DNA of 64,000 nucleotides. Source: a phage. The stretch lies in assembly GCA_036436775.1 (NCBI GenBank), contig GCA_036436775.1_3676.1. One strand, given 5' to 3'. Position numbers and translations under genes: made by a program. Numbering within the stretch: position 1 is the stretch's first letter; every line of letters begins with the position of its first letter. The notes beneath the pieces are model-generated. The model did not search any database and had not been told where the DNA came from. It saw only the letters and a program-made list of their open reading frames with translations. This document shows positions 1 through 64,000 of the stretch, piece after piece.

Positions 1-234
1 TATTTTTATACTTTACAATATAATCTTCGTTATCGTTGAATATCCAAAATGGATATTCTGCAAGGGCGGTACTTCCTCTTTCCTTTTTATCCTGGATCTT
101 GTTTACAATTAAAGCCGTAGCAATAGCGCCAATAATAAAACTAGCCCCGCTGATCATGTTACTTTCTCCTTTCATGGTGTTAGTAAATTATCTTTACAGA
201 TGTGGCCCTGCAGCCAGGACCACCGAAAAAATAA

Positions 235-480
235 CTATTTCACAATGCCTACAAAACAGATCCCGCCTTCACCTATATAAGCAATGTCGGTAATTTTATA
301 ATTTGTTAAGATCCGCGTATTCAGCTCGTTAATAAAATCGGTCATCGCGTTGGTGTAGTTGTCTTCCATGTCTAGGGAATAATCCCAGGTGTAAACCTTT
401 TTACGTCCGAAGCCTTTTACCATGATCCGGGCGCTTTTGGTGTTGGTGGGCGCATAGTATTTGGTAATTAGTGCTGCCAT
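235..480 (-). CDS. hypothetical early protein (81 aa)
   Basis: ORF in the co-directional minus-strand early array; GGAGG-type RBS before ATG at 480; promoter-like repeat directly upstream. Confidence 0.5.
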   Translation of the reverse strand: MAALITKYYAPTNTKSARIMVKGFGRKKVYTWDYSLDMEDNYTNAMTDFINELNTRILTNYKITDIAYIGEGGICFVGIVK

Positions 481-518
481 GGTTTTAACTCCTCATTAGT
501 TCAGTGTTAACAGTGTAA

Positions 519-548
519 AGTTTACTTTATTGATGGCCCTGGAGTCAA
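519..548 (-). promoter_or_regulatory. sigma70-like early promoter inside 47 bp repeat copy 1
   Basis: Minus strand reads TTGACT (543-548), 18 nt spacer, TAAACT (519-524); the -35 lies inside palindrome GATGGCC-N10-GGCCATC (532-555). Confidence 0.4.
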
Positions 549-566
549 GGCCATCTAAAAATAAAT

Positions 567-908
567 TTATTCGTTTTCTTCCAGTTCTGAAAGCTCTTCT
601 TTCACTTCCTCAAGCTCTGTCTGCAATTCCTGGTATTCTTCATCGTCCTCAATATCCAGGCTGTCGATGTAGTCGCTAAATCCGCAGCGGTAAGCGATAG
701 GATCTAGCTCCTTGAGGATACGCGACGGAAGAAAAGAAATGTTTCCGATCATAATTTCGCCGTAGATCTCGTCTAACCATTCATCATAGTTTTCGTCGTA
801 CTTGTCCTCGTCGATTTCAAAGTTATCGATCTTATTCTCAAGGTCTGCGATCTGTTTTTTCAGCGCGGCGATCTGCATGGCTTTTTCTGCGGCGGTCATA
901 GTAGTCAT
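567..908 (-). CDS. highly acidic coiled-coil protein (113 aa), candidate DNA-mimic or anti-restriction protein
   Basis: Strong D/E bias (DIEDDEEYQELQTELEEVKEELSELEENE), early location, RBS AAAAGGAGAA. Confidence 0.5.
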   Translation of the reverse strand: MTTMTAAEKAMQIAALKKQIADLENKIDNFEIDEDKYDENYDEWLDEIYGEIMIGNISFLPSRILKELDPIAYRCGFSDYIDSLDIEDDEEYQELQTELEEVKEELSELEENE

Positions 909-958
909 GGTGTTTTCTCCTTTTGTGTGTTCTGGGAAGTTTTCCCGTTGATGTGCTT

Positions 959-986
959 AGTATATCGATCTAAGTTAGCTTGTCAA
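959..986 (-). promoter_or_regulatory. sigma70-like early promoter
   Basis: Minus strand reads TTGACA, 16 nt spacer, TATACT, upstream of the CDS starting at 908. Confidence 0.4.
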
Positions 987-1106
987 TTAAAAATTTAAGA
1001 AAAATTTTGCAAAACTGTTAGCGCTACTCATCAACATTTGCGCCAGGATGTACCCAATGATGCAAACGATGATGGTTACCTTTGTGTGCTGGCGTGTAGT
1101 GCTCAT
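987..1106 (-). CDS. small membrane protein (39 aa), below the ORF-track length cutoff
   Basis: ATG at 1106 preceded by AAAGGAGG; translation MSTTRQHTKVTIIVCIIGYILAQMLMSSANSFAKFFLNF has one hydrophobic helix. Confidence 0.3.
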   Translation of the reverse strand: MSTTRQHTKVTIIVCIIGYILAQMLMSSANSFAKFFLNF

Positions 1107-1138
1107 CTTCAAGCCTCCTTTTTAGCTTAACTGGGATT

Positions 1139-1168
1139 AGTTTACTTTATTGATGGCCCTGGAGTCAA
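1139..1168 (-). promoter_or_regulatory. sigma70-like early promoter inside 47 bp repeat copy 2
   Basis: Same TTGACT-N18-TAAACT architecture as copy 1, embedded in palindrome 1152-1175. Confidence 0.4.
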
Positions 1169-1186
1169 GGCCATCTAAAAATAAAC

Positions 1187-1582
1187 TTAGTAAGTTTTCA
1201 GTACTTTCCCGTCCAGTCTGTCAAGCTGGATCTCGATAGCTGCAGAAAACCTATTATAAACCACATCGCCCATGGAGTCCAGCCAATCTATGACGTTATA
1301 CACCTGCTCTTTGTTCTTGCAAGTCCGGATCCGTTTCATTACGTAAGACGGATCAATATTAGTGCTCTCGTTGTTGTGGTCATGCGCCTGGCCTGCTGCA
1401 TTAGTTATAGATTTTACAACCACCTGAAAGGGCTTTAAGGTGCCTTTTGCGTTCATCTCACGCGCTTTTGCGGCGCGGTTGTTATATGTTACACAACGGC
1501 GGCAAATGTTGACTAAATGCATATCAATAATTTTTTCATCGTTTGCCAGTTCGTTCATGATGCGGCGTACGTTCTTATTCAT
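1187..1582 (-). CDS. hypothetical early protein (131 aa)
   Basis: ORF in early array with RBS; 8 bp-stem hairpin (1602-1620) in its leader. Confidence 0.55.
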   Translation of the reverse strand: MNKNVRRIMNELANDEKIIDMHLVNICRRCVTYNNRAAKAREMNAKGTLKPFQVVVKSITNAAGQAHDHNNESTNIDPSYVMKRIRTCKNKEQVYNVIDWLDSMGDVVYNRFSAAIEIQLDRLDGKVLKTY

Positions 1583-1630
1583 GATCTTTTTCCTTTGTGT
1601 TGGCGGGAAACATTCCCGCCTTTTGTGCCT

Positions 1631-1658
1631 AGTTTACTTTAATTTTGCAGCGTGTCAA
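1631..1658 (-). promoter_or_regulatory. sigma70-like early promoter
   Basis: Minus strand reads TTGACA (1653-1658), 16 nt spacer, TAAACT (1631-1636). Confidence 0.4.
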
Positions 1659-1668
1659 TAATTTTTTT

Positions 1669-2067
1669 TTATTCGTGGGCGCATGTCACAATGTGCTTTT
1701 TATACCCCAGGTGGGCAGCAAGTGCTGACAAAAACTCATCCTCATAGATCCAGCCGTTGGCAGTGATCCCCATAGCATTTAACGCGCTTTCAAGTGCTGC
1801 ATTGGCCTTATCATAACCGTGACCGCTCGCCTTGCCACCAGTATAACCGTACTTGTTGTTCTTGCTGTCGTGCATCCAAAAGACGCAATAATGAGTGTTA
1901 CCGCTGGAGGCGGCATAATACCGGATCTCGGCTACTTCGTGTAAATTATTATCATCGTCTAGGCCAACCAGATTATAAGCCTTGTAGAATCCCCGCTCAC
2001 GGCGGCAGTTCTTAACATCAGAAAAAGAGAAGTCAGCATTATCAAAATTAAAGGTTGTAGTTTTCAT
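1669..2067 (-). CDS. hypothetical early protein (132 aa)
   Basis: ORF with RBS AAGAGGA; no motif recognised. Confidence 0.55.
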   Translation of the reverse strand: MKTTTFNFDNADFSFSDVKNCRRERGFYKAYNLVGLDDDNNLHEVAEIRYYAASSGNTHYCVFWMHDSKNNKYGYTGGKASGHGYDKANAALESALNAMGITANGWIYEDEFLSALAAHLGYKKHIVTCAHE

Positions 2068-2099
2068 GATTTTATCCTCTTAGTGTCTTTTGTGATTTA

Positions 2100-2128
2100 A
2101 GTATATTTTGTGTCAGACTACATGTCAA
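2100..2128 (-). promoter_or_regulatory. sigma70-like early promoter
   Basis: Minus strand reads TTGACA (2123-2128), 17 nt spacer, TATACT (2100-2105). Confidence 0.45.
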
Positions 2129-2131
2129 TAT

Positions 2132-2329
2132 TTATTTTTTATTAAACCAGTGGTTGATCTGACCTTTTGTCAGGGCGCAACGGTTAAGCTGTTGCAGGGT
2201 ATAGCTATGACCGCGACGAAATTTATAAAGGCCTTGCCCGTTGTTGATGGTTACATCCACCAGGCAAACCACTTGATCGGTGACCACCTGGCGAGTGTTG
2301 CGACGTACTTTGATTCCGTATGCGTTCAT
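2132..2329 (-). CDS. hypothetical small protein (65 aa)
   Basis: ORF in early array. Confidence 0.4.
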   Translation of the reverse strand: MNAYGIKVRRNTRQVVTDQVVCLVDVTINNGQGLYKFRRGHSYTLQQLNRCALTKGQINHWFNKK

Positions 2330-2412
2330 GATTTTTTATCCTCTTTACTAGTTAGTGTGGTGTTGTTCACCTTGTAGGATAAGAATAGCAGGACTCCCCC
2401 GGTTGTCAACAA

Positions 2413-2590
2413 TTATTTTAAATTATTTTTATGATAGAATCCACCTGCCGCCGCCCCTACCAGGTTAACCATCATTTTTTCGTACTCTTCTTTATGTTCC
2501 AACGCTCCCGCCATAGCCTTTTCAACCAGGGCGATAGCCTCAGCGTCATTAATAGCTACATTTTCCAGGGGGGATCATATTACCTTTCAT
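2413..2590 (-). pseudogene. candidate small gene interrupted at a C6/G6 homopolymer (frameshift or sequencing indel)
   Basis: ATG at 2590 with RBS AGGAGGT; frame stops after 13 codons, but the +1 frame continues coding-like (LENVAINDAEAIALVEKAMAGALEHKEEYEKMMVNLVGAAAGGFYHKNNLK) from the G6 tract at 2568-2573. Confidence 0.25.
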
Positions 2591-2748
2591 TTTTGTACCT
2601 CCTCTTCAATTGTTACCTATCCTACAGTATAGGCCCACCAGGTTTACAAGCCTTCATTCTCTCCTACCTGGTCAGTTAGGTCCTGCCAGGCTGGCCCACC
2701 AGGTTGCAGCGGTTAGTGCATCAGGTTAGAAAAATTTTTTGAAAAGTG

Positions 2749-2777
2749 TTGACAGCGGCCCCGCCAGGTGGCACAAT
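2749..2777 (+). promoter_or_regulatory. possible plus-strand promoter reading into the noncoding repeat region
   Basis: TTGACA (2749-2754), 17 nt spacer, CACAAT (2772-2777), A/T-rich upstream. Confidence 0.25.
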
Positions 2778-2810
2778 ATACCTATCGAAAGGACGGAAGG
2801 CACCGGTGAC

Positions 2811-3020
2811 GGGGGAGACAACCACCGGGGATGGGCGCTGCATAAAATGAGAACGGTTATCATTATCATTTAAAAGTTTATGCAAAAAATCCTTGCTCTC
2901 TTTGTCCTGTGTGATACTATAATAACAAGCCGGGGCAACAGGGGCCGGGAGACAACCACCGGGCCTGCCCGTTATTCTGCAAACGAGAATGATTATCATT
3001 CAAAATTCTAAATGAGAACT
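2811..3020. repeat. two ~70 bp direct repeats, each carrying a Fur-box-like sequence
   Basis: Units share GAGACAACCACCGGG...GAGAA-G-TTATCATT; GAGAACGGTTATCATTATC (2849-2867) and GAGAATGATTATCATTCAA (2985-3003) match the 19 bp Fur box at 16/19 and 14/19. Confidence 0.4.
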
Positions 3021-3038
3021 CCTCGCATTTAATAAATT

Positions 3039-3056
3039 TAATTAGCATGCTAATTA
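3039..3056. promoter_or_regulatory. 18 bp perfect palindrome, candidate protein-binding site
   Basis: TAATTAGCATGCTAATTA is its own reverse complement; sits in AT-rich noncoding DNA. Confidence 0.3.
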
Positions 3057-3095
3057 CCCTCCGTAACAATTTCCTATAAAACAATACACCATAAA

Positions 3096-3570
3096 ATTTC
3101 CATATAGAAATTTTAAAAATCCATTTCTGAAAACGAAAAATCGATTTCGTCCCAAAAAATTTCAGGCCGAGAGCCGGAACGATTCCCAGAAAATCCGATT
3201 CAGAAAACGAAAAACAGATCGAGTACTGAGAAATTTATCGAGAAAAGTTTTCAGAAAATCAGAGCCCTGAAATGAAAAGTAGATCGAGTACCTGGAAATC
3301 CGCACCGTGACTTCAAGATAGTGGTTAGATTGTTACCATAGAAGGTCAAGGGTAAGTGGAGGAAGTTCTAGTAGAGGGATGTTAGCATGTGCGAGAAATC
3401 TGTAATGGTGGCCTGGAATATGGTGCAAACGATAGGATGGGTGATTCAGCTTGTCGCGCCCACTCTGAAAAAAATCCATTTTAGTTTTCGATCTATTTTC
3501 TGATTTTCTAAGAATTTTAAAATATCTGGCCCGGTGAAATATCAAAAGGAGGAAATCCATTTTAGAAATC
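3096..3570. repeat. AT-rich region of degenerate direct and inverted repeats (iteron-like), candidate origin or regulatory locus
   Basis: AAATCCATTTYWG recurs near 3121, 3469 and 3553; ~55 bp GAAAA-AGATCGAGTAC-GAAAT units near 3180-3290 with inverted relatives near 3480-3530; ORF-track ORFs here look spurious. Confidence 0.35.
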
Positions 3571-3605
3571 CCCCTTACACTTGATATGCCAGGAATTTTC
3601 AAGTA

Positions 3606-3935
3606 TCAGCTGTCTTTGTTTTTAGGTTTGTACATGCGCAGAGGTATGGTCTTTGTAACATTCCATTTCCTCAATCCTTCCCAGCTCCAGTTGTGGGCGT
3701 GGTATCCGGTTATGCATGCACTACTGGAGTGATCGTAAGCATAAGAGAACGCTAAGCGCACTAGGTGAGGCCAGTCCTTCCACGGTTGTGGTCCGTAAGC
3801 TTTTCTCCAACACCGACACAAACTAAATGTCTCAAGAATAGGCAGGATAACAAATCCATACACCGCCACCAGAATAGCCAGCGCAATGATTGTCAGGAAT
3901 ACATACCCTGCAGTTGAAACGATGATCTCCGTCAT
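3606..3935 (-). CDS. putative membrane protein (109 aa)
   Basis: N-terminal hydrophobic segment IVSTAGYVFLTIIALAILVAVYGFVILPIL. Confidence 0.45.
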   Translation of the reverse strand: MTEIIVSTAGYVFLTIIALAILVAVYGFVILPILETFSLCRCWRKAYGPQPWKDWPHLVRLAFSYAYDHSSSACITGYHAHNWSWEGLRKWNVTKTIPLRMYKPKNKDS

Positions 3936-4129
3936 TTGTCATCCCCTTTCTTATGAATATAGATGTGTGAGCCTGCCTGTATATAAATTTCTCGACCATC
4001 TTCTGAAAAGATGTGGAATACACGGTCACCTTCATACTCGATACGAGATATCTTCATAATAGTTTTTCCACCTGGAATACGGATCTCGTCACCTACAGCA
4101 ATGTTCCATGCGGATTTAAGCTTAAACAT
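3932..4129 (-). CDS. hypothetical protein (65 aa; start moved to internal ATG)
   Basis: ATG at 4129 preceded by AAAGGAGGG; the longer ORF-track start would overlap the upstream gene by 74 nt. Confidence 0.45.
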   Translation of the reverse strand: MFKLKSAWNIAVGDEIRIPGGKTIMKISRIEYEGDRVFHIFSEDGREIYIQAGSHIYIHKKGDDK

Positions 4130-4367
4130 CAGCACCCTCCTTTGGGAACTTAAACTCTGGCATAGCCATATACGCCACAACAGGGTTGTGATCAAAGTAG
4201 AACTGACCGTTAATTATCCCGGTTTTACTCACATAGTTACCAGATCCTGCAAGAACAACCTCGCAAGCTCCGAAATCTACATTGCCATCCTCATCAGCCA
4301 TGGCTACGATATACTTTCCAAGAGGCATGTTTTTAACGCCGTCTACAAATGTCCACTCTGTGTTCAT
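4122..4367 (-). CDS. hypothetical protein (81 aa)
   Basis: ORF tiling the early array. Confidence 0.5.
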   Translation of the reverse strand: MNTEWTFVDGVKNMPLGKYIVAMADEDGNVDFGACEVVLAGSGNYVSKTGIINGQFYFDHNPVVAYMAMPEFKFPKEGADV

Positions 4368-4376
4368 ACTTTACCC

Positions 4377-4709
4377 TTAAGGTAGCCAGTAAACAATCTC
4401 GCCTTTCAGCTTCATGTCGTTTCCAACATAAATTTCCCAGCCATCCATCTTAGCAACTGTAGGCCCAAAGTCATCAGCACCCCTTACCTCTTTCCAGGCT
4501 CCGTAGTCAGGTTGCCAGATATAGAATCCACCTTCTTTGTCCCATGCTCCGTACACTACGTTTAACAGGTTTCCCATTGCAACAATGGTGGGCCGTGGGA
4601 ATAATACATCTACAGATGCGCCACAATTTCGGGTATCTTTTAAGTTGCAATCCCAAAAGATATCTGCCAGTGTGGCGGCGATAGCTTTACGTCTTTCTAA
4701 TGTTACCAT
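4377..4709 (-). CDS. hypothetical protein (110 aa)
   Basis: ORF tiling the early array. Confidence 0.5.
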   Translation of the reverse strand: MVTLERRKAIAATLADIFWDCNLKDTRNCGASVDVLFPRPTIVAMGNLLNVVYGAWDKEGGFYIWQPDYGAWKEVRGADDFGPTVAKMDGWEIYVGNDMKLKGEIVYWLP

Positions 4710-4718
4710 ATATCATAC

Positions 4719-4910
4719 TCACTTGTTGTTAATAAGTTCTAAAACTTTCTGTCTTACTTTGTCAAGGTCTGTTGATTCAAAAACTGTGCGATATCCCCAA
4801 CTTTGCCCATAGGAGTGACTGCAATCTCCGTAACACCATTGCTCAATTTGATAGTATTCAAGGAACGGGTGCTGCCTGACTATGATACCGTCTCGATTAA
4901 AAATTACCAT
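4719..4910 (-). CDS. hypothetical protein (63 aa)
   Basis: ORF tiling the early array. Confidence 0.4.
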   Translation of the reverse strand: MVIFNRDGIIVRQHPFLEYYQIEQWCYGDCSHSYGQSWGYRTVFESTDLDKVRQKVLELINNK

Positions 4911-4973
4911 AATATATCCCTCTCTGCTAGTTTATGTTTGTATTATACACCGCAGTTTTCAGATGTCAACCTC

Positions 4974-5168
4974 TTACAGATTGCTCCAGTACAATCGGCA
5001 TTTACATTTTGGGCAATGAGGTTCTTTTATGTAATAACCGTCAGTCTTTGGAACACTTTTTGGTGCAGTTTTAACATTGTACCTGGTAAAACATCGGAAG
5101 CAGGTTACCTCTCCGATCTGTTGATCGTTGATCCACTCGCCAGAGTAAAGCTCTTTCTTGTTTCTCAT
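4974..5168 (-). CDS. small Cys-rich (zinc-ribbon-like) protein (64 aa)
   Basis: Start moved to ATG at 5168 with RBS GGAGAG; CxxC...CxxC pattern (CFRC ... CPKCKC). Confidence 0.4.
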   Translation of the reverse strand: MRNKKELYSGEWINDQQIGEVTCFRCFTRYNVKTAPKSVPKTDGYYIKEPHCPKCKCRLYWSNL

Positions 5169-5419
5169 AATTCTCTCCCAAATCCTCTGCAATCTTATAC
5201 CAAAATCTCCAGCCAGAAAGCACACGGGAACACTTTGAGGATTGAATCTTTACTTGGCTCGGAAGTTCTTTTTCCGTATGGCAGGTAGAAATACCCTCCT
5301 GCAGATTCGAATATAGCTCCTTCGGTTGTATCTACCACAGCAAGAATTAAGATTTTAGTCTCCACAGTGCTCTCCTCTCTCAGTTGTTGTGGAAACTATA
5401 TCACCTCAGAAGATGGTCG

Positions 5420-5878
5420 TCAACACTTTTTGTACCCCACCACGATCACATCAATGTCTGTGGTGGCAAGATTAATGACGTCTTCCACGTGTTCCCACTT
5501 TAGACCACCAATACCGCATCCGATTTTAGGAATGTAGAACGGTAATGACATACCTTTGAATACCTCGTTGACTCGCTCAAAGCCTTTCATGATTGAGAAG
5601 TATTCAGCATTTGGCCCTGGGTAGAACTGGGTATACAGGTTGATTCCATATACGACCCTGTTCTTGGCAAAATGCTCCCAACAAGAAAACATGCCCAGCT
5701 TGTCTAGATTACCATAAGCAGTCTCTTTGTCGGCTGCCAGTGCTTGAGGGAACTCACGGGCAATATCTTTCGCTATACCTGCACCCATTGTGTGAAAGCA
5801 GTTACAACCGTGGATCATGTGGCCTGACCCTTTCTTGAAAATGGAGATTAGATCTCCACCTATAGTATCAATAATCAC
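5420..5878 (-). CDS. macro-domain protein (ADP-ribose binding or hydrolysing)
   Basis: IIDTIGGDL...MIHGCNCFHTMGAGIAKDIA...IPKIGCGIGG resembles macro-domain glycine-rich motifs; probable GTG start at 5878 coupled to the upstream stop, RBS GAGGAG. Confidence 0.5.
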   Translation of the reverse strand: MIIDTIGGDLISIFKKGSGHMIHGCNCFHTMGAGIAKDIAREFPQALAADKETAYGNLDKLGMFSCWEHFAKNRVVYGINLYTQFYPGPNAEYFSIMKGFERVNEVFKGMSLPFYIPKIGCGIGGLKWEHVEDVINLATTDIDVIVVGYKKC

Positions 5879-6293
5879 GGTATGCCAGCTCCTCTTCCGC
5901 AATTTCAAAAAACTCAGTCCAGCACTGTGGCATATTGGAGTTACCGAAGTGGCTTTCATAGTAAAGGTTCTCACCACTCGGAAGATAGAAATCTGTTACC
6001 TCGTAGAATCCACAATCGTCGCACTCACCTTCTTCAAACTTGGCCTCAACCTTAATACCGAGGAAGGTGAAAAGTTTATGGATATCTTCAGTTTCGAACT
6101 CCCAGTGAATGTTGTTTTCCGCATCGGTGTAGAACTGGATCAGCAGACCATTGTCCAGTTTACCAAAATACTCTGTGAAGTAACTTCCTTCCCAGAAATC
6201 TTTATGACAAATAATATCCATGCGTTTGCCCATAATAATGGTGTGAGCGTTTTGGGCATCGTCACGAATCAGTTTTGGCATTTCATAGATCAT
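5868..6293 (-). CDS. hypothetical protein (141 aa)
   Basis: ORF in early array. Confidence 0.5.
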   Translation of the reverse strand: MIYEMPKLIRDDAQNAHTIIMGKRMDIICHKDFWEGSYFTEYFGKLDNGLLIQFYTDAENNIHWEFETEDIHKLFTFLGIKVEAKFEEGECDDCGFYEVTDFYLPSGENLYYESHFGNSNMPQCWTEFFEIAEEELAYRDY

Positions 6294-6361
6294 CTTAGTT
6301 CTCCGGGTTCAACAGGTGGTGGTGCTACAGGAAGATCATAAAACATGGCTATCACAGTCTC

Positions 6362-6559
6362 TTACACAGGAATTGCTTCAAATAGACCGTTATCTATACC
6401 GTCCTTCAGATAGAGATTATATTCTATGTCGGTATCTGTATAAAGGGCAGCATCCAGCATTCTATCTGTGAGTCCATCCATCGGGTGGAGAAACCACCAC
6501 CCACGCCAGTCAAAGTAACAGCCTGGTGCATCTTCTCTTACACGGATTCGATAAATCAT
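6362..6559 (-). CDS. hypothetical protein (65 aa)
   Basis: ORF in early array. Confidence 0.4.
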   Translation of the reverse strand: MIYRIRVREDAPGCYFDWRGWWFLHPMDGLTDRMLDAALYTDTDIEYNLYLKDGIDNGLFEAIPV

Positions 6560-6655
6560 GGGCAGTGGCCTCCTGTTAGCTATACATCCCAGTTTTCTTC
6601 GTTCATCGCGTCCTCCCGTTATATGAAGTTATAATTGCACACCTTTCAACCTGTG

Positions 6656-7072
6656 TCAACAGAAAACTTCAACAAATTCTTCCACAGTTTTAATGTCGTG
6701 GGAAAAAGGTTTACGGCTATAACGGGCAATAGCACTATCAACCACCGCCCGGTACTCAAGATCTTCAGAGTATTTCATGAAGCATTGTAGTGTTTCTGGA
6801 CAGATAGCCAGATAGCTCCACCACCCTTCATCAGATTGATAGTCAAATCCCATACTCTCCAACCATGAAGCATATACTCCAGCACCCTCAAGCCAGTGAG
6901 TATTTTCATCCAGAAACTTGTTAACAGACATGTGAGCTTCTAAGCACTTGTCCAGCTCTTTTCCGTTAACCAGCCACGCACTAACTGTGGCGCATCCAAG
7001 GTCTACAGATTGAGTTGACAGGTTGTATTGGTCATAGTTCTCAGGTTTAACAATGATATCTTCTAATGTCAT
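6656..7072 (-). CDS. hypothetical protein (138 aa)
   Basis: ORF in early array. Confidence 0.5.
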   Translation of the reverse strand: MTLEDIIVKPENYDQYNLSTQSVDLGCATVSAWLVNGKELDKCLEAHMSVNKFLDENTHWLEGAGVYASWLESMGFDYQSDEGWWSYLAICPETLQCFMKYSEDLEYRAVVDSAIARYSRKPFSHDIKTVEEFVEVFC

Positions 7073-7088
7073 TTTTCAGATCTCCTTA

Positions 7089-7119
7089 TGCAAAAATGCC
7101 CCACCCTTTCGGGCAGGGC
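7089..7119 (-). terminator. rho-independent terminator (hairpin family A, copy 1)
   Basis: On the minus strand GCCCTGCCCGAAAGGGTGGGGC is followed by ATTTTTGCA; 15 nt after the stop of the upstream CDS. Confidence 0.6.
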
Positions 7120-7134
7120 TATGTTAACTAATTG

Positions 7135-8361
7135 TTAAAAAGGGATGTCATCATCAAAGGAGTACTGTGCTGGATTCTGATCCATTGGGTCATCTTCCTC
7201 ATCATTTACAGGAGGAGCGTCTACAGTGTTTTGCTGTGGAGCTGCTTCCTGTTTGGCAGCCTGAGGTTCTTGATGGTCAGTTGACCCAGCACCGTTCTTG
7301 ATCCAATCGTACAACGGCTCAGCCAGATTAGTCAAGACATCTTTTGCTTCTGCAGTAATTGCCGCTGCAAAATCATCAACTTTCGTTTTCTTGTCAATAC
7401 GGCGACAAGCGTTCAACACCGCATTACCGACACTGGCACCTACTTCATCTTCAGTTCGGTTGGTGGCTTGAGCATACTCTTTCTTAAGCTCAATGGTGAC
7501 TACGTGCAGTGTTTTAGCCACGCCTAGTGGGTCGTCTACCTTAAACCCGCGATCCAGGATGATCTGCAACGCATTGATGCTATGCCCCGTCTCCACACCA
7601 ATAGGGTCGTAAGAGGATTTACGCTTGCCACCAGAACCTTGGGTGCCGTTCTCTGCCTTAGGTGGATAGGCTTTGAAACCACTGATAATGTTTCCGGTGT
7701 CTTTGTCAACAATGGCTGCAACACGACCACCTACCACCAGGTCTTTAAGCTGCTCATCCGTGACAACCATAGCACCTTCGCCGATCTTGTGGTCATTAAC
7801 AGTAACCACGTTGCCAACAATCTGAGTCACATCGCCATAGATGCGTAAAACGTCCTGATTGGCATTCTGCTGAGGTTTCTGCTTCTGACCTTGTGATTGT
7901 GCACCTTGTTGCTGTTTTTGCTGCTGAGTCGCTGCTGGAGCCTCTCCTGCACCCAGTTTGACCATCTTAGCCAGTGAGCCTTTGTAATAGGTCTTACCGT
8001 TATGCTCGTTTGCCTTCAAAGGAATATTTACGATCCATCCTGGCGTTACGGTTTCCCACTTGTCATCAATCTTAACAGAGACAGAGTCTTGATGACCAGG
8101 TTTAAGCAGCTTATCACCCATGCTGATCCAGACTTCTTCACCGCCTTGAAGCAGGTTATCAGAGGAATCCAGTTCAGAAATCAGTAAAGAGATGGTGTGG
8201 CTGGATTCAATTTTCTTACCTTGCCACACAGTGGTTTTAATACCTGTTGCAGGATCAGCCCCTTTAATAGGTTTGATGCTAACACGCTTGATCATACCGT
8301 GAGCCAGTAAAACAGTTTCACGCGGATTCATCGGGTTAGCGAATTGTTGAATAACGCTCAT
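7135..8361 (-). CDS. putative ssDNA-binding protein (T7 gp2.5-type functional analogue) with SSB-like acidic C-terminal tip
   Basis: Ends ...DEEDDPMDQNPAQYSFDDDIPF, identical to the E. coli SSB tip DDDIPF; Q/G/P-rich linkers; sits in a T7-like replisome cluster. Fold not recognised by eye. Confidence 0.45.
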   Translation of the reverse strand: MSVIQQFANPMNPRETVLLAHGMIKRVSIKPIKGADPATGIKTTVWQGKKIESSHTISLLISELDSSDNLLQGGEEVWISMGDKLLKPGHQDSVSVKIDDKWETVTPGWIVNIPLKANEHNGKTYYKGSLAKMVKLGAGEAPAATQQQKQQQGAQSQGQKQKPQQNANQDVLRIYGDVTQIVGNVVTVNDHKIGEGAMVVTDEQLKDLVVGGRVAAIVDKDTGNIISGFKAYPPKAENGTQGSGGKRKSSYDPIGVETGHSINALQIILDRGFKVDDPLGVAKTLHVVTIELKKEYAQATNRTEDEVGASVGNAVLNACRRIDKKTKVDDFAAAITAEAKDVLTNLAEPLYDWIKNGAGSTDHQEPQAAKQEAAPQQNTVDAPPVNDEEDDPMDQNPAQYSFDDDIPF

Positions 8362-8726
8362 TATTTGTCTCCTTGTTCTTCGTTAGTGTTTGCCGTGTGT
8401 GCAAACCCTGCTTGAATTAATTTGTCCTGAACTTGAGCCAACAGGCCCATTGCAAAACTTGTGGTCCCAGAGAGGGCCATCAACATATCTCGTTGTTGAG
8501 CTACCCAACCTAAGGCATAGTCCAAACGACGATATTTTTCTTCTTCACGCAGAGCCTGAAATAATTGTTCAGCCTCCGGTTGTTGTGTGAGCTCCTGAAG
8601 TCTTCCCATGAAAGAAGAAAGCACTAGCAAAAGAGACACTTGATCTTTACTTAACCCTAAGAAAAATTCTTGAGGTTGTTCTTGCTCGTTCATCGCAACC
8701 GACTCTTGATCGTTCATTTGTTCCAT
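8361..8726 (-). CDS. hypothetical protein (121 aa)
   Basis: Start codon overlaps the neighbouring gene boundary (coupled). Confidence 0.5.
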   Translation of the reverse strand: MEQMNDQESVAMNEQEQPQEFFLGLSKDQVSLLLVLSSFMGRLQELTQQPEAEQLFQALREEEKYRRLDYALGWVAQQRDMLMALSGTTSFAMGLLAQVQDKLIQAGFAHTANTNEEQGDK

Positions 8727-8809
8727 TATGGAATCTCCGATTTTATTTGAACAACATAGAAGGAGACACTATTTTAGCATCCCCTTCTGTAAATTACAAT
8801 AGGTATTTG

Positions 8810-9055
8810 TTAGCCAATCACTTCGAAAGTTCCCCAATTCCCGTCCAGCAGGCAGGTGATCGGATCCCCATCGTCGTCAAAGATTTCAAAGTTTTCAGCA
8901 TCCAGGATGTGGCCCTCGAACACAATACTTTCGTCGCCACCACCAGAGATAACAGCGTATTCCTTACCTTGAGTCAAGTTTTGACACCCTTTGCCACCAA
9001 AACCTACTTCAACACAACGTACTTTCTGTCCTGCGCGAGCAACTGCTTCAGCCAT
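8810..9055 (-). CDS. hypothetical protein (81 aa)
   Basis: ORF in array. Confidence 0.45.
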   Translation of the reverse strand: MAEAVARAGQKVRCVEVGFGGKGCQNLTQGKEYAVISGGGDESIVFEGHILDAENFEIFDDDGDPITCLLDGNWGTFEVIG

Positions 9056-9072
9056 CTTAAGGTCTCCTGATA

Positions 9073-9393
9073 TTAATCGTTAAGTTCAAAATAGATTTTA
9101 ACAGCTTCATCGAAGATTGGAATCCCGATGTTGTTGATAAGCTGCCAAACTACCATATCTTTACCTGGATCTGGGAGAATGTCAACCTTTCTCCATGCGC
9201 TGTATACCCAGTTCGGACCGCCTTCTGCACTAACTGGCAGATTTTCACCAGCTTCCTGTAGATACTTATGCAGCAAAAGATATTCTGGATACTCTAGAAC
9301 ACTGTCCTCTGTAGTATATAGCAGTTCACGGTATACTTTTAAGAACCCTGCTGGGGTAATGTTTTCAGTCTTCATTTGCCGCTTCTCCTGCAT
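9073..9393 (-). CDS. hypothetical protein (106 aa)
   Basis: ORF in array. Confidence 0.5.
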   Translation of the reverse strand: MQEKRQMKTENITPAGFLKVYRELLYTTEDSVLEYPEYLLLHKYLQEAGENLPVSAEGGPNWVYSAWRKVDILPDPGKDMVVWQLINNIGIPIFDEAVKIYFELND

Positions 9394-9757
9394 TCATCAG
9401 ATCTGCCATAGCGTCACCAACGAAGAGGACAACCACATCGTTGACAGCGTCAGCATCATCTTTGTTGACGTTGCTGAATTTAGGACACACAGCAATGATC
9501 ATGTAAACACCATTACCAACCTGAACTGTCCGTGTGGTGCACATCATGGCGGTATTTGTACCTTCTTTGAAAGCGAAGCCTTGAAGACGCTCCTCCAAAG
9601 TGTTACCGGTAGATTTCAGAAGCGCCAGCTCGTCCAGGGCATAGATGATATCTCCGGAAGTTAGTGTTGCCTTGCCATCAGACACCATAATCACTCCATC
9701 AGCGCCATCAAGCTTAGAGGCTTCAAAGATATCAATATCCCAAATATTTTTCATCAC
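9365..9757 (-). CDS. hypothetical protein (130 aa)
   Basis: ORF in array. Confidence 0.5.
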   Translation of the reverse strand: MMKNIWDIDIFEASKLDGADGVIMVSDGKATLTSGDIIYALDELALLKSTGNTLEERLQGFAFKEGTNTAMMCTTRTVQVGNGVYMIIAVCPKFSNVNKDDADAVNDVVVLFVGDAMADLMNAGEAANED

Positions 9758-10026
9758 GCTTCCTCATCATCTAAGTAATCATCAAGAGAGGTGAAGATTT
9801 CACCGAAGTATTCTAAGATTTCTAGCTCACGTGTGGTGCAGCAAACATAATCGCCTTGGTCGTCCTTAATAGTGGCCTCTTTACCCAGAATATCTACTTC
9901 AAGTTCATCGTTCAACAGGACGGCCCCTGTGTAAACTTTGTCAGCTGTGCAGTCACGAAAAGCAGAGTCCTTCTCCAGATAGCCTGGCTTAACCTTGGCT
10001 TTAATTCGTTGGTATTGTTTGGTCAT
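9754..10026 (-). CDS. small acidic protein, paralog A (90 aa)
   Basis: Shares KPGY/KPEC...AF(R/K)DCT...KDD(Q/E)GD...CT with the next gene. Confidence 0.5.
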   Translation of the reverse strand: MTKQYQRIKAKVKPGYLEKDSAFRDCTADKVYTGAVLLNDELEVDILGKEATIKDDQGDYVCCTTRELEILEYFGEIFTSLDDYLDDEEA

Positions 10027-10090
10027 TGCTGTGGTCCCCCTTTCGTTTTGATAGGGCCATTATATTAGGCCATATCACTGTTGTCAAGTA

Positions 10091-10345
10091 TTAATGTTCA
10101 GTTTTTACAAAAACTACTTCGTTAACAGTGCACCAGACAGAGTCTCCTTCATCATCTTTAAAGGTAAGGCACTGTGCTGAGTTTTCCAGCTCATCAAGCT
10201 CTTCTTGTGATAGAGGGGCCCCTTCTTCCAAAAGGGCTTTTACCAAAGGGTTATCACAAAACTCTGCTTCATAAATAGCGCCAAGTGTGCAATCTTTAAA
10301 AGCTCGGTCGTTTGCAACGCATTCTGGTTTCAACATGATTTTCAT
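10091..10345 (-). CDS. small acidic protein, paralog B (84 aa)
   Basis: Paralog of 9754-10026. Confidence 0.5.
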   Translation of the reverse strand: MKIMLKPECVANDRAFKDCTLGAIYEAEFCDNPLVKALLEEGAPLSQEELDELENSAQCLTFKDDEGDSVWCTVNEVVFVKTEH

Positions 10346-10421
10346 CTTGGAGGTCTCCTTAATTATTTAACAATCAATGCTCTGTTTGTGGGAAGTATCT
10401 TACATCTAACCTTACTTCTTG

Positions 10422-10820
10422 TCAACGACTATTTTCAATCATCCACCAAGGATCAAGGTAGGTTTGTTGACTTTTTGCCCACTGGCAAACATCTTCGTAC
10501 ATCTGAACTTCGTTTTCAGTCAGTTCGCGAATAGGCTCATCTATACCCTCATTTTTGTGGTAATCCCAGCTGGCATCGATTTCCCATAGCCACGGTTTGT
10601 TATTTCCACGTTTACGCACACAGAAGTCACCAGGACGGCCTGCCAATGCATTTAAGAACTCGTTCTCCGCTCGCTCCTGAAGAATACTAAGGAGCAAAAC
10701 GTTGGAGCATGACCGTAAAATATGCTTCAGCTCGCAGTCATCAATCTCAACTTCAATACGTTGTTTGACTGTGTGGGTACCTTTTACTAACATCCTACCT
10801 CCTCTAAACGAACTCTGCAA
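10422..10820 (-). CDS. hypothetical protein (132 aa; start may be the internal Met)
   Basis: ORF in array. Confidence 0.45.
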   Translation of the reverse strand: MQSSFRGGRMLVKGTHTVKQRIEVEIDDCELKHILRSCSNVLLLSILQERAENEFLNALAGRPGDFCVRKRGNNKPWLWEIDASWDYHKNEGIDEPIRELTENEVQMYEDVCQWAKSQQTYLDPWWMIENSR

Positions 10821-10998
10821 GAGTTGTGTTGTTCACTGCACCGCAGTAAATGGAGTATCCCAGCCCATTAGAGTGCAGAAACCACGGCGTGCCGAAATTA
10901 TCTTTCACGTAGACATCGCCGTTGTTTGTAAAGGGCCAATATTCTTCACCAAGGGTAAAATACCTATTCATACCTTCAGCAAGATACTTTACTTTCAT
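10804..10998 (-). CDS. hypothetical protein (64 aa)
   Basis: ORF in array. Confidence 0.35.
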   Translation of the reverse strand: MKVKYLAEGMNRYFTLGEEYWPFTNNGDVYVKDNFGTPWFLHSNGLGYSIYCGAVNNTTLAEFV

Positions 10999-11222
10999 AG
11001 GTCCTCTTCAACAACTACAAACTTGGCAAGCAAAGTGGTTCCGTAGATATGATACTCACCGTTTGCCAGGTGAGAGATATACCAGGCAACCCCTTCCTCG
11101 TCTTTAATCATTTTGTTTGCACGAGCTTTATCGTAATAAACCTCGTAGGTCTTTCCTTCTTTAAAGAATGACAGGTCTGTCATCTTTTCTTCTACAAAGG
11201 TAGCTTTAACCAAAGTCGTCAT
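10995..11222 (-). CDS. hypothetical protein (75 aa)
   Basis: ORF in array, coupled stop/start. Confidence 0.45.
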   Translation of the reverse strand: MTTLVKATFVEEKMTDLSFFKEGKTYEVYYDKARANKMIKDEEGVAWYISHLANGEYHIYGTTLLAKFVVVEEDL

Positions 11223-11593
11223 TGATCGGTCTCCCTCTTGTTAAGTCTGAATACTGCAATAATAGCATTCCCAAGGTGCAGTGTCAAGTCATTTCCAAGA
11301 TACCACAGCATCCCACGGTCATCTTTAATGAAAGGGTAACAATCTGGTGCCTTCCAGACATTGTACACTTTCCCAACCTGAAAGAAATCAGGCCCTGTTG
11401 GGATTTTGGTACCAGGCCACACTTGAGATACCTGAACACACTCCACCTGCATAATAACAGGAATAGTCATGGATGTAAATGTTTTTGTTGGTTCTACTAC
11501 CATAAAAGTTTCCTCTTTGCTTAACAGCACCTCCCTGTGCTGATAGTTTACATTAGTGACAATCACCCCAGTTACGACCACACAAGTATTCAC
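11219..11593 (-). CDS. hypothetical protein (124 aa; 5' end uncertain)
   Basis: ORF-track start overlaps polymerase exon 2 by 41 nt, so the true start is probably internal. Confidence 0.4.
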   Translation of the reverse strand: MNTCVVVTGVIVTNVNYQHREVLLSKEETFMVVEPTKTFTSMTIPVIMQVECVQVSQVWPGTKIPTGPDFFQVGKVYNVWKAPDCYPFIKDDRGMLWYLGNDLTLHLGNAIIAVFRLNKRETDQ

Positions 11594-11906
11594 CTGTGAT
11601 CTGGAACGGGACTCCCATCATTTTAGAAGCTTGCCAGAAGCAATGCACCACCATTTCACCTACAGGGCTCCAGATAAGTTCAAGCTTTCCGTCATCGTTC
11701 AGGATAGGATCGTACACCGTGTTTCCGTCTCTGTCAACCACTTCGTTTCCGTCCTCATCCTTGCGTGCTTTTTTGTACTTATGACCGTCGAACACATGAA
11801 GTTTGGCCTCCTGCTCTGCCTTAAATGCTTCCAGTTCTTCAATTGTGTCGAAGGTGTACACAGTCTTATACTTCGGTGTGTCAGGGACTTGAAGTTGGTA
11901 CTCATC
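11553..11906 (-). CDS. DNA polymerase (family A), exon 2
   Basis: Begins DEYQLQV (completes motif C xHDE) and ends GRNWGDCH, the typical Pol A C-terminus (compare T7 ...GPNWAICH); boundary +/- a few nt. Confidence 0.7.
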   Translation of the reverse strand, partial: DEYQLQVPDTPKYKTVYTFDTIEELEAFKAEQEAKLHVFDGHKYKKARKDEDGNEVVDRDGNTVYDPILNDDGKLELIWSPVGEMVVHCFWQASKMMGVPFQITGEYLCGRNWGDCH

Positions 11907-12242
11907 CAATAGTTCAGGTAGGTCGTTAAGCTACCCCGCACCATTACGTGCATAGCCATACGTTTTCACGTAGGATCGGACCATCTCATATTCCTATGAT
12001 AAGCAACCACAGGAATCCTCCCATTTCGACCGCACTTGCTGGTCTACTTCCTTTCGGAATGGCCTCTGAGCGTTCGCTCTTTTGAGCGCTTCGTTGCGGA
12101 TTACCTTGCCATAAGGTTTAGGCTTCCCGCAGTTAAAGAGGTTATTCGACATAGATTACTCTATGAAGCCACAATGTTATTTATGGTAATAAATAATACG
12201 GCGAACACCTTCATCGTACCACCCACGCTTCACCATTTGGTG
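11907..12242 (-). mobile_element. group I intron (ORF-less, ~336 nt) in the DNA polymerase gene
   Basis: Minus strand carries core elements in order: P AACTGCGGGAAGCC (12121-12134), Q AATCCGCAAC (12093-12102), R-like GTAGACCAGC (12038-12047), S GAGATGGTCCGATCC (11974-11988); stop codons in all frames; ends in G. Confidence 0.6.
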
Positions 12243-14606
12243 GTGCATGAGTATCCCAACTAAGTCACACAGCGATGCACCACCATTCTGTTGGTATGCA
12301 TTAAGTAAAGAGTGTTTAGATCGGGTCCAGATAGCATGACCATCAAAAGAGTAGATAAACTTCTTACCAGTTGCTTCCCAGAATTTCTCCAGATCCTCTT
12401 TGCGCCCCTTAAGACCGGGGTTGGCATCCCAAAGCGCATCGATTACCCTTTGTCCCAACTCTGGAGAGATGTCCAGCATATCTGCAACTTTATCTTTTTG
12501 TGCCCCGTACATAACCCCATACGTGATAGGTTTACCGTCGTTACGGGACACCTCTCTACCTGCTACTTTCGTATATGCCTCAGCATTGTTTTGGTGTGCA
12601 TCTCCGTTACTTACAACATCGTAATACAGGCCGTTGTCGAACTCAAAGGCACCCCAAGCCCCGATAAGCTGCTCTAAGTTGGACCCGTCAATACCGATCT
12701 CAAAGTATCCTGGAGGAACACCCCACAAGCTACGCATCTCTTTACCCATAACCACTTTAGGAGATGGTTTAGGCATGTTTGCACAAATACTGTGTTTCTG
12801 TCTGGAAGTGTTTGTCAGCCCAGAACTTTTAGCAGGAAGCTTATGGTCAATCTTCAAACGTGGGTGATTAAGAAGACCAGTATCAACCTTATCCTCCTTG
12901 ATTGGATCAAGGACCGATCTGCGGTTTCGCAATGATAACCACAAGACGATATCTTTAGCCATCTCTCCGTTCAATTTTTCAAGATTCGGACACAGGTGTC
13001 CAAACGTATCTTTCAGTTGCGGAGAAGTAATAAGTGCTCTGGCTTTTCTACGTATTTTCCCGAATACTTCCTTTTTAATCCTTTCAGAGTTAGGAAAGCT
13101 TCGGAACTTGTGCACAGTTGTCTGGAACTTGGCATCAGTTTTGTTCCAGAAGTTGATAATCAGGTCACAATACTCTGACTCTAAAAGCTCGTCCATATAT
13201 GCATATACTCGTGCATCAACATCCGCATCAGGTAGAGCTTTCTTCTTGCTATCTTTAGTTACATCTTTAGTTCTCCACATTGTCGGTAGCCAGCCAGCAC
13301 TGATCAGATACCGCTTAATGTCGTCCTGATTGCTGATTTTCATAGGTATCTTGCAGTCCGGCATTCGCTTCTGCTGTAGATCACTTATTGCCTGATCCAT
13401 CAGCTCTTTAGGCAAAGGGTGGGGTGTGGAAGTGCCCTTAATATAGCCTCTCAAGAAATCAGCCATCTTATCGGGGTCTTTGCAGCCCATCTCTTCACAC
13501 CATTTTATCCCTATCTTGCTGACATCCCCTGTAGAGGTAAATGCTCGCTTAGGCGGGGCTTTGAACTCTAAAGCGCTCATGTCTACAGGATAGCCAAGCT
13601 TATCTTTTAACCATTTCCAACCATTATTAGAGATTGTCCCGTCTTGGTTAAACGGCTTTTCAGGGAACTTGGGCCGCTGAGACATTGACAGCTCTTTTAA
13701 AGGCAGCTGTGGTTCAACACGATCAGCGATTTCTTTCATCCACGCATCGCAACGGTCACGTAAAGCAATAGCTCCATCTATGTCGAAGTATACACCCTGA
13801 CGGGCCTGCAGCTCCATCAGGAAGTGCTGCAGCATGCCTCGACGTAGTGCGTTCTTCCAGGTGATCTTCTTGAACCCTTTCGGCTTCTCTTTGGCTGGAT
13901 CGTACATAAAGTTCTGCATGTCAGATTTGCCGTAGAATACACCTTTTGATTCCGCTACCAGCTCTTTCCAGAGCAGCTCCTGGATGATAACGTCCTCGAA
14001 TACACGATCCACATACTTCCACAACGGAAGATCGCGCCAGTCATCAATTTGAACTTTCTGGTTACCAAGGGCGTAGCCCCATGCCATAAGGCCGTGAGGA
14101 CCAACGGGCTGCATTTTCTTAGTAACCGGGTTGAATACAGAATCCGGACAACCTTTTGGTAAAGGGCGATCAGGCCACAAGATTCGGCTCATCGCCAACG
14201 TATCAAACAGATTAACCTGGTGGTCGTTGATAGTCCCCATACACTTAGGGTCACGGAACATATCAAAATGAATACCGGATAATCTTTCCATCAGCATAAA
14301 GTCATAACTGTAGCAGTTATGGCAGTTCAAAGCTGTTGGTGACCAGTCAGAATTTCCTGTAAGCCAACCTTCCAACTCCGAAAAATCTGCTATGCGAACT
14401 TCAAAATCTTTATAAAGAGTTTTCTTTGCCAGAATAAAGTTCTTAGCCTTCTCTATATCCTCTTCAGAGTAGTGTGTGCGGTCATTTAGAGGAAGGAACA
14501 GCATAAAACGGTTCTTATTCAGCTCTTTAAACAAGCCGCAGTGATAATAAAGATCTAGGTCTTCTAGTAAACCAGAGGCCTCAAGGTCGAAAGACCACAT
14601 ACTCAT
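12243..14606 (-). CDS. DNA polymerase (family A, T7/Pol I-like, with 3'-5' exonuclease), exon 1
   Basis: Exo I FDLEASG near the N-terminus; motif B RNDGKPITYGVMYGAQ; ends ...LVGILMH just before the intron (ORF track reads 22 codons into the intron). Confidence 0.8.
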
Positions 14607-14664
14607 ATACAGTTCTCCTTAAAGGGGAGGCGGTTGTACTACCCCTCCCACTCTTGGTTAAACA

Positions 14665-16743
14665 TTAAAAAGGTGTTTCATCGTCTTCAAAACCTGGAAC
14701 AGGGTCAGAGGACGGATCATCATACGGAAGGTCTTCCTGTGTGTCAACAGGGTTAACAGTAGGAGTTACAACCTTATCAGCCACAACCCTACCTACAGGT
14801 GTTTCTACAACTGCGTGCTCTTGATCCTCGAACATAGCTTGAGGTCTCCAAACAACCTCCCCACCTTCGCCGTCTGTGAACATCTGCATTTCTTTGTCCC
14901 AGTACCAGTTGCTGGCATCGTGGAACTTACCTGTGTGGGGATCCATAACTAAGGTATCCGCAATGCCTAACGTTTTTGCTGGGCGGTTTTTAAGACCTAC
15001 CAGTCGGACACGTCCACGGGAACGATCCACCATCTCTTCTGCCTCCACCCCAACAACTACCCAGCTAAGTTGCTCCAATCCGGCACTACCCCGAAGGTTC
15101 TCTTTTCGTACAGGATACCAGAAAGGTAACGGATTCCCATCCTTGTCCTTTGGAGGCACAATCTCTGTGCGTTTCAGGTGAGCGATCACCAAGATAAATA
15201 CATTAAACTGCTTACAGAACGCGGCTAGTTGCGTCATAGCCATGTCAAGTTCTTTGCGCTCATCCTTAACATTAAGCCCTGAAATTACCATGGACAGGTG
15301 ATCCAGCACAATGTAACGGCAGTGATACAGACACACCATTTGTTTAAGCTTAGTGATCAACTCATCTACAGGAATAGACCCAAAATGCTTGAACACTTTG
15401 ATTTTTCCCGCCTTGGCCCAAGATTGGTGAATCTCGGCATGCTCCTGATCAGTCAGGAACTGACTAGGGTCTTCAACAAACTCTTTAACATCAAACCCCA
15501 ACTGGTTGGCGTATAGAGAGTTAATTGCTTCCTCAGGGTCCTCTTCAAGGTGAATCAGACACAGGCGATCATCCTCTTCATAATCATCGGCTTTAGGGCA
15601 TGTCGGATCCATCAAGTATTTTGCAATGCAATGTTCTAGTTTCTTGGCTACAGTTGTTTTACCACCGCCAGATGGGCCTGTCAGCATCATCAAGGTGCCT
15701 TTGTGGAGTCCTTTCAGCATCTTCTGCAATTTAGGGAACTCCGCGCTGATATCTACGCCATTAGAAGTCTTCTTACGAAGAGATTCAATGGAGAAGTCTT
15801 CTAAATCAGATACAGCATCGGGCACATATTTGACTGGGTGACGGAACATGTTGACAATATCTTCCAGCTTTTTAGCCTTCAGCATGTCACGGATATCTTT
15901 TACACCGTCAGGGTCGTTTACCTCACTGGGGTATTCCACGTGGTAAACGTTATCAGCCATCAAAAATGCCGCGATATTATGTGTGGCTTCAACACCTTTG
16001 ATAACGTGTTTTTGCTTCTCTACCTCGTTAGCTGCATCGTTGTCCATTGCAAGGACCACTGTTCCGTAGCTACGGATAAATTTCTCATTGTTTGCAAAAG
16101 TATCTACTGCGTTTGCACATCCACAGTTAATTCCAACAAAAGGTAGACAGGGTTTTCCTGCCAGATCACCTCCGTTGATAACTGCATCGATCCCGTCCTG
16201 GACCTCTTTAGCCCACTGCTTAACCTTTGCTGGGGCCTTGGCATTAGTGAGAATCCCTTTTACTTGTATCTGATATGCAGCCTGCCACGCTGCAATAACA
16301 TCACCTTCCCCCTCACAAACGTTAATTTGCTTACGGTTGTTGGAAGATGCACACAGCTTTTGACCAAACATCTGGGAGTTAGCCTTCACGATCCCAACCG
16401 TCGTAAAGTGCCCACGTTGCTCTTTAGGAATCGTCCAGTCACGCTTTTTGAAACCGGATAGATTTCCGTAGCGGTCGTAATATGGGAAATATGTTGCAGT
16501 GACTGTCACACCGTCTTCTTGGGACAATGCTGATCGCACACCAAAATATTGTGCAGCCATCAGACCGATGTTTTGTTGCGGGACAGGGACAATTTTAGTA
16601 TTTTCTAAAACAGTCTCTACAGTTTCAACTTCTTTTTCATCACGATAGTCTCGTTTCACACTTCCCCCACTTTTATACTTAGTTGCTTTCGGGTTTGGCT
16701 CACCGAAACGGTTGTATGCAGATGCCATAAATTTACTTCCCAT
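14665..16743 (-). CDS. primase-helicase (Toprim primase + DnaB-like SF4 helicase, T7 gp4-like)
   Basis: Toprim motifs VCEGEGD and VLAMDNDAANE; Walker A MLTGPSGGGKTT; acidic C-terminus ending FEDDETPF. Confidence 0.8.
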   Translation of the reverse strand: MGSKFMASAYNRFGEPNPKATKYKSGGSVKRDYRDEKEVETVETVLENTKIVPVPQQNIGLMAAQYFGVRSALSQEDGVTVTATYFPYYDRYGNLSGFKKRDWTIPKEQRGHFTTVGIVKANSQMFGQKLCASSNNRKQINVCEGEGDVIAAWQAAYQIQVKGILTNAKAPAKVKQWAKEVQDGIDAVINGGDLAGKPCLPFVGINCGCANAVDTFANNEKFIRSYGTVVLAMDNDAANEVEKQKHVIKGVEATHNIAAFLMADNVYHVEYPSEVNDPDGVKDIRDMLKAKKLEDIVNMFRHPVKYVPDAVSDLEDFSIESLRKKTSNGVDISAEFPKLQKMLKGLHKGTLMMLTGPSGGGKTTVAKKLEHCIAKYLMDPTCPKADDYEEDDRLCLIHLEEDPEEAINSLYANQLGFDVKEFVEDPSQFLTDQEHAEIHQSWAKAGKIKVFKHFGSIPVDELITKLKQMVCLYHCRYIVLDHLSMVISGLNVKDERKELDMAMTQLAAFCKQFNVFILVIAHLKRTEIVPPKDKDGNPLPFWYPVRKENLRGSAGLEQLSWVVVGVEAEEMVDRSRGRVRLVGLKNRPAKTLGIADTLVMDPHTGKFHDASNWYWDKEMQMFTDGEGGEVVWRPQAMFEDQEHAVVETPVGRVVADKVVTPTVNPVDTQEDLPYDDPSSDPVPGFEDDETPF

Positions 16744-17497
16744 TAATTCTGCTCCTTACTACAGGCTCGTTTGCTAAGAATACGGCTTTTGCCCAGCCAC
16801 GGGGTGTGAGGCTTCGGATCATCTTCGTCCTTGCACTTTTTCCACCTAGCTTAGCGTGTTGCATGGAATAACCGCTAACCACATCAACTATTTGCGGGAC
16901 AGGTTTTGTGGCCGGGATTATAAATCCATTACCTATCCATCCGCAAGTTATTTTTGGATAGGCATCGCGTGGAGCTATAAATTCAGGAAACCATGGGTTT
17001 ACATCATCTTCCGGTAAATACCCGCCATAATCAGAAGGGTGAAAACGGTAGTCAGGTTTGCGCCACAATGTGGACATAACTCCAACAGGGTTCTCTACAT
17101 GCCACGGGCAATCGTAAATCTCTCCCAACTCTTCTGCAACCCGAGCATCCTTTACAGCATTAATTTGGATCAGCGGATCCTTAGCCAGTTTCTTCTTAAA
17201 GTGTGCAGCACCGGACACCGCTAAGTGAGTGCACGGAGGAAATGCAAGAACAAAGTCCGGAGCTGGGTACATGCAGAAAGTTTCCTGAGGAAACCATGGA
17301 TCAATCCAATAATCTACATAGTGAATATTTGGATGATCGGTTATCACCTCTGCATAACTGCCGTGGTCAGCACCTTCTGCGTTAAAGCACAGGCACAGAT
17401 ACCCAGCTTTTGCCCAGTCAATGACTGCACCTCCAGACCCGTCAAATAGACTCCACACAACACCTTTGTGGTAGTGCTCTTTATAGATAAATTTCAA
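16733..17497 (-). CDS. DNA cytosine-C5 methyltransferase-like protein (compact, ~254 aa)
   Basis: Motif I WSLFDGSGG, PC motif AFPPCTHLAVSG, ENV motif VENPVG; start moved to TTG at 17497 (RBS AGGAGA) because the ORF-track GTG lies inside the terminator hairpin. Confidence 0.5.
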   Translation of the reverse strand: MKFIYKEHYHKGVVWSLFDGSGGAVIDWAKAGYLCLCFNAEGADHGSYAEVITDHPNIHYVDYWIDPWFPQETFCMYPAPDFVLAFPPCTHLAVSGAAHFKKKLAKDPLIQINAVKDARVAEELGEIYDCPWHVENPVGVMSTLWRKPDYRFHPSDYGGYLPEDDVNPWFPEFIAPRDAYPKITCGWIGNGFIIPATKPVPQIVDVVSGYSMQHAKLGGKSARTKMIRSLTPRGWAKAVFLANEPVVRSRINGK

Positions 17498-17511
17498 TTT
17501 GCTGTCTCCTA

Positions 17512-17542
17512 ATGCAAAAAGCCCCACCCTTTCGGGCAGGGC
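17512..17542 (-). terminator. rho-independent terminator (hairpin family A, copy 2)
   Basis: Same hairpin as 7098-7119, followed on the minus strand by CTTTTTGCATT. Confidence 0.6.
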
Positions 17543-17548
17543 CTAGTG

Positions 17549-18031
17549 TTAAACCCGGATACCTATTGTATACTCGGTGGATACCAATGTCAAATCTAAA
17601 TTTAAAATTTCTTGCATCTCATAATATGCGTCCAGGGTTAGATACATTTCCCCATCCTTTTCTACATACTTGTCCAAGTGCTTGAGGCATTTCGGATAAC
17701 TATCAAGTGCAGCTTTCAGGCACTCAAACTCTGTGCTGTTGATGAATCCTTCCATCTTGGCTACCCGTTCTGGGGTAATGATAGCACTGTAGTGAGATTT
17801 AGCTTCCTGAATGCAATGGGTCCAAGCATCAACCTTCTCTTCGAAAAGTCCAAAGAACTTCTTTTTGGTGAGCTTCAGATTCTTTAAGTGCTTAAGCACT
17901 CGGTTGCCGATTACAGCCACATCACGAAACTTAAGAATCACTTTGTCGATATCTTCGCGACCTATTTTCACAAAACAGGCCTTACACATTTCAGGGGAGG
18001 AATAACCAACTTTCCACATAAAATCTGACAT
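17549..18031 (-). CDS. hypothetical protein (160 aa)
   Basis: ORF in replication-module array. Confidence 0.55.
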   Translation of the reverse strand: MSDFMWKVGYSSPEMCKACFVKIGREDIDKVILKFRDVAVIGNRVLKHLKNLKLTKKKFFGLFEEKVDAWTHCIQEAKSHYSAIITPERVAKMEGFINSTEFECLKAALDSYPKCLKHLDKYVEKDGEMYLTLDAYYEMQEILNLDLTLVSTEYTIGIRV

Positions 18032-18043
18032 ACTACCTTCTCC

Positions 18044-18439
18044 TTATTCCTGAAAAGCAACGATATCATATGAACTTGCAGACGATCCTAGTGAAGAATG
18101 ACTCCAGTCTAGGTTATCAGAGTAGTCAGCGTACTGTGCACCACTACGTAGTTTATATTTTACCCACTTACCTGGTGCAGGGTTTTCACCACCTTCCCAT
18201 ACTTCCCAGTCTTCTGGCAGGCCGTCCTGAGGGTAGTCATCCACCTCACTAATAATCTTAGGGTTTGGCACCAAGACCCATGCAGGCTCTTCCTTCCGGG
18301 TAAGTGTCCACACAGCGTAGGTATCTGAGCAGGCGCATGATAGCAAAGTATATCCACTATTCAGAACTTCTGCAAGCTCTTTTTCAGCATCTTCCAATTT
18401 GGTTAAGTGGTATTGGATAATCTTCACACCTGTAATCAT
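18044..18439 (-). CDS. hypothetical protein (131 aa)
   Basis: ORF in array. Confidence 0.55.
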   Translation of the reverse strand: MITGVKIIQYHLTKLEDAEKELAEVLNSGYTLLSCACSDTYAVWTLTRKEEPAWVLVPNPKIISEVDDYPQDGLPEDWEVWEGGENPAPGKWVKYKLRSGAQYADYSDNLDWSHSSLGSSASSYDIVAFQE

Positions 18440-18741
18440 CAGAAACCTCCAACTTCTTCAGCAAATGCAGCTGCTGTCGTCGCTGCATCCAGATAGGACT
18501 CTAGTTCACGGGCTGCACGTTTGTAAATTGAGTGGCGCATATCGTTTGGTAGTTGGTGGAAGTCCACCTCTTCACCGTTGTGGTAAACACGCACATCGGT
18601 AATTTGTCTAAATCCGTAATAGTCAACATCAGAGTCACGGCACTCCGAGTCTGGCAACTGGACAACTGCTTGAGCTTCCACAGTAAACATATCGTCAAGT
18701 TCGAAATCGATTTCAAAAGTGTATGGTTTATAACGTTTCAT
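18439..18741 (-). CDS. hypothetical protein (100 aa)
   Basis: ORF in array, coupled start. Confidence 0.5.
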   Translation of the reverse strand: MKRYKPYTFEIDFELDDMFTVEAQAVVQLPDSECRDSDVDYYGFRQITDVRVYHNGEEVDFHQLPNDMRHSIYKRAARELESYLDAATTAAAFAEEVGGF

Positions 18742-18801
18742 CGTTTAGTGCTTCCTTAGTTTTTGTGGGGAGGAGTGCCTCCCCTTTAGACTAACATCTT
18801 A

Positions 18802-19143
18802 CTACTGAAGGTCTTCAGAGTCAAGCTCAAAAAGAATCAAACTGTGCATGCTTGCAGAGAGATCAACGCACCCTGCAATAATAAGGGTCTGATAGTAAGG
18901 TTCAGCACCCTCAATGTCTTCGTTAAAATCTACAACAAGATAGTCACCTTTGTTAAAGGTGTATTTGTCCGATGTAAACGCAAAACCTGCCCAGTCCCCT
19001 ACTGCAGGATCTTTATCAGTCACCTTTGTTAGCAGTAGGTCTTTTTCACGAGATCTTTTAGTAAAATCGTGAATCACAACATCCTTCTCTTCAGGAGTTG
19101 GACTACCACACACGTAGTTAACTATATTTCTCCACAAACTCAT
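18802..19143 (-). CDS. hypothetical protein (113 aa)
   Basis: ORF in array. Confidence 0.5.
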   Translation of the reverse strand: MSLWRNIVNYVCGSPTPEEKDVVIHDFTKRSREKDLLLTKVTDKDPAVGDWAGFAFTSDKYTFNKGDYLVVDFNEDIEGAEPYYQTLIIAGCVDLSASMHSLILFELDSEDLQ

Positions 19144-20510
19144 ACGTCCCCCTCTTCTGCTCTGGTTTCAAAATCTTTCCTGACAATTTTGTCTAAGTCA
19201 GGGAATGTTGTATTGTAAAACTCTACGACTCGCGGGTCAACAATAATATCAACTTCTCTTAGTGGACGCAACAAGTTTATCCCTTGTATTGTCTTAACTC
19301 GACTCAAAGCAACATACGTCATCCCAGGAGAGAAAGCTCCGTTCTTTCCAAGGTCTAGGTTGTAACAATCTAGCGTAAGTCCTTGACTTTTATGAGATGT
19401 TACGGCGTACCCAGATTTTAGAGGAAGTTGCTTGTATGACCCAATCACCACCCTCTCTATAAACTTCTCCATCTTCCTTTCTGCAATGTTGTATCTTTGA
19501 GATGGCTTATACTCGTTATTCTCCCACAACCTTTGCTCTATGTCAACCTGTGTTCCATCTTCAAGCTCCACCACCACCGCCTTGTTCTTAAATTTAACAA
19601 TTGTGGCACGTGTTCCGTTAACATAATAAGGTACTTTGTGCGTCGGGTCAACATCGTTGGCGGTTATCATAACCTTCATGCCAATTTTCAACTTCATCTC
19701 CTGCTCAACTGGCAGGGTGGAGGGAAACTTACCTTTCATTTCACCAGTGTATACCTTTTCTGGGGCGTTGATGGCATCATAGAACCTTCTGTTCACTTCC
19801 TCCGCTTGTTTGTTGGTGGCGCAAATTGTGAGAGCGTCTGTTGGTACACCGCCTTTGTAACAACGAGCATTAAGTTCTGCTACAACCTCTTTTATGCGAC
19901 GACCCTCACGAACACAGTTGAGCATTGTGGCAAATCGAATAGACTCCTGTCGGAACTGATCTACTAGGGCTATGTTGTGGAGGTCAAGCTCTTTCCAAGA
20001 TTCGGTATAGCAACACAGGTCCGTATGGTAGAAGTTGAAGTAGGCTTCCTTCTCCATAGAAGAGACAACAGGAGGTGCTTGGTAAAAATCGCCAAACAAT
20101 ATGACCTGTATGCCTCCGAAAGGTTTGTCATTTTTTCGAAGGAAGCGGAGTTTCCTATCCATCTCTATAAACTTATCAGCACGAATCATAGAGATTTCAT
20201 CGATAATTAGGATGGTAAATGCCTTGCTTTTCAAAGGCTTTGCTGTTTTTGCCCTTATTGCAGTCCAGTCTGACTCCATGCTCACACCTGCTGCAAGATC
20301 GAATGTTCGGTGTGCTGTTGCTCCATTAACGTTTAATGCGGCTACCCCTGTCGGGGCAACCGTTATGCAAGAGTCTCCATACATGGACTGGATCATGTTG
20401 ATGAGATACGTCTTCCCACAACCTGCGGGTCCTGAAACGAAGACATTCTCACCGCTCATGATTGCAATGAGGGCAGCATCTGTGCCTACGTCATACTGCC
20501 CTTTTTCCAT
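19140..20510 (-). CDS. SF1 DNA helicase, Dda/RecD/Pif1-like
   Basis: Walker A VSGPAGCGKTYL, Walker B LIIDEISM, C-terminal AVTSHKSQGLTLD. Confidence 0.75.
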   Translation of the reverse strand: MEKGQYDVGTDAALIAIMSGENVFVSGPAGCGKTYLINMIQSMYGDSCITVAPTGVAALNVNGATAHRTFDLAAGVSMESDWTAIRAKTAKPLKSKAFTILIIDEISMIRADKFIEMDRKLRFLRKNDKPFGGIQVILFGDFYQAPPVVSSMEKEAYFNFYHTDLCCYTESWKELDLHNIALVDQFRQESIRFATMLNCVREGRRIKEVVAELNARCYKGGVPTDALTICATNKQAEEVNRRFYDAINAPEKVYTGEMKGKFPSTLPVEQEMKLKIGMKVMITANDVDPTHKVPYYVNGTRATIVKFKNKAVVVELEDGTQVDIEQRLWENNEYKPSQRYNIAERKMEKFIERVVIGSYKQLPLKSGYAVTSHKSQGLTLDCYNLDLGKNGAFSPGMTYVALSRVKTIQGINLLRPLREVDIIVDPRVVEFYNTTFPDLDKIVRKDFETRAEEGDV

Positions 20511-21715
20511 TACGCCTCCTCGTAGATAATGTCGATGATGTTACCATCACGGTCAACTACGTATTCAATCGGATCGCCATCTTTGCGTGATTCCGGTGCT
20601 GCTACGATTTCGTAGCGGCATGCACGGCACTTAGCACTGTTGTGTTGGTATGGCACACTAACCACATCCGCAGGGTCAACCATAACCATCATTACGGTGC
20701 CATAGCCAGCTGCATACTCTTTGCTGGCGCAGTGCAGGCCATAAGAACACGCAGCTTCCGGATCATCTTCTACAAAGTTACGAGGCATGGATACAAAAGC
20801 ACCCTGGTATTGTGGAACTTTACCGCTGTGCCAATCCACCCACTTGCCTCCGTTAAACTGAACCCCTTTATAGCAAATGATTCGACCATCTTCTGCAACC
20901 TGGATGTCATTAGCCTGCATGAAATCGTAGAGCATGTTCACAGATTTTGCAGACGGGTTGCGTAGCAGACGGACAAGGAATTTAACATATCGGTCGTCCA
21001 GTGTTCCATCTACATAATCTTCCTCAATTTTCTTTGCAATGGTAGATTGCATCTCTACACCGTAGTAATAGAGCTTACCATCTTTCATAATCAGGTTGTC
21101 TGCAAGTGTAGTGAACTCATTCTTGCGTTCCAACCAGACAAGGATTTCACCAATTGCCTCGTCATATTTCTGAACAGAGATATGGTCGAAGACTTTCTGG
21201 TAAACTTCCTCACTTTCACTGCGGCGAATTTCAAAAATACCTTCGTTGCAGGTGATCTGGAGAAGTTCTCCACAAATAACTACTAAAGGCTCTATGCTTC
21301 GAGTCTGTTGTTGAGACACACTGCTTACCACCTCCAGCACCGGATCTTTGACTTCTACTGAAGGTTCTTCTGACTTGATTGCTACTCCAGTGAACCCCAC
21401 ACCGTGAACAACGCACAGTGGGTATACCACACTCCAACGTTTAACGGAACCTTCTCCTGAATCTAAGATCATGGCGTACTTACCGTTGTCTTCCAGTCCG
21501 TAGCGGAATAAACGGGCCTCTTCGCGGGTTTCAAAATCCTCACGGGTATAGCAGACACTATCTCGGTCAGGATCAAACAGCTCTGGGGCACCCACTGCCA
21601 GTGTCCATGTTGTAGTACCTTTCTCAATAGCACATGTGAAACCCTTCTTCTCAAGTTCTGCACGGCGGTCGCGTGCTTCTTTACGAGTTTTGAAATGTTC
21701 GTAGATGAAAATCAT
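20510..21715 (-). CDS. hypothetical protein (401 aa) with duplicated N-terminal ~45 aa module
   Basis: Internal repeat KEARDRRAELEKKGF / REEARLFRYGLEDNG; coupled to flanking genes; no catalytic motif recognised. Confidence 0.5.
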   Translation of the reverse strand: MIFIYEHFKTRKEARDRRAELEKKGFTCAIEKGTTTWTLAVGAPELFDPDRDSVCYTREDFETREEARLFRYGLEDNGKYAMILDSGEGSVKRWSVVYPLCVVHGVGFTGVAIKSEEPSVEVKDPVLEVVSSVSQQQTRSIEPLVVICGELLQITCNEGIFEIRRSESEEVYQKVFDHISVQKYDEAIGEILVWLERKNEFTTLADNLIMKDGKLYYYGVEMQSTIAKKIEEDYVDGTLDDRYVKFLVRLLRNPSAKSVNMLYDFMQANDIQVAEDGRIICYKGVQFNGGKWVDWHSGKVPQYQGAFVSMPRNFVEDDPEAACSYGLHCASKEYAAGYGTVMMVMVDPADVVSVPYQHNSAKCRACRYEIVAAPESRKDGDPIEYVVDRDGNIIDIIYEEA

Positions 21716-21725
21716 AGCTGTCTCC

Positions 21726-23708
21726 TTATTTGGTGTTATTCTTTGCGTCGATCAGTTCACGGTATTCAATCATAGCAGGAGTGTCCCAATATTTCAAGCC
21801 TGCATGCTTCAAAAGTGGATATTTCTTTTCCAATCTTGCAATATAGGCCTTCCCGCACTTGACTCGGTTGGCGATTAAGATTTTGGCACGATGATTTAGC
21901 TCACTGTGCTTCCACGTGGTGTTACCTTCCCACTTGTGGAAATGTGGCCGATAATTTCCAAAATCTTGCATGGGAATAATTTTCCCTAATTGTCTATACA
22001 GGCTGTCATAAGAAGTCTCATTTGCTGCACGGGTCAGTAAGAATTTCCAAGCATCCTCTTTCAACAGGTGCTCCACATTCTTCTCTGTAACATACTGGCA
22101 ATCAGGATCAGTCCAAAGCAGACGAGATTCAGATACCAGATACAGATCTTCACCTTCAGGAATCTGAAGTGCCGCACGCACACGGTCATAATCTTGCTGG
22201 TAGATGTTACTCATCTGCCCCAGCCAACAACTTCCACGTTGGATATCACCCTCATAAGGGATGCAGTGTTTAATCTTCCGGAACTCTGCCTTAGTAATAC
22301 GCTCACGGCGGAAGTAACCATCCTTTTCAAGTTTTTTAACCCAATAACCTGGCTCATAACGAGTTTTTGTTTCACCTTTCTTGACAGGTCGGCGAGGGAG
22401 CTCTGATAACAATTTGACCGTATCTGCAAAGAACGGGTGGTGTGCCGCTTCTTTAAACTCTTCCACCAGATCCGTGTTCCGGCAATAGAAAACGTTGCGT
22501 CCGGTGATCTCGCTTAAATAGTTGCACTTATTTCGGTTATATTTGCCGTCTCCGTCGTTAAATACTAAATAGACTCCCCGTAAGAACTCTGACTTTCCGT
22601 AACGAGCATAGCCTATGCGGCCCTTATTTAAGCCGCCAGCGAAAATTTCACAATCGCCTAAGTCACCAAGCCCTGTTTCTTCCCAACGGTTCCACATAAA
22701 GTTTTTGCCGAAGATGTGTCCGAACACACCACTATTCTTCATCATTTCACGTGCTTCTGCGGAGGTTTTTGCCGTCTCCAGTTCTGCAACAACTTCTGCC
22801 CCGCGAAGACGTATACCTTCTTTGACAAAGGCCTCCAGGCGATCCTGGAATCCACCGTCGTCATGGCCCTCTATGGTCCATTCGCGCCCAGGGTTAATAT
22901 TGCAATCCCCGATAGGGATCTCTACACAGATTGCAGGGTAGTCTGTCAATGTTTCCAGAAACTTAGAGCGGTAAGGTTGGTGTCCCATCACCACACGGCT
23001 CTCATCAGAGCTGGTATAACCTTTCAGGATAGTCATTTTCCAACCATCTTTCTCGTAGCGATACTGCGCCTCAACCTTGTCACCTTCCAGCATCTTACTG
23101 GTCATAGGGTCGGTAACGGTAAACGGAAACTTTGCATAGCGTAGGCATGACGCAATAGCAGTGCGATATTTCAGAACATGCTCTTTCTTAACATGGAACT
23201 GAACTTTTACCCCGTTGTGCTCTTCAGTCTTCCGCTCGCGGATCTTGGTAACGTTTGGGATACCCTGATCCAAGAACAACAGATATGTGCTTTCAACACC
23301 GTTGTGCACACTGATCACATCGAAAGTGTCCACCATGCTGAACGGGGCCTTTGAACCTACACCTTTATTACCTACCAGAGCGTTGCTGTTGCGCTTGGTT
23401 GACTCCCCGAGGTTCATGAAAGTGTTGCGGACCATCTCTTCTGACATGCCCAATCCAACATCCTGCACAAAGAAGTATGGTTCAAGGTCTGTAGGAGAGT
23501 GAATGATGATCGGTACATCACCCCGTCCAGACTCAACATGGGAGTCCACAGCATTGAAGATTGGTTCACGGCAGCTTGCCAGCACCTTATCTTCGTAAAT
23601 CCCTTTAATGATTAGCCCAAAAGTCTCTTTGTTCAGAGAAATTGAGCCCCTGGTGACCTCCATATTTCCGGTCAGTACTGCTTTAGTTTCATTACTGTTT
23701 ACAATCAT
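21726..23708 (-). CDS. GHKL-superfamily ATPase (Bergerat fold) with uncharacterised ~450 aa C-terminal region
   Basis: N-box REPIFNAVDS, G1 box DVGLGMS, G2 box GNKGVGSKA in the first ~150 aa; no Toprim, MutL or kinase partner motifs in the canonical order. Confidence 0.5.
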   Translation of the reverse strand: MIVNSNETKAVLTGNMEVTRGSISLNKETFGLIIKGIYEDKVLASCREPIFNAVDSHVESGRGDVPIIIHSPTDLEPYFFVQDVGLGMSEEMVRNTFMNLGESTKRNSNALVGNKGVGSKAPFSMVDTFDVISVHNGVESTYLLFLDQGIPNVTKIRERKTEEHNGVKVQFHVKKEHVLKYRTAIASCLRYAKFPFTVTDPMTSKMLEGDKVEAQYRYEKDGWKMTILKGYTSSDESRVVMGHQPYRSKFLETLTDYPAICVEIPIGDCNINPGREWTIEGHDDGGFQDRLEAFVKEGIRLRGAEVVAELETAKTSAEAREMMKNSGVFGHIFGKNFMWNRWEETGLGDLGDCEIFAGGLNKGRIGYARYGKSEFLRGVYLVFNDGDGKYNRNKCNYLSEITGRNVFYCRNTDLVEEFKEAAHHPFFADTVKLLSELPRRPVKKGETKTRYEPGYWVKKLEKDGYFRRERITKAEFRKIKHCIPYEGDIQRGSCWLGQMSNIYQQDYDRVRAALQIPEGEDLYLVSESRLLWTDPDCQYVTEKNVEHLLKEDAWKFLLTRAANETSYDSLYRQLGKIIPMQDFGNYRPHFHKWEGNTTWKHSELNHRAKILIANRVKCGKAYIARLEKKYPLLKHAGLKYWDTPAMIEYRELIDAKNNTK

Positions 23709-24205
23709 TTATTGCGCTCCTTGTAGTAGATATGGCTCCCGAATTGAGCTGTCCTCTGCATCTTTTTTGCCCATTTCGGTCGTACTTTGGTTGTATGGTA
23801 GTGTGTTGCTCCACATGTTATATCCATAGCCATGTATGCAACATGGTTGTTATTATAGACCTTTAGAAGCATCTTTGCAAGACTTTTAGCGTGATCCCAT
23901 GAATCTTTTTCTGTCACCTTAAAAGTTTTGCCGTAGTTTGTCCACGAAAACTGATTAGGTTGGTAGACAATCTTTCTTATAGTGTCTGGGTATTTGGGAT
24001 GAGATTTCCTGTTTAGGGTGGCAAACCCAGATGCCAGCATACCCATCGTGCCATCCCCTCTAGCTTCCCTGTAGATATTGCATGCTAGAATGTTTTCCTT
24101 AGTATCTGATGGCTTGCAAGTATGGTATACTTTTTGTTTTGGTGCTGCAACAACAGGCAGCGATAAAAATGCGCTCAAAATAATAGCAAAGATCTTAATT
24201 TTCAC
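23705..24205 (-). CDS. secreted cell wall hydrolase, SleB (Hydrolase_2) family; candidate signal-peptide endolysin
   Basis: N-terminal signal peptide MKIKIFAIILSAFLSLPVVAAP; ACNIYREARGDG...ATLNR...IVYQPNQFSW matches the SleB-type signature. Confidence 0.55.
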   Translation of the reverse strand: MKIKIFAIILSAFLSLPVVAAPKQKVYHTCKPSDTKENILACNIYREARGDGTMGMLASGFATLNRKSHPKYPDTIRKIVYQPNQFSWTNYGKTFKVTEKDSWDHAKSLAKMLLKVYNNNHVAYMAMDITCGATHYHTTKVRPKWAKKMQRTAQFGSHIYYKERNK

Positions 24206-24211
24206 AATAAC

Positions 24212-24240
24212 TCCAAATAGAAAATCCCCGCCGAAGCGGG
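24212..24240 (-). terminator. rho-independent terminator (hairpin family B, copy 1)
   Basis: Minus strand CCCCGCTTCGGCGGGG (UUCG-type loop) followed by ATTTTCTATTT. Confidence 0.55.
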
Positions 24241-24253
24241 GTGGTCTTAGAAA

Positions 24254-24634
24254 TTAATCGTAGTGTGCCAAAATCTCTCCGTCGTTGCAAGTTCCCTCTA
24301 CAAAGTTATGAAGATTCATGCACTCATCTTGATAGAAGAATTTACCGCTTTTCAGCCGTAAGCCAAACAACTCCGCATCTCCACGATGGCAAGCCTCTAC
24401 AAGTTCATAGATTTCATACGGCAACTCTCCGTCGTCATGGAAGAACCCAGCCTTATCGTTGACATAGATGAAGAAATAATCACTGCTATCGCAAGCGTCC
24501 AATATTTTAAACCAGATTTCATCTACATCTTTTTCTCGGATATCGATCACGCAAGTGGAGCTGCATTCGTACTCCTTCTCCGGCTCCTCGGTCAATACCA
24601 CCAGGTAGTTTCCCCGCTTACCTACTTTAGCCAT
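24254..24634 (-). CDS. hypothetical protein (126 aa)
   Basis: ORF in array. Confidence 0.5.
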   Translation of the reverse strand: MAKVGKRGNYLVVLTEEPEKEYECSSTCVIDIREKDVDEIWFKILDACDSSDYFFIYVNDKAGFFHDDGELPYEIYELVEACHRGDAELFGLRLKSGKFFYQDECMNLHNFVEGTCNDGEILAHYD

Positions 24635-24643
24635 ACAACCTCC

Positions 24644-25828
24644 TTAAGCTTTAGCCAAAATGGCGCTAAACTCTTCACCAAACTCTTTTACAATCTTCAT
24701 CAGGTTTGGGTATGCTTTGATCAGCTGAGCAACAATCTTGTCACGACCTTTACCGATAAGCAAGGCATTTCCTAAGGCATTAGGTTTCATCATCGCCATA
24801 AAGACTGAGAATACAAAATCTCGGTTCTCGTCCTTGAAGTTTTCCCAAAGGAAATCGAGGAAGTTTGCCACGCAGCTGACAAGATCTTCGTCTGAGATAC
24901 TTGCATTTTCCATCATATTACGAATAGCGATACAACCTTCAGATCCAAGAATCCACAAGATGTCTGGCTGTTTAGGACCTACGTATTCTTTGCAACCTCC
25001 TGCCATAATCCGACCGATTTCCGGTAAGTTGCGTTTCTTGGTGTGGTAAGTCCAGATCTCTACCGCTGCAGTGTGACCAATAGCGCCTTGCAGAAGAACA
25101 CGGGCCATAGCGTCAGAAATAATACCACTGTCAAAATCGTGCAAAATATCAGATGCAGCAACCCAAGATCGCGGTGTGGCAAAAGATGGACAATTAATCT
25201 CAGCCATGGCCTCATAATTATCGATAGCTGATGGAACTCTTTTCAGATATCCAATTACAGAGGAGTGCACCCCATTAAGGAATGCGTAGTCCTCAATAAA
25301 CACCTCTGCATTGCTTGTAACTTCTACAATGATAAAACGGTTAGCCAGAGGGGCTTCGAGCGCCGAAAGAACCGCACCATCTGTAGAACGGTTACCAGCA
25401 GCCACAAAAACAGAGCCTTTAGGGAATGCATAGGTGCCGCACTTGTGGTCGAGCATAATTTGCATTGCAACCTTTTGCAGGTAGTTATCTGCATGAGTGA
25501 GCTCATCAAGAAAGATAATTCCGCTCCAGTCAGGATCCGCAGGCCAAAATTCTGGAATTGCAAACACTGTACGTGTAGTTCCATCCGCTTCTACAGGGAT
25601 AGGTAGCCCAGATAAGTCGGCAGGATCTTTATCTGACAGCCGCACGTCAACTAGGTTGTCATCTCGCTCACCGAACATATTGTCGGCGATCTGCTTCATC
25701 ACCTGGCTCTTTCCCACGCCCATTGGTCCTAAAATCAGGACAGATCGGTTATGACGCTGGGCAAACTGAATGATAGCTGGCAACTCACGGACAGTGATTT
25801 GACCACTTTCAAATACGTTTCTTGACAT
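24644..25828 (-). CDS. MoxR-class AAA+ ATPase (AAA_5-type; CobS/CbbQ/NorQ-like)
   Basis: Walker A LILGPMGVGKSQV, Walker B IIFLDELTHAD, sensor FVAAGNRS; single AAA module of ~390 aa. Confidence 0.6.
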   Translation of the reverse strand: MSRNVFESGQITVRELPAIIQFAQRHNRSVLILGPMGVGKSQVMKQIADNMFGERDDNLVDVRLSDKDPADLSGLPIPVEADGTTRTVFAIPEFWPADPDWSGIIFLDELTHADNYLQKVAMQIMLDHKCGTYAFPKGSVFVAAGNRSTDGAVLSALEAPLANRFIIVEVTSNAEVFIEDYAFLNGVHSSVIGYLKRVPSAIDNYEAMAEINCPSFATPRSWVAASDILHDFDSGIISDAMARVLLQGAIGHTAAVEIWTYHTKKRNLPEIGRIMAGGCKEYVGPKQPDILWILGSEGCIAIRNMMENASISDEDLVSCVANFLDFLWENFKDENRDFVFSVFMAMMKPNALGNALLIGKGRDKIVAQLIKAYPNLMKIVKEFGEEFSAILAKA

Positions 25829-26097
25829 TAGTAAAAGTCCTCTACTTGTGTGTAAGTGTTTTCAAAGTTTTCCAAAACAGATATCACATCGGATATGTCA
25901 ATATCATACGTGACTCTCCAGTTGTACGCAACCCTTTCTGCTGTTGCCTCTTCTGGCGCTAGTCGTCTGCTGGCATAAAAGAGTGTTGGAGTACACTTTC
26001 TTGCTTGCCCTCTAACTTTCCCATAATAATATCTGTGAATATCTTTGTCAAAATTTAACTCTTTTTCTGCACGAAGTTCATATTGCTGGTATAACAT
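25828..26097 (-). CDS. hypothetical protein (89 aa)
   Basis: ORF in array. Confidence 0.45.
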   Translation of the reverse strand: MLYQQYELRAEKELNFDKDIHRYYYGKVRGQARKCTPTLFYASRRLAPEEATAERVAYNWRVTYDIDISDVISVLENFENTYTQVEDFY

Positions 26098-26141
26098 CTC
26101 TACTACTCCTTAAGCAGCATCCTTGCCGCCATTCCTGCCCA

Positions 26142-26522
26142 CTAAAATGCAGTCCGAATCCAGACAAGGTTCTTATCTGCCCAATCATAGAGGCAAGTCA
26201 TTGCACTATTGAATTGCTCACACGGAGGATAATCTTCTTCCATCTGGCGCATAGCAGAGCCTTGTGGGTAAAGCTCCCGTGCTGCAAACCACGCGTCGTA
26301 GTCATCAACGGTGTCGAAGTAGTATACAACATCCTCCAACTCAGGATCGAACTTTGAACTATCAGGATCCAGTTGTTCAGGGAACTTGGAGCGTAACTTA
26401 CCAGCCACAATACTTGCCAACTCGCTAACATGCTTATTGTCCCACTCCACTAGCTTCCCGTCTTCAGTGATGCGTCCTAACCACTGATCATGAAGGTCAA
26501 CTGTTGTCTTCCACTGAGCCAT
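26142..26522 (-). CDS. hypothetical protein (126 aa)
   Basis: ORF in array. Confidence 0.5.
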   Translation of the reverse strand: MAQWKTTVDLHDQWLGRITEDGKLVEWDNKHVSELASIVAGKLRSKFPEQLDPDSSKFDPELEDVVYYFDTVDDYDAWFAARELYPQGSAMRQMEEDYPPCEQFNSAMTCLYDWADKNLVWIRTAF

Positions 26523-26524
26523 TA

Positions 26525-26782
26525 TCAGTCCACCTCTTCTTCTCGTTGTAGTTCAAGGTACCCGTAGGTCTGGACATCTTGAAGGGTGTGGAACTCCCCA
26601 TCTGCCGCTAAGGCACGAACAACTTGGCACAAAACCTTATGAGGAACTTCATCCAGACCCAGATTCAGTGCAGGGAACACCTTATCTAAGTCAACAAAAT
26701 AAACGAACTGTAGCTCACCAGCTTCAAAAGGTGTATCTTCAATAAACATCTTCTCGGCATTAGTCAAGATCTGCACTTTCAT
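26525..26782 (-). CDS. hypothetical protein (85 aa)
   Basis: ORF in array. Confidence 0.45.
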   Translation of the reverse strand: MKVQILTNAEKMFIEDTPFEAGELQFVYFVDLDKVFPALNLGLDEVPHKVLCQVVRALAADGEFHTLQDVQTYGYLELQREEEVD

Positions 26783-27138
26783 TATTCTACCTCCTCTTCT
26801 TTTTCTTCGGCATTAGTTTCATGGCTACCCCACTCTGGAGTTTCCACCTCGATAGTAAACTCACGCACTACACGGTAATTGCCCATGAAGCGCTCCACTT
26901 CGTCAAGGCTTACGGAGAAGCCATTGGCAACCAGGTCTGCAGCACCCTCTTCTACCAGGTAGTCCAGATTGGCTTCCAAAGCTTCAGGCTCAAACCCTGT
27001 TAATGCAATCAGATAACCTTCCCCTTCATCAGGGAGGACAATACATCCCAACTGATTTTCTTTGAAAAGGCAGTGACCATCATTGTTGATTGGGTGTTCA
27101 TTGCAGTAAATAGCTGCACGATAAGTAACTTTAGACAT
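26782..27138 (-). CDS. hypothetical protein (118 aa) starting MSKVTYRA inside the 27 bp inverted repeat
   Basis: ATG at 27138 with RBS AAGGAGA; its first 27 nt are identical, in inverted orientation, to 28979-29005. Confidence 0.5.
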   Translation of the reverse strand: MSKVTYRAAIYCNEHPINNDGHCLFKENQLGCIVLPDEGEGYLIALTGFEPEALEANLDYLVEEGAADLVANGFSVSLDEVERFMGNYRVVREFTIEVETPEWGSHETNAEEKEEEVE

Positions 27139-27141
27139 CGG
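27115..27141. repeat. 27 bp perfect inverted repeat, left copy
   Basis: Reverse complement of 27115-27141 is CCGATGTCTAAAGTTACTTATCGTGCA, identical to 28979-29005. Confidence 0.85.
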
Positions 27142-27151
27142 CAAGGTCTCC

Positions 27152-27430
27152 TTAGGCAATTGTCATTTTACATTCTTGAAATTTTAGCACAAGACGGTGA
27201 TTGTGTCTAGTGTCTAAAAAGGTTTTTTCAACCATCAGGCACACGGTATAACCGTCCATCTTGTTGACAACAAAATCTCCAGGGTGAGGGAGGATGTCCC
27301 CCGGATTGGGGAAACATAGTCCACTCAGAAAGGCATCGTCAGTGGTGGACTTAATAGATTTCCACACATTGTCTGCCTGAACATGTTCACCGACGTAATA
27401 TACATTACCACATGCCTTCATCATAGTCAA
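27152..27430 (-). CDS. hypothetical protein (92 aa)
   Basis: ORF in array. Confidence 0.45.
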   Translation of the reverse strand: MTMMKACGNVYYVGEHVQADNVWKSIKSTTDDAFLSGLCFPNPGDILPHPGDFVVNKMDGYTVCLMVEKTFLDTRHNHRLVLKFQECKMTIA

Positions 27431-28326
27431 ACCCTCGCATAAATTAAACTTGTATCAGTATACTTCTTTAATGGACAGATATCCGGCCCGTAGATGTAGT
27501 CATTGAACACCTCATCTATCCAAAGACTGCTCTTATACCCCATCATCTCCAAGACATCCATCTCTTCTTTAGTGAATTTATCACCGCTCTTGCAAGATGT
27601 CAATACCTCATTCTGTACTCTTGCTACCTCGAAGCGGTTATTGGCAATATCACTATTGGCGATCAAATACTCACCCAAAGGGTGTGCAGCATCAAAGATG
27701 CACAAAGGTCGGTTGACGTAATAGTCCCCGGGTGTGTAGAAATTATTCAGGTCCTTCACCAGAACATTCTTATCCGTCACCTCATTTATAACATCATGCA
27801 TACCGCACATCTTTATATGCTTGAGGATTCCATCTCCCATCACAAAATAAAAACTTGCTGAGATACCCTCGACATAGATCTTACTAGATCCGTTGTAGTT
27901 GTATTTTACGCGAATACTCACGGGGGTTTTTCCTGTCGCGTTAGCCATCATCCAAAGAAATGGCAGCTCATACTTCTCCTCTGAGGAAACAAAAGGTGAA
28001 GTTGCCAGAGATCGAAAACCTCCAGAGAAGTTGAAAGTTACAGAACCGCTCCGGCGGTATGATACTGCGTATTCTACTTTTATATCAACATATCCGTTGG
28101 AGTAAGTATGCCCTCCATTATCAAGGTATGTCCACTTATCAGACCCGGATACCAATCTACGCTCAATAACCTTCATCACTACAGGAATTAGCGGGTTGGT
28201 ACAAACCGCTTTTGAAGTAGCTTTAGCATCTAAAGCCTCGTAAATTGCAGAAAGGATGTCCCCAGCTGAAAGATTTGTTGTTATGTCCTGTTTCCACCGC
28301 GTACTAAAACTGTTAAGATTTGCCAT
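27427..28326 (-). CDS. hypothetical protein (299 aa), first gene of the leftward operon
   Basis: ATG at 28326 with AGGAG RBS, directly downstream of the minus-strand promoter. Confidence 0.55.
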   Translation of the reverse strand: MANLNSFSTRWKQDITTNLSAGDILSAIYEALDAKATSKAVCTNPLIPVVMKVIERRLVSGSDKWTYLDNGGHTYSNGYVDIKVEYAVSYRRSGSVTFNFSGGFRSLATSPFVSSEEKYELPFLWMMANATGKTPVSIRVKYNYNGSSKIYVEGISASFYFVMGDGILKHIKMCGMHDVINEVTDKNVLVKDLNNFYTPGDYYVNRPLCIFDAAHPLGEYLIANSDIANNRFEVARVQNEVLTSCKSGDKFTKEEMDVLEMMGYKSSLWIDEVFNDYIYGPDICPLKKYTDTSLIYARV

Positions 28327-28366
28327 GAGGGGGTGCTCCTATGTTAGTTTTATTTCTAATGGGTGC

Positions 28367-28395
28367 ACTATATCGGAGATTCAGAGTAAAGTCAA
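28367..28395 (-). promoter_or_regulatory. sigma70-like promoter, leftward member of divergent pair
   Basis: Minus strand reads TTGACT (28390-28395), 17 nt spacer, TATAGT (28367-28372). Confidence 0.5.
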
Positions 28396-28408
28396 CACGT
28401 TTTTGATG

Positions 28409-28437
28409 TTGACATCTATTGAAACAATTGATACGAT
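28409..28437 (+). promoter_or_regulatory. sigma70-like promoter, rightward member of divergent pair
   Basis: TTGACA (28409-28414), 17 nt spacer, TACGAT (28432-28437); -35 overlaps palindrome GTCAACA-N-TGTTGAC. Confidence 0.5.
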
Positions 28438-28468
28438 TTCTTCACTTACAGAGCACGAGAGACAACTC

Positions 28469-29446
28469 ATGAATCTTGAAAAATATTATACACCAGAAGA
28501 GTTAGAGCGCCTGCTCAAAAAATATAGACGCAAACAGAATAATGCACGGAAACGAGATATAGAGTTCGACCTGTCATGGGAAGAATACCTCCTATTTGGT
28601 AAAAAACTTTTAGGAGATGGAGTATGCGACTATACCCTTATACCTTTTGACATGCACACAGATGAAAACGGGCTGGGAAATCCTTTCTACCCATCTCTGG
28701 AGCGGATAGATGATGAAGGTCCTTATGCGGTTGATAACTGTTGTGTGGTGGGATTGAGATGCAACTCTCTAAAGGACTGTCTGGTAGATAAAAAGACTGC
28801 AGTCTCGATTAAAGACGAAACTGATCGAAAAATTGTCCAGCAGATGATGCTCCACCTGAGCGAAGAGCGTATGGAGAAATTGAAAGGTGATTATACTTTT
28901 GAAGATTTCATCTTGCAATATGGAACGGAAGAGGATAAACTAGCACTCTTTGACGAAGAAGAGGAGGAAGATATGCTACCGATGTCTAAAGTTACTTATC
29001 GTGCACCCAAGAAGCACATTTCCGACATTGTAAACGAGCCTATCACAGAAGAGATTGAAGAAATGACGCAACAGGTGCATGAAGAGGAAAAAGAGACTCA
29101 GTGGGTCGAAGAGGAGCTTACAGAAGAGGTTCCTGCACTACCTGATGATGTTGAGATTGCCAAAGCTTACACTTTCTATTGTCAAGCGTTCTACGATGTA
29201 GGTATGAAAGTTGATCTGTCGTTCAGCCAATTTAAGAGTTCGTATATTCGCAAATGCTGTGCTTTAACTGGTGAACGTCTTGGAGCTGGACTTAAACCCC
29301 TGTTGGTGACCGACTGGAATAAAGGTTTCACTAAAGGAAACTTTATGGTAGTATCTCCAATTATGGAGAAAGCTATGACAGATCTCATGAAGACCACCCG
29401 CATGACAATGACCGAGTTGGCAGGTATTTTCAAACACGTTAAATAA
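28469..29446 (+). CDS. HNH/His-Me-finger endonuclease-like domain fused in frame to a C-terminal domain that begins MSKVTYRA
   Basis: SLERIDDEGPYAVDNCCVVGLRCNSLK resembles the (S/L)DRID..GY..N...C..CN..K signature of phage HNH-type endonucleases; start moved to ATG 28469 downstream of the promoter; internal ATG 28982 with RBS GAGGAGGA lies in the 27 bp repeat. Confidence 0.4.
   Translation: MNLEKYYTPEELERLLKKYRRKQNNARKRDIEFDLSWEEYLLFGKKLLGDGVCDYTLIPFDMHTDENGLGNPFYPSLERIDDEGPYAVDNCCVVGLRCNSLKDCLVDKKTAVSIKDETDRKIVQQMMLHLSEERMEKLKGDYTFEDFILQYGTEEDKLALFDEEEEEDMLPMSKVTYRAPKKHISDIVNEPITEEIEEMTQQVHEEEKETQWVEEELTEEVPALPDDVEIAKAYTFYCQAFYDVGMKVDLSFSQFKSSYIRKCCALTGERLGAGLKPLLVTDWNKGFTKGNFMVVSPIMEKAMTDLMKTTRMTMTELAGIFKHVK
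28979..29005. repeat. 27 bp perfect inverted repeat, right copy
   Basis: CCGATGTCTAAAGTTACTTATCGTGCA, identical to the reverse complement of 27115-27141. Confidence 0.85.
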
Positions 29447-29450
29447 TGAC

Positions 29451-29467
29451 AGGGGCCAATGGCCCCT
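29451..29467 (+). promoter_or_regulatory. intergenic hairpin between the HNH-like ORF and the VWA gene (attenuator or RNA structure)
   Basis: AGGGGCC-AAT-GGCCCCT with no clear U-tract; overlaps the ORF-track ATG at 29459. Confidence 0.3.
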
Positions 29468-29479
29468 TCTGGAGTTTTA

Positions 29480-30940
29480 ATGGATAGCAGAAGTTCAGAA
29501 ATCATTGCCTCACAGAAAGATGATGCCTTGAGAATGTTGCAGGCTGCACGTATGTATCTCCTTGAAAAGCTGCCGTTTTATGGCACACTACTGTCAGGGT
29601 TGCAGTTCGTAGAAAACCACACATGGTGCTCCACCATGGCAACCGACCATAAACGCATCTATTACAGTCCTGAGTTCATTATGGGATTGGCTGATGAACG
29701 CAAGGCTATTCTTAAGGCTTCTCTGACTGACGAGCAGTTTGAGATGGCTGAAGTTTTCTATTCCCCAAAATCTGTGAAAGAGGTGGCCTTCCTTCTGTCA
29801 CATGAGGTGGGGCATATTATCTGTGATCACCTAGTCCGTGGTAAAAGCTTTGAGCCGGAACTGTTCAATATTGCTTGTGATCACGTTATCAACACAGGTC
29901 TTGTGGTTGACTTTAGCAAGCCTCCTTGTGTTTTCTTCCCGAAGGGGAAAAGCACTACGTTCGTGAAAGGTAAACCTTTTGGCTTCTTAGCCAGCTGCTA
30001 CTGCGATATGAAGTTTCATGGATGGATTGCTGAGAACGTTTATGCAGTTCTTGATAAGCAAAGAGATCAGAATAACGGTAAAAGTAAGAACGGTAAAGGT
30101 GAGAACTCTCAAGGGGATAAGCGACAAACAGATGATCACATGAGTGGGAACGGTGGCACCAGTGATGATCTTGGAAAAGCTATGGGGTATGATCAGCCAC
30201 AACCTGTAATCAGCCAATCTGATAAAGATCAGGCCATGCAGGACTCTGGTGATATGCTGGAGGCAGCAATGCAAGCGTCCGGAGGCCGTTGCCCTGAGGC
30301 GGTGCGTGAGTTTGTCAAGAACAGAGGTAAGCCTGTAATCAACTATATAGACATCATTAAGCAACGCATGTTGTCTAAACGAAAGGCTGAACTGACCTAC
30401 AGAAAACCTGGTCGCCGATCTGGGTCTTTGACCAGCACAATGCGAAAAGTTGGGGCTATAAACAAGAACCAGCACGTTATTGTTCCTGGTCGTAATCCGG
30501 AAAACACTATAGATATTGTGGTGGCTTTAGACGTTTCTGGCTCGATCTCTCAAAGAACTTTAAAGAAAATGTTCAATGAAATCACCGGATTGTGCAATCT
30601 GTATAAAGAGTTTAAGGTTACAATGTTCTGTTGGTCAACTGAGGTTGGAGAGGTTAAAGTATACACTCGCGGCAACATAGACGAGATGATTAACTATGAG
30701 GTCCACTCAACATGGGGCACAACAGCTGCTTGCGTGTTCGAGTATCTGGATGCCAACATACCGAATGCAAAAGATGTCATCGTCCTGACCGACCTATACT
30801 TTGAGCATAACTTTGAACAAAAGGCTGTTGACAACAAGTGGAAAAAGTACGATACTTTATGGGTTCTCACTGAAGGGTATAATAAAAATTATATCCCGAG
30901 CTTTGGGAAAACTGTGGAATTAATCGAGTACGCTAAGTAA
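29480..30940 (+). CDS. HExxH metallopeptidase-like + von Willebrand factor A (VWA) domain protein
   Basis: LLSHEVGHIICDHL (HExxH) in the N-terminal half; MIDAS-type VVALDVSGSIS in the C-terminal half; start moved to ATG 29480 (RBS GGAG). Confidence 0.55.
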   Translation: MDSRSSEIIASQKDDALRMLQAARMYLLEKLPFYGTLLSGLQFVENHTWCSTMATDHKRIYYSPEFIMGLADERKAILKASLTDEQFEMAEVFYSPKSVKEVAFLLSHEVGHIICDHLVRGKSFEPELFNIACDHVINTGLVVDFSKPPCVFFPKGKSTTFVKGKPFGFLASCYCDMKFHGWIAENVYAVLDKQRDQNNGKSKNGKGENSQGDKRQTDDHMSGNGGTSDDLGKAMGYDQPQPVISQSDKDQAMQDSGDMLEAAMQASGGRCPEAVREFVKNRGKPVINYIDIIKQRMLSKRKAELTYRKPGRRSGSLTSTMRKVGAINKNQHVIVPGRNPENTIDIVVALDVSGSISQRTLKKMFNEITGLCNLYKEFKVTMFCWSTEVGEVKVYTRGNIDEMINYEVHSTWGTTAACVFEYLDANIPNAKDVIVLTDLYFEHNFEQKAVDNKWKKYDTLWVLTEGYNKNYIPSFGKTVELIEYAK

Positions 30941-30955
30941 GAGAGGAGGTTATTT

Positions 30956-31219
30956 ATGGCAACAGAGTTAAAATTTGCATCAAACCGTAAAACTAAGAAG
31001 TATCTGTCCTCAGTGGCTCCAGGCACTGTGGTGATGTTTATTGATGAACTTGGGGATGTGAATACAGCACTTGTTGTAAAATCACATCCTGCAAACATAT
31101 ATGTTGGGGTATTTGACCTGTTCAGAAAGGTGTTTGTAGAACTACCTCACAGTTTGGTTGTTACAGAAATGGATGCCTGCATAGAAATTCTTGGCGAAGT
31201 TATGGTGGAGGAACAATAA
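30956..31219 (+). CDS. small protein, tandem paralog 1 of 4 (87 aa)
   Basis: MATELKFASNRKTKK...PGTVV...; RBS GAGGAGG; head-to-tail with the next three genes. Confidence 0.55.
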   Translation: MATELKFASNRKTKKYLSSVAPGTVVMFIDELGDVNTALVVKSHPANIYVGVFDLFRKVFVELPHSLVVTEMDACIEILGEVMVEEQ

Positions 31220-31482
31220 TGGCTACTAGCATTGTATTCAATTCTAAGGTGAAGAACAAAAAGCGTGCAGACAGTTTTCCGTGTGGGACCGTGGTAAGTT
31301 GCGACGGAGACGGCATTCAAAACATAGTTATGATTGTCAAAACAGGAGAACATTGTGTGTGGGGGTTCGATTTAGAAAATAATGAGTTGTACGATCTGCC
31401 GCCAAACATGAAAGTTACAGAGCTTGACACCAAAATTACCATCCTTGGAGAGACAAGCTATTCAAAAGAAGGAGGAGAATAA
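31219..31482 (+). CDS. small protein, tandem paralog 2 of 4 (87 aa)
   Basis: MATSIVFNSKVKNKK...CGTVV...; coupled start. Confidence 0.55.
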   Translation: MATSIVFNSKVKNKKRADSFPCGTVVSCDGDGIQNIVMIVKTGEHCVWGFDLENNELYDLPPNMKVTELDTKITILGETSYSKEGGE

Positions 31483-31745
31483 TGACCACAAAAATCACTA
31501 TCGCAGAGCCGAAAGCTAACACTCAGCCTATCGAAAAGTTTAAGTGCGGTGAGGTGGTAACATTCACACCAGATAATGAAGATGCTAAGATTTTCGCAAT
31601 GGTCACAGCTGAGTGGATGTGTGACAACACCACACAAGTACTACGTTTCGATACCTACCTCACAGATGAGATCCGAAACGATAAGATCGTGACAGGTGTG
31701 GACACTGAAATTATTTTCTACAAGAGCTTTTTAGAGGGTTTCTGA
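31482..31745 (+). CDS. small protein, tandem paralog 3 of 4 (87 aa)
   Basis: MTTKITIAEPK...CGEVV...; same length and pattern. Confidence 0.5.
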   Translation: MTTKITIAEPKANTQPIEKFKCGEVVTFTPDNEDAKIFAMVTAEWMCDNTTQVLRFDTYLTDEIRNDKIVTGVDTEIIFYKSFLEGF

Positions 31746-31746
31746 T

Positions 31747-31980
31747 ATGGCAAAAATTCGTAAATTATCCAGCAATCAGGTTGTGAAAGACTTTGAATCT
31801 GGAGAGATTCTGTATGTTCGTGATGCAGATGACGAAGGTGAAGATCTTGTTATGTTGGTGGGGCACGCTGAGGACGGATGCATCCAAGCTGTTTTTCTTG
31901 AAACAGCTATGGTGCACTGGATAGAGCTGGACTTGAAAGCACGAAAACCTAAAGCAGAAATCCTGATCTACGAAGACTAG
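31747..31980 (+). CDS. small protein, tandem paralog 4 of 4 (77 aa, more diverged)
   Basis: MAKIRKLSSNQ...SGEIL...; same array. Confidence 0.45.
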   Translation: MAKIRKLSSNQVVKDFESGEILYVRDADDEGEDLVMLVGHAEDGCIQAVFLETAMVHWIELDLKARKPKAEILIYED

Positions 31981-31998
31981 TAACTAAAGGAGAGAGCC

Positions 31999-32448
31999 GT
32001 GTTGAGCAAGCGTGAATGCGACAGCATTAGCCTGAATTCTTATAAGAAACAATGGTTTGGGGTAGAAGTTTGCCGACTGCGGCTAGGCTCCTACCTGAAC
32101 TTCGTTTATTATGAGAGCGATAGTCGTATCGTTTCTTATGAAGTGTTCTACACTAAGAACACCTTCGAACTGCGCCGTAAAGTGGATGGTGGGAGAACTA
32201 CCCCCCAGAATAATTGGGAAACTATCCTACCTACAGATGTCATAGGAAGTCCCCTGAATGTATCTGAAGATGAAAATCTTATGGTTCATGCCATGATGGG
32301 ACTTGACAGCTTAGAGCTGGCGATCTATGATATGTCCATCGAGGCAGTTAAGCTAGACTACATCGAAAACACTTTAGAGGAAGGTATCAAGAGGTTTCTC
32401 AGTGAGAAATTAAAAGATCACTTTCATAAGGAGCTATACCTGCTATGA
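31999..32448 (+). CDS. hypothetical protein (149 aa)
   Basis: GTG start with RBS AAGGAGAGAG. Confidence 0.5.
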   Translation: MLSKRECDSISLNSYKKQWFGVEVCRLRLGSYLNFVYYESDSRIVSYEVFYTKNTFELRRKVDGGRTTPQNNWETILPTDVIGSPLNVSEDENLMVHAMMGLDSLELAIYDMSIEAVKLDYIENTLEEGIKRFLSEKLKDHFHKELYLL

Positions 32449-32690
32449 AGACCCGTAAAGAACGTAACAAAATTTTACCTGGAGCTCTCGAACACCTGAT
32501 GAAGTGCAGGTCTATTTGGCACTCTGCCAAGGAAGGGCAGAAGGTGGTTGTGGTTAGTGACAATACCAACCCGTTTGGAGATTATACTACTATGATGGCT
32601 CCATATGTCCGTGATGGCGTTGTGGAAGTGGTCCCTTACAACGGTCTGCATGAACGGCACTTTGAAAGCACTTTGCTAGTGGAGCTATAG
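32445..32690 (+). CDS. hypothetical protein (81 aa)
   Basis: Coupled ORF. Confidence 0.45.
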   Translation: MKTRKERNKILPGALEHLMKCRSIWHSAKEGQKVVVVSDNTNPFGDYTTMMAPYVRDGVVEVVPYNGLHERHFESTLLVEL

Positions 32691-32692
32691 TC

Positions 32693-33259
32693 ATGGCGGT
32701 CAATGTGGCTTACAACACAGGAAAGCTTGACAGAGACATTGGGTGTCTTGTCCTTTCAGATACAGAAGAGTATTGGGGTTATGGGTTGCTGTCAGACCCA
32801 CACCCGAGCAACCTTGTATCAACAGTGCTATACCGCTACGACCCTGTGCCAACGGTACACGACAGAGACATTCACGACCTTCGGATCAAGTGTCTGGAAG
32901 ATCTGCTGAACAATGGTTGCAACGATCTTCGGGTAGCCAAAGAGAAGCTTACAAACATTCACAAAGAGGAAGTGATGAGCACCCTCAGTAAGAGATCAGT
33001 GCACAAAAAGATGATGCTGAACTTTGCAATGGGTATCTACATGGACGGGTATAAGGGAGGTGATCCGATCCTCAAACTTCGCTGCCCAACACTGTGGGAA
33101 AGGGTGGTTGACAGTAAGGACGGTACTGCCCTTCTTGAGCTCCACACTGCAGGTTGGATTTGGCGGTATGTAGACGGATACCCTCTGTGGGCATGTGGAC
33201 CTGGGGAATTTGTTGACAGACCTAGCGCGGTGGTGGACTTACTATTGCAGTTTGAATAA
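32693..33259 (+). CDS. hypothetical protein (188 aa)
   Basis: ORF in plus-strand operon. Confidence 0.5.
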   Translation: MAVNVAYNTGKLDRDIGCLVLSDTEEYWGYGLLSDPHPSNLVSTVLYRYDPVPTVHDRDIHDLRIKCLEDLLNNGCNDLRVAKEKLTNIHKEEVMSTLSKRSVHKKMMLNFAMGIYMDGYKGGDPILKLRCPTLWERVVDSKDGTALLELHTAGWIWRYVDGYPLWACGPGEFVDRPSAVVDLLLQFE

Positions 33260-33317
33260 AAAGATGAGCTGTAAGGTATTCATACCTTATATCAGCAATA
33301 CAACAGGAGAGACTGAG

Positions 33318-33593
33318 ATGACGAAAGAAGAAGCCGACGTATTAGATTTTGCACTAGAGGCTACGCAGGAGGCTTTGGTGTTAGCTTGGAAAATGAACCA
33401 GCGTGCTGCAGAATGCAACCGCCGCATCAATGAGATTCTAGGCATGTCTATGTATGATTTCACCATGCATGCTGGAGAGATCCCTGAATTAACTGCTGAG
33501 ATGAATGATCTTGACAATAAAATTAATATCATTCTGAAGACAGCAGAAACAACTCACCAAACCGCCCGTAAATTTATCAACGAGAAGGTGTGA
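33318..33593 (+). CDS. hypothetical protein (91 aa; start moved to ATG 33318)
   Basis: RBS CAGGAGAGA before ATG; the ORF-track start would overlap the upstream gene. Confidence 0.45.
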   Translation: MTKEEADVLDFALEATQEALVLAWKMNQRAAECNRRINEILGMSMYDFTMHAGEIPELTAEMNDLDNKINIILKTAETTHQTARKFINEKV

Positions 33594-33595
33594 AT

Positions 33596-34060
33596 ATGGA
33601 CTATAGCTATTGCGGGGAAGAAGTTCCTTTTAACTGCAGCAATCTTACCACAAGCAATCCATACGAGACTCGCCACGGCACACACATCATTGCCATTGAC
33701 TTTGATGGAACGTTTAATGCGAGTCCGTTCATCTTCTCCCGTCTGATTAGGGACCTGAAGAAGGAGAGGTGGACAGTCTACCTTGTGACTTCTCGATTCA
33801 TCACTCAAGACAATGTAGACATTGAGTATTGGCGCAAGGAGCTCGATGTTGGTATGTTTTATACTAGAGGTGTTCAGAAGGCAGCCTATCTGGCGCAGTT
33901 TGATATCTACCCAGATATTTGGATTGATGATTCTCCGGAATGTATTCCGGCTAAGAATCAGTTAGAGTTTGCAATGAAGGAGATTGAGTATAAGTCTAAG
34001 GCTAAGCGGAACGGATGGCCCTTTATTATTGAAGATTACCCAGATCCTGAACCGGAGTAA
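33596..34060 (+). CDS. HAD-superfamily phosphatase or nucleotidase-like protein
   Basis: HAD motif I IIAIDFDGTF and motif IV-like IWIDDSPE. Confidence 0.5.
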   Translation: MDYSYCGEEVPFNCSNLTTSNPYETRHGTHIIAIDFDGTFNASPFIFSRLIRDLKKERWTVYLVTSRFITQDNVDIEYWRKELDVGMFYTRGVQKAAYLAQFDIYPDIWIDDSPECIPAKNQLEFAMKEIEYKSKAKRNGWPFIIEDYPDPEPE

Positions 34061-34065
34061 GAGCT

Positions 34066-34236
34066 ATGAGGCGAAGATATCATTACCTGATGTGGAAGTT
34101 ATATCATGGTGCTGCTAAAGCTTACCGTACCGTGTTTAGTAATGACAATCACTGCATTATGTTACACCTTACCGCCATTGAACATCACAATGAGTGGATT
34201 CGTGCAATCGTAATAGGTGACAAAGATTTTAAGTAA
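34066..34236 (+). CDS. possible small protein (56 aa), below ORF-track cutoff
   Basis: ATG with GGAG 8 nt upstream, fills an intergenic gap. Confidence 0.25.
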   Translation: MRRRYHYLMWKLYHGAAKAYRTVFSNDNHCIMLHLTAIEHHNEWIRAIVIGDKDFK

Positions 34237-34266
34237 AGTATTGCTTTCTAGATGGAGACTGATTAA

Positions 34267-34647
34267 ATGTGCAAGTGTAAATCCTACAATTGGAAAGTGA
34301 AAGGTGCCAAGCACCAGAATGTTATCGTTGATGTGCCTAAAAAGCTCCGTGACGGCAAAAACAAAGTATGCCTGGACAAGTGCATGGCTAAGCCGATCAT
34401 GAGCCTGTGGGCTGCAGGGTTGAAGACTCTCAACTGCTGCTGTGGTCATAACAAGGATGTTCCGAGCATCATTATCCCAGAAGATGCAGATCCTAAGGCT
34501 TATGCCAAAATACTGACCCGATACCCTAGCACCTTCCTGATCGGAAAATGGTGTCACGATGAACTTCAATGGTGGATAGCCTATGGCAGTATAGGCACCA
34601 CTTTTGGCTTCCCAGCCTTGTCAGAGCGCTCTGTAAAGGTGTCATAA
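34267..34647 (+). CDS. Cys-rich hypothetical protein (126 aa)
   Basis: Multiple Cys clusters (CKCKS, NCCCGH). Confidence 0.5.
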   Translation: MCKCKSYNWKVKGAKHQNVIVDVPKKLRDGKNKVCLDKCMAKPIMSLWAAGLKTLNCCCGHNKDVPSIIIPEDADPKAYAKILTRYPSTFLIGKWCHDELQWWIAYGSIGTTFGFPALSERSVKVS

Positions 34648-34810
34648 TCAATTTTAAGGCCTCAAACGAGGCCTGTGCCTTCATAAATTGCCCTACCCTA
34701 TGTGATTGCCTTCCTGAAACAAACACCCTCTTAAATCGCTTAAAATTAAGCTTGACATCAACGCAGAATTTTTATATGATTATCCCACCAACCAAGCAGA
34801 GGAGACTGTC

Positions 34811-35218
34811 ATGGATAATCTTACAAATATAAAAGTCGAAATTGTTAAGCTAAAATTCTTAGGCTTTCGAGACCCCAGCTCTATAACAGCTATAATCATG
34901 GATACCCACTTTACAGCAGGCAAGGAATACACTGCCGTCCGTTATACTTGCGGGGATCATAAATCTGCCTACAGTGTTAATACAAACCTCGGTGAGGGAT
35001 ATTTTATCCGTGATATTACGGATCATTTGTGGGGAATGTGGGAGTTGGTGAAGGAAGAGGGTAACTCACTCCCCAAAGAGATTTGGGTGCATACCTTCCA
35101 CACAGGTAAGTTTGGAGGCACGGAACATAAATCTATTCACTACGATGAAGAAAGCGCCCTCAAGCAACAAGCTGTTCTTGGCGGGTCTGTAGAAAAATTT
35201 ATTAAATGCGAGGACTGA
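34811..35218 (+). CDS. hypothetical protein (135 aa)
   Basis: ORF in plus-strand operon. Confidence 0.5.
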   Translation: MDNLTNIKVEIVKLKFLGFRDPSSITAIIMDTHFTAGKEYTAVRYTCGDHKSAYSVNTNLGEGYFIRDITDHLWGMWELVKEEGNSLPKEIWVHTFHTGKFGGTEHKSIHYDEESALKQQAVLGGSVEKFIKCED

Positions 35219-35221
35219 TAA

Positions 35222-35422
35222 ATGGCTGATTTTTGTAAAGACTGTTCTGAAGAGTTGTTTGGTCACGATTGCGGAGATCTGGAAGGACTAATCACAGAAG
35301 ATCAGTGGAAGGAAGGTTATGCAGCACCTGTTATCTGCGAAGGTTGCGGCTATATCTACGTTGACCACAAAGGTAAACGCGTCCAGCCGTCTGAAGATGG
35401 GTCGTGTTGGGAATATTATTAA
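35222..35422 (+). CDS. small zinc-ribbon-like protein (66 aa)
   Basis: CKDC ... CEGCG pattern. Confidence 0.45.
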   Translation: MADFCKDCSEELFGHDCGDLEGLITEDQWKEGYAAPVICEGCGYIYVDHKGKRVQPSEDGSCWEYY

Positions 35423-35424
35423 TT

Positions 35425-35460
35425 ATAAAAGAAAGGGGCCGTTTGGCCCCTTTTTATTTA
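35425..35460. terminator. bidirectional rho-independent terminator between the convergent plus operon and tail operon
   Basis: AGGGGCCGTTTGGCCCCT flanked by an A-run upstream and TTTTTATTT downstream. Confidence 0.65.
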
Positions 35461-35467
35461 CCCTCCG

Positions 35468-38400
35468 TTAACGAGAGAAAGTTGCATAAGCTTCAAGATC
35501 ATACTGCTGATCACCAGGAAGCATGGCACCTATGGAGCCAAACCCCATGACCCTGCCTTCTACTGCCAACTGCAGTCTGAACCCTACCCATCCGGAACTT
35601 CTTGCAGCCTCGATGTTATCGCTATACCCGAAAGTAGCAAGCTCGTCAACTCCAGATCCGAACAGCAACTGGATCTGATTTCTCGGAAGCCCTATAATTT
35701 CAGGAATATATGCGCCGAAGTACACCATTTGCCCTACCTTAGGACCGCTGCCATACTCCATCGGTCTGCTTGCAGAGAAAGTCTTCATTCCTGAAGTCCC
35801 TGCCGGATTTGGGTATGCCCCGTTTGTTGCTCTGCCTATCCACATTCTCCACTGTGGTGTCATCTGTTTGACAGTGAAAGATGTTGAAGACGTTTTGCGC
35901 CCTGCATCATCAGTAACTATAAACGTTATAGTGACATCACCAGGAGCTTTAAATGTTACCAGTCCGGTGGTAGCATCCACAGTTGCGATGCCAGTATTGT
36001 TACTTTCCCAAGTCTTCCTGATCCCAGATACGTTGGAAGGAGTAATAGAAGGTTCCTGCATCTGCAGTTTGCCGCCTACAATCCCTATCCCGTTGCCAGG
36101 GTTATATAACGGACCAACCTCATCTATAATGTTCCCTGCCTTGAGACTATACTTCCTTGAGAAGTTATATGTACCGTTATAAGTGTGTGTTCCTGAGAAT
36201 GTGACATCTGCCTTGCCGTTGGAGATGCAAACCAAAGCATACTTCCTGTCAGGCAACGTTGCTCCAGTCTCCGGGTGAGTTTTACCCACCTGAAACACAC
36301 TCGGGTCAGTGGAGTCGTGGCTATCACTAACGGAGCTTGGACCACCCATCAGTTGTGACAAGCAATTCCTTACCCATGTCCAGTTATTATCACTGGAGAA
36401 GTCCACAGTCAAATCAAACACAACCCACTCATTTGGCTTCCACACAGGTGTTGTAATTGACTTGCCTACACCACCTCCTTGGAGTGTTGCCGACTGTTCA
36501 GTGATTAGGGCTGCATAGGCCAGAGTTCCTAAACTCAGAGTCTGGCTTGCTGTCCTCACTACCTTAGAATCAGCATCTGTGAAGTTGTTGATGATCTGGA
36601 ATGTGCCATAAGTGTTTTTACAGGTAATTCTGGCGTTCAGTGTGTCAATCTTCCTCACATCTGCCATAGCAGTGTTAGACACAGAGAAGTCAGAAGCTTT
36701 AGCTGAGTTTGCCGCAGCAGCAGGATCAACGTTAAGAGTTGCGTTGAACTGACAGGCGGGGGTAACTAGCAGCTTGTTATCACCTATTTGCTTCCATGAA
36801 ACACTTTGAACAGAGGGATTCCATTTAATACCTGAGAAAACCTTAGCAACCCTTGGCCCCAAAGCTCCAGTCCTGTTGTCTTTACAGCACATGGACATGG
36901 TGATCGTTGACGGAGTTGCCTGACCGAACAATTCCTGTGCTTTTGCAGAGGACATGGTGTAGAAATTGTCCTTAACAAACTCATCAGCTGCTAACGATCC
37001 GTCAGATTTCCACCACTGCACCTGATACCCTGTCTTATCCCAGCCCCCAACCTGCTTCAAGTCTTCCCAAGAGATTTCCAGATCTCCCGTGGTAGGATTG
37101 ATTGCAGCAGTCCCTGGTGTGCCGGATGACCACAATGGAATATCGAACCACGCTGGTTTAACAGATTGCACTGCGTTAGGACCTATTGCAGCAGCAAGTT
37201 GTTGGCCCATCAATACGCGAGCATCTTTTACCAGACCCCACTCAATCATGGATCCAGAGTAACCTTCTTTCTTGTAGGCCGAGGATCCGTTTAAGTGGAT
37301 AAGTCTGCTTGTGCCGAAGTTATACGCTCCACCACCGTTGTCGTCTGCAAAGTTGTACACAATTCTATCCCTGGTGTCTTTCCACGCTCTACCACCTATT
37401 TCATAGTTGTGGTCATAGCAACGTTGCAGTGTTGTCCAGCAAATGATAGCCATCCTTCTGCCATTGCTGAAGCCGAAGGCATTATCGTTAAGCTCTCTCC
37501 ACAAATAGCAGTTGGTAGTCCACATGGCTCTGTGGATGTTAAACCAGTTGACAGATCTTGCAGCATTGTTGTAGTCGGTTCCCTCTAGAGTAGGCCACAC
37601 TGCATTAACCAGCATGTCTTCTGTCCCCGCATCCATCAGGAATCCTCTTACCTTTTTACCCATTCCTACTCTGTCTTTAGCAATCCAGCTGCCAAACAGT
37701 CTCAGTTTGGGGCCAATAACAGTTTCCTCCGGATGCTCAAGAGAAACATATTTCAAGTGTACTGTAGGATCACCATAGGTGCCATCGCAGACACTTTTGT
37801 GCATGTTTTCACCAAGGTCCAGACGAATACCTGTAAGAGTTTTTGTGTTGTCTGTGAGTTTGTCTGTCAAGTCAAACTCATACCACCACCATCCAGCACC
37901 TAACAATACCTTCTTACAACGCTGTGCATCTGTATCAGATATTCTCTTATCCCCTGCAAAAGGCGAATCTGCAAATTGGTAGTGCAGAGCAATTTCAAAC
38001 GGGTGTGTTGATGTTCCGTTTTCAGCAGGAACTTGCTTACCTATCAGGTCGCACTTAATGATCATCACGACACGTCTGTATCCATTGGCTACCGGAACGT
38101 CGAACGGATACTTCTCTCCGTTCATATTTGCATGGACAGACGAGAAGACTATATACGGGTCAACAGCATTACCCAGGGTTTCAGGACCAGGGATCATTTT
38201 GTATTTCTTGACTTGCCCCATAATATAGTCGCTGCCATAGGTTGCAGCCTCGAAGCAAGATCCCCCGTTAGGTAGTTCCCCCGGACCCCAGAAAAATGCG
38301 CCATAACAGTTATAAAACCACTTGTTAGGGTCGTATTTGTTCTTGAAGGTCTGAACCTCGTTGGCCTGTTTTGTCAAGAAAACCTGCGTATCTGTGAAGA

Positions 38401-41104
38401 TTGCAGGGTTTACTCTCGCCTGACGCGGAGGGTAACCTGTAGTCTGGTTAAACCACTGATTACAAGAGATATCTCTCATATAGTCATAATCGGAATATTT
38501 GTTTGCATCTTCGTTCCAACACAGGTTCAGGTTGGTGCCGCCCATGCACACAATATATTCTGTGACATATTTATCACTTCTGGTTGGGATTCCTATGAAC
38601 CATCTGTTAACAGGCTCGTCCCAAGCTGTCCGCTCATCTTTAACGCAGATAGCGATCCAGTCATGTGTTCCTGTTTTCTTGCACACATCGCGCTTCATAC
38701 CATAATAAAACTCTTTAGTATTTGGCTCAGGTGCATTTATCAGGTAACTCCACGCCTGATTTGCATAGGTTCCATTGGTGCGAGGATCATGGTCAAAGGC
38801 ATACATGATGATCCTTTCTCCACCAAGATGTTCACCGAGGGTAACTTTGATGTTTACATCACCGTAACCGTTACGAACTATATCCATATTGTCAATAGAG
38901 ATGCCTCTAGGGGTGTAGGCAATTTTCAGAGAACTATCTTCACTGGTACCACCCAGAGTAATACCTATATTGTTTGTTGTTCCATCAACATATTTTACTG
39001 TAGCTTCCCAACGTATCCCGAAATACCCTGCGTTGTGGCTAACAACTTTCAGTGTGCGAGCACCTGGGTTAGGCTTACCAGGATCAGGCCATGGATCAGC
39101 ATGCTCGTGCACTGTTAACGATGTTCCGTTCTGCTCGTTAACCTGCAACATCTTCCCGCCTTTGCCGTTAGGGTTGAACTCCCACAAGGCTTGTGTTTTC
39201 ACAAGATTGTCATAGATACTGCGTCTCTGGTCGTAGATCTCCTGGGTCACATCATACGTGGTAGATCCGGCATCTTGCCTGTGAAGCCTAACCATATATG
39301 CTGTATCGCTTTCTGGAGCAGGCTGAGAGCCGTTAAGCCCAAAGTATACAGTATCGTTTACATGGAACTGTTTCTTCCTGCCAACAGTGTGCCATTTGCC
39401 GTCTGACGGATATGCAGGAACTACAATGTTCCAGTTTAAGTTTCGTGTGGTGTGGGTTCTTCCAGCGCCATGTTTATCATGATAGGTGATCTTGACAGAA
39501 TACAGACCGCGTCTGTTGATGTTACGGTTATGCTGGGTAACCACAACCTCGTTAGCACCGCCATGGTTCCAGCTAGTAGAGAACTGATAGTTTGCATCTG
39601 TAACAACAGTACCTGCAGCGTTCACGAGCTCAATCTTGTCAATAATGAACGTAGCACCCTCCGGTTGAGGTTTCAACTTCATTTTGACAGTGTCGCCAAT
39701 GTATATATTGCTAACACTGCTTACACCATTGACATCAAAGATGTCTTCGATACTCCAGCTATCTACCGGAACATTTTTATACCAATTCTCAGGAATCTCT
39801 GTGAACCCTTGGCTGTTAAGTCTGCCGCCGAACAGGTTATTAGAGCCTGAAAAACTGCCCCTTGGGATACCTGACCACCAAAGCTTTCCATTTACCACAC
39901 AGAATGTGCCTAAGAAACCTTCCCTGTGGATCCCTTGAAAATAAACGCTTTCTGTCCAGCTTACTGGCTCTGTCTGTTCAACAAACTTAGCTGTTGCCAG
40001 CGCTCTGTAATGAATAAAATTGGCCCTAGGATTATTATTAGCAGATTGAGCACCAATATCGTTACACAGGTTTCTGGAGAAACCACGGTACTGTTTTGTA
40101 CCATTATTGAAGAAAATTCCACTAGTCCCGTACCCGCGAGCCATAATTACTTCATGGGTATAGGTGATGTTAAGGCTTCTCCACGTGTCGTCACCCCAAA
40201 CATCCTGACCATAAAACACATTAACAAGCTGTTGGTCATCAGGTTTGTGCATCCTTTCTGTGGCTATAATTGCACCATTAGGTCCACACATAAACCCTTT
40301 CCATGTCTCGCCCACCGAGATGCCTTTAAACTGGTCAAGAGTCGCATGCTCGGCTGGATAAATTAGTGTGTTTTTGCTGTTATTTCTTAAGAAATCGTAA
40401 CCTGCAATCCAGAATCCGTTAGGACCACCAAAAATAACCGAGTTGTCATGAACTTCACAATTAATTCTTGGGTTTTTCCAAGGACCTGTCTCTGGACTTT
40501 CAGATGTTTCACCAATCTTAACTGGAGTAGCGTGTTGATTTTTGTCAACATGAAGAGAGCCGTAAGTATTATTGCCAGAGCCGTACAGGTGAAGCATACC
40601 ATCAGCCTCTGGTGCAGCAATTACCCACACTGTATTGTTTACGCCACCCATTACTTCAACAAGTCTCTCAGGATGGGTGTCCAAATGCAACCCTGTTACG
40701 ATCTGTTCCGGCAAAGGTGTCCACTCTCTGACACAAACATCGTTTCCACCTGCTGCCTCCGATCCGATAAGACCAGCTGTGCAACCAATATAGAAAAATT
40801 TATTATCGAATGTGCGGATTACAAATGCACGGTCAGCTCTCCAAACATGGTCTACGTTCCAAGCTGCCTCATTAGGATAGTTTATTGTATCAAGATCTCC
40901 AGTCCGACACTCTCCGAACCTATTATAACCAGTAATATTAAGCTGACCATCATCAAAAAGTATAGCTAAGCTATTTACATAGGATACTGTATTGCTTGTA
41001 CCATCACTGTTGTCTATTGGGTATGACAGAACAGCAAGTTCCTTAATTCCACCCCTCTTATCGAGGAAATGACGACCAAGTTTTAGCAAAGGGATTGGAA
41101 GCAT
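35468..41104 (-). CDS. giant distal tail or fiber protein (1878 aa) with N-terminal RCC1-like beta-propeller repeats
   Basis: Last gene of the tail operon; N-terminal repeats such as YGSGNNTYGSLH; G/N/T-rich beta-type composition. Confidence 0.45.
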   Translation of the reverse strand: MLPIPLLKLGRHFLDKRGGIKELAVLSYPIDNSDGTSNTVSYVNSLAILFDDGQLNITGYNRFGECRTGDLDTINYPNEAAWNVDHVWRADRAFVIRTFDNKFFYIGCTAGLIGSEAAGGNDVCVREWTPLPEQIVTGLHLDTHPERLVEVMGGVNNTVWVIAAPEADGMLHLYGSGNNTYGSLHVDKNQHATPVKIGETSESPETGPWKNPRINCEVHDNSVIFGGPNGFWIAGYDFLRNNSKNTLIYPAEHATLDQFKGISVGETWKGFMCGPNGAIIATERMHKPDDQQLVNVFYGQDVWGDDTWRSLNITYTHEVIMARGYGTSGIFFNNGTKQYRGFSRNLCNDIGAQSANNNPRANFIHYRALATAKFVEQTEPVSWTESVYFQGIHREGFLGTFCVVNGKLWWSGIPRGSFSGSNNLFGGRLNSQGFTEIPENWYKNVPVDSWSIEDIFDVNGVSSVSNIYIGDTVKMKLKPQPEGATFIIDKIELVNAAGTVVTDANYQFSTSWNHGGANEVVVTQHNRNINRRGLYSVKITYHDKHGAGRTHTTRNLNWNIVVPAYPSDGKWHTVGRKKQFHVNDTVYFGLNGSQPAPESDTAYMVRLHRQDAGSTTYDVTQEIYDQRRSIYDNLVKTQALWEFNPNGKGGKMLQVNEQNGTSLTVHEHADPWPDPGKPNPGARTLKVVSHNAGYFGIRWEATVKYVDGTTNNIGITLGGTSEDSSLKIAYTPRGISIDNMDIVRNGYGDVNIKVTLGEHLGGERIIMYAFDHDPRTNGTYANQAWSYLINAPEPNTKEFYYGMKRDVCKKTGTHDWIAICVKDERTAWDEPVNRWFIGIPTRSDKYVTEYIVCMGGTNLNLCWNEDANKYSDYDYMRDISCNQWFNQTTGYPPRQARVNPAIFTDTQVFLTKQANEVQTFKNKYDPNKWFYNCYGAFFWGPGELPNGGSCFEAATYGSDYIMGQVKKYKMIPGPETLGNAVDPYIVFSSVHANMNGEKYPFDVPVANGYRRVVMIIKCDLIGKQVPAENGTSTHPFEIALHYQFADSPFAGDKRISDTDAQRCKKVLLGAGWWWYEFDLTDKLTDNTKTLTGIRLDLGENMHKSVCDGTYGDPTVHLKYVSLEHPEETVIGPKLRLFGSWIAKDRVGMGKKVRGFLMDAGTEDMLVNAVWPTLEGTDYNNAARSVNWFNIHRAMWTTNCYLWRELNDNAFGFSNGRRMAIICWTTLQRCYDHNYEIGGRAWKDTRDRIVYNFADDNGGGAYNFGTSRLIHLNGSSAYKKEGYSGSMIEWGLVKDARVLMGQQLAAAIGPNAVQSVKPAWFDIPLWSSGTPGTAAINPTTGDLEISWEDLKQVGGWDKTGYQVQWWKSDGSLAADEFVKDNFYTMSSAKAQELFGQATPSTITMSMCCKDNRTGALGPRVAKVFSGIKWNPSVQSVSWKQIGDNKLLVTPACQFNATLNVDPAAAANSAKASDFSVSNTAMADVRKIDTLNARITCKNTYGTFQIINNFTDADSKVVRTASQTLSLGTLAYAALITEQSATLQGGGVGKSITTPVWKPNEWVVFDLTVDFSSDNNWTWVRNCLSQLMGGPSSVSDSHDSTDPSVFQVGKTHPETGATLPDRKYALVCISNGKADVTFSGTHTYNGTYNFSRKYSLKAGNIIDEVGPLYNPGNGIGIVGGKLQMQEPSITPSNVSGIRKTWESNNTGIATVDATTGLVTFKAPGDVTITFIVTDDAGRKTSSTSFTVKQMTPQWRMWIGRATNGAYPNPAGTSGMKTFSASRPMEYGSGPKVGQMVYFGAYIPEIIGLPRNQIQLLFGSGVDELATFGYSDNIEAARSSGWVGFRLQLAVEGRVMGFGSIGAMLPGDQQYDLEAYATFSR

Positions 41105-41152
41105 TGTGTTCTCCAGATAAGAAAACCGCCCCGTCAGGAGCGGTTAGATATA

Positions 41153-42898
41153 TTAACGTTGTGCAATTACTACATCTACGATATCACCAACACCACAATA
41201 CGTTAATTGCAGCAAGGTAACACTGTTAGCCTTGTTGTTAATAACAGGTGTTGCCGACAGGATAGCATACTTATCGTGCAAAGTCACGTTGTGACCTACA
41301 GCATCCTGAATTACATAGATAACCGCAGTAAATGGATAAGGTTTATCTTCCGCTGATGTCCCAGGCCACTGCCCTATTGTAAAATCCCCTTTAGCGTGGA
41401 CAACATACATACTGGCCTGCCCGTTAGGTGTCCATGTCCCACTGGACGCGTCAACCTCCTCTAAATCGAAATCTACCTTCCCTGCGTGGAAAGTAGGGGC
41501 AGTGATGGTTTTACCAGCCTCAATTTCTTGAGAGGTGGTTATCTTACCACTGGAGTTAATACCATTACAGACAAAGTTGACATTAGAGAAGTCTGGCAGC
41601 CATCCGGTCACTGTGCCGGATATTTCAAGATTGTGAAGGTAGGTGGTGCCAGTCCCTGCGGCGTTTAAACTAACATCTCCATTTACCTGCAAGTTTCTGG
41701 TAATGTTGCAGTTTTCAGAGTTTGCAGTTGTTGCAGTTAAAGTGGTGGTGGTCAGCTCAGTAATTGTACCTTTATTGGCTGTAAGCCCTTCTCCTTCAAA
41801 AGTTGCACGCTCATTGACTCTTAAAGTATTCAGAGCTATATTTTGGATAGAGGCTGTACCTCGGATAACTACAGACCCGCCAACCTCCAAATCGCCGTTT
41901 ATCAATGCATCGCCCGTGCTTTCAATATAGCTAGGGTAGATCATGGTGCCATCAACAGAGTAGGTTATCCCTGTAACGGTACCTGTCACCTCAAGGTTCT
42001 TAACCCTGGTGGTCCCATCGACCTGCAATGTCGGTTCGGTTGCTGCCTTCATGGCATTACCACGAATGTACACGTAGTCAAAAAAGTTATTACCCAGACC
42101 ATCAAAATGTACATCGTTATTATTAGCCACTGGTTTCCCAGAAGTTATAGTGTCAGCTATAACCCTGTGGGTGGACACTTCATGAGGTTGCAGCTCTGTA
42201 CTTCTCCAGTCTGCATGCTTAGGATCGCTCCACGCAAAAGTAAGTGTAGAAGTATTTGCCGTGAGGATTAGATTCCTAAAGCGTGCAGTAGAATCTGCCC
42301 CATTAACAGGTCCATGTAAGGTAAGGGTGCCACCAACTATGGTGTTAGCGAGTTCTGTAAGACCTTTCACCACCAAAGATCCTACAGTAACTTTCATCCC
42401 CTCCATGGCTTTAAATATACTATCAACATAGTCAACAACAAACTCTGTGTTTGCTATAGACTCTGACTTATCGTCCATTGGAGGTGTAGGTACTCGCGGG
42501 TCACCTTCGAACCTTGGGCTGTTAAGTTTTGCATAGTATTTTGCCATTACTGCAGAGTCAGTATATAATCTCCAGTTTGGGGATTGTGAAGGATCTGCTG
42601 GCATTCTAACCGGGTTAGATTTTGATGCTGCGGGAGCGTACCACCACTGGGGCCCTGTGTCCCCTTTAAACTCATATAGCTGGTTAAAAACTGTTGTGGA
42701 TGCACCATACGCCCAAGGGATCGGCGGCGTTTTAAAATAAAGGGTGTCAAGCATGGCTTTTCGTACCGTAGGGATGGTGGTCCCATCCTCTACGACAACC
42801 TCATCCACAGCGTTACCGTTGACAATCAGGTGCAAACGTTCAGAATCAACAATTACTTGATCTACCGCCTGCTCAAAGCTTGTCATGTCTTGCGCCAT
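41153..42898 (-). CDS. tail fiber or tailspike-like protein (581 aa)
   Basis: Position within the fiber cluster; T/N/G-rich beta-helix-like composition. Confidence 0.4.
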   Translation of the reverse strand: MAQDMTSFEQAVDQVIVDSERLHLIVNGNAVDEVVVEDGTTIPTVRKAMLDTLYFKTPPIPWAYGASTTVFNQLYEFKGDTGPQWWYAPAASKSNPVRMPADPSQSPNWRLYTDSAVMAKYYAKLNSPRFEGDPRVPTPPMDDKSESIANTEFVVDYVDSIFKAMEGMKVTVGSLVVKGLTELANTIVGGTLTLHGPVNGADSTARFRNLILTANTSTLTFAWSDPKHADWRSTELQPHEVSTHRVIADTITSGKPVANNNDVHFDGLGNNFFDYVYIRGNAMKAATEPTLQVDGTTRVKNLEVTGTVTGITYSVDGTMIYPSYIESTGDALINGDLEVGGSVVIRGTASIQNIALNTLRVNERATFEGEGLTANKGTITELTTTTLTATTANSENCNITRNLQVNGDVSLNAAGTGTTYLHNLEISGTVTGWLPDFSNVNFVCNGINSSGKITTSQEIEAGKTITAPTFHAGKVDFDLEEVDASSGTWTPNGQASMYVVHAKGDFTIGQWPGTSAEDKPYPFTAVIYVIQDAVGHNVTLHDKYAILSATPVINNKANSVTLLQLTYCGVGDIVDVVIAQR

Positions 42899-42907
42899 GA
42901 TCTCTCC

Positions 42908-43174
42908 TTAAGCTTTTTGCTCTTCGTTTTTAACGTGGTCAGGGTGCTGGCAACCCCACCGGAGCGAGATGAATTTGCTAATAAGCTGGGGGCAAGCTAC
43001 CGAAGGCGCATATATCCACGCATACCATTCAGGAAGCGTATCATTATACCCCATATGAATAAACACCCCAGTCATCACCGCCATACCTATGTTTGACCAT
43101 AGCTTAGATTGGGACACTTTCGTAGGGTCATCAGATGCCGCAACCAGTCCCCATAAAAACTGAGTTAGTTTCAT
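42908..43174 (-). CDS. small membrane protein (88 aa) within the fiber cluster
   Basis: Hydrophobic segment LWSNIGMAVMTGVFIHMGY. Confidence 0.4.
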   Translation of the reverse strand: MKLTQFLWGLVAASDDPTKVSQSKLWSNIGMAVMTGVFIHMGYNDTLPEWYAWIYAPSVACPQLISKFISLRWGCQHPDHVKNEEQKA

Positions 43175-43185
43175 TTACCCTCTTT

Positions 43186-44232
43186 TTAAGCATAAGATAT
43201 AGTGATCCATTGACCATTTACAAGTTTTTGGATAGCACCTGTCCAGTAATCACCTTGATAAGGGTGTTTATAAGCGTAGTTACCCGAGCACATCACATGT
43301 CCAGGGTAGACTCTTGACTCTCTGTAGGTGGTTTTGAAACGGTTTGCTATCCTCACATCATCAACCCCTCTGCTGGGCATAGGGATAGTAAGGTTACCAC
43401 TACCGTCTGCGCTGTTACCATTTACCCTGCGGACCACGTTTCTTCCACCAACTGTTGCATATTGGCCCCTGACGGTTTCATCGTTACAATCAACTCTTCC
43501 ACCTATTTGAGCGCTTCCACAGGATTGTTGTCCATTAACAGTGGCTCTTGGTATCGTAGCTGCATTGGCATTTGCAGAGGAACTTTTTGCGTCGTTGCAT
43601 TCAAGATTTCCTTGGATAGCCAGTCTTGCACGGTTGGCAGTTATAGCATTGAGCTTCATAGCTGAAAACACAGGCTGCCCACCAGAAGGTTGAAATCTCC
43701 AACGGAAACCGTCTATTTGGTGAGAGGGATCATCAAGGTCTGTGCCGTCAGCACCACCGATGTTGTCCATAATCCAGAAATCCATCATCGTCTTGTCTGA
43801 AGTTATGGTAGTGTATATCGCCGCATTGTCTGTTGACGCGGATGCAAACTCGATTCTTTGAAGACCTAAAGTTTGAGTCTGGATCATTGTGTCTCCAGCC
43901 TTGTCAACATAAAGGTCATCCATTTCTTCAGGCGAGTATACATTGAGAACTTGACGTGCAGCAGCTTTGTCTGGAACGTCTGCCAGATTATTAGTGACCC
44001 TTAAGAATCTATTATCCCATCCTGGGACAACATCTTCTGTTAAATGCTTTAACCACGCAGAAAGCATGTGAAGTTCAAAGTTAACAACTTCACATGCCAC
44101 TCTTTGTGTCATATCCCAACCTTTCAGTCTCTCTTCTTTTTTTGGTTGGGACTTATTCAATTCTCCCGTATTTTCAAGCACAACATCCTGATTGGCCCAA
44201 ATATCAAGAGGGATAACTGGTTTAGTCATCAC
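43186..44232 (-). CDS. tail fiber / receptor-binding protein, paralog 2 (348 aa)
   Basis: Shares N-terminus (P(L/I)(E/D)IWA...D.VL.NT), GDTM, FRWRFQP, NAITANRA and C-terminus QKLVNGQWIT(I/V)(S/N)YA with 45244-46284. Confidence 0.55.
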   Translation of the reverse strand: MMTKPVIPLDIWANQDVVLENTGELNKSQPKKEERLKGWDMTQRVACEVVNFELHMLSAWLKHLTEDVVPGWDNRFLRVTNNLADVPDKAAARQVLNVYSPEEMDDLYVDKAGDTMIQTQTLGLQRIEFASASTDNAAIYTTITSDKTMMDFWIMDNIGGADGTDLDDPSHQIDGFRWRFQPSGGQPVFSAMKLNAITANRARLAIQGNLECNDAKSSSANANAATIPRATVNGQQSCGSAQIGGRVDCNDETVRGQYATVGGRNVVRRVNGNSADGSGNLTIPMPSRGVDDVRIANRFKTTYRESRVYPGHVMCSGNYAYKHPYQGDYWTGAIQKLVNGQWITISYA

Positions 44233-44318
44233 GTTCTCCTGAGAAAATTCCTTAGGACTATTTTAACACTTTAGTGAACAAAATGCAAGAACGGAGTCCT
44301 TTCCGTCCTGACCTTTGT

Positions 44319-44633
44319 TTACCTTTTACTATGCTCTACAAGCATGTGCAAAATCTTTTGTACATCAGCTCTGATGCCGGAGACATCTGTCCTAACATCC
44401 TGCTTAAGGTCGTTAATATCGGCCTCTAGCTTGCTTAACCGGGTCTCGATAATAGAATCAAGTTTATCTTTTGTAACCATACTGTTTTTCACTAAGATGA
44501 GGTCTTTCTCCAGTTCATCCAACCTCTTGGAAATGCCTTTCCATTTGGTGTGCCACTGGTTGAAAGCCCATACACAGATCGGGACAACGGTACCCATGCA
44601 GATACCGTACAATGCCGCCAAATCCAACTCCAC
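44319..44633 (-). CDS. membrane-anchored coiled-coil protein (104 aa)
   Basis: N-terminal TM LAALYGICMGTVVPICVWAF followed by heptad-like coiled coil; function open (i-spanin-like architecture or fiber-associated). Confidence 0.4.
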   Translation of the reverse strand: MELDLAALYGICMGTVVPICVWAFNQWHTKWKGISKRLDELEKDLILVKNSMVTKDKLDSIIETRLSKLEADINDLKQDVRTDVSGIRADVQKILHMLVEHSKR

Positions 44634-44644
44634 AACACCTCCTC

Positions 44645-45229
44645 TTAGAGGGTAGGTCGCTCCGGGAAGAAAATGTCAGGGGCTTTAGATGTATCTATTT
44701 CAAGAAGTTTTACCCTGTACATTTTCAAATCTCTGATGTTACGTTTCTGGTCATCAGTAAGATCATATTCAAGGTCAATCATGTCTTGATAGGCACCAAT
44801 TCTAGCAGTAGCCCAAGCAAGTTCTGTCTCTATGACACCCTCTGCCTGTTGAACAAAGAATTCATTGTCTGTGACAAATTCATCACCAACTAAACGCAAA
44901 GCGTCGTGGTGAAGCATAATGTTTTCTGGTACCTCTTCTTTTTTGGCGATAACCACACGAAGACCTGGAGCAGGCCATAGGGCATCAGGTTCTTCTGTAG
45001 ATGTCTTAAGAATTCCCTTCTCGTCAACAAGTAGGAAGATACAACCCGGATTTTCTTGTCGTAATGTTCGTGACTGCACATACCAATCGCCATCATCATT
45101 ACGTAAAAAATACCCAGTGTATGCGGTGTAATCCTCAACCTCTTGAGGGGTCAGCTCCTTGGTTCCCTTGTTAGGGTGGTATTCGCCAGATCCCGGTTGG
45201 TAAAGTTTAAACTCTTGAAGTATTTTCAT
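44645..45229 (-). CDS. putative tail fiber assembly chaperone (194 aa)
   Basis: Immediately downstream of a fiber gene, size typical of tail fiber assembly proteins; motif-level support weak. Confidence 0.35.
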   Translation of the reverse strand: MKILQEFKLYQPGSGEYHPNKGTKELTPQEVEDYTAYTGYFLRNDDGDWYVQSRTLRQENPGCIFLLVDEKGILKTSTEEPDALWPAPGLRVVIAKKEEVPENIMLHHDALRLVGDEFVTDNEFFVQQAEGVIETELAWATARIGAYQDMIDLEYDLTDDQKRNIRDLKMYRVKLLEIDTSKAPDIFFPERPTL

Positions 45230-45243
45230 GCTAGTCCTCCGAT

Positions 45244-46284
45244 CTATGCATAATTAACAGTGATCCATTGACCATTTACAAGTTTTTGTAAAGGTCCTGC
45301 CCAGTAGGTTGAACCACGCATCTCTTTTTTGTCACCGAAATGCCAGCCTGTGACAACGTAGCCGTTGCGAATTGGAGATTCAGAAACGCCGTCAACAAGT
45401 CTTGCACCGATTCTGATGTCTTGCACACCTGTCTGCGGGATAGTGATTGTTACATCACCGTTACCGTTAGCCGTCACCCCATTCACAGAGCGCACCACAT
45501 TTCTGTTACCGACAACACAGTGCTGGCTTCTTACAACCATGCTGTCACAACTTGCACCACCATTAACATATACTGACCCAGCCGTCAACTGACTAGCCAC
45601 ATTACAGTTGGTGAATGTTGCTGTATTGCTGATAGTAAGGTTATTGCACCTCATGTTATCGACAACTTCAACATTGCCTACCACTTTCAACAGCGCACGG
45701 TTAGCCGTGATCGCGTTAAGGTACATCAAAGTGAACTCTGGATTAATATCCGGCTGAGTTGGCTGGAATCTCCAACGGAACGCATCTACTGTAGATGTAC
45801 CACCATCATCAAACGACCCGGTATTATCACTTAACCCAAAGTCGAGAGTTGTCTTATCTGGGCCAATAGTTGTCTCTATCCAAGCCTTATCTGTCTCGGC
45901 AGCTTTAAAGTTGATACGTTGCAAACCCAGTGGGCCTGTCATTGTATCACCTGTAACTTTTACATATCTGGCGTCTGCCTCTTCCTTAGTAATAATCCCA
46001 AGGTTTCTACGGGCAACAGGAATGTTCAAAAGATCACTCAAGTTATTATCGCGTACCAGATAACGGCCTTCTTGAGCGGGGATCTGCTCATCAGCAATAT
46101 ATTTTGCCCAAGTTCCGAGCATATTGAAAATATAGTTAAGTTCTTCACATGAGGGCTTTTGACCAAGATCCCAACCTTTTCTCCACAAATCATCAATCGG
46201 GCGTAGCCTGTTCTGTCTGTGGGTGTTAGGCAGAACCTGATCCTCCTCTGCCCAAATCTCTAATGGAAAACTAGGTTTTGACAT
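45244..46284 (-). CDS. tail fiber / receptor-binding protein, paralog 1 (346 aa)
   Basis: Paralog of 43186-44232 (GDTMTGPLGLQR, DAFRWRFQP, LQKLVNGQWITVNYA). Confidence 0.55.
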   Translation of the reverse strand: MSKPSFPLEIWAEEDQVLPNTHRQNRLRPIDDLWRKGWDLGQKPSCEELNYIFNMLGTWAKYIADEQIPAQEGRYLVRDNNLSDLLNIPVARRNLGIITKEEADARYVKVTGDTMTGPLGLQRINFKAAETDKAWIETTIGPDKTTLDFGLSDNTGSFDDGGTSTVDAFRWRFQPTQPDINPEFTLMYLNAITANRALLKVVGNVEVVDNMRCNNLTISNTATFTNCNVASQLTAGSVYVNGGASCDSMVVRSQHCVVGNRNVVRSVNGVTANGNGDVTITIPQTGVQDIRIGARLVDGVSESPIRNGYVVTGWHFGDKKEMRGSTYWAGPLQKLVNGQWITVNYA

Positions 46285-46296
46285 TTTATCTCCTGA

Positions 46297-48369
46297 TTAT
46301 GAGAAGTCTGGTGGTGTAATATCTTCACTGTAGCCTTTAATGGCAACTTGTCCCATATGAAGCACGGTAGAATCTCTAGCGGTAACAGTGATGCTGTCAG
46401 ACATTACTTGCGGGTATGCCCACACATACTGTTTTACCTCAGGGTATCTATACTCTATAGTTGCCATGTTTCCGCAAATACATCTCCATAAAAATTCTTG
46501 GTAATTCCTAGTTGGGTCGTATCCATATACCGGAGCAAGCTCTTTACTAGGAACGAACCCTGCAAGGTATTGTATTTCAGACGGTTGCCAACCTAACTTA
46601 ACGATAGGTATGTTTACAGACTCTTTTGCCTTTTCAATACCTCCCTGCATCACCCAATCGTAGCACTCAGTGCAGAAGAAATCAAGAGCGCCTGCTTCTT
46701 TTTTATATTGGTCAGCAAGGTTAAGCTTTTGCGTAAGCTCGGTTTCCATAATGGTTGGGAAAAACAGCAGAGCTGTCATCTGAGCTGATGCAGCGTGTGC
46801 CTTTATTGCCTTTGAAATAGCCGCAATACGAGCGCCAAGCTTACCACGACAAAATGCTACATACTTGTCGTAAACACCTCCAGTTTTAGGATCGTCAATA
46901 GTCCCAATATCTAAGGCATACTCGCCTGTCTCATCATAAAACGCCTGTTTTGTAGGGTAATCATAAATACAAGGTCTACGAGTATCGGTATTGTACCACC
47001 ACCACGGTTCACCAACCTGCATAATCACTGGCAGGTTGTTTCTCATAGCGACTGATGCAAAATTCTTAAATACTGCAGTAAGGAAATTCATACCCTCTTC
47101 AATGGTTGGAGACAGGAGGTAGCTACAAGGTGTATATCCTGTTTTAGCGTAGTTATCATTCCAGTCTCTTTGGGTCCATTCCAACGGGCAGGCATCGCTG
47201 TAAAGCTCAAAACTTACAGACTGCATAACGTCGAAGTTATGTCGTTTGGCATTGTACATAAAATCATCATGCCATTTATAAGCTGCAGCGTTTAGCGCTC
47301 CTGTTCTGTTTATAGACCATTGGGTTCCTGACCATGTGTAGTCATAATAATGACTCATACCAACATAATGGTTTATGGTTCCGGTATAGCCCAGACGCTT
47401 GATATTGTTCAACACCCTTAAAGGAGATACGTTCCACATATCGTCATATGCGGTGCAGATCCCAACGTCGTGCTCTTTAACCTGAATATTGTTAAGTTGC
47501 ATCATTTTCCAGCCCGTGTCTGGCTGAAGCAGATCTAGGCGCAACTCACACTCTACATTTTCCGTTCTCGGGTCTGTGCTATTACTTACCCAGTCTTTAG
47601 GCATGAGCGGTATTAAAATTCTTCTCACCTGTCGAGGATCAACACCCATCATGTTGTTGTTCTGATCCATCCCGACGCAGTCCTCGAAATCAATATGAAT
47701 CTCTGCAACATTCTTATCCTCTGAGATGCTGACAGCATATTGAGCTAAAGGAACATAGATGATTGTACCATCAACAAGGTCTACAGTCATAATCATCTTT
47801 TCAGGAGTGGAGAAGTTGCTGGCATTGGTTATTGACATTCTGAACCAAAGCTTGGTGTTTCTCATCTCATAGTGATCATCAAACCCAATACCGAAATGGT
47901 CATACTTGTCAACTGTTTCCCAAATGCACCCAGCCATACCTCCATATGTTCTTGACACTAAACGGTTAATACAACAGTTGTCATCTGCAACAATACAGGT
48001 ACTTTCAGTCTGCTGAGTGGTTGTAACCCAATATCTTGGGTGAAACATTCTCTCCTCGACAGTATCCCAAGATATTCTGTCAAGATTCTCATCTGAAACT
48101 ATTGTACATTTCGCCCTTTGTGTCCCAATCATCACCCCTTGAGATTTTGATGAAAACTCCATAAAGAAGCTTCTTGGTAACCTGTTGGGTAATTTGTCAA
48201 CAATTTCCACTGGGATTTCAATACTGGTTGCCCCAACTGGGATAGTTATATCGCCCTCAACATGATCATAATCCCTACCAGGAACGGCAGTATCCTGAAC
48301 TGTGCGGTAATGAAACCGTGCAGCCATTGTAGAGTAATCACGGTAAGGTTTAAAAACAGCTGTTGCCAT
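46297..48369 (-). CDS. tail or baseplate structural protein (690 aa)
   Basis: Position in tail module, coupled to neighbours. Confidence 0.4.
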   Translation of the reverse strand: MATAVFKPYRDYSTMAARFHYRTVQDTAVPGRDYDHVEGDITIPVGATSIEIPVEIVDKLPNRLPRSFFMEFSSKSQGVMIGTQRAKCTIVSDENLDRISWDTVEERMFHPRYWVTTTQQTESTCIVADDNCCINRLVSRTYGGMAGCIWETVDKYDHFGIGFDDHYEMRNTKLWFRMSITNASNFSTPEKMIMTVDLVDGTIIYVPLAQYAVSISEDKNVAEIHIDFEDCVGMDQNNNMMGVDPRQVRRILIPLMPKDWVSNSTDPRTENVECELRLDLLQPDTGWKMMQLNNIQVKEHDVGICTAYDDMWNVSPLRVLNNIKRLGYTGTINHYVGMSHYYDYTWSGTQWSINRTGALNAAAYKWHDDFMYNAKRHNFDVMQSVSFELYSDACPLEWTQRDWNDNYAKTGYTPCSYLLSPTIEEGMNFLTAVFKNFASVAMRNNLPVIMQVGEPWWWYNTDTRRPCIYDYPTKQAFYDETGEYALDIGTIDDPKTGGVYDKYVAFCRGKLGARIAAISKAIKAHAASAQMTALLFFPTIMETELTQKLNLADQYKKEAGALDFFCTECYDWVMQGGIEKAKESVNIPIVKLGWQPSEIQYLAGFVPSKELAPVYGYDPTRNYQEFLWRCICGNMATIEYRYPEVKQYVWAYPQVMSDSITVTARDSTVLHMGQVAIKGYSEDITPPDFS

Positions 48370-49055
48370 TAACCCTCCTGTCTAGTTGCGTTTACTGTAA
48401 TACTTTCACAATAAATGGTTGTGGTGTCCCAATCAGGTCTTACGTCAGGAACATACAGCAAAGTAGCCAGCCCACCAACTCCGAATTGGTTTTCTTCCCA
48501 CACTGATCCGAAGCCAAGAGCTGTAGAGTCACCTTCAAAACCAAAAGCTTGCCCTTGCGATTCTGTAAGACGCAAATGACAAGGCAGTGGTAGCATGTCT
48601 AAGATCTGATCAATAGACTGCAATATGTCAAAGCAAGTTTTTCTAATATTTATGTCAAACCTGAAGTTGTCTCCTTTCCACGTATCGAAATTGTTTCTTC
48701 CGAACAATTGTCGCAAGGTGGAGATGACATCTTCGCGAGTCCCGCCCCTTGATGCTGCGGCCTGCTGAATAATTAGTGTGGCACGAAAATCAGCATCTGA
48801 AAGTCCATTCCTAAGAATACCGAGTTGATTACCAACTTCGTCAAGGTATCTTCCGCTGGCATTATTAAGCAATCTTCCTTCAGCCAAACCTACCAGCATC
48901 TTATCAACATCCTCCAACCTTTTAAGGTACACGGTTAAGAATGTGACTAAATTAACCTTCTCAGCCAGAAAATCTCCAGGCAGGTAGTCAAGACCTCCCT
49001 GAACAAAATCTGGCAGAGTGTGGATGTGGTTAACATCCGACTTAATCTCTGCCAT
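48369..49055 (-). CDS. tail or baseplate protein (228 aa)
   Basis: Position; coupled start and stop. Confidence 0.4.
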   Translation of the reverse strand: MAEIKSDVNHIHTLPDFVQGGLDYLPGDFLAEKVNLVTFLTVYLKRLEDVDKMLVGLAEGRLLNNASGRYLDEVGNQLGILRNGLSDADFRATLIIQQAAASRGGTREDVISTLRQLFGRNNFDTWKGDNFRFDINIRKTCFDILQSIDQILDMLPLPCHLRLTESQGQAFGFEGDSTALGFGSVWEENQFGVGGLATLLYVPDVRPDWDTTTIYCESITVNATRQEG

Positions 49056-49066
49056 ATCTCGCCGCC

Positions 49067-50557
49067 TTAAATAGTTTGTTGGAAAGTTATATTACTTTCA
49101 TCGAGGTCAAACACCTCGGTCATGTTTGCAACAATATCGTTTGCAGTGTAAGCTTCATCAGAAGCCCCCACAGGTTTAACTTGAATTACCAGTCTATTAA
49201 ATCTACCTATCGACACAGCAGCAGATGCAGCACCAACCAATTGGATATTGTACAACGTATCTGCAACATCCAGTCCGTTAACAACCTGCAAAAGAGCCTC
49301 TACAATGGCATCTTTTTCGGTTGTGGAAAGCGCAGCACCTGAGTAGGTAATTCTTACATCCAGGCGGTAGGTATTTGCCTTGGAATAATAAATTCTTTCA
49401 GTTTGACCGTCAGATGTAGTTACATCGTAGAAAATATTACCATAAGTTCTGTTCGTACAGGCTATAGTTTGGTAAAGTGCTTGGCAAATGTCCTCCGTTG
49501 CACCACCAAACACAACCACTTGGAACTTGTAAGGAGGTATACCTTTAGCATCAGTTTTATCGGTGTTGTTGGAGAACACTCTCACTTTCTCAACACCTTT
49601 CACCTCGCTTACCGCGCTAAGGATTGCAGGACGGGTAGCCTTCGATGTTAACTGTTTAGTGCTGGAAGCTCTTAAGCGATACTCGGAATCTTTCTCAACA
49701 TCCCTGCCCTCGTTGAATCTTTCGCGGTTGGTAAGCTTGATAAATCCACTGGGAGTAGGTGACATTGTTGTCACGGTTTCTGCCTCTCTTGACAGCTCGC
49801 CAGCCTCGTTAGCGATAACATCCAGGGTGATGGTTCTTTCCCCTACAATCGGGGATACTCTGAAATCTACCCTACTATTAAGTCCAACTTGATCAAGATT
49901 CGAATTGTACCCTATCCACAACGTTCCTGTCAACATATCGATCTGAATCAAATCGTCGTTCAACAGGGTTGTATTATCGACAATGAATTGCTTAATCTCT
50001 CCGTAAAAGCTTGGCAGATCAGAAGAGTCCAGAGCCTTATCTGTTAAAACCAAACTTTTTGTTTTGATACTTCCATCTGTCTGGTTGGTAATTTGAAAGT
50101 TGTATTTACCAATCCTTAGGTCTGGAGCATTTATTCTGTGGGCAATAAGATTCCCTGCCACTTGCACATCATTGCTAAGAACAAAGTTGCCACTATCCAG
50201 CGTATAAGTTTTGGAATCATAAATCATATTGTACGGCACAGTTGTGTTGATCGTCAACTGGCAGGTACCTGATGATTTAGAACGGCCTCTTCGGTAAATA
50301 CCTTGTCTTCCAAGAAGTTCGTCCAGGTAAATACCTTCTGCCCCATACAGCGTCTGTGATGCGTATACAGATGCTGCCATAAGAATAAGTTGATACTCTC
50401 GCTCGTTGAAGATAGTGGTCAGCTTATCTGCAACGGAGTTACTCTGTACGTTGAAGTTTTCGCCAAAAGCACGGATCAGGCTTTGCTTAGTTTCAACGAT
50501 TAGGTCATTTAGGGTTGGTATAACGAAACCAGCCTCTGTCAATCCATACTTAGCCAC
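49067..50557 (-). CDS. tail or baseplate protein (496 aa), possibly baseplate-J-like
   Basis: Position just downstream of the J-like gene; weak resemblance to baseplate J N-termini. Confidence 0.35.
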   Translation of the reverse strand: MAKYGLTEAGFVIPTLNDLIVETKQSLIRAFGENFNVQSNSVADKLTTIFNEREYQLILMAASVYASQTLYGAEGIYLDELLGRQGIYRRGRSKSSGTCQLTINTTVPYNMIYDSKTYTLDSGNFVLSNDVQVAGNLIAHRINAPDLRIGKYNFQITNQTDGSIKTKSLVLTDKALDSSDLPSFYGEIKQFIVDNTTLLNDDLIQIDMLTGTLWIGYNSNLDQVGLNSRVDFRVSPIVGERTITLDVIANEAGELSREAETVTTMSPTPSGFIKLTNRERFNEGRDVEKDSEYRLRASSTKQLTSKATRPAILSAVSEVKGVEKVRVFSNNTDKTDAKGIPPYKFQVVVFGGATEDICQALYQTIACTNRTYGNIFYDVTTSDGQTERIYYSKANTYRLDVRITYSGAALSTTEKDAIVEALLQVVNGLDVADTLYNIQLVGAASAAVSIGRFNRLVIQVKPVGASDEAYTANDIVANMTEVFDLDESNITFQQTI

Positions 50558-50626
50558 GTCACTCCTCCGGTATGAAAATCTCTACAAGGTATTTTACCAA
50601 ATTTTGTAACAATAGTCAATCTGAGC

Positions 50627-50653
50627 ATAAAAATAAACCCCGCCGAAGCGGGG
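50627..50653 (-). terminator. rho-independent terminator (hairpin family B, copy 2)
   Basis: Minus strand CCCCGCTTCGGCGGGG followed by TTTATTTTTAT, just downstream of the J-like gene stop. Confidence 0.55.
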
Positions 50654-50662
50654 CTTTAAAGG

Positions 50663-53600
50663 TTAGTCGTGAGACTCGTTCCAAGGTCCCTGGAAGCTGG
50701 AGTTAGAACGACTAACAACCACAGTAGGACAGGATATTGTAATACCTGTCACGTTTGACGTTGACCACGGGGTGTAGATTTCAATAATAATGTCTATAGT
50801 CTGTTCACCTAGACCTGTTATCCCAACTGCACACATGCCATCATTGTCGTTTCCGTACTTCTTGCCAGCAAGGAGTTGATGACCAGCTATCCACGCATTT
50901 AGTTGGGAGTTGGCACGAGTACCGTTCAGTTTAAAGAAGAATGTTACGTTCTTACCTTGACCTGAAACGTTATCTACGTATCTCCACCTCCAACGGCAAA
51001 CCCTCTGCTGGGAGTTATATACTGGAGCACAATCTCCGTAAGTCCTGTGTGCAACAATTGCACCTTCAAACTGGTTAGCACGGATAACAGAAGCTTCTAC
51101 ACGACCACGGAATGTACCTCCGGTTGCATCTATGGTGCCTCTAAAGCTACCATTATTGGCATAAACATCTCCACGGAAGGTACCACTAGTGGCGTTAACT
51201 GCCCCTGTGAAGTTACCAGAACTGGCGTTAATGTTGCCTTTCACCCACACATCCATAAATTGGGCATGCCCGTTCTTGTTAATATACCAACCGTATTTAT
51301 GGTACCCGTTGCCATCGTAGTTGTTTGACGAAATTTCTTGTGCAATCTTGGCAGAGGAGATTGTGCCATTCTCTATAAAAGCGTCTTTCAAGAACGCTTG
51401 GTTGTTCTTGATTGCGAAAGCAAGGGTTGCTGTTCCGTTTCCGGGGTTGTATACCGCAAAGTTGTTTGCACTAACCATGAAGTATGATTGAACTTGTCCC
51501 CCAGACCCCTCCATGCCCAGCTGGATACCTGCAACATACTTATTCCCTGCGGAGTCTACCTGTATCTTTGTTCCCCATTGAGCATTTACTTTGCCCTCTA
51601 AGTCGGTTACAGCCTTAGATGTTGTAGCTACTGCAGCTCTAAGCTCAGATACATCACCAACATCATCAATTATTTCCTGTTTAGCAACCGCAAGTTCTTG
51701 GCGAATAGCTGACGCGGTACCGTTAATAAGATCCACAGTGGCTTTATTAGTATCAGAAATTGTAGCATCAAGTGCTGTTTTTGTGGAGGTAAGTTTCCCA
51801 TCCAAGTCCTTAATTGCCTGCTTGTTGGTAGAGATCTCTCCACGGGCAGAAGTTATCTGCTCTGACAGTGCAGATGTTTTCTGATTCAATAAATCTGTGG
51901 TGGCCTTATTGGTATTAGCGATCAAAGTATTGAGATCAGTTTTTGCAGTGGTTATCTTACCATCTAACGTGGTATAGTTCTTAGATACCGTCGCATTTGT
52001 CTGACTAATCTTTTGATCCAGGGTTTCAGAGGTCTTGTTCAAAAGATCCACTGTTGCCTTGTTGGTGCTTAGGATACTTGCATCAAGCTCTGTTCTCTGA
52101 GTATTGATCTTGCCATCTAGAGTTTTATCTCCAGCAAGGTATCCGCTCTCAACACCCCCTATTTGCTCTACCAGCTCACCCTTGGCGGCAACCAATTTTT
52201 CATCTAAAGCCTCTGTCTTTTTGTTCAAAAGATCAGTAGTTGCTTTATTGGTTGTCTCGATCAGGGATGCCAGTCTACCACTTTCAGTGTTCAGGTCGTT
52301 AGTAAACTTATTTTGTGCAGCAACAAGTTTCTTATCCAGTGCTGTAATGTTACCATTGACATCCTCAAACTTCTGAGTTGTCTCTGTAACTACCGCGCCT
52401 ATCCTATCTCCGAGTTGCTGGAATGCTTCATCTACCCTACCATCCATGTATTTATTGAGCTCTGTGACCCGATTTTCAACCTCTTCGATAGAGGAATCTA
52501 AAGTGCTCATCAACTCTTTATAAGTTTCTGTCTTTTTAAATTCAGCATCTATCTGAGGCATCAGATCTTCAATGGATGTATAGCAGCGTGCAGCGCATTC
52601 TACAAACTGAGAACTACCAAAAGCGTTTGTGGTTCTAATGTACCAATAATAAATCTTATCGTTCTGCAGACCTTCAGATGTCCAAGTTGAACCAACACCC
52701 ATACGCGTGGCTTTTGAAGTAACGGTTGCATCACTGGTATCTGGCAATCTTGTCATCCCAGATGTCCAAAAGTCGTACTGGGTGCTTACACTAGCCAAGT
52801 CTCTGCTGTGCGGGATCAGGGTAATAGCAAAGTATCCCTGTTTAACCTCCACAGAAACAGGAGCTTCAGGTGCCTGAATGTTGAACTCACAATATGCTTC
52901 CGGAGATACACCACCTTTATAAGATGTTGCAACAACAGTGGCTGTGTAGAATCCTTTAGTCAGACCCTCAACACGGACAAACTGCTCAACTGTCTGTGCT
53001 GTCCAAACAATCTCTCCGTTCTTTCTTACCTGCACAATATTTTGAGCGTATGTCCCAACGTTGTCCCAAGCCAAAACACCGTGAGTTACTTCTCCAGCTT
53101 GGAGAACGGAATATCTGAAGTTTTGCGGTTGAGCTACACCAGATGGAGATATTGGAATATCTACATCGCCAGAATCCGGAAGTTGCCCTGTGGCATCATT
53201 CCACTCTTTAGCATCCTGACGAAGTTTTACCTTGACACCACCCTTTTTAGTAAACTCCCATTCAAGAACTCTCATTTCTTGGCCCACTATACCAATACTT
53301 GGGAGGTCCATTGTAACGTAACGACCAGGTTTAAATTTGAAACCTCGCATATTGCAGGTGACTTCAATAATCCTGCCAGCTCTGGCACGTCTTAGGAAGA
53401 TTGCAGAAACACGCTGAGCTTGATAAGGACTGGTAACAAAGCGATAGTCTATATCGATTATCTTTCTTTCTCCATCCTTCTCTATCCACTCTGGGACAAA
53501 CACTGATGGAAAATCTGTTTCAGAATACCCTTTGGCAGGACTAGTGAATCTGCCAGTTATTGTGTTGGATCTTTTGTCAAATGAGGCTTCCGGATAGATC

Positions 53601-54502
53601 TTGACCTCACCACAGACACAGTCCTCACTCAGTGTCATTGTTGCCGGGCCATAGTATGCACCAACCAGCAAACCATATTTACCAGCTACATAGCTGAGAT
53701 CTGCGCCACAAGCTTTCAGCATTTCTGCCATAATACTTGCTGGGGCCTCATCCATATCGAACTCGCCATTAATTGTGTAACGGCTCTCGCTGGTTCCGTC
53801 TGCGTTTTTTACCGCCTCGTCGCATATATTGGCAGCCTCCTTGAAGGACTCCCAGTTGATGGTTTCGTCAGGACATTTAAGGTACGTTCTTAAATAGTCT
53901 AGGATCACCAAGGCCGCGTTATTGGTATACACCTCTTTACTGGTACGAGGATCATAGCATTTTTTACCAACCTTGACAAGTGTAACGTTTGGCAACCCAA
54001 AAGGAAACTTGTTAGGGTCAAACCTGAAGCTGGCACGTAGCCAACTGATCCCTCTACCTATCATATCGGGTGACCATGATGGGCAGTGTGTACCCATGAA
54101 AGGATCAGATGTTTTTCTGTCGTTATGTAGCTCCCACGATACCAGATCTCCATACGAGGAAATAGGATTACCGTCGATAAGTATATCTTCTATACCTTCC
54201 AGAGGGTGATTGGCAAGAACAATAGCACAATGGAGGGTTCTGTCGCTATCCTGCTCCAAAAACGCAAGCAATCCGGATGTGCGTGTCTTCCCATACACTA
54301 CAGAGCAGGGTGCAGCAGAAGATCTGAGAAGCTTTTGTCTATCTTGCTGACTTCTGTAAGATTTGTTGCCCTCAAAAATCTTATCCAGAGTTCTGGTGGT
54401 AACAGTGTTCAGGCTGTCAGCCAGAGCTGCCTTGGATGCGTTCCAGTCATAACTTGAAGATCTTGCAGAAGCAACGATGTTATCAATCATTGCAATTGGC
54501 AT
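50663..54502 (-). CDS. tail tip / host specificity protein, lambda J-like (1279 aa)
   Basis: NNAALVILDYLRT aligns with lambda J NNMAWCLWDMLTH; FN3-like block (QAPEAPVSVEVKQGYFAITLIPH...YYWYIRTTNAFGSS) parallels lambda J ([23 protein letters not shown]...YYFYIRSVNTVGKS); coiled-coil tandem repeats at aa ~695-935. Confidence 0.7.
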   Translation of the reverse strand: MPIAMIDNIVASARSSSYDWNASKAALADSLNTVTTRTLDKIFEGNKSYRSQQDRQKLLRSSAAPCSVVYGKTRTSGLLAFLEQDSDRTLHCAIVLANHPLEGIEDILIDGNPISSYGDLVSWELHNDRKTSDPFMGTHCPSWSPDMIGRGISWLRASFRFDPNKFPFGLPNVTLVKVGKKCYDPRTSKEVYTNNAALVILDYLRTYLKCPDETINWESFKEAANICDEAVKNADGTSESRYTINGEFDMDEAPASIMAEMLKACGADLSYVAGKYGLLVGAYYGPATMTLSEDCVCGEVKIYPEASFDKRSNTITGRFTSPAKGYSETDFPSVFVPEWIEKDGERKIIDIDYRFVTSPYQAQRVSAIFLRRARAGRIIEVTCNMRGFKFKPGRYVTMDLPSIGIVGQEMRVLEWEFTKKGGVKVKLRQDAKEWNDATGQLPDSGDVDIPISPSGVAQPQNFRYSVLQAGEVTHGVLAWDNVGTYAQNIVQVRKNGEIVWTAQTVEQFVRVEGLTKGFYTATVVATSYKGGVSPEAYCEFNIQAPEAPVSVEVKQGYFAITLIPHSRDLASVSTQYDFWTSGMTRLPDTSDATVTSKATRMGVGSTWTSEGLQNDKIYYWYIRTTNAFGSSQFVECAARCYTSIEDLMPQIDAEFKKTETYKELMSTLDSSIEEVENRVTELNKYMDGRVDEAFQQLGDRIGAVVTETTQKFEDVNGNITALDKKLVAAQNKFTNDLNTESGRLASLIETTNKATTDLLNKKTEALDEKLVAAKGELVEQIGGVESGYLAGDKTLDGKINTQRTELDASILSTNKATVDLLNKTSETLDQKISQTNATVSKNYTTLDGKITTAKTDLNTLIANTNKATTDLLNQKTSALSEQITSARGEISTNKQAIKDLDGKLTSTKTALDATISDTNKATVDLINGTASAIRQELAVAKQEIIDDVGDVSELRAAVATTSKAVTDLEGKVNAQWGTKIQVDSAGNKYVAGIQLGMEGSGGQVQSYFMVSANNFAVYNPGNGTATLAFAIKNNQAFLKDAFIENGTISSAKIAQEISSNNYDGNGYHKYGWYINKNGHAQFMDVWVKGNINASSGNFTGAVNATSGTFRGDVYANNGSFRGTIDATGGTFRGRVEASVIRANQFEGAIVAHRTYGDCAPVYNSQQRVCRWRWRYVDNVSGQGKNVTFFFKLNGTRANSQLNAWIAGHQLLAGKKYGNDNDGMCAVGITGLGEQTIDIIIEIYTPWSTSNVTGITISCPTVVVSRSNSSFQGPWNESHD

Positions 54503-54939
54503 TAATACCTCCAGACATCAACAACGATAGAATCTTTCATGTCGAACATAAAGACCCCTTTATCACCTTTCGCCCAAATCTGGTTGTTCCAGAACACACC
54601 AGCGGTGAGCCCGTTCAGACCTTCGAAAATGACAATATCTCCACGCTGAACCTGTTTAGGAGTATCCAGCCGAGTCATAAAGAGATCAAAAATAGTAGGC
54701 AGGTGTGTGGTTTTGAAACGGAGCATGCACCATCTTTTGCTTTCCAACTCTGTTTTATACGTTCCTTCGAAGTTAGAAAGAAAATCTGTTCCGTATTGGG
54801 CATCAACACACTTAGCTGCAAAGGTGCAACAATCGTGGAATCCCCATTCAAAAGGTATGGTAGCCTCTTCGTCAAACACTTTCCACAATCTTTCTTGCCA
54901 ATCCACTAAACGAGGGTGTGTGCTCATTAAACCTCCCAA
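54502..54939 (-). CDS. NlpC/P60-like tail-associated peptidase (145 aa)
   Basis: Immediately upstream of J; candidate catalytic Cys in EWGFHDCCTF; gene order as in GTA-like tail tips. Confidence 0.4.
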   Translation of the reverse strand: MGGLMSTHPRLVDWQERLWKVFDEEATIPFEWGFHDCCTFAAKCVDAQYGTDFLSNFEGTYKTELESKRWCMLRFKTTHLPTIFDLFMTRLDTPKQVQRGDIVIFEGLNGLTAGVFWNNQIWAKGDKGVFMFDMKDSIVVDVWRY

Positions 54940-55493
54940 ATGATCGGGCGGCTCGCCACCTGATCCACATATTTAAAAAATCTGTCATTATCGTTTCTTG
55001 AGCTGTGGCTTTCCTCCGTGTACCGATAAGGAAAACCTCTTAACCAACTGTTGAAGATGGAAGAGATGGATATGGACAAAGCACTATTCTCACCTGTCTG
55101 AATAGCCATATCTGTTATAAGGCCGTCAAACAAGCCATTAGTTGTAACAGGCAGACCATTCTCCATAGCGGTAATGTACAACGTGGCACGACAACCAGAA
55201 TACTCCGTCTTCAGCAGATCACCAACATACTTAGGATCAAACCCGTTCAATGTTGCTACCACAGATCCGAAGTTGGTGGCATCTTTCTCAGACACAGCAG
55301 TTAATGTTGCTGATCCACCTATCCCTATAAAATGTTGCCCCTCAATTACTACAACACCAGTGCCTGAGCACACCCTGACAGTTCCTGTCGGTAGCTCCAG
55401 CTTTGCAGCAATTAAGATCTCAACACCATCAAGCTCTAGCTTCTCAAGAAATAAATTATCTAATGGCGCTCTAATCATCTTAGAAATCCTCAA
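54927..55493 (-). CDS. minor tail / tip assembly protein (188 aa)
   Basis: Position between the distal-tail-like gene and the peptidase. Confidence 0.35.
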   Translation of the reverse strand: MRISKMIRAPLDNLFLEKLELDGVEILIAAKLELPTGTVRVCSGTGVVVIEGQHFIGIGGSATLTAVSEKDATNFGSVVATLNGFDPKYVGDLLKTEYSGCRATLYITAMENGLPVTTNGLFDGLITDMAIQTGENSALSISISSIFNSWLRGFPYRYTEESHSSRNDNDRFFKYVDQVASRPIIWEV

Positions 55494-56070
55494 AGAAGTT
55501 GATAACTATATTATCACCTTTTTGCATAGCATCGACTTTTTGCTTAATTTTATAAATATCTCTGATATGAAACCTTCCCTTCGGAGATTGGGTTATTATC
55601 TTCATAGTATCCCCTGCGGAAATAGGTTTCCTAAGTCTTGGAGATATGCTTATAACAGCAGCCCCAACACCATCGCTGCGTACTGGAGATGTTACCACTT
55701 TCAATTCATCATTGACAGATATTTTATCCCCAGCTCTAGCTATGTCTCTGTTTGGCTCCCACCCAACCGTCTTCAAAAAATCGTCGTTACCAGTAGGCCC
55801 AAGGGCGATTGGCTCATTAGCTGTTACTGAGTGACCGTAAGTTTTAATGAGAAATATGTTCCCATCTTTATATACCTGATCAACAAAGCTCTTAAGCTCT
55901 AGCAACTGTGACTCGCTGATATTGGAAACCGTCAAAGTACCTTTCCAGTTAGGTGTGGCATAGGTTACTTTTTGCGTTTTACCTGTAAACGGACTTTTAA
56001 ACGTAACAATATCTGCCAGCAGCTCCAATCTAATATCTGGAAGGTATCTAGGCCTTTCCCATAAAAACAT
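55480..56070 (-). CDS. distal tail protein-like (196 aa)
   Basis: Position upstream of the tip genes. Confidence 0.3.
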   Translation of the reverse strand: MFLWERPRYLPDIRLELLADIVTFKSPFTGKTQKVTYATPNWKGTLTVSNISESQLLELKSFVDQVYKDGNIFLIKTYGHSVTANEPIALGPTGNDDFLKTVGWEPNRDIARAGDKISVNDELKVVTSPVRSDGVGAAVISISPRLRKPISAGDTMKIITQSPKGRFHIRDIYKIKQKVDAMQKGDNIVINFFEDF

Positions 56071-56131
56071 TGTGCCTCCAGGTTAAACAATCATGATAGT
56101 TATTTTACCAGATTTTAAGTTAATACGCAAT

Positions 56132-56162
56132 ATAAACAAAAAGCCCCCGCCGAAGCGAGGGC
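56132..56162 (-). terminator. rho-independent terminator (hairpin family B, variant)
   Basis: Minus strand GCCCTCGCTTCGGCGGGGGC followed by TTTTTGTTT. Confidence 0.5.
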
Positions 56163-56168
56163 AATACT

Positions 56169-56501
56169 TTAAAATACTTCCAAGGTAGACGCTGGAGGGT
56201 CGAACATGTTCAATTTCATCGACTCTACAACTTTTCCGCTTTTTGAGATAATGTTTTCTGCACCTTCGTCCAGAGTTAAAACATTAACATAAAACAATTC
56301 GCTTTTCTCACAAACAGGATAGACAACCATGTTGCCAAACTCATCTTCTGCCTCATAGGTATCTCCCGTCTCTGTGTAAACAAAGCCAGCAACCTCTACA
56401 AGAAGTGTGTTTTGCAACACCTCATTTTCGTAAAAGCCGATTTCATCCATGAAACCGTTAAAGTCCTCCCTGTCAGTGAACCCGAGGGTAAAGGTATTCA
56501 T
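56169..56501 (-). CDS. small acidic protein (110 aa), candidate fiber chaperone
   Basis: Translationally coupled to the 1479 aa fiber gene. Confidence 0.35.
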   Translation of the reverse strand: MNTFTLGFTDREDFNGFMDEIGFYENEVLQNTLLVEVAGFVYTETGDTYEAEDEFGNMVVYPVCEKSELFYVNVLTLDEGAENIISKSGKVVESMKLNMFDPPASTLEVF

Positions 56502-59500
56502 TATTCAACACTCTCCATCATAAGTTGGGTATCTGTCAGCGCAGAGTTCCAAACTCTTATGTCCTTAATATGACCAAACAAATGTCTTTCTCCTGTTGCC
56601 GTTTGACCACCGATACGGATGAAAGCTCCTCCTGCCAGGAACTCCCAAGAAGACTGTGTTTCAGTGCTCACCAGTCCGTTAGCAAAAGAGCAAGTTTTAC
56701 CGTCTTCTTTTATCCTGAACCCCATCTTCAGTTTACGCGCTTTAGCCATCTCGTAGACACGTCTGTTTGACCCTCCAATATCGCAGTATGGATACCCATC
56801 CTCTGCAATATTTGTTGCAGAACCAAACCCGAGAATAAAAGCTGCGCTCGACTGGTGTCCTTCTGTGTCTATAACCCTAGGGGCTGCGTTAGGAGCTTTG
56901 CCCCAACCTCTCCAGTTAGCATCCACAGTAGCGGCGATAGTGAACGGTCTAGGTGCTAAGTTATCCGTCATCGGGAATTTGCAAAGGTCTGCCGCTCTAG
57001 TTACAGGTGAAGATCCTGTGGGAATAAACGAGGACTCGCAAGAACCTAACTCAAATTGAGGTATTGCAACATCAACCCAATCCCCTACAACATGCTGAGC
57101 ACCTTCAGGTGGAGAAATCTGGAACTGGCACCCGATATTCTTGTCAGAGGCCACTGCCTCAAACGTAGCGGCAATCCTTACCCAAGCAGGTCCGGCTGTT
57201 TGCCATCTCTCAGCTTTTACTTTAATTCTCCCAGCTGCACCACCTGTTGTTTTAACTTCAAGTGTTGACAGGTTAACATAAGCGTCACCTTGGAATACTG
57301 TGGTGGATCCGTCATACATGTCGAATCTTACACGTAATCTCTGGTTCGCTTTACCTCCCCTTGCAATAATAGACCCAGTACAGAATTTCTCAGCACCTGT
57401 CACATCGGCACCTCTGGTGGCTGGAACTGTAGCAATGTTTAACGCTGTTGTTTCCACACCGGATGCAGTGTTTACTGTAAATCTTGCACCTTTTGTGCCG
57501 TTGGTGTTTGTTACAGTACCACCAACAGTAATCTGTTGACTGGCTCCCCATTTACTAGGGTCTTCACTGTTAAGCATTAGGTTTGTCCTTTGCCCTTCAA
57601 TAAGCAGACCATCTCTTTCAAACCGAGGCTGATCGTTCTGAGCAGTAACCATCACACCGCGTTTAGAAAAGTATGTTGCTGTAGAAGGTCTGGAGAATAC
57701 CATCTCTCCCTCACCAAGTGCAGGTTTTAAGTTGGAGGTCAAAGGTAACCAAAGATCAGGCATAACTGGGGCGGTTGTGCTTTCCGGGAAGCTTGTTCTC
57801 TTCCAAGGACTCCAAGCCATTCCACTACCAGTGTTATTATAATACCTTTCCCATGTTCCACCAAGGTACATCTTGTAGATCTGAATACAGCCCGTGCCCT
57901 CGTTAGCAGAGTTTCTAAGCACAATCAGCGTACCAGCCATCTGCTGTCCAGGCGGGTAATGTCTTTCAGCTGTAGCGTTAGCATTCGCCTCTTGATGGTA
58001 GATACCTTCACGATCTGCTTTATAATCGTTAAGGTCGCTATTCCCCAGCCCTTGACCACGGTGCTGAATAACCTTGTTCCACGCTCTGTGATTTCCCTGC
58101 TCTATGGAACGAGTATATAGCTGATCTAATCGGCCTGCTATCTGGAAAGCATAGTTCCCAGAGAATGCCACAGACAACCCGCCAACAACCATCGAACCTT
58201 CAGGCCCGTTAACATTACCAGCCATTATTTTAGAAGGGTTGTTATTCCCGAACTGGTTGTTCCAGTCTGCACCTGTGTGGCATACAAAACCACCAGGAGC
58301 TGAGAAAGTGCCATCTTTGTTGAAGTTGTAGAATCTATGGGATGAACCAACAACATCTCTAACAATGACCTGACCAGCCTCTGGGGTAGACCTGAACTCT
58401 GCCTGACCTTTGAGACCAGCACCATTACCGCATTTAGAGGTAAATGTACCGTTAGTTAAGTCCTCTGTCCCATCTGATGCACACTGGAATCCTGCATTAG
58501 AGAATAAAGCCTTTCTAGGGCTGCCGTAGCACAAATAGTCAAGACCGTCTGCCCATAGCTCGACTTTTGGCATATTCATTTTGCTCATCACAGCATAGCG
58601 TTCAGCAGTGCCTATATAGTGCCACTGTGTACCGCCGCCAGTGTAGAATCCAGAGGTACCTTTGAAGTCAACAATAGGTCGGGTGTTGGTATTGTTATCT
58701 CCAAGAACAGCAAGATTCAAATCTGCCGACTGGAGAGGTGCAACAAACTTAACCCCGTCCTGATTGTTTGTTACAGAACCAACCTGGTAGTCTTGTTCTT
58801 TGGTAAACACCTCTAAAACATTTCTACTTGCGTATATGCTGACAGGGAAAGCACGCGCCTCTGCATAGAAAGCAACATATTCTTGTTTACCCCTTGTTGG
58901 AGCAACCATCCCAAGAATTGCTTTTTCATTCTGGTAGAAATTTACTACTCCGTAGAAAGAGTCCCCTCTATCTGTCCACCCACCAGTTCTATAATGACAC
59001 TGTAAGGTAGCACAGTTCATGGGGTCACCACCAGATGACGACCTAGTAACTATGGTAATATCGGTGCCAGTAGCTGGAGCATAATACGGATCTGTTCTAA
59101 CTATAATTGGGTAGTATTTCCCATCTTCCATCCCTGCGGTTCTTGGCAGCGTTAAGAAATCTTTTACGCCTGCAGCTATAGGAACTCTAAACAGATTCTG
59201 AGCCTCTGCCAAAGTTGTAGCTCCAGTACCACCTGCGGCTTGCGGTAAAGGTTCCCACTTGGCCTTCCGGTTGTTATAAACACCCCATTCCAGAGTGCCG
59301 TTACCGGATTCATCCATCCCGCCATCCCAGATGACCATCTTGGCGGCTTTCTTGGATCCCCAGAAGCCTCTTTCTGCTCCTGAACTACGGATCCACTCTC
59401 CGAGTCCCCAGTTTGTCAGCTGACCAGTAAGATCCCCAACCTGCATGTATTTAGGGCAGTCTAGCACGCCGTCTTCGCGGAAACCTAAATATCTATGGGT

Positions 59501-60940
59501 TTCAGATCCTTTTGCACCTTTGTGCAGGTGGATTGTCAACCAAGCCTTATTGTCGTTTCTTACCTCAGAATAGATCCTATAACCATGCTCAAGAACACCA
59601 TCAGTATTATATTTATCTCCATGGAGAATACCTGAGGCAGATTTAACATCTCCAGAGTATTGAGCTAAGTAAAGGTGCCCGAAGGCTGGTGAGTTGTTTT
59701 TACCAAGGCCGATATGAGATCTGAAGGTATCATCGTTACGAGGTCTGACCATCGGCTGCCATGCAGTCCACTGATTTGTGTTGGCCTGATAGGTTCTCAA
59801 ATACCAAACATCTACGTTAGAGAATGGATAGTATTCCTGACGACAACCTGCACCACCGTTAGCATTGTTCTGCCAAACAATCAGGTGACCAGCACCAGAA
59901 CCTGCTGGGTAACCATTTACCTCGGTGGCATTGGCAGTCATGGGCTGGTAGTATACACCATCCTGATTGCCAGTCAAATTGTTAATATTGAAATTTGCCT
60001 CAAGGGCTGCACGTTGTTTATAAAAAGTTCCTAAATTAATACGTGCACCTGCGGCATCTCTGGCACCTGTACCACCTTGCTCTATAGCAAGAGGTTGCCA
60101 TGAAGATGTCTGTTGGTTCCACATGCCCCAACGACCTGTTGCATCAAGCTGCAAGTACCCGGCTGTGTTTACATCATCACCAGCACGAATAACGGTTCTT
60201 GTTGGGTTGTTTGCCTCTAGGCGTTTAAATTCATCACGAAGTGCTATTCTTTTTGTTGTTGCTACACCGTTGGTTACTGCAATGGTATACATAGCTCCGG
60301 AGGTAGCGCCACGGAAAATACCATCAACAGTTGTAGTATCACGACGAGATACCACACCGTTCAGGAATTTTTCACCAGCTGCTACGGAAGGGTAGTTAGT
60401 AGTTCTTCCCTCTTCAATAACTGCAGGGCCAACAAAATTGACAAGGTGAATAACATCGCCTACAGTGTGCACGGTACCAAAATCTACCCGCTGTGCAAGT
60501 GCTTTAGCATCGTTGGCGGTCTTAACTGTAACATCCATTACATCCTGGACAGACTGACCTTCAGCTGTCATAATCATGGATGCGCCAATAGTTGATTCCA
60601 GCTCCTCTCTTAATGATGGATCTGTATATACCATCCATGCAGCATCAGTAATCCCACCATCGGAGTACGGTGAAGACAGTGCAGGAACGGTGTGCGGAAA
60701 TTCGCCTTTCCAACGCAGGTAGAGGTCTTCCTCTTCGAAGTAGGCAAAATCCATTGGGCCGTTTAACTTACCACCTTCCTTAAAGGAGATTACATGAGAA
60801 ACAGTCCCATCCACATGGACAACATCGCCAATTTTTACACGACGAGTCAGGTCTGGTTGTTGAACAACCAGGTAATCATCCTCTGTCACTGCGGTAGTGG
60901 CAGGAAGAGATTCAATTCTGACAACTTTAATATCAGCCAT
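56501..60940 (-). CDS. long tail fiber protein (1479 aa)
   Basis: Two copies of the fiber-type motif (IEQGGTGARDAAGARINLG and QAAGGTGATTLAEAQNLF); beta-rich composition; not tape-measure-like. Confidence 0.55.
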   Translation of the reverse strand: MADIKVVRIESLPATTAVTEDDYLVVQQPDLTRRVKIGDVVHVDGTVSHVISFKEGGKLNGPMDFAYFEEEDLYLRWKGEFPHTVPALSSPYSDGGITDAAWMVYTDPSLREELESTIGASMIMTAEGQSVQDVMDVTVKTANDAKALAQRVDFGTVHTVGDVIHLVNFVGPAVIEEGRTTNYPSVAAGEKFLNGVVSRRDTTTVDGIFRGATSGAMYTIAVTNGVATTKRIALRDEFKRLEANNPTRTVIRAGDDVNTAGYLQLDATGRWGMWNQQTSSWQPLAIEQGGTGARDAAGARINLGTFYKQRAALEANFNINNLTGNQDGVYYQPMTANATEVNGYPAGSGAGHLIVWQNNANGGAGCRQEYYPFSNVDVWYLRTYQANTNQWTAWQPMVRPRNDDTFRSHIGLGKNNSPAFGHLYLAQYSGDVKSASGILHGDKYNTDGVLEHGYRIYSEVRNDNKAWLTIHLHKGAKGSETHRYLGFREDGVLDCPKYMQVGDLTGQLTNWGLGEWIRSSGAERGFWGSKKAAKMVIWDGGMDESGNGTLEWGVYNNRKAKWEPLPQAAGGTGATTLAEAQNLFRVPIAAGVKDFLTLPRTAGMEDGKYYPIIVRTDPYYAPATGTDITIVTRSSSGGDPMNCATLQCHYRTGGWTDRGDSFYGVVNFYQNEKAILGMVAPTRGKQEYVAFYAEARAFPVSIYASRNVLEVFTKEQDYQVGSVTNNQDGVKFVAPLQSADLNLAVLGDNNTNTRPIVDFKGTSGFYTGGGTQWHYIGTAERYAVMSKMNMPKVELWADGLDYLCYGSPRKALFSNAGFQCASDGTEDLTNGTFTSKCGNGAGLKGQAEFRSTPEAGQVIVRDVVGSSHRFYNFNKDGTFSAPGGFVCHTGADWNNQFGNNNPSKIMAGNVNGPEGSMVVGGLSVAFSGNYAFQIAGRLDQLYTRSIEQGNHRAWNKVIQHRGQGLGNSDLNDYKADREGIYHQEANANATAERHYPPGQQMAGTLIVLRNSANEGTGCIQIYKMYLGGTWERYYNNTGSGMAWSPWKRTSFPESTTAPVMPDLWLPLTSNLKPALGEGEMVFSRPSTATYFSKRGVMVTAQNDQPRFERDGLLIEGQRTNLMLNSEDPSKWGASQQITVGGTVTNTNGTKGARFTVNTASGVETTALNIATVPATRGADVTGAEKFCTGSIIARGGKANQRLRVRFDMYDGSTTVFQGDAYVNLSTLEVKTTGGAAGRIKVKAERWQTAGPAWVRIAATFEAVASDKNIGCQFQISPPEGAQHVVGDWVDVAIPQFELGSCESSFIPTGSSPVTRAADLCKFPMTDNLAPRPFTIAATVDANWRGWGKAPNAAPRVIDTEGHQSSAAFILGFGSATNIAEDGYPYCDIGGSNRRVYEMAKARKLKMGFRIKEDGKTCSFANGLVSTETQSSWEFLAGGAFIRIGGQTATGERHLFGHIKDIRVWNSALTDTQLMMESVE

Positions 60941-60954
60941 TCTTTCTCCTGAAA

Positions 60955-60971
60955 GGGGGCAAACAGCCCCC
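60955..60971 (-). promoter_or_regulatory. intergenic hairpin between the 865 aa gene and the fiber gene
   Basis: GGGGGC-N5-GCCCCC with a weak T-tract, followed by RBS AGGAGAAAGA. Confidence 0.3.
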
Positions 60972-60975
60972 TATG

Positions 60976-63573
60976 TTAAAGGTACAATCCACGGTATTGA
61001 GCATAAAGGCCCAGACCGCGAAGGATTTCGCCAGAGTGATAGCCAACCGGATCAGAAACTGCCCAGCAGCCGTTTAAAACATTATCCCCATTAATGAAGT
61101 GGTGCTTTTGCAGTAGCTTCACACAGGCCTCTACAACAATATCTATTTGGGGTATTGTCTCTGAATACCCGCACAGACCTAGCCAGCAGCAACCTGCAAG
61201 CCATTCACCTACCACCCACATCCTGTCGCCTCTATCTTGATAAGAATATCCCCCAGAGGTGTTAAAGTCTGTAGGTAGATTTCCTGAATGAGATGACTGG
61301 AATCTGTTGAGGAACCATGCCCATTTCTGGCAGAACAGGAATAATCTTTCATCAACAGGTTCTTTATGGTTCTTGAGCTCATAGATTGTGCGGCACGCAG
61401 CAACAAAAGATCTTGACTGGAGCTTAGAGTTATCTACCATCTCCCACCAACCAGTCAACCCTTCATTACCTCTTTGCCATACATAACGTGAGGCAACTGG
61501 ACCCTCTGTCTTAAATGTATTATTATACCAGACTTGAGCGTCATACAGAAAGCCTATTGTATTTGACAATCTATGGCGATCTATGTTTTCTGCACCCATG
61601 CAGTAGACTGCTGGGTATTGCATGCCTGGGTAGGGCCAATTTGGCCTTTCCTCTAAGAGATAGTTTTCCTTATCTATCACCTTTCCGGCAGGGAACACAC
61701 CTGGTGTGTGCCTGTATGCACCTTGCTTGTAGTTTCTGACATAGCAATCACCAACCTTAGCGGTTGATTCTGTCTTGCTTGCCATCCATACGCTAAACCA
61801 GATTAGATAAGCATCCCTATCTGCAATATAGAATTGCGGCAGTGTGTTGACGCAATATAGATCAAACAAGCCATTACCTATCTGCCTGTCGCTTAGGCTG
61901 AAATCTACAGAGGTGAGTCCCTTAGGATTAGCAAAGAAAGGTTTAATCTCTTCTTCAGTGTGATGAGGTTGTGTCGGATCTAGTTTGAAATCTCCTAGAG
62001 TAAGAGTTTCTGTCATCCATTGTCCATTAGTGGCATATAGATCAGCATACCATAACCACCTATCTTTGTCAAGAAATTTGACCCTTACCATCTCATCATC
62101 TGATCGATAAGTTACTGAGTTTAAAGAAATCTCTCTTCCAAAATTGAAAGTTACTTTGCCTCTTGCTATATTACAACGGGTGAAGTTGTCAGAGTGGTTG
62201 TAAATGTCAGTATCGTACTGCATACTAACACTGGCACCACCGCTCACGGCAATGTTTTCCTCTTTAGGTAAGAGGTACGGATTACCGTCTTTACCAACCA
62301 CCTCTACGAAATCAGTAACCTTGGCAACTATTTCTGTTACCTCTGCCCCTCCAAAAGGAACCCCTATCCTGTACTGTTTTTTGTTATTGTTGCCATCATT
62401 AAGGATGAAATGTGGCTGGAACAGAACCCCCTCCCCTCCGAAATTCATGACAATTTCAGCATCTCTGCCTATTTTGTAGGTGGTACCTTTTTGAATTATT
62501 TCGCAAGGCTGGCGTGCGTTCATTCTAAAATTGATATACCCGTCACTGTCTCTGCTCGTGACAGGAACTGTTCCTGCAACAAGACAAGTACCATCTGTAA
62601 ATGGTGCCTTAATCAACGTGGTCTTTCTAAACAGTTTGTCGTAAGCGTTTATATCACTGAAATTAAGCAACTTGTTGTAAGACTGTTTAAACGCGGTGTG
62701 ATACTTTTCCTCACCTGTCAGGGTGTAGAGTTGATAACAAGCGTCACACCACATTTCTTCCCCGTCCAACTCTGGGGCTTGATTGTCTGCAACCACGTTT
62801 ATAGGATTCACAATTACAGGGGATCCGGCAGGGATCACCGATCCACCCCGCTCTTGAGGTAATCTTACACAATAGGTCACTTTGTGGTTGCCTGTAACAC
62901 CCTTATCTTGTAATTGGATTGTGCCAAACTCTACAGACGTATGACCACTATCAGCTATGCTACCGTTAGCCCAATAGCGATTACCATCCCATGCTATATA
63001 CCACTCAACCCACCAACTTAATCCGGATGTTGTCCAATCTGGGTTATCATCTGTGCCACCGTAAACATCAGAGTCTACAGTGTTTCTTCCTAACACACCG
63101 TTATACGCTTGGAATGCCTTGTCAAGGTATTCACCCCATGTCGGAGATCCAGCTGGGATTTTTCCTCTACCGTTGGTAAAAGACACCACTACATCTTTAA
63201 ACCCACCATGTGATGGAACCCCGTCTGTGGATAGAGGGTAGTGGGACAATCTTTGCATTTTACTTTCTACTGCATATGCACCCAGAAGATGGCTATTGTA
63301 AGCTTCCCAAGCATCTTTTGCCCTATCCAAGTAAAAATCGCTTTTCGATGCCCTGTATGCTTCAATGTACCCCAGAATCAACACAGCTTGGGCCTCATGC
63401 ATTGCCCAATCATTATTTATCTTATTACCTGCCCACCCTGCAGCTATAAGACCATCAGGGTTCACTAACTTATTTTGTGTAGGGGTGTTGGTAATACCTG
63501 TGTTGTTATCGAGGCACTTCCTGTGCCCCTCAATCATCTGAAATACGTTATCAATGTTGTGTTGAATACGCAT
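60976..63573 (-). CDS. large tail-associated protein (865 aa), possibly glycan-binding or glycoside-hydrolase-like
   Basis: W/Y/G-rich sequence reminiscent of alpha/alpha-toroid glycosidases; in tail module; fold assignment speculative. Confidence 0.3.
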   Translation of the reverse strand: MRIQHNIDNVFQMIEGHRKCLDNNTGITNTPTQNKLVNPDGLIAAGWAGNKINNDWAMHEAQAVLILGYIEAYRASKSDFYLDRAKDAWEAYNSHLLGAYAVESKMQRLSHYPLSTDGVPSHGGFKDVVVSFTNGRGKIPAGSPTWGEYLDKAFQAYNGVLGRNTVDSDVYGGTDDNPDWTTSGLSWWVEWYIAWDGNRYWANGSIADSGHTSVEFGTIQLQDKGVTGNHKVTYCVRLPQERGGSVIPAGSPVIVNPINVVADNQAPELDGEEMWCDACYQLYTLTGEEKYHTAFKQSYNKLLNFSDINAYDKLFRKTTLIKAPFTDGTCLVAGTVPVTSRDSDGYINFRMNARQPCEIIQKGTTYKIGRDAEIVMNFGGEGVLFQPHFILNDGNNNKKQYRIGVPFGGAEVTEIVAKVTDFVEVVGKDGNPYLLPKEENIAVSGGASVSMQYDTDIYNHSDNFTRCNIARGKVTFNFGREISLNSVTYRSDDEMVRVKFLDKDRWLWYADLYATNGQWMTETLTLGDFKLDPTQPHHTEEEIKPFFANPKGLTSVDFSLSDRQIGNGLFDLYCVNTLPQFYIADRDAYLIWFSVWMASKTESTAKVGDCYVRNYKQGAYRHTPGVFPAGKVIDKENYLLEERPNWPYPGMQYPAVYCMGAENIDRHRLSNTIGFLYDAQVWYNNTFKTEGPVASRYVWQRGNEGLTGWWEMVDNSKLQSRSFVAACRTIYELKNHKEPVDERLFLFCQKWAWFLNRFQSSHSGNLPTDFNTSGGYSYQDRGDRMWVVGEWLAGCCWLGLCGYSETIPQIDIVVEACVKLLQKHHFINGDNVLNGCWAVSDPVGYHSGEILRGLGLYAQYRGLYL

Positions 63574-63574
63574 C

Positions 63575-63955
63575 TTAGATAGCTCCTGCGATAATCAGTG
63601 CTCCGTACCAAGTTAACCCGTTGTCGTAGGTTTCCAACTTGAAAATGTCTGTTGCACCAGCTGTAAATGTTAGGATAGGATCTCTTCCGTAGGCCCATTT
63701 AACATTATCAGGCCAATAGACTTTGTTGCCGCCAGCGGTCTGAGTAATGCATACGGTTATAGTTCTCGCCACCCCTTCAAGACCTTCTGTTTGATTTTCA
63801 AAAGAGATTGTGGTATTTGAAGTTAGTCGAACTTTAAAGGTGTCTGCAACTTCAAGATCCATATCAAGCTGACCACCGATAGACCCGTAATCAACTATCC
63901 TGCCAGAAGAAGTTGCAGCAAGCTCACCAAAAACAGACCATGCTTTTGCAGACAC
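63575..63955 (-). CDS. small structural protein (126 aa)
   Basis: Coupled to the 865 aa gene; GTG start. Confidence 0.4.
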   Translation of the reverse strand: MSAKAWSVFGELAATSSGRIVDYGSIGGQLDMDLEVADTFKVRLTSNTTISFENQTEGLEGVARTITVCITQTAGGNKVYWPDNVKWAYGRDPILTFTAGATDIFKLETYDNGLTWYGALIIAGAI

Positions 63956-64000
63956 ACCCCCAGCACCCTCTACAGTGGAGTCTGGGAGGATTATTTTAGG

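Follow-up and report, generated by a model that had tools for sequence, protein, structure and literature searches.

Comparison with Described Origins, Packaging Sites, and Fur Operators

In the primary replication origin of phage T7, an AT-rich segment lies downstream of the tandem promoters 1.1A and 1.1B. The T4 origins oriF(uvsY) and oriG(34) combine a promoter with a downstream unwinding element and are primed from an R-loop, and a G-rich RNA-DNA hybrid is also used by ColE1. Packaging sites such as P1 pac and lambda cosB contain repeated terminase-binding elements together with a host-factor site.

Here, we analyze a gene-free region of about 1 kb (approximately positions 2590–3605) in a 64,000-nt stretch of phage DNA, hereafter the window, whose source is a Vequintavirus, i.e., an rV5-like myophage of E. 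coli. Sequence and comparison characterize it as a non-coding control region in rV5-like phages. The function that we favor for it, at somewhat less than even confidence, is that of a replication origin that is activated by transcription and that the host Fur protein gates or shapes.

Like the T7 primary origin, the locus has tandem promoters with no gene behind them that point into an AT-rich block, and the source phage encodes a T7-like replisome (family A polymerase, DnaB-like primase-helicase). Its G-rich non-template strand downstream is compatible with R-loop priming as at oriF and oriG. Unlike the T7 and T4 origins, with which it has no sequence similarity, this candidate origin has host σ70-type promoters, a putative Fur operator array between them and the AT-rich DNA, and long iteron-like units. 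With iteron-type origins (lambda ori, P1 oriR, pSC101, R6K, F) it shares direct and inverted units beside AT-rich DNA and binding sites for a host DNA-binding protein, putative in our case; it differs in unit length (65–75 bp vs. 17–22 bp), and neither DnaA/IHF sites of note nor a recognizable adjacent initiator gene was found.

The resemblance to P1 pac and lambda cosB consists in repeated elements around a non-conserved center with host-factor sites nearby, and in other phages similar box arrays adjoin terminase genes; in contrast to these packaging sites, no identified terminase gene adjoins the region within the window, and published terminus calls put no genome end here. Finally, the boxes resemble bacterial Fur operators, with the aerobactin iucA operator as the known site used for comparison, in the TGAGAAT/TGATAAT half-site, the 7-1-7 palindrome, and the flanking A/T bases, and the identical palindrome adjoins iron genes in many bacteria. 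Unlike classical Fur operators, these putative Fur sites lie downstream of promoters rather than over them, belong to a virulent phage, form arrays with a fixed 29-bp spacing, and strongly prefer G over T at position 4 of the half-site in the left arm only. Our search of the literature on Fur boxes, origins, small RNAs, and termini in related phages yielded no description of such an element; the rV5 genome paper shows a grey "non-coding" box, which probably represents another region, 2.5 kb long and situated about 11 kb away.

Genomic Context, Coding Potential, and Conservation

The region separates two early operons, both encoded on the minus strand, and the replication genes are located 9–14 kb from it in the same transcription unit. 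A first-pass annotation, made from the letters alone, had seen no credible ORF at 2600–3600, and this is borne out. The region contains mechanical ORFs only, i.e., one of 92 aa at 2721–2999 and one of 89 aa with a TTG start at 3333–3602, both on the minus strand; a coding signature is absent from all tiny ORFs, and the central ones are not conserved.

Many database records assign small proteins to this DNA, e.g., the 92-aa ORF, which is open in eight of nine Vequintavirus genomes and annotated in several records. Its openness is uninformative because the DNA is nearly invariant, and in one relative the frame is shifted. The variable columns are distributed over the three codon positions as 6/7/11, vs. 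12/9/35 in the genuine neighboring gene (3606–3935); nearly all observed changes alter the amino acid, and the start codon falls within a Fur box. The tiny ORFs called over the region differ from annotator to annotator. In most of the other genera examined, the homologous DNA has no annotated ORF, although F5M1E and PsgM04F carry small ones, and homologous phages do not encode an ordinary protein at the locus. The protein-coding reading, rejected on the reading-frame and codon-position tests, is scarcely credible, and the region should be struck from the hypothetical-protein lists of dozens of genome records. An ARAGORN scan of the region detected no tRNA, and no homology to the E. coli chromosome, such as a captured Fur-regulated promoter or small RNA would show, was found. 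The single plasmid match proved to be a mislabelled Vequintavirus genome.

Parts of this gene-free DNA are more conserved than the genes that flank it: identity among relatives is 0.95–0.99 at 2750–3050 and 3100–3250, compared to 0.84–0.92 in the flanking genes. Despite sequence divergence, the same layout recurs in other genera of Vequintavirinae (Mydo-, Seuna-, Certre-, and Henunavirus) and in the sampled Stephanstirmvirinae, in the order of σ70 early promoters, a module of about 60 nt, palindromes, an AT-rich stretch, three iteron-like units of approximately 65–75 bp, a spacer, and an inverted unit carrying AAATATC repeats. At the left border (2590–2745), identity among relatives is 0.69–0.70, and positions 2636–2685 are deleted in some of them. 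This border contains two copies of GGCCCACCAGGTT (2632–2644 and 2693–2705) within CCWGG- and CCGG-rich DNA; read on the minus strand as TTG(T/C)AA-ACCTGGTGGGCC, the motif appears to resemble a phage promoter −35 box with its spacer.

Promoters and Leader Modules

Promoter P1 (2727–2777, plus strand) comprises an A/T-rich UP-like tract, the −35 hexamer TTGACA (2749–2754), a GC-rich spacer of 17 nt, and a TG-extended −10 hexamer CACAAT (2772–2777), with transcription predicted to start at about 2784; this bears out the possible plus-strand promoters into the region mentioned in the first-pass annotation. P1 is invariant in nine genomes (0.99 identity). Its design, a UP element with TTGACA, is that of six nearby early promoters on the minus strand, P1 being the sole plus-strand member of this TTGACA cluster. 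Promoter P2 (2893–2923, plus strand) has the −35 hexamer TTGCTC (2893–2898) and, as −10 hexamer, either TACTAT (2915–2920, a 16-nt spacer) or TATAAT (2918–2923), with a predicted start at about 2928. It was missed by the consensus promoter scan, and in the aligned sequences its hexamers are kept across genera while the spacer varies. Both are host-type (σ70) early promoters that run opposite to the surrounding genes, and each is followed by a conserved leader of about 60 nt and then by Fur-family operator palindromes.

The first leader copy (about 60 nt, 2786–2846, plus strand) and the second (2930–2982, plus strand) share the exact 17-mer GGGAGACAACCACCGGG, at 2813–2829 and 2947–2963, respectively; the conserved module carries GAGACAAnCACC, and in the second copy CCTGCCCGTTATTCTGCAA immediately precedes the box. 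Within the region, only this second copy is detectable by blastn in other genera. The two direct repeats of about 70 bp described at first exist and exceed chance, but are degenerate repeats of about 80 nt rather than close copies: the stretches at approximately 2796–2872 and 2930–3005 agree in 53 of 83 aligned positions (64%). A T7-type primase site within the conserved motif was considered and rejected, because it is not conserved in the Mydovirus and Seunavirus copies.

Such a pair of leaders might represent two paralogous small regulatory RNAs of about 60–90 nt, transcribed from P1 and P2 and using GAGACAAnCACC as a seed, with the Fur boxes either incidental or regulating the RNAs. Conservation of the promoters fits this proposal, as does the complementarity, in most phages, of the leader 5′ end to the segment just before the first box, where 88.9% of the cells are paired, vs. 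26–61% when the partner is slid, and where the presence of G-U pairs fits plus-strand RNA only. Against it stand several results. No plus-strand intrinsic terminator was found in the region, and an Rfam search up to an E-value of 10 gave nothing at the gathering score (best E-value 0.22). The consensus energy calculated by RNAalifold is negligible (−1.8 kcal/mol); fold z-scores of the leaders lie mostly between 0.55 and −1.2, with three of 15 at about −1.9 to −2.4, and those of stretches of the window range from 0.1 to −1.8. Covariation is no better than in shuffled alignments, 324 of 500 and 355 of 500 shuffles scoring at least as high, and an outer helix that seemed by eye to covary did not beat column shuffles. 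An antisense search of the 64-kb window with the conserved 16-mer returned only its own two copies. Hence, of the small RNA locus suggested initially, the conserved promoters stand, while terminator, Rfam, folding, and covariation data are unsupportive; the small-RNA locus is weakly supported, the RNA structure lacks statistical support, and we consider this explanation improbable.

Fur-Type Operators

Three palindromes follow the leaders. The first box (2847–2867; ATGAGAACGGTTATCAT) overlaps a 16/19 match to the 19-bp Fur consensus GATAATGATAATCATTATC at 2849–2867 on the minus strand, with 0.04 such matches expected per 64 kb. The second (2983–2999; ACGAGAATGATTATCAT) matches the 7-1-7 form TGATAATnATTATCA in 12 of 14 positions at 2984–2998, and the 19-mer in 14 of 19 in an alignment made by hand rather than computed. 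The third (3012–3028; ATGAGAACTCCTCGCAT) is degenerate and is located 29 bp after the second, which is the spacing typical of the family. Taking as Fur boxes sequences at the level of known sites, i.e., about 11 or more of 19 matches to GATAATGATAATCATTATC, we retain both Fur-box-like sequences noted originally. The pattern ATGAGAANNNTTCTCAT with at most two mismatches has four matches in the window, three of them at 2847, 2983, and 3012. Five sites with at most five mismatches to the 19-mer occur in the 1-kb region, vs. a mean of 0.05 in 1000 dinucleotide shuffles of this same AT-rich kilobase, none of which reached five. The boxes are thus far above the expectation from local composition.

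Palindromes of the form AAATGAGAAT-N-ATTCTCATT number from one to five per relative, with three in the source phage, and boxes of relatives reach 13–14 of 14 positions of the 7-1-7 form, e.g., ATGATAATGATTATCAT in phage 4MG. The consensus of 52 phage boxes is AAATGAGAATGATTCTCATTC (TGAGAAT-g-ATTCTCA), and adjacent boxes are spaced by 29 bp in 23 of 35 cases. Position 4 of the left arm is G in 44 of the 52 boxes, whereas the mirror position is split between C (27) and A (23). The exact sequence AATGAGAATNATTCTCATT is present in more than 120 bacterial loci. Among the 11 bacterial neighbors with a Pfam match, five or more come from families characteristic of iron acquisition or of regulation by Fur (FUR, TonB-receptor Plug, Iron_transport for Fe2+, the siderophore-binding Peripla_BP_2, and one ECF sigma factor), and a sixth may be represented by an ABC ATPase. 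The assignment of the palindrome as a Fur-type operator is strongly supported by sequence.

Counted from the predicted starts of P1 and P2, the boxes begin about 60 nt downstream (roughly +60 to +110), and the distance from the leader motif to the first box is fixed in all phages compared. Neither a scan nor manual inspection revealed, on either strand, a promoter with a 16–18-nt spacer overlapping the boxes. A pseudo-promoter formed by adjacent boxes was dismissed, its spacer being 15 nt. The host-Fur-responsive control region proposed at the outset is well supported as regards the boxes themselves, given their excess over shuffles, the perfect 7-1-7 palindromes of relatives, and the iron-gene neighbors in bacteria; the promoter overlap was not found.

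Fur-type operators being the best-supported element of the region, it might act solely as an iron-responsive transcription switch or as a Fur decoy, with no replication role. In the former version, an antisense non-coding transcript from P1/P2 would collide with the right-hand early operon and set the boundary between the operons, a Fur roadblock making the boundary iron-dependent. Transcription is indeed convergent, as a minus-strand promoter at 4969 feeds genes ending at 3606; between 4969 and 2409 there is no TTGAC-type minus-strand promoter and no intrinsic terminator, and the fixed distance between leader motif and first box suggests a cis effect on the P2 transcript. In the decoy version, the array, present on hundreds of replicating genomes, would soak up Fur, as in the Fur titration assay, so that host iron uptake and Fur-repressed functions would be switched on to the benefit of the phage. 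Arrays of at least three boxes are enriched in phage contigs (22 of 120, vs. two of 120 bacterial loci). Yet a pure sponge would need neither conserved phasing nor a fixed position behind a promoter, nor the iterons, the AT-rich block, and the G-skewed spacer, features that are all likewise conserved, and the boundary role leaves unexplained some 500 bp of repeats that are more conserved than genes. We regard a switch or decoy of this kind as rather unlikely.

AT-Rich Stretch and Repeated Units

The AT-rich stretch (3020–3130; 24–28% G+C in 100-nt windows) is a candidate unwinding element. Inside it, at 3039–3056, lies the self-complementary 18-mer TAATTAGCATGCTAATTA reported earlier, which is the longest perfect palindrome of the whole window; a length of 18 bp is reached in three of 1000 shuffles. 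Its left arm carries an A-to-G change in four of eight relatives, and in a fifth relative a central T is replaced by C.

Then follow three iteron-like direct units on the plus strand (3108–3299; cores 3113–3160, 3187–3234, and 3252–3299), spaced by 74 and 65 bp and sharing the sub-motifs AGAAAATCC, GAAAACGAAAAA, and AGATCGAGTAC. Identity among relatives is 0.98–0.99 at 3100–3149 and 3200–3249, and three GATCGAG-containing units are also found in eight of 12 other phages scanned. The iteron cores do contain GATC, which is not enriched in the region as a whole (3 per kb vs. 4.6 per kb in the window). The variable spacer (3300–3465, plus strand; identity 0.67–0.76) has no conserved ORF and a GC skew of up to +0.58 (G over C). 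Most related genera show this bias as well: in eight of 13 phages, the non-conserved spacer has a plus-strand G-skew between +0.35 and +0.58. On its far side, the block at 3466–3570 (minus strand) holds an inverted iteron-like unit (3466–3530), AAATATC at 3520–3526 and 3537–3543, and AAATCCATTTTAG at 3472 and 3553. The degenerate repeats of about 55 bp seen originally in both orientations were thus recovered as three direct units and one inverted (about 48–65 nt), and the motif noted as occurring three times, AAATCCATTTYWG, indeed has exactly three occurrences (3117, 3472, and 3553; 0.02 expected).

Direct and inverted units around a variable center of 165 bp could also be expected of a pac-like packaging or genome-end site, where repeated protein-binding units flank a non-conserved center, the DNA is cut there, and a host factor, here Fur, assists assembly, as IHF does at P1 pac and lambda cosB. 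In unrelated viral contigs, box arrays are situated 0.3–1.3 kb from large-terminase genes and near contig ends, and record or contig ends fall inside the region in MG065682, MG065655, PP357458, PP681140, L038, and L325. These ends, however, are spread across about 1 kb and may reflect assemblies that broke at repeats, and the EC152 record boundary shows no terminal repeat. Published accounts describe Vequintavirus termini as circularly permuted or headful and do not name a site. The terminal repeat reported for the Mydovirus KPP-1 was rejected as a counterpart of the region, since it belongs to another non-coding region, at a distance of 8 kb. The packaging reading also leaves the conserved inward-facing promoters unexplained, and we assign it little probability.

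A Candidate Transcription-Activated Origin

Under the replication-origin interpretation, host RNA polymerase would transcribe from P1 and P2 into the AT-rich and iteron DNA, and the G-rich transcript would form a stable RNA-DNA hybrid, thereby opening the duplex and priming the T7-like phage replisome. The operator array immediately behind the promoters would bind iron-loaded host Fur, which could gate this transcription as a roadblock; alternatively, Fur may help build the initiation complex. Either role would tie the start of replication to the iron state of the host.

Several features favor an origin. The inward promoters are conserved among relatives and lead into DNA of 24–28% G+C with no conserved ORF downstream; the AT-rich block comes right after the boxes and is followed by iterons in direct and inverted orientation; the spacer has a plus-strand G-skew, and the replication genes share the transcription unit. 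At least three regular repeats beside an AT-rich element, as in iteron origins, are present, although the unit length is atypical. Indeed, the length of the units, far exceeding that of classical iterons, counts against an origin, as do the position of the boxes, unusual for Fur control, and the proximity of similar arrays to terminase genes in unrelated phage contigs.

Cumulative GC skew, put forward as a check on the origin, falls monotonically through the locus with no inflection; in this phage, the skew follows the direction of transcription and is uninformative about an origin; the rV5 authors likewise linked skew changes in rV5 to transcription only. The region contains one weak DnaA-like 9-mer and no IHF core. 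In the search for an adjacent initiator gene, the flanking proteins had no Pfam match and fell only into PHROGs families of unknown function, with no recognizable initiator domain. The origin of replication suggested by the first-pass annotation is plausible: promoters into AT-rich DNA, iterons, and a G-skewed block are present and conserved across genera, whereas a GC-skew switch, DnaA/IHF sites, and an initiator gene were not found. Fur-like boxes and AAATATC motifs also occur in another non-coding region of this phage family, and because of this, these motifs are not specific to one origin.

Possible Fur Operator Arrays in Other Phages

The array is found in two subfamilies, and many uncultured phages carry arrays resembling it. 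Fur operator arrays might thus constitute a widespread, previously unrecognized phage-borne module capturing the host iron regulator, a generalization that we consider possible but doubtful. If it holds, gene-free DNA in tailed phages infecting many hosts would contain tandem sets of three to six Fur-family palindromes. Such an array could sense iron and thereby license replication or packaging; it could also act as a sponge, drawing Fur away from the host chromosome while the phage genomes multiply and so turning on iron uptake along with Fur-repressed functions that DNA synthesis requires. Fur would then join the short list of host regulators co-opted by phages, and phage development would be coupled to the availability of iron, the chief nutritional stress in the gut as well as in infected tissue. 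Phages of the rV5 type are broad-host-range coliphages widely considered for therapy and biocontrol, and their control region would provide, for a virulent coliphage, the first instance of such a module that is both conserved and amenable to experiments. The element is small and sharply delimited, and it is present in phages of the BASEL collection.

Genomic context and coding potential

A megablast search with positions 2400–3800 retrieved 122 phage records at 80–99% identity, the closest being the Escherichia phages EdH4, FFH2, and MaxTheCat, rV5-like myophages of the genus Vequintavirus. At least 17 GenBank records titled "Campylobacter phage" (MG0656xx) contain Vequintavirus genomes that lack annotation and are 92–94% identical to the present coliphage, and the E. 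coli "plasmid" CP057073.1 (137.5 kb) is another such genome. For several kb on either side of the studied region (about 2590–3605), every credible gene is on the minus strand, and the genes around it follow sigma-70-type promoters that have an A/T-rich tract upstream. No recognisable function was found among the neighboring proteins. The genes for a family A DNA polymerase (12177–14606), a DnaB-like primase-helicase (14665–16743), and a PIF1 helicase (19140–20510) lie 9–17 kb away, on the same minus strand as the flanking genes. Abutting the start of the polymerase ORF is a group I intron (catalytic; Rfam RF00028, 64.7 bits; 11957–12192, minus strand), which probably splits the gene.

The studied region is non-coding and has no match to known RNAs. 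The first-pass annotation had seen no credible ORF here, and codon-position and frame tests among relatives uphold this, giving no coding signature. Tiny ORFs annotated in the region differ between related genomes, some annotators call none, and the central part has no conserved ORF, its ORFs varying from genome to genome. The commonest one (92 aa; 2721–2999, minus strand) has its start codon inside a Fur box; nearly all of its substitutions change the amino acid, one relative has a frameshift, and its variable columns are distributed over codon positions as 6/7/11, vs. 12/9/35 for the genuine gene at 3606–3935. Despite these annotations, we regard it as very improbable that the region encodes small proteins. 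Rfam matched nothing in the region, its only match in the window being the group I intron, and ARAGORN had no match. At 2406–2590 (minus strand), a small gene annotated in relatives (61 aa) has lost its frame through a single additional G in the run at 2568–2573, which has six G in the window, five in most relatives, and four in some. Its variable columns (4/8/9) have no third-position excess; it may be spurious, and the non-coding region would then reach left to about 2410.

Conservation and common layout

Across nine aligned Vequintavirus genomes, pairwise identity averages 0.99 at 2750–2849, 0.93–0.97 at 2850–3049, and 0.98–0.99 at 3100–3149 and 3200–3249; it is 0.84–0.92 in the flanking genes, about 0.70 at the left border (2600–2699), and 0.67–0.76 in the center (3300–3449). 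The part detectable in other genera by sensitive blastn is limited to about 2884–3041, chiefly 2945–3036. These matches come from phages of Klebsiella, Enterobacter, Serratia, Pectobacterium, Cronobacter, Salmonella, and Erwinia, as well as phi92-/phAPEC8-like coliphages, and in most rows the matched DNA has no annotated feature.

One plan is common to the homologous loci of 13 additional phages and a number of metagenomic contigs, a gene-poor stretch of 1–1.3 kb amid minus-strand early genes. It begins, in distant genera only, with a plus-strand promoter, a small plus-strand ORF, a second promoter, and a GC-rich element, RNA-1; the Vequintavirus window has a second copy of the leader module instead. 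The next part is a promoter with conserved −35/−10 hexamers and a varying spacer, followed by a leader of ~60 nt (2786–2846 and 2930–2982 in the window) with the ordered blocks ACAT(A/G)GCG, GAGACAAnCACC, and CCTGCCCG(Y)(Y)ATTCTGCAA. Directly after the leader come 1–5 palindromes (consensus of 52 boxes, AAATGAGAATGATTCTCATTC), spaced by exactly 29 bp in 23 of 35 neighboring pairs, then an AT-rich segment and long units, usually three, each terminating in (T/A)CGATCGAG(A/T)AC. A segment without sequence conservation but G-rich on the plus strand (GC skew +0.35 to +0.58 in 8/13 phages) precedes an inverted unit with 2–5 copies of AAATATC. In the window, the AT-rich segment is at 3020–3130, the three units at 3108–3299, the G-rich segment at 3300–3465, and the inverted unit with AAATATC at 3466–3570. 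The initial observation is confirmed, and the region is a conserved, non-coding, multi-part control element.

The small ORF (comparison loci L007 2066–2257, L008 2074–2340, and L009 2082–2291, plus strand) lies within an early cluster whose other genes are on the minus strand; assigned to DUF7170/PF23776 in KpS8 and to phrog_19316 in ESCO13, it is absent from Vequintavirus. RNA-1 (L007 2320–2420, L008 2390–2490; also L009, L010, L137–L143, and L145; absent from the window) is conserved just upstream of the leader in Mydo-, Seuna-, Certre-, Phapecocta-, and Justusliebigviruses. It consists of CGCCACCCCACGGCGwAAAGGCGGGGCUAAC, a variable hairpin, and GGAAGGUGrAUCGCCGG, with an RNAalifold consensus fold of −16.5 kcal/mol and a single covarying pair (GC/AU). 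Rfam contains no match to it, and it may be a structured RNA not yet described.

All elements listed in the first-pass annotation were found in the region. The two direct repeats are present but degenerate, sharing 53 of 83 aligned positions and an exact 17-mer (at 2813 and 2947). The 18-bp palindrome at 3039–3056 is indeed the longest in 64 kb, its length being attained in 3/1000 shuffles; relatives have an A-to-G change in the left arm (4/8) and, in a fifth, a change at the center. The reported triplicate AAATCCATTTYWG occurs exactly three times, vs. 0.02 expected. CCWGG, the Dcm site (7.9 per kb), and CCGG (6.9 per kb) are ~5 times denser at 2590–3605 than in the whole window (1.5 per kb), and they are concentrated at the left border and in the promoter spacers, which are GC-rich.

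Fur-type operators

The suspected Fur-box-like match at 2849–2867 (box 1, 2847–2867) agrees with the 19-bp consensus at 16/19 positions (0.04 expected per window), and the 7-1-7 form is matched at 12/14 positions at 2984–2998 (box 2, 2983–2999); box 3 is at 3012–3028. Five sites have at most five mismatches to the 19-bp consensus, a number reached in 0/1000 dinucleotide-preserving shuffles of this same 1 kb. Hence, the Fur-like matches are genuine and AT-richness is not their source. The boxes are 7-1-7 inverted repeats of the Fur-family type with half-sites TGAGAAT or TGATAAT, and some relatives have the perfect Fur form, e.g., ATGATAATGATTATCAT in phage 4MG.

A scan of bacteria (one genome per species) with the exact phage consensus AATGAGAATNATTCTCATT yielded at least 120 loci in very diverse bacteria. 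Twenty flanking proteins were examined, 11 of them having Pfam assignments, including FUR, TonB-dependent receptor plug, Fe2+ transport protein, siderophore-type periplasmic binding protein, ABC ATPase, and ECF sigma factor. FUR, TonB receptor, Fe2+ transport, siderophore-binding, and ECF sigma genes are hallmarks of Fur regulons. This neighborhood identifies the phage palindrome as a Fur-type operator, and an array of such operators in the region is well supported at the sequence level.

Unlike classical Fur operators, which lie over the promoter, the phage boxes start about 60 nt beyond the transcription starts predicted for P1 and P2 (see below), and no promoter overlapping them was found. 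Further, where the Fur consensus has T, the left arm has G in 44/52 boxes, the mirror position being C/A in 27/23. Given this placement and bias, the boxes may be bound by a different protein of similar specificity. That the region is an iron-responsive transcription boundary or a Fur decoy seems rather unlikely.

Exact copies of the 18-mer ATGAGAATGATTATCATT were found in more than 120 IMG/VR contigs, which differ widely in base composition. At least three boxes within 250 bp were observed in 22/120 viral contigs with this 18-mer vs. 2/120 bacterial loci, and in 4/117 control viral loci, all consistent with relatives of the studied element. By these counts, Fur-type box arrays look like a general trait of phages, not of bacteria; we found no paper describing them. 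Arrays in unrelated contigs of 21–52% G+C (L011, L036, L043, L050, L051, L115, L129; also L025/L130, L085, L089) comprise 3–6 palindromes ATGA(G/T)AAT-N-ATT(C/A)TCAT, one array adjoining a (GAGAAT)n microsatellite. Of roughly 14 unrelated contigs inspected, at least six have a large-terminase gene 0.3–1.3 kb from the array, which is often close to a contig end.

Transcription and a possible replication origin

As proposed, a plus-strand promoter lies at 2749–2777 (P1; TTGACA-17-CACAAT with a TG extension). Together with a second one at 2893–2923 (P2), it likely drives plus-strand transcription, and it is well supported that these early promoters oppose the flanking genes.

The transcripts might be small RNAs, as in most phages the 5′ end of the leader and the bases immediately ahead of box 1 are complementary, with 88.9% paired cells vs. 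26–61% when the partner is slid by 1–3 columns. However, covariation is not above column shuffles (324/500 and 355/500 at least as high), the consensus fold is −1.8 kcal/mol (RNAalifold), and no intrinsic terminator was found on the plus strand. Fold z-scores are mostly unremarkable: 12 of 15 leaders lie between 0.55 and −1.2, three at about −1.9 to −2.4, and window stretches at 0.1 to −1.8. Discrete structured small RNAs are not supported, and we consider them improbable. Of the three readings initially offered, the Fur control region has its boxes supported on sequence grounds, the small RNA locus gains no support from the structure tests, and the origin is one that we infer.

Tentatively, the region could be a transcription-activated replication origin, with Fur as a gate or architectural partner. 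The promoters oppose the surrounding transcription and face a block of 24–28% G+C followed by iterons, the downstream non-template strand is G-rich, with composition conserved and sequence not, and the phage replisome is T7-like. The layout recalls those of the T7 primary origin, where tandem promoters adjoin AT-rich DNA, of T4 oriF and oriG, which pair a promoter with an unwinding element, and of ColE1, which uses a G-rich RNA-DNA hybrid; the promoters with the AT-rich block, the promoter followed by candidate unwinding DNA, and the G-rich non-template strand would be the respective counterparts. No DnaA or IHF sites were found in the region. Cumulative GC skew, suggested as a check, gave no origin signal, falling steadily through the locus and turning only at gene-orientation switches; the rV5 authors likewise tied its turns to such switches. 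The ingredients (host-regulator operators, promoter-driven origins, iterons) are known; their combination and setting here are ones that we did not find described.

Genome ends and a second non-coding region

Several database records and metagenomic contigs start or stop within the region, at about 2600–3500 or its homologs (MG065682, MG065655, PP357458, PP681140, L038, L325, L302), more frequently than expected under uniformity. These ends could reflect assembly breaks at repeats, population heterogeneity (an indel at 2636–2685), or a real DNA end. Vequintavirus termini have been published as circularly permuted or headful, with no site named. The terminal repeat reported for the Mydovirus KPP-1 (514 bp, twofold coverage) is 8 kb from the studied-region homolog.

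This repeat falls within a second non-coding region (KPP-1 115,981–117,100, L386), where Fur-like boxes and AAAATATCA repeats occur together with a module resembling the leader. Its Vequintavirus counterpart (MaxTheCat 90,051–92,584; L387 8052–10585) is a 2.5-kb gap with three Fur-like boxes, about 8 kb past the left edge of the window and some 11 kb from the studied region. The motifs common to both regions show the boxes and AAATATC to be reusable, presumably as protein-binding sites. Given these shared motifs, we retain a packaging-related site as a minority reading of the studied region, although a doubtful one. The second region sits at a convergent strand switch and carries AAATATC/GATATTT repeats; it is probably this region, rather than the studied one, that is drawn as a "non-coding" box in the rV5 paper.

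Follow-up and report, generated by a model that had tools for sequence, protein, structure and literature searches.

The locus analysed here raised one question: does a small macro-domain protein encoded by a phage remove ADP-ribose placed by a host defence, and if so, from which substrate and with which active site? The window, i.e. the whole stretch of DNA analysed (64,000 nucleotides), corresponded to a Vequintavirus (rV5-like myovirus), and the 1.4 kb around the gene were 99.1% identical to Escherichia phage FV3. The initial annotation had described an early protein with macro-domain-like motifs and had proposed it as a candidate anti-defence ADP-ribosyl hydrolase. As judged from sequence comparison, the product is best explained as an ADP-ribosyl glycohydrolase of the T4 Tk.4/AdfM family, composed of a macro domain alone (an “orphan”). 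By analogy with its characterized relatives, this protein probably removes DarT2-type thymidine-linked ADP-ribose from phage DNA, through a glutamine-dependent mechanism like that of SCO6735. The macro-domain annotation of the gene is already public, and a function has already been reported for its family.

Gene, start codon and transcription unit

The open reading frame of about 150 amino acids placed at 5420-5878 in the initial annotation proved exact in its coordinates, with 152 amino acids; its strand, which had not been given, was the minus strand. The gene, its ribosome binding site and the gene upstream were as follows:

5420..5878, minus strand: macro-domain coding sequence, 152 amino acids plus stop, with the GTG start at 5878..5876 and the TGA stop at 5422..5420.
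5894..5889, minus strand: ribosome binding site GAGGAG, read from the sequence, with a 10-nt spacer to the GTG and located within the 3' end of the 141-aa gene.
5868..6293, minus strand: upstream gene of 141 amino acids, phrog_8157 (function not assigned), with a pI of 4.3 and a net charge of -20.

The GTG at 5878 was supported as the start of the protein, since the homologs begin at the same codon: it was also GTG in FV3, A51.2 and C9, and the equivalent codon was ATG in Krischvirus Brandy (MIIDTV...) and in T4 Tk.4 (MIVKYIKGD...). The mechanical open reading frame runs back to another GTG at 5977 (185 amino acids). This longer version was dropped, because the T4, Krischvirus and other Vequintavirus homologs begin at the MII/MIV codon corresponding to 5878, the GAGGAG precedes 5878, and the extension had no homolog support. 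The GTG had also been said to overlap the upstream stop: the two frames do overlap by 11 nt, but the stop codon itself (TGA at 5870..5868) is not covered by the GTG.

The 141-aa gene is probably co-transcribed and translationally coupled with the macro gene, since it shares its last 11 nt with the beginning of the macro gene. This linkage was not conserved, because the two genes are 9 kb apart in Krischvirus. A “split DarG”, in which the acidic 141-aa protein would represent the DNA-mimicking C-terminal domain of DarG, was unsupported: the Krischvirus homolog lies at that distance from tk.4 and there was no Pfam hit. The 141-aa gene was also compared with T4 vs, the gene preceding tk.4, and showed no similarity to it (E 31). 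All ten neighbouring genes belonged to PHROGs without assigned function, and only one of them had a Pfam match (a phage zinc-binding domain).

Three putative transcription signals were located around these genes:

6631..6659, minus strand: sigma-70-like promoter (TTGACA, 17-nt spacer, AATTAT, extended TG), pattern match only.
7098..7119, minus strand: intrinsic-terminator-like hairpin and T run after the 408-aa gene, pattern match only.
5395..5423, minus strand: sigma-70-like promoter (TTGACG, 17-nt spacer, TATAGT, extended TG), pattern match only.

The promoter at 6659..6631 was the nearest intergenic candidate for the 65-aa gene, the 141-aa gene and the macro gene, and the hairpin at 7119..7098 would bound the upstream transcription unit; the two pattern matches suggest a unit composed of these three genes. 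The macro gene and the two small genes upstream of it would probably be transcribed by the host RNA polymerase from this sigma-70-type promoter. The promoter at 5423..5395 overlaps the macro stop codon with its -35 box; its predicted target is the small gene that follows (5195..5365). Using a strict threshold (at least 10 of 12 matches, scored per strand over larger regions), 14 sigma-70-like sites were found on the coding strand in the first part of the window (1-12 kb) vs. 2.0 +/- 1.3 in shuffles, and 1 on the other strand; with a loose threshold in the 3-10 kb region there was no enrichment (15 sites vs. 12.2 +/- 3.5). The excess of strict sites fits, and does not prove, transcription of the small-gene cluster by the host polymerase, and so early in infection. 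Literature searches on Vequintavirus macro domains, Vequintavirinae sensitivity to DarTG and rV5 early transcription retrieved nothing specific.

NCBI already had an identical protein, named “macro domain-containing protein”, on a contig of an E. coli assembly, a contig that is probably the phage itself. Orthologs of the gene were FV3_00191 in FV3 and, as deduced from synteny, bas54_0092 in Bas54; the latter was recognized because its region has the same succession of gene lengths (417, 198, 426, 459, 171, 195, 192, 333 and 246 nt) and repeats the 11-nt overlap. The labels existing in GenBank were diverse: “phosphatase” (FV3_00191), “macro domain protein” (A51.2), “Poa1p-like family protein” and “contains A1pp phosphatase motif”.

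Family, fold and class

The protein was 39% identical to T4 Tk.4 over the full length (153 columns, E 2e-42, BLASTP) and 65.6% identical to the product of the Krischvirus gene located at the canonical tk.4 locus, between vs and tk, and labelled tk.4 in JSE. The best match was phrog_335 in all cases: the protein under study (E 3e-58), T4 Tk.4 (1e-65), Krischvirus Tk.4 (1e-61) and PhiKZ gp104 (8e-43). On these sequence similarities, the gene is a clear relative of tk.4 and a full-length member of the T4 Tk.4/AdfM family (phrog_335). Both the T4 protein and the Vequintavirus protein consist of a single macro domain of about 150 amino acids carrying the family signature (HGCNC...MGAG, NxYTQ and PxIGxG), and they have the core motifs HGCNCFHTMG(A/S)G, NLYTQF-PGPN-EY and P(K/R)IG-GIG in common; both genes overlap the upstream gene at their start, and both are non-essential on K-12. 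They differ in the phages that carry them (Straboviridae vs. Vequintavirinae), in their neighbours (vs and tk in T4, genes without assigned function here), and in that an anti-DarTG2 phenotype is known only for T4.

This phenotype comes from the HIDEN-SEQ preprint, in which tk.4 was the only T4 gene whose depletion on a DarTG2 host reached significance and its clean knockout made T4 sensitive to DarTG2; the gene was named adfM, for anti-DarT factor macrodomain, and the evidence for it is genetic only (bioRxiv 10.1101/2025.11.20.689424). The biochemical evidence belongs to PhiKZ gp104, also named AdfM, a chimallivirus DarG2-like antitoxin which strips DarT2-made ADP-ribose off DNA and rescues cells from DarT2 toxicity, and whose activity is reduced by mutation of the asparagine of the first loop (N23A) (PMC13309987). 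PhiKZ AdfM resembles the protein under study in being a phage orphan macro domain of the same PHROG, with the first-loop asparagine conserved and a 97% hhalign probability against the family profile. The differences are its low identity (22%), a DarG-type lysine (FPTK) where the Vequintavirus protein has a glutamine, and its import into the phage nucleus, a structure that, to our knowledge, Vequintaviruses do not form. The initial proposal of an anti-defence function was in this way supported by homology with two proteins, one of them known from a knockout and the other from DNA de-ADP-ribosylation. A comparable strategy is represented by AdfN, a phage NADAR orphan antitoxin acting against DarTG1, in which an antitoxin eraser domain alone reverses DarT-made DNA ADP-ribosylation; AdfN differs in having the unrelated NADAR fold, acts specifically on guanine-linked ADP-ribose and gives no protection from DarTG2 (PMC11825919).

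A macro fold, anticipated from the initial annotation, was found both by profiles and in a structural model. Residues 22-134 matched positions 1-117 of the 118 in the Pfam Macro model (PF01661; 26 bits vs. a cutoff of 22, E 9.7e-6). The AF2 model, built with 80 homologs as input, reached a pLDDT of 95.4 and a pTM of 0.90. Foldseek comparison of this model with the PDB retrieved TARG1, the DarG proteins of T. aquaticus and M. tuberculosis, Poa1p, BT1257 and SCO6735 (probability 1.0, TM 0.7-0.8), and the top 15 matches were all TARG1, DarG or Poa1p macro domains. Human TARG1/OARD1 (PDB 4j5r and 4j5s), similar in size, was the top structural match (E 1e-9, TM 0.73-0.80). The family profile matched BT1257, SCO6735, DarG, TARG1 and Poa1p with E values from 1e-14 to 4e-12; coronavirus nsp3 macro domains reached 2e-3 only, and MacroD-type domains were likewise far behind. 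The fold ranking repeated the order of the profiles. Based on profiles and a predicted structure, the protein was placed in the ALC1-like macro class (TARG1/DarG/SCO6735/Poa1p; class name as in PMC9411070), since both searches put the TARG1/DarG/SCO6735 group ahead of MacroD/nsP3.

The presence of yeast Poa1p among these matches might suggest a metabolic enzyme instead, i.e. an ADP-ribose 1''-phosphate phosphatase or an O-acetyl-ADP-ribose deacetylase clearing NAD-derived by-products during infection. The family profile matched Poa1p with an E value of 4e-12 and Poa1p was among the top fold matches; furthermore, two features recall Poa1p residues named in the mutant PDB entries 6lfs and 6lft: the HxCNC motif is reminiscent of His23, and the Ser/Thr preceding the first glycine-rich loop of Ser30. 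The phage protein has the histidine of HxCNC and a threonine at the Ser30 position. Three of the GenBank labels (“phosphatase”, “contains A1pp phosphatase motif” and “Poa1p-like”) go in the same direction, but they represent similarity transfer and not experiment. The matches to DarG, SCO6735, BT1257 and TARG1 were equal or better; NxYTQ was not common to Poa1p, its invariant TQ being common to the DNA-ADP-ribose hydrolase SCO6735; the T4 ortholog has an anti-DarTG2 phenotype; and there was no obvious source of ADP-ribose 1''-phosphate among the neighbouring genes. A metabolic function of this kind was considered improbable, and the erasure of DarT2-type marks from DNA was preferred.

Active site and probable substrate

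The glycine-rich, macro-like motifs pointed out in the initial annotation were indeed present; two of them, the motif HGCNCFHTMGAGIA (residues 23-36) and PKIGCGIGG (residues 117-125), were the most conserved parts of the family. Together with a third motif, they form the putative active site:

5771..5812, minus strand: motif HGCNCFHTMGAGIA, the first glycine-rich loop, including Asn26.
5627..5641, minus strand: motif NLYTQ, residues 80-84, including Gln84.
5504..5530, minus strand: motif PKIGCGIGG, the second glycine-rich loop, which by analogy with other macro domains would bind the diphosphate.

Fourteen positions were invariant in 80 family members: G24, N26, C27, M31, G34, A36, D50, N80, Y82, T83, Q84, P117, G120 and G122. 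In the alignments, from which the active site was deduced, Asn26 is equivalent to Asn27 of SCO6735 and to the PhiKZ AdfM asparagine mutated in N23A; Gln84 aligned with SCO6735 Gln85, DarG Lys80 and TARG1 Lys84; Gly122 is equivalent to SCO6735 Gly128, and Gly124 occupies the position of TARG1 Asp125. The sequences around the catalytic column were NLYTQF in the phage protein, NFPTKK in M. tuberculosis DarG, LITKK in TARG1 and NMIGQH in SCO6735. The Lys/Asp dyad of TARG1 was absent, because its two positions (Lys84 and Asp125) were occupied by Gln84 and Gly124.

DarG (PDB 5m31, 5m3e and 5m3i) was a natural candidate for the identity of the protein: both have the macro fold and the ADP-ribose-binding loops, DarG was the best match in NCBIfam and in the defence library (PADLOC), and both are expected to reverse the same modification. 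In the NCBIfam model (NF048014), the protein scored 43.8 bits vs. a cutoff of 250 and covered positions 9-143 of 338 only. It differs from DarG in lacking the C-terminal DarT-binding domain (152 amino acids vs. a model of about 338 positions). No DarT gene was present among the ten neighbouring genes, and the catalytic lysine (Lys80 in T. aquaticus DarG) was replaced by the family-invariant Gln84. The assignment as DarG was dropped for these three reasons (domain, DarT neighbour and lysine). The name AdfM spans two active-site types, since PhiKZ AdfM keeps the lysine (FPTK) and the Tk.4-type proteins have the glutamine: in sequence terms, the two phage proteins bearing it are a lysine type in PhiKZ and a glutamine type in T4 Tk.4, to which the protein under study also belongs.

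A precedent for the glutamine type is SCO6735 (PDB 5e3b), which lacks both TARG1 catalytic residues and yet cleaves ADP-ribose off thymidine in DNA; activity is lost in the Q85A mutant, almost lost in N27S and lowered in G128E (PMC9411070). In the profile alignment to 5e3b (residue numbers corrected for a 20-residue tag offset), N26, Q84 and G122 fell on N27, Q85 and G128. SCO6735 and Bacteroides BT1257 (2fg1) are stand-alone proteins of the same class with a glutamine at the lysine position (NMIGQ vs. NLYTQ) and the asparagine and glycine partners conserved. They differ from the phage protein in being bacterial chromosomal proteins and in their low identity (about 21-24% in fold alignments); SCO6735 is, in addition, described as DNA-damage inducible, and it has a longer mobile loop with Lys89 and Lys94 that was not evident in the phage protein. 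Considering sequence and analogy together, the chemistry is most likely of the SCO6735 type rather than of the DarG type. Catalytic activity in a protein lacking the DarG/TARG1 lysine is inferred from the analogy with SCO6735, at about 21% identity in the fold alignment.

The absence of the canonical catalytic lysine is also what a non-catalytic ADP-ribose binder would show: a reader, or a sponge for ADP-ribose-derived immune signals such as the Thoeris messengers. The macro domain of a type II Thoeris effector binds His-ADPR, an example of macro domains acting as sensors (review PMC13434031). Three observations go against a binder and make it very improbable: the Asn, Gln and Gly needed in the glutamine-type catalysis of SCO6735 were family-invariant, the catalytically active PhiKZ AdfM matched the family at 97% probability in profile alignment, and a sponge function is reported for no member of the family.

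Under the preferred reading, an active eraser of DarT2-type marks, the macro protein would bind the ADP-ribose put by a DarT2-type toxin on thymidine of single-stranded phage DNA. Asn26 would hold Gln84 in such a way that the distal ribose is oriented for water attack, with no participation of a Lys/Asp dyad. Hydrolysis of the bond between ribose and base would restore replicable DNA and neutralize a DarTG2-type abortive defence. That the Vequintavirus protein acts like T4 Tk.4, PhiKZ AdfM and SCO6735 is what we infer from these analogies. The literature searches retrieved no report of a Vequintavirus mutant challenged with DarTG2.

The protein might also be an active ADP-ribosyl hydrolase whose main substrate is ADP-ribosylated protein or RNA, and not DarT2-modified DNA; the source of the modification would then be a different ADP-ribosylating defence toxin, or NAD-using enzymes of the phage itself. 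Two of the nearest relatives in structure, TARG1 and SCO6735, act on protein-linked ADP-ribose as well (PMC9411070). Stand-alone bacterial homologs exist with no DarT nearby. One of them, a chromosomal family member from Pelagimonas, had neither DarT in its vicinity nor a prophage signature, a context that was uninformative as evidence of anti-defence function; chromosomal members of this kind imply that the substrate range of the family may exceed the products of DarT2. The spread of the family over 2807 phage records could likewise mean a general role, not specific to DarT. Against this, the sole genetic phenotype of a close member is the specific loss of DarTG2 resistance in T4 tk.4, a single significant screen hit. 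As for the phage's own enzymes, a gene for a “sirtuin domain NAD-dependent deacetylase” exists in Bas54, but it lies about 50 kb away and on the opposite strand, and no ADP-ribosyltransferase was present beside the macro gene, whose neighbours all belong to PHROGs without assigned function. We know of no sirtuin gene in T4, which also counts against the version based on the phage's own NAD enzymes. Overall, protein or RNA as the main substrate was judged unlikely.

Distribution, selection and biological meaning

The 1.4 kb around the macro gene matched 119 phage records with at least 80% identity, and in 117 of these the match extended over 80% or more of the query. The count for the window's DNA polymerase gene was 121 records. 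The macro locus was nearly universal in Vequintavirus (about 117-119 of 121 records), as deduced from these two counts. When the 459-bp gene was queried alone, megablast retrieved only 48 records, indicating that the gene is more diverged than its flanks. Using tblastn, a homolog was found in 2807 of the 50,697 phage records (about 5%). The gene was under purifying selection, with dN/dS values of 0.06 with respect to A51.2, 0.14 with respect to C9 and 0.12 with respect to Brandy. The open reading frame is not a chance one, as indicated by the Pfam and phrog_335 matches, the number of homolog-bearing records and the low dN/dS (0.06-0.14).

The Bas54 ortholog is non-essential on K-12, where 31 of its 31 TA sites were hit; dispensability is the behaviour expected from an accessory counter-defence gene. 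The text of the HIDEN-SEQ preprint gives no phenotype for bas54_0092 in the clinical isolates screened, and a DarTG2 screen of the Bas54 library is not described there (10.1101/2025.11.20.689424).

A broader interpretation, tentative and rather unlikely, is that the Tk.4-type proteins constitute a separate glutamine-type lineage of phage macro-domain erasers, mechanistically distinct from the lysine type of DarG and PhiKZ AdfM and broad-spectrum against several ADP-ribosylating defences. If so, this lineage would be present in about 5% of the sequenced phage genomes; its members, like SCO6735, might take both DNA-linked and protein-linked ADP-ribose as substrate; and an arms race still under way would account for the macro gene having diverged more than its flanks among Vequintaviruses. 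The distinction between the lysine and glutamine types of AdfM matters when mechanism or substrate range is extrapolated from DarG. The rV5-like phages (Vequintavirus) have a broad host range on E. coli and are of interest for therapy. Carrying a nearly universal, dispensable eraser of the AdfM type, Vequintaviruses would be predicted to resist DarTG2-type defence.

Acidic neighbour of the macro-domain gene

The gene directly upstream of the macro gene, which encodes the 152-aa macro-domain protein, overlaps it and is probably translationally coupled to it:

5868..6293, minus strand, gene for a 141-aa protein

With a pI of 4.3 and a net charge of -20, the product is a very acidic protein, a property that it shares with DNA-mimic proteins. 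Krischvirus also carries a homolog (35% identical), but there it adjoins dam, 9 kb away from tk.4, the macro-gene homolog.

The 90%-identity protein cluster containing the 152-aa macro protein also includes many members of 141 aa, the length of this upstream neighbour; these are possibly a clustering artefact of fused or overlapping gene calls. Sixteen public records labelled “Campylobacter phage” (MG0656xx; for example, L004 and C9) were up to about 97% identical in DNA to E. coli Vequintaviruses, both in the stretch around the macro gene and in the gene for DNA polymerase. Among them at least one (C9, L004) is flagged UNVERIFIED and lacks annotation, and the attribution of these records to a Campylobacter host looks doubtful.

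Promoter-like sites and gene orientation

Near-consensus sigma-70 matches were strongly over-represented on the coding (minus) strand; counted in window positions 1..32000, they numbered 14 in 1-12 kb (about 2-3 expected) and 13 in 12-32 kb (about 2-3 expected). Two pattern matches were perfect TTGACA-N16/17-TATAAT sites:

4969..4942, minus strand, perfect site
10087..10059, minus strand, perfect site

A mini-ORF with its own ribosome-binding site (GGGAGGA) lies downstream of the promoter-like site at 6659..6631 and ahead of the 65-aa gene:

about 6579..6605, minus strand, 8 codons, MNEENWDV

Sigma-70-like sites of the plus strand cluster in a block of plus-strand genes, the rest of the window being transcribed on the minus strand:

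about 28200..35000, plus strand, gene block; two of its ORFs encode 396 and 493 aa

A 408-aa protein with an SSB-like tail

One further minus-strand gene encodes a protein that matched nothing in Pfam, nor in the PDB by sequence:

7135..8361, minus strand, gene for a 408-aa protein (phrog_4477)

A Gln/Gly-rich linker precedes its C-terminus, SFDDDIPF, which is the tip of the E. coli SSB C-terminus; DDDIPF followed by a stop occurs only here in the window. The syntenic gene of the Vequintavirus Bas54, bas54_0087, is essential by score. The 408-aa protein may be the phage's own SSB, or an SSB-tail mimic that recruits host SSB-binding proteins.

Follow-up and report, generated by a model that had tools for sequence, protein, structure and literature searches.

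The 408 aa protein encoded on the minus strand at positions 7135-8361 of the window, that is, of the whole 64,000-nucleotide stretch of phage DNA analyzed here (contig GCA_036436775.1_3676.1), is quite probably a replicative phage SSB: its OB fold would coat ssDNA, a helical bundle would self-associate, and the C-terminal tip would dock onto proteins with SSB-Ct pockets, a reading that draws on fold, conservation, genetic context and analogy. The SSB-like nature of the protein and its host-like tip have already been described for an orthologue with 99.5% identity, and the main idea is thus not new. Since, in addition, the tail of the primase-helicase encoded nearby turned out to be a family trait, our analysis provides confirmation and context rather than a discovery. 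What it adds is a domain map that includes the bundle carrying the defense escape sites, an account of how large the family is, how it is distributed and in which synteny it is found, a quantitative contrast in the constraint acting on two C-terminal tips, and the homology of the replisome to that of T7.

The SSB-like gene and its published orthologue

The gene and its immediate surroundings comprise the following elements, listed together with the position of the orthologous gene, which a homologue search matched at exactly the coordinates given:

7135..8361, minus strand: gene for the 408 aa SSB-like protein (PHROG 4477, orthologue of Bas52_0087 / bas48_0087)
7135-7137, minus strand: TAA stop codon of this gene
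8361..8726, minus strand: upstream ORF for a 121 aa protein (PHROG 7310, function unknown)
7098..7119, minus strand: terminator-like GC-rich hairpin with T-run, 16 nt past the stop codon of the SSB-like gene
MZ501102, 75981-77207: bas52_0087

Translation of the minus strand at 7135-8361 yields 408 aa with the C-terminus ...NPAQYSFDDDIPF followed by the stop, or ...DQNPAQYSFDDDIPF, i.e., ...YSFDDDIPF. The earlier note had equated the ending SFDDDIPF with the tip of E. coli SSB, and this is borne out, with the coordinates correct and the gene on the minus strand, in that the last seven residues, FDDDIPF, are those of the E. coli SSB C-terminus (...EPPMDFDDDIPF, PDB 1eqq sequence). A reading of the plus strand was ruled out for this stretch as well as for 14665-16743, where the primase-helicase is encoded, as both translations are stop-ridden.

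The protein matches PHROG 4477 over residues 1-408 with an E value of 2.9e-173. At the DNA level, the gene is 97.5-98.5% identical to sequences in >100 genomes of Vequintavirus (rV5-like) coliphages, and in almost every Vequintavirus record it is labeled "hypothetical protein". Full-length matches of ~97.5% identity also come from GenBank entries that bear the name 'Campylobacter phage' (16-21 records, MG0656xx, with C. jejuni as host); these genomes are Vequintavirus-sized and look like mislabeled or contaminating coliphage genomes.

The 121 aa ORF and the SSB-like gene share one base, 8361, between the stop of the former and the start codon of the latter, and the same overlap is found in the phages CarlMeissner (bas48_0086/0087) and RudolfGeigy. 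This arrangement suggests that the two genes are probably translationally coupled and that the 121 aa protein is a possible functional partner. The hairpin at 7098..7119 is argued to be a terminator from its position, the hairpin scan as a whole being no richer than shuffled sequences.

The closest described relative is Bas52_0087 of phage RudolfGeigy (QXV84166.1), with which the window protein shares 406 of 408 residues (99.5%), including the FDDDIPF tip, D252 and Y351. It is practically the same protein at the same locus, and nothing material differs. A preprint of 30 April 2026 (bioRxiv 10.64898/2026.04.29.721553) reports that mutants of Bas52 (RudolfGeigy, MZ501102) that escape DRT10, a reverse-transcriptase defense system, map to Bas52_0087 (D252V and Y351C), and that Bas52_0087 is required for triggering DRT10. 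Expressed alone, the protein is neither toxic to E. coli nor sufficient to trigger the system. It was termed an SSB-like protein encoded by the phage, with an FDDDIPF C-tip resembling that of E. coli SSB, and was described with two OB folds and a disordered C-terminus. Overexpression of the host exonuclease ExoI (SbcB) weakens DRT10 defense, and the hypothesis put forward is that Bas52_0087 competes with SbcB (bioRxiv 10.64898/2026.04.29.721553). The idea of the earlier note that the phage protein competes for host SSB partners has thus been proposed independently, and it finds indirect genetic support in the DRT10 escape mutants and in the ExoI/SbcB dosage effect. The primase-helicase with its tail, the polymerase, a replisome like that of T7 and the spread of the family are not topics of the preprint.

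Domain architecture and distribution of the family

The remark in the earlier note that the protein has no obvious canonical OB-fold SSB sequence agrees with our profile comparisons. Pfam gave no match for the 408 aa protein or for any of the 28 aligned members of its family, and NCBIfam SSB models and PDB SSB sequences (profile search) matched the tail only. TIGR00621 scored 12.3 bits against a cutoff of 53.95, again in the tail region only, and by its sequence the protein is no match for PF00436/TIGR00621. A BLASTP comparison with T7 gp2.5 revealed no similarity (E at least 3.7), and among the DUF2815 / Enc34-type phage SSBs there were only weak structural hits to DUF2815 proteins (BFVD, E 4e-3).

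Structure prediction had been named in the earlier note as a way of looking for an OB fold, and the AlphaFold2 model that we built with a 28-sequence alignment predicts one, of the SSB/PriB/RPA class. The model comprises three confident domains (aa 1-139, 170-236 and 251-358) plus disordered segments and a tail (aa 359-408):

7945..8361, minus strand: N-terminal OB-fold domain, aa 1-139, predicted beta-barrel with a pI of 9.1
7855..7944, minus strand: Gln/Pro-rich disordered linker 1, aa 140-169, pLDDT 25-34
7654..7854, minus strand: small middle beta-barrel, aa 170-236, with strands b1-b3, a short helix and strands b4-b5 according to DSSP of the model
7288..7611, minus strand: four-helix bundle, aa 251-358, pLDDT about 90, helices 253-270, 278-299, 304-321 and 328-355
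7162..7287, minus strand: disordered acidic Pro/Gln-rich linker, aa 359-400, pLDDT 27-41, column identity 0.39
7138..7161, minus strand: C-terminal tip YSFDDDIPF, aa 401-408, following the SSB-Ct consensus of an acidic run and then [ILV]-P-F-COOH

As far as the predicted model goes, the protein thus has the OB fold of the SSB structural class, together with a disordered linker and an acidic D-D-D-[IL]-P-F tip with a free carboxylate. It also has the architecture of PHROG 4477 and Bas52_0087, namely an N-terminal OB fold, a helical domain, an acidic linker and an [ILV]PF tip. The conserved residues of the N-terminal domain, a putative ssDNA-binding module, include those listed as aromatics (H55, W78, W102, Y125 and Y126) and the lysines K25, K30, K49, K97 and K123. 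Linker 1 varies in length and sequence across the family alignment. The middle barrel, with five predicted strands and one short helix, is OB-like in topology and is termed a second OB fold in the preprint (bioRxiv 10.64898/2026.04.29.721553); it is deleted in five relatives (P0052-P0056) and in most of the more distant SSB-like family representatives.

The best-conserved part of the family is the four-helix bundle, in which G255, G259, H260, N263, G312 and L316 are invariant, and distant homologues match this bundle and the tail only. No informative structural match was found for it, and we consider it a putative oligomerization or interaction domain. In the model, both sites of DRT10 escape in the orthologue, D252 and Y351, lie inside the bundle, which is resolved here beyond the published description of Bas52_0087. 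The linker that follows has a net charge of -9.

A comparison with E. coli SSB (PF00436 / TIGR00621) brings out the non-canonical build of the protein. The OB domain of the bacterial protein has no sequence homology to the window protein, whose barrel is larger (140 aa) and whose total length is 408 aa as opposed to 178 aa. Unlike in E. coli SSB, the OB fold of the phage protein is separated from the linker by two insertions, a small second barrel and a four-helix bundle. By analogy, the segment of aa 359-400 takes the place of the intrinsically disordered linker that bacterial SSB has.

A word-indexed search retrieved 56 homologues down to 30% identity, and when 1.84 billion cluster representatives were searched exhaustively with a profile, 248 family clusters only were obtained. 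The family members are either long (about 350-420 aa) or short (about 260-300 aa), the short form being without the middle barrel. Homologues were found in 359 phage records with Escherichia, Klebsiella, Salmonella, Cronobacter, Pectobacterium, Erwinia and other hosts, phi92-like and phAPEC8-like phages among them, and a handful of these records carry the annotation "SSB". In viral contigs, the gene adjoins those for a family-A polymerase and a primase-helicase, even where the SSB-like proteins are only about 30% identical. In the curated BASEL phage CarlMeissner, bas48_0087 is located downstream of genes for a Dda-like helicase, methyltransferases, a "DNA primase/helicase" and a "DNA polymerase". 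The annotations for 28-137 kb of this genome further include a DnaQ-like exonuclease, a 5' exonuclease, a ligase, EndoVII and ribonucleotide reductases; no SSB, sliding clamp or recombinase is annotated in this region, which follows the first 28 kb with the structural genes, and a phmmer search of all its ORFs with E. coli SSB retrieved nothing. Taken together, the predicted OB fold, the linker with its SSB-Ct tip, the position in the replication module and the lack of any other recognizable SSB support the proposal of the earlier note that the protein is an SSB analogue.

C-terminal tips and the T7-like replisome

The six frames of the window contain 293 ORFs with a length of at least 50 aa, of which only two end in PF, namely those for the 408 aa protein and the primase-helicase, and the same two are the only ones with the motif [DE][DE][DES][ITVL]PF anywhere. 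Two such tips in one window are more than chance. A reference Vequintavirus genome contains, in ~110 kb, just one other real gene that combines an acidic tail with an aromatic end; it encodes the RNR beta subunit, and its tail is the classic one for R1 binding, which is unrelated. The elements of the replication module that matter for the comparison of the two tips are:

14665..16743, minus strand: T7 gp4-type primase-helicase, 692 aa, TOPRIM plus DnaB-like helicase (PHROG 239, E 6e-159)
14668..14691, minus strand: its C-terminal tip GFEDDETPF, a gp4-type acidic tail with terminal Phe
about 16474-16743, minus strand: its N-terminal about 90 residues, without a Cys4 domain
12183..14606, minus strand: exon 1 (aa 1-808) of a family-A (T7 gp5-like) DNA polymerase, the candidate docking target of both tails
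11556..11906, minus strand: polymerase exon 2 (aa 809-925), located by tblastn with the intact CarlMeissner polymerase (99% identity)
11907-12192, minus strand: ORF-less group I intron (RF00028, Rfam match 11957-12192)

As the earlier note had it, the primase-helicase ends in FEDDETPF: translation of the minus strand gives 692 aa with the C-terminus ...DPVPGFEDDETPF before the stop, or ...SDPVPGFEDDETPF. The protein combines a TOPRIM domain with a DnaB-like helicase (Pfam matches DnaB_C and AAA_25), and its TOPRIM acidic residues E146, D148, D234 and D236 are invariant. It is 25% identical to T7 gp4 over 528 aa (E 4e-22), with gp4 residues 111-546 aligned, and both proteins have homologous TOPRIM and helicase domains and an acidic, Phe-ended tail. 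The tail of the phage protein is longer, extending about 50 residues past the helicase core, and ends in T-P-F where that of T7 gp4 ends in T-D-F (...SNDTDF). An equivalent tail, ...EFPEDEDCPF, is kept by the primase-helicase of a sister genus.

The polymerase gene is interrupted by the intron, which at 64.7 bits exceeds the gathering score of 50 (E 4e-16) and splits the protein within catalytic motif C (...IIYYH|DEYQ...), between aa 808 and 809. A truncated gene is therefore not what the 'polymerase' ORF of 809 aa represents. CarlMeissner (L001) and a second relative (L002) lack the intron, a third (L003) has it, and similar splits occur in three further contigs (L004, L005 and L013). The spliced polymerase of 925 aa is a homologue of T7 gp5 (E 2e-19). 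Much longer polymerase ORFs in some relatives (L012, 3296-7057, 1253 aa; L017, 4864-8178, 1104 aa; L020, 4997-8329, 1110 aa; compared with 925 aa for the intact protein) suggest inteins or other in-frame insertions, and the polymerase gene appears to be a hotspot of mobile elements among these phages. The T7-like replisome suggested in the earlier note is accordingly found in the form of a gp4 homologue and an intron-spliced gp5 homologue, with no clamp annotated.

In a strictly T7-like alternative, both tips would do nothing but tether their proteins to the phage family-A polymerase, the identity of one of them with the host tip being inherited or coincidental. Besides the gp4 and gp5 homologues and the lack of an annotated clamp, this alternative is favored by the fact that in T7 the tails of gp2.5 and gp4 bind the same basic patch on the polymerase (PMC12339929) and that the window polymerase has two lysines where this patch aligns: in a gapped local alignment, the T7 front basic patch KWKRRW corresponds to GKKF beside a six-residue gap, with two Lys only. 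T7 gp2.5 would share its niche with the putative SSB described here, that of an SSB in a clamp-less replisome with gp4-type helicase and family-A polymerase. Its tail is likewise acidic with a terminal Phe (...EADEDGDF), which is essential in gp2.5 (PMC12339929). The two proteins differ in domain architecture and have no sequence similarity, and the tip of gp2.5 is of the D-F type, whereas that of the window protein is of the bacterial I-P-F type.

The constraint acting on the two tips speaks against such a purely T7-like role. For the tail comparison, we gathered 80 gp4-like primase-helicases from viral contigs. A terminal Phe is present in 59 of them, mostly past an acidic stretch, with endings as diverse as DF (16), PF (12), EF (9) and YF (7); acidic Phe-ended tails are thus the rule in gp4-like helicases, as the strictly T7-like alternative would have it. 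An [ILVM]PF end, however, occurs in only 6 of the 80, compared with 101 of 132 SSB-like representatives. The latter figure refers to diverse family members of at least 230 aa, 114 of which end in F and 107 in PF; 10 more of the 132 have the motif with a short extension after it. P407 and F408 are invariant in the SSB-like family alignment, mean column identity is 0.83 for the 8-residue tip versus 0.39 for the preceding 42-residue linker, and several distant members end in EPPMDFDDDIPF, the last 12 residues of E. coli SSB. Docking to a polymerase patch requires acidity and a terminal aromatic residue only, and this is all that the helicase family has to retain, whereas the SSB-like family is held to I-P-F. 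The SSB-like tip therefore appears to face pockets of the SSB-Ct type and not merely a patch on the polymerase; since it agrees with the SSB-Ct consensus much more closely than a tail of the T7 type would have to, host SSB-Ct pockets are its most likely fit. The genetic link between the orthologue, DRT10 and ExoI, an SSB-Ct-binding enzyme, likewise points to crosstalk with the host. We therefore consider a purely T7-like role of both tips unlikely.

The tips that the earlier note saw on both proteins are thus real and its interpretation is largely right, with a qualification for the primase-helicase. Specific mimicry of host SSB by the latter was rejected, since ends in Phe are common in the gp4 family; to judge from the sequences compared, its FEDDETPF tail is an ordinary trait of that family.

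Two further observations concern C-termini in this group of phages. In about 10 of the 132 SSB-like family members (P0006, P0019, P0044, P0048 and P0051 as well as loci L006, L011, L013 and L017, with ORFs overlapping about 10001-11240), the IPF tip is directly followed by a conserved extension of ~15 residues with the consensus [AS]P[IV]GLQ[YH]G.x.[IL][YH][AC][LIF], e.g., APIGLQYGRSRIYAL. The carriers are spread over divergent branches of the family, and with the extension in place, the carboxylate of the terminal Phe, by which SSB-Ct pockets recognize the tip, would be buried. A hidden extension of this kind (APIGLQYG...), produced by read-through or frameshifting, was considered for the window gene and discarded: the TAA is followed by the terminator hairpin, and none of the frames of the window encodes an APIGLQYG-type peptide. 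In phi92/phAPEC8-like contigs, furthermore, an ORF of the nucleotidyltransferase family lies directly upstream of the SSB-like gene:

L018, 8866-9549, and L020, 8959-9552, plus strand: PHROG 10174 nucleotidyltransferase ending in ...DTDDDIPW or ...EEDDIPW

These DDIPW ends would make it a third kind of protein with an SSB-Ct-like tip in these replication modules.

The primase-helicase also departs from T7 gp4A at its other end, where it lacks the N-terminal Cys4 zinc-binding domain. No Cys4 zinc ribbon was found, the first cysteine being residue 131, and the N-terminus cannot be extended, as the ORF begins at the first start codon past an upstream in-frame stop. A CxxC...CxxC pattern is present in 69 of the 80 gp4-like relatives and in the phi92/phAPEC8-like versions (L016 and L018). 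Template-directed priming in T7 depends on this zinc domain, with which gp4A recognizes primer sites. The missing zinc ribbon raises the question of how the phage primes its lagging strands, and host DnaG, which binds SSB-Ct, is one possibility for the lagging-strand primase.

Mode of action and significance

The SSB-like protein, a member of a non-canonical, phage-restricted family (PHROG 4477), would then act as the replicative SSB of a T7-like replisome that has no clamp. Its N-terminal OB fold, which is basic, would coat ssDNA at phage forks, possibly with the help of the second barrel, and the four-helix bundle with its DRT10 escape sites may mediate self-association or cooperative binding. 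The long acidic linker would present the [F/W]-D-D-D-I-P-F-COOH tip as a docking peptide that most likely fits the SSB-Ct pockets of host ExoI/SbcB, RecQ, PriA, DnaG, chi and others. The host SSB-interacting proteins would be either recruited to phage ssDNA or competed for against host SSB. The same tip may also touch the phage polymerase, as the tail of T7 gp2.5 does. For the primase-helicase, FEDDETPF is the acidic, Phe-ended tail typical of its family; in T7, such a tail tethers the helicase to the family-A polymerase.

An extension of this scheme, which we regard as quite a long shot, is that the Vequintavirus replisome is a hybrid of T7-type and host components, in which the gp4-type primase-helicase has lost the zinc ribbon and the SSB-like tip, and perhaps the P-F tip of the helicase, recruits host DnaG and perhaps other SSB partners to the forks; DnaG does bind SSB-Ct (PMC3632105). 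If this were true, the tip would be essential replication hardware, and systems of the DRT10 type would detect host ssDNA-processing enzymes that have been diverted.

The tip could also serve as a decoy for host takeover or counter-defense that sequesters ExoI and other enzymes, with the barrels as mere scaffolds and host SSB coating the ssDNA. We hold this to be highly improbable: the synteny with polymerase and primase-helicase is kept across very divergent phages, the N-terminal domain is basic and has conserved aromatics and lysines, and T7-like replisomes normally bring their own SSB, of which no other was found in 28-137 kb of CarlMeissner. A decoy would, moreover, not need three conserved folded domains, and expression of the orthologue alone is not toxic to E. 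coli (bioRxiv 10.64898/2026.04.29.721553). A recombination mediator or annealing protein, RecO-like with its OB and helical domains or gp2.5-like, instead of or besides a replicative SSB, has hardly anything to commend it, as RecO binds SSB-Ct rather than carrying one, the RecO matches span only the generic OB barrel (67-68 residues), and there is no zinc or helical-domain match.

With the protein read as a replicative SSB, the gene, labeled "hypothetical" in almost all of the ~360 phage records, can be annotated as a putative SSB, and the replisome can be described as T7-like, with a gp4-type helicase, a family-A polymerase, an acidic-tailed putative SSB and no clamp. Phage SSBs are central to replication and a recurrent infection cue for Hachiman, Nhi, retron Eco8, AbpAB, Hna, DRT9 and DRT10. 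Throughout a clade of large enterobacterial myoviruses, the exact docking peptide of the host is kept by a protein that is unrelated in sequence to bacterial SSB, and this retention suggests that the phages employ the peptide either against the SSB interactome of the host or in concert with it.

Follow-up and report, generated by a model that had tools for sequence, protein, structure and literature searches.

Among the group I introns described in family-A DNA polymerase genes of phages, those of the T7-like phages PhiI and W31 (Bonocora & Shub 2004; AY769989, AY769990) occupy Pol I site 881 (E. coli numbering), belong to subgroup IA2 and carry an HNH ORF in P6a (PMC3428280). The introns of SPO1, SP82, Bastille and Pf-WMP3, likewise located in phage family-A polymerase genes and associated with nicking HNH endonucleases, are inserted elsewhere, at Pol I site 674, which lies in the fingers and not in motif C (PMC3428280). 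Introns homologous to the one presented here, with the same YYH/DEY site (the slash marks the exon junction), the same P1 and internal guide sequence (IGS) and a homologous core, are found in Certrevirus CB7, phiTE and CR9, Seunavirus SSE121 and Vequintavirus FFH2, but these are 687-843 nt long and have an ORF for an HNH endonuclease within the P6 loop. The CB7 intron, whose HNH gene is CB7_50, is excised from mRNA, as established by RT-PCR and Sanger sequencing (PMC7344957). Escherichia phages LL12, rV5, PDX, navn and others of the genus Vequintavirus have the very same intron (276/276 identical) in the same gene, site and orientation. Only one of these identical-intron phages, LL12 (GenBank MH491969), is annotated with an 'intron-interrupted gene', and the RefSeq annotation of rV5 shows the polymerase as two fragments and places small ORFs in the intron. 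The rV5 paper reports a polymerase of 775 aa and, of introns, mentions that of the terminase alone; the LL12 paper does not mention a polymerase intron (PMC7229145). The element is real, of a known kind and already annotated in a sister phage.

The stretch of DNA analysed here, hereafter the window (64 kb), belongs to a Vequintavirus (rV5-like coliphage) and shares about 96% identity with known isolates; over the polymerase gene and its flanks the identity with isolates of the LL12/rV5 type is about 96-97%, and the window represents a separate isolate. Its family-A DNA polymerase gene lies on the minus strand (14606..11553) and contains one group I intron (table 1). We put at roughly 0.93 the probability that this is an ORF-less group I intron inserted exactly between the codons for the His and the Asp of motif C.

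Table 1. Positions of the polymerase ORFs, exons, intron and intron helices in the window
Feature	Position	Strand	Basis and remarks
Polymerase ORF, 809 aa	12177..14606	-	ORF list
Second polymerase ORF, 118 aa	11553..11909	-	ORF list; start (TTG)DEYQLQV, end GRNWGDCH
Polymerase exon 1, 2424 nt, 808 codons	12183..14606	-	ORF; junction from intronless alleles; aligned with T7 gp5 up to H653
Polymerase exon 2, 117 codons + stop	11553..11906	-	Start GAT GAG TAC (DEYQLQV), end GRNWGDCH and stop
Group I intron, 276 nt, IA2-like, without endonuclease ORF	11907..12182	-	RF00028; precise insertion versus Murica and pangalan; MFE fold; covariation
P1 hairpin	12169..12186	-	Exon CCAU (12186..12183) and intron AA pair with UUGUGG (12174..12169); direct reading, Rfam alignment
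Internal guide sequence CAUUGUGG	12176..12169	-	Its CAUU also pairs with exon 2 GAUG (11906..11903), forming P10
P2 (CAUAG with CUAUG)	12150..12165	-	Compensatory changes in 5/5 pairs
P3	12017..12141; strands 12141..12136 and 12022..12017	-	3/6 pairs compensatory; P4, P5 and P6/P6a inside
P4 (P and Q)	12131..12126 / 12100..12095	-	Covariation read by hand
P5	12123..12103	-	Covariation read by hand
P6/P6a	12094..12070	-	P6 loop is the HNH ORF position in relatives
P7 pseudoknot helix	11979..12064; GGCCA 12064..12060 (R), UGGUC 11983..11979 (S)	-	Covariation
P7.1, GAAA loop	12059..12048 (intron 124-135)	-	Homologue alignment
GUA linker	12047..12045 (intron 136-138)	-	GUAG invariant in homologue alignment
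P7.2	12044..12028 (intron 139-155)	-	Homologue alignment
P8	12015..11991	-	Homologue alignment
P9, GAAA loop	11974..11956	-	Peripheral 3' helix
P9.1	11951..11938	-	Peripheral 3' helix
P9.2	11936..11916	-	Peripheral 3' helix

The Rfam covariance model RF00028 matches 12192..11957(-) over its full length (model positions 1-253), scoring 64.7 bits where the gathering score is 50 (E 4e-14), and relaxing the limit to E<=0.01 brings no second Rfam match in the 64 kb; the MFE fold of the intron recovers the same helices (z = -2.98). The RNA shows the characters of group I introns, namely a U·G pair in P1 at the end of the 5' exon, an omega-G, P10 and a core of P3-P9 with a P3/P7 pseudoknot. In the RF00028 match the elements P, Q, R and S follow in canonical order, P with Q forming P4 and R with S forming P7, as the first-pass annotation of this DNA had read them by eye. 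P7 encloses P7.1, the GUA linker, P7.2, the 3' strand of P3 and P8. Subgroup IA2 is distinguished by two additional helices, P7.1 and P7.2, which are linked by G-U-A and lie between P7 and the 3' strand of P3 (PMC3428280); the P7.1-GUA-P7.2 arrangement assigns the window intron to this subgroup. Its P6a amounts to a hairpin of 5 bp with the loop AAAA, and P5 and P7.1 are minimal too; A89·C113 in P6 (intron numbering) is a non-canonical pair that is G·U in relatives.

Fourteen homologous introns, all at one YH/DE site, were aligned from Vequintavirus, Avunavirus, Certrevirus, Seunavirus and from Vibrio and Pseudomonas phages. Paired cells amount to 99.3% in this alignment versus 36-41% in slid controls, and compensatory changes, with both sides altered, occur in 26 of 50 pairs, P3 and P7 included. 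The peripheral helices P9, P9.1 and P9.2 contribute compensatory changes in 11 of their 16 pairs, and all six pairs of P1 are invariant. These counts refer to hand-defined helices on a MAFFT alignment, from which P4, P5, P6a and P7.1 were left out because indels misalign them; pair counts for these four helices come from hand alignment and not from a tool, the covariation of P4 and P5 having been judged by eye, since MAFFT sets a bulge in the wrong place. The covariance model, the covariation in the 14 homologues, the alleles with a precise insertion and the HDE restored by splicing all bear out the central claim of the first-pass annotation, that the Pol A gene is divided at motif C by a small group I intron that has no ORF.

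The boundaries of the intron can be read from alleles that lack it. In the near-identical phages Murica and pangalan the sequence ..TATTACCAT continues directly into GATGAG (CCAT/GATGAG), which places the DNA breakpoint between 12183 and 12182 without positional ambiguity, and tblastn with the spliced junction returns single-piece matches of 100% identity in intronless phages. Exon 1 ends in ..CGT ATT ATT TAT TAC CAT (..RRIIYYH), its last base U12183 being wobble-paired with G12172 in P1, whereas the intron starts with AAAUAA, producing an in-frame stop two codons past the 5' splice site, and finishes with ..CUAUUG, the omega-G lying at 11907. This 3' end had been located correctly beforehand, as had the 809-aa and 118-aa ORFs with the DEYQLQV start and GRNWGDCH end of the latter. 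The 5' site had been set 60 nt (20 codons) too far upstream, in an intron of about 336 nt reaching to 12242. Splicing would then occur after C12243 and join ..GILMH to DEYQLQV, and the 22 codons following LMH would be junk. Such an LMH/DEY junction is in frame and also forms the H-D-E tripeptide, but the first 20 of the 22 codons are real exon: they encode HQMVKRGWYDEGVRRIIYYH, which is 100% identical in intronless homologues and aligns with the T7 gp5 helix preceding motif C, so that AAA-TAA (12182..12177) is their sole intronic part. Moreover, the Rfam P1 puts the U·G pair at U12183, and with C as its last base the 5' exon would have no wobble pair. Given the presence of those 20 residues in intronless alleles and T7 gp5, we discarded the LMH/DEY junction, whose chance of being right is negligible, and take YYH/DEY as the actual one; with the 5' site moved to U12183, the only anomaly noted earlier, an exon ending in C, disappears.

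The predicted junction of the spliced mRNA is TATTACCAT/GATGAGTAC (also written ..TATTACCAT/GATGAGTACC..), and the spliced ORF encodes 925 aa with zero internal stops, with the HDE of motif C and the ..NW..CH of the C-terminus in one frame. At the protein level ..RRIIYYH/DEYQLQV.. corresponds to ..AWVH/DEIQV of T7 gp5. T7 gp5 chains match the spliced protein across the junction (residues 633-813, E 3e-16), phmmer aligning ..RRIIYYHDEYQL to ..AYMAWVHDEIQV of T7 gp5. The Pfam DNA_pol_A match to the spliced protein (620-822) also spans the junction, with 31.8 bits, slightly below the curated cut-off of 34.3. The junction H/DE aligns with T7 H653/D654; we take T7 D654 to be equivalent to Klenow D882, which would make the site Klenow H881/D882. 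It is the site of the PhiI and W31 introns (Pol I site 881), which are of the same IA2 subgroup and differ in their hosts, podoviruses with T7-type polymerases; this comparison is by published description only, PhiI and W31 records being absent among the matches listed for the window intron.

According to our reading, the polymerase gene would be transcribed as a single pre-mRNA in which the intron adopts its fold of P1-P9.2, the P3/P7 pseudoknot included. The first attack, after U12183 at the U·G wobble set up in P1 via the guide UUGUGG, would come from an external guanosine bound in P7, and the freed 3'-OH of the exon would then attack after omega-G 11907, exon 2 being held by P10 (GAUG with CAUU). 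The product would be the mRNA for one 925-aa polymerase, and unspliced RNA would stop at AAA-UAA and yield a protein of 809 aa that lacks the catalytic Asp. The 276-base intron almost certainly excises itself; that it does so in the window phage we infer from the RT-PCR of the CB7 homologue and the viability of isolates with an identical intron. One might instead regard the polymerase as two associating polypeptides (809 aa and 117 aa), made without splicing around a dead relic RNA in the manner of the split NrdA of Aeh1. Two separate ORFs do exist, with TTG at the boundary of the second, and the CB7 paper describes one HNH-containing insertion, in another gene, that is retained in the mRNA (PMC7344957). 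Such a split would part the His from the Asp-Glu within the catalytic motif, however, and no Shine-Dalgarno-like sequence is seen just upstream of the TTG (..CCUACCUGAACUAUUG). All core helices are intact, moreover, and kept by compensatory change. Polymerases naturally split at this site, which the first-pass annotation would have counted against the intron, are not what homologues display: near-identical relatives are uninterrupted, and the homologous CB7 intron, at exactly the same site, is removed from mRNA (PMC7344957). We consider two polypeptides very improbable and retain the self-splicing intron.

The intron is polymorphic among near-identical Vequintavirus genomes. Of 60 Vequintavirus records, taken as a spread sample from 115, about 30 lack the intron, 12 have the 276-nt form, one has a 328-nt form and about 14 have the HNH form, and every sampled match breaks at CAT/GAT. 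HNH-bearing relatives have their endonuclease gene in the P6 loop at the same insertion site, and Vibrio phage K412 has an ORF-less copy together with an HNH gene that follows shortly after the polymerase gene. The window intron does not encode a homing endonuclease, its only sense-strand ORF being one of 52 aa (11994..12152) that runs across the ribozyme core; it presents the precise-site presence/absence polymorphism of homing introns but not their endonuclease. The element belongs to a mobile-intron lineage and has lost, or never gained, the P6 HNH gene of its relatives.

It is conceivable, if on balance unlikely, that the ORF-less 276-nt intron is still spreading between Vequintavirus genomes and is more than a passive passenger. 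A possible route would be mobilisation in trans by the HNH of sister introns located at this site or a free-standing HNH of a co-infecting phage ('collaborative homing'). Continued spread would fit the intron being 276/276 identical in LL12, rV5 and 241Ecol014PP when the flanking exons differ by 2-4%, as well as its occurrence at >=99% identity in 23 records among the matches listed; the polymorphism, the HNH-bearing relatives and the K412 arrangement just described point the same way. Against it, 11 HNH proteins, either associated with the intron family or encoded beside the polymerase genes of relatives, found no significant homologue in the 64-kb window (best E-value 0.048), and ordinary recombination between co-infecting phages could give the same pattern. 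If the intron does spread, the natural Vequintavirus population would be a tractable system for the association and parting of introns and endonucleases.

The main value of the finding, which opens no new question, lies in annotation. In many rV5-like records, RefSeq rV5 included, the polymerase is entered as a truncated protein, accompanied by a second 'polymerase' fragment and by small ORFs that are spurious, where one spliced enzyme of 925 aa is to be expected, and the junction of 12183 with 11906 corrects the annotation of the window genome. A single intron lineage has repeatedly settled immediately ahead of the catalytic Asp of motif C. It extends across Vequintavirinae and phages of Vibrio and Pseudomonas, in forms that have an HNH gene and forms that lack one, and is a good illustration of the gain and loss of introns and endonucleases. 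A pattern scan of IMG/VR for the P1/IGS 5' end returned 38 contigs; among the 12 of these scanned with Rfam at the gathering threshold, introns were confirmed in 2 only. About 18 of the 38 are polymerase YH/DE (or TH/DE) sites and 4 are candidates with NrdD-like ..H/ contexts, whereas most of the remaining contigs lack an open frame upstream and are probably chance matches.

The two polymerase reading frames described in the first-pass annotation were both found by minus-strand ORF listing, and the group I intron that it had placed between them is borne out by a match to the Rfam model RF00028 (12192..11957, minus strand) covering the full model with 64.7 bits and E 4e-14, the gathering score being 50 bits. 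Even at E<=0.01, a scan of the whole 64 kb returned no other RNA family besides this single match. In the Rfam alignment of P1, exon CCAU pairs with intron GUGG, so that the U·G wobble falls at U12183. When 14606..12183 is joined to 11906..11553, a 925-aa ORF is obtained that reads ..GVRRIIYYH/DEYQLQV.., and the corresponding ..TATTACCAT/GATGAGTAC.. is contiguous in the insertion-free, near-identical phages Murica and pangalan as well as in many others; the 276-nt insertion cannot be slid, because the bases flanking each boundary differ. In tblastn searches, the 200 residues around the junction are found in a single piece with 100% identity in intronless phages, while phmmer comparison with solved structures aligns the spliced protein across the junction, ..DEGVRRIIYYHDEYQL matching ..DGDFAYMAWVHDEIQV of T7 gp5 (E 3e-16). 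Together, these results place the intron inside motif C, after its His and before its catalytic Asp, namely at H653/D654 in T7 numbering, which we take to be equivalent to H881/D882 of Klenow.

The feature is real and the central interpretation of the first-pass annotation is right, with its 5' splice site corrected. The junction originally proposed, ..GILMH joined to DEYQLQV, is off by 60 nt and disagrees with the P1 wobble, the intronless alleles and T7 gp5; the 22 codons after GILMH that had been dismissed as junk include the 20 residues HQMVKRGWYDEGVRRIIYYH, present and 100% identical in intronless phages; and the apparent anomaly of a 5' exon ending in C is gone, since exon 1 ends in U12183. 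The 3' boundary stands as proposed, the intron ending in G at 11907. Because the intron starts with AAA-UAA, unspliced RNA terminates two codons past the splice site.

Coordinates of the polymerase ORFs and intron (window positions) and of the intron helices (intron positions of the two paired strands; window coordinate = 12183 minus intron position)
Feature	Position	Strand	Size	Remarks
Polymerase ORF	14606..12177	minus	809 aa	ORF listing
Polymerase ORF	11909..11553	minus	118 aa	ORF listing; start (TTG)DEYQLQV, end GRNWGDCH
Group I intron	12182..11907	minus	276 nt	start AAA-UAA, end G (11907)
P1	-4..2 / 9..14
P2	18-22 / 29-33
P3	42-47 / 161-166
P4	52-57 / 83-88
P5	60-63 / 77-80
P6	89-91 / 111-113
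P6a	95-99 / 104-108
P7	119-123 / 200-204
P7.1	124-127 / 132-135
P7.2	139-142 / 152-155
P8	168-176 / 184-192
P9	209-215 / 220-227
P9.1	232-235 / 242-245
P9.2	247-252 / 262-267

Homologous introns at the YH/DE site were gathered from 13 other phages: FFH2, JLBYU08 and JEP1 (Vequintavirus), 18-1-2 (Avunavirus), SSE121 (Seunavirus), CB7, phiTE and CR9 (Certrevirus), A5-4 (unclassified Vequintavirinae), three Vibrio phages and SPA01 (Pseudomonas Pakpunavirus). All share the 5' end ..UACCAU/AAAUAA..AUUGUGGC and the 3' end ..AACU(N)UUG/GA(U/C)GA. Their alignment (A3) was built with endonuclease ORFs removed and helices defined in intron coordinates, and covariation was counted for 50 pairs with reliably aligned columns. 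Standard pairs occupy 99.3% of the cells, versus 36-41% with the partner slid by 1-3 columns; changes on both sides occur in 26 of these pairs, and the observed covariation score was reached by none of 500 shuffles. P4 and P5 were read by hand, because a bulged base misaligns both in MAFFT, and found to covary, the former with G-C swapped for U-A and the latter with one pair seen as C-G, G-C, A-U or G·U. MFE folding of the window's intron without constraints yields the same hairpins (z = -2.98). Its P7.1 and P7.2 are joined by G-U-A, the criterion that assigns phage introns to subgroup IA2 (PMC3428280), and a P10 pairing of exon 2 GAUG with guide-sequence CAUU could align the 3' exon.

The polymerase pre-mRNA would undergo ordinary group I self-splicing to yield a single 925-aa enzyme. 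This is the best-supported reading for the window's phage, because the ribozyme is intact and covarying, a split of H/DE over two polypeptides would be absurd, an identical intron is present in propagated phages such as rV5 and LL12, and a homologous intron leaves the mRNA in CB7. The latter, which lies at the same YH/DE site and bears the HNH gene CB7_50 between CB7_51 and CB7_49, is removed from mRNA according to RT-PCR and Sanger sequencing (PMC7344957).

The intron has been recorded before and is of a familiar kind; its value lies mainly in annotation repair. In the LL12 record (GenBank MH491969) it is already marked, under the label 'intron-interrupted gene', and the CDS is joined, whereas RefSeq rV5 shows two polymerase fragments plus small ORFs inside the intron, and the rV5 paper gives a 775-aa polymerase. 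Small ORFs at 11994-12152 and 11699-11959 (minus strand) of the window correspond to rV5 (L002) 3956-4114 and 4149-4409, the hypothetical proteins gp222 and gp221 of RefSeq; lying within the ribozyme core or out of frame across exon 2, they are almost certainly annotation artefacts. According to PMC3428280, the T7-like phages PhiI and W31 were reported in 2004 to have introns of subgroup IA2 at Pol I site 881, with an HNH gene in P6a, a likeness to the window's intron in described site and subgroup. The polymerase introns of SPO1, Bastille and Pf-WMP3 occupy a different position, site 674 (PMC3428280). In Vibrio phage 424E50-1 (L018), the polymerase gene that holds the motif-C intron also has another, distinct RF00028 intron (344-593; 93.3 bits) some 100 nt further upstream.

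All ORF-bearing relatives carry an HNH endonuclease gene in the P6 loop, where the window's intron has only the 5-bp P6a hairpin; homologues of the HNH proteins of this intron family were sought across the 64-kb window and none was found. Among 60 Vequintavirus records, sampled at a spread from 115, about half are intronless and 12 have the 276-nt form; a 328-nt form occurs once and the HNH form in about 14, and the match breaks at CAT/GAT every time. The intron (11907-12182) is 276/276 identical in LL12 (L001), rV5 (L002) and 241Ecol014PP (L004), while neighbouring exon sequence differs by 2-4%. The intron is thus more uniform than its host gene, which suggests that the 276-nt form was recently transferred laterally, though it has no endonuclease of its own. 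Such a transfer may have relied on HNH enzymes acting in trans or on plain recombination.

In Vibrio phage K412 (L009), an ORF-less 254-nt homologue of the intron (701-954) is accompanied by a free-standing gene annotated as an HNH endonuclease (1194-1639), which lies shortly downstream of the polymerase gene; the arrangement is reminiscent of 'collaborative homing'. Synonymous haplotypes occur directly 3' of the insertion site (first 12 nt of exon 2, window 11895-11906; also L003, L005, L006 and L007): GATGAGTACCAA in the window, rV5, JEP1 and intronless Murica, GATGAATATCAG in FFH2 and JLBYU08, and GACGAATATCAG in intronless pangalan. These may represent co-conversion tracts or endonuclease target variation.

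Polymerase exon 1 of 241Ecol014PP (L004, 1486-4878) and JEP1 (MT740314, CDS 69106..72504) contains a 323-aa in-frame insertion after ..NGDAH (window residue 671), starting with CYSGDTQIL and ending with ..VAVCGN, then Cys. The insertion matches Pfam Hint_2 weakly and resembles an intein, housed in the very gene that also bears the intron; it is absent from the window. The 5' end CCAU/AAAUAA..AUUGUGGC also follows a His codon in IMG/VR loci L020, L022, L037 and L044, the ORFs of which end in ..AHDEGYVHFH, ..AHDSGVLHFH and similar and look like anaerobic ribonucleotide reductase NrdD; an Rfam gathering scan of these sites confirmed no intron.

The window comes from an rV5-like coliphage (Vequintavirus) genome, the polymerase region of which (3054 nt) has 97.5% identity to LL12 and 97.2% to rV5. 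Since even the best-matching deposited genomes reach only ~96-97% identity over the window's first 25 kb, it represents one more isolate of a genus that has already been sampled well. Approximately 16 'Campylobacter phage' records (host C. jejuni, among MG065635-MG065690) share 95-97% identity with genomes of rV5-like coliphages, and their names or hosts look doubtful.
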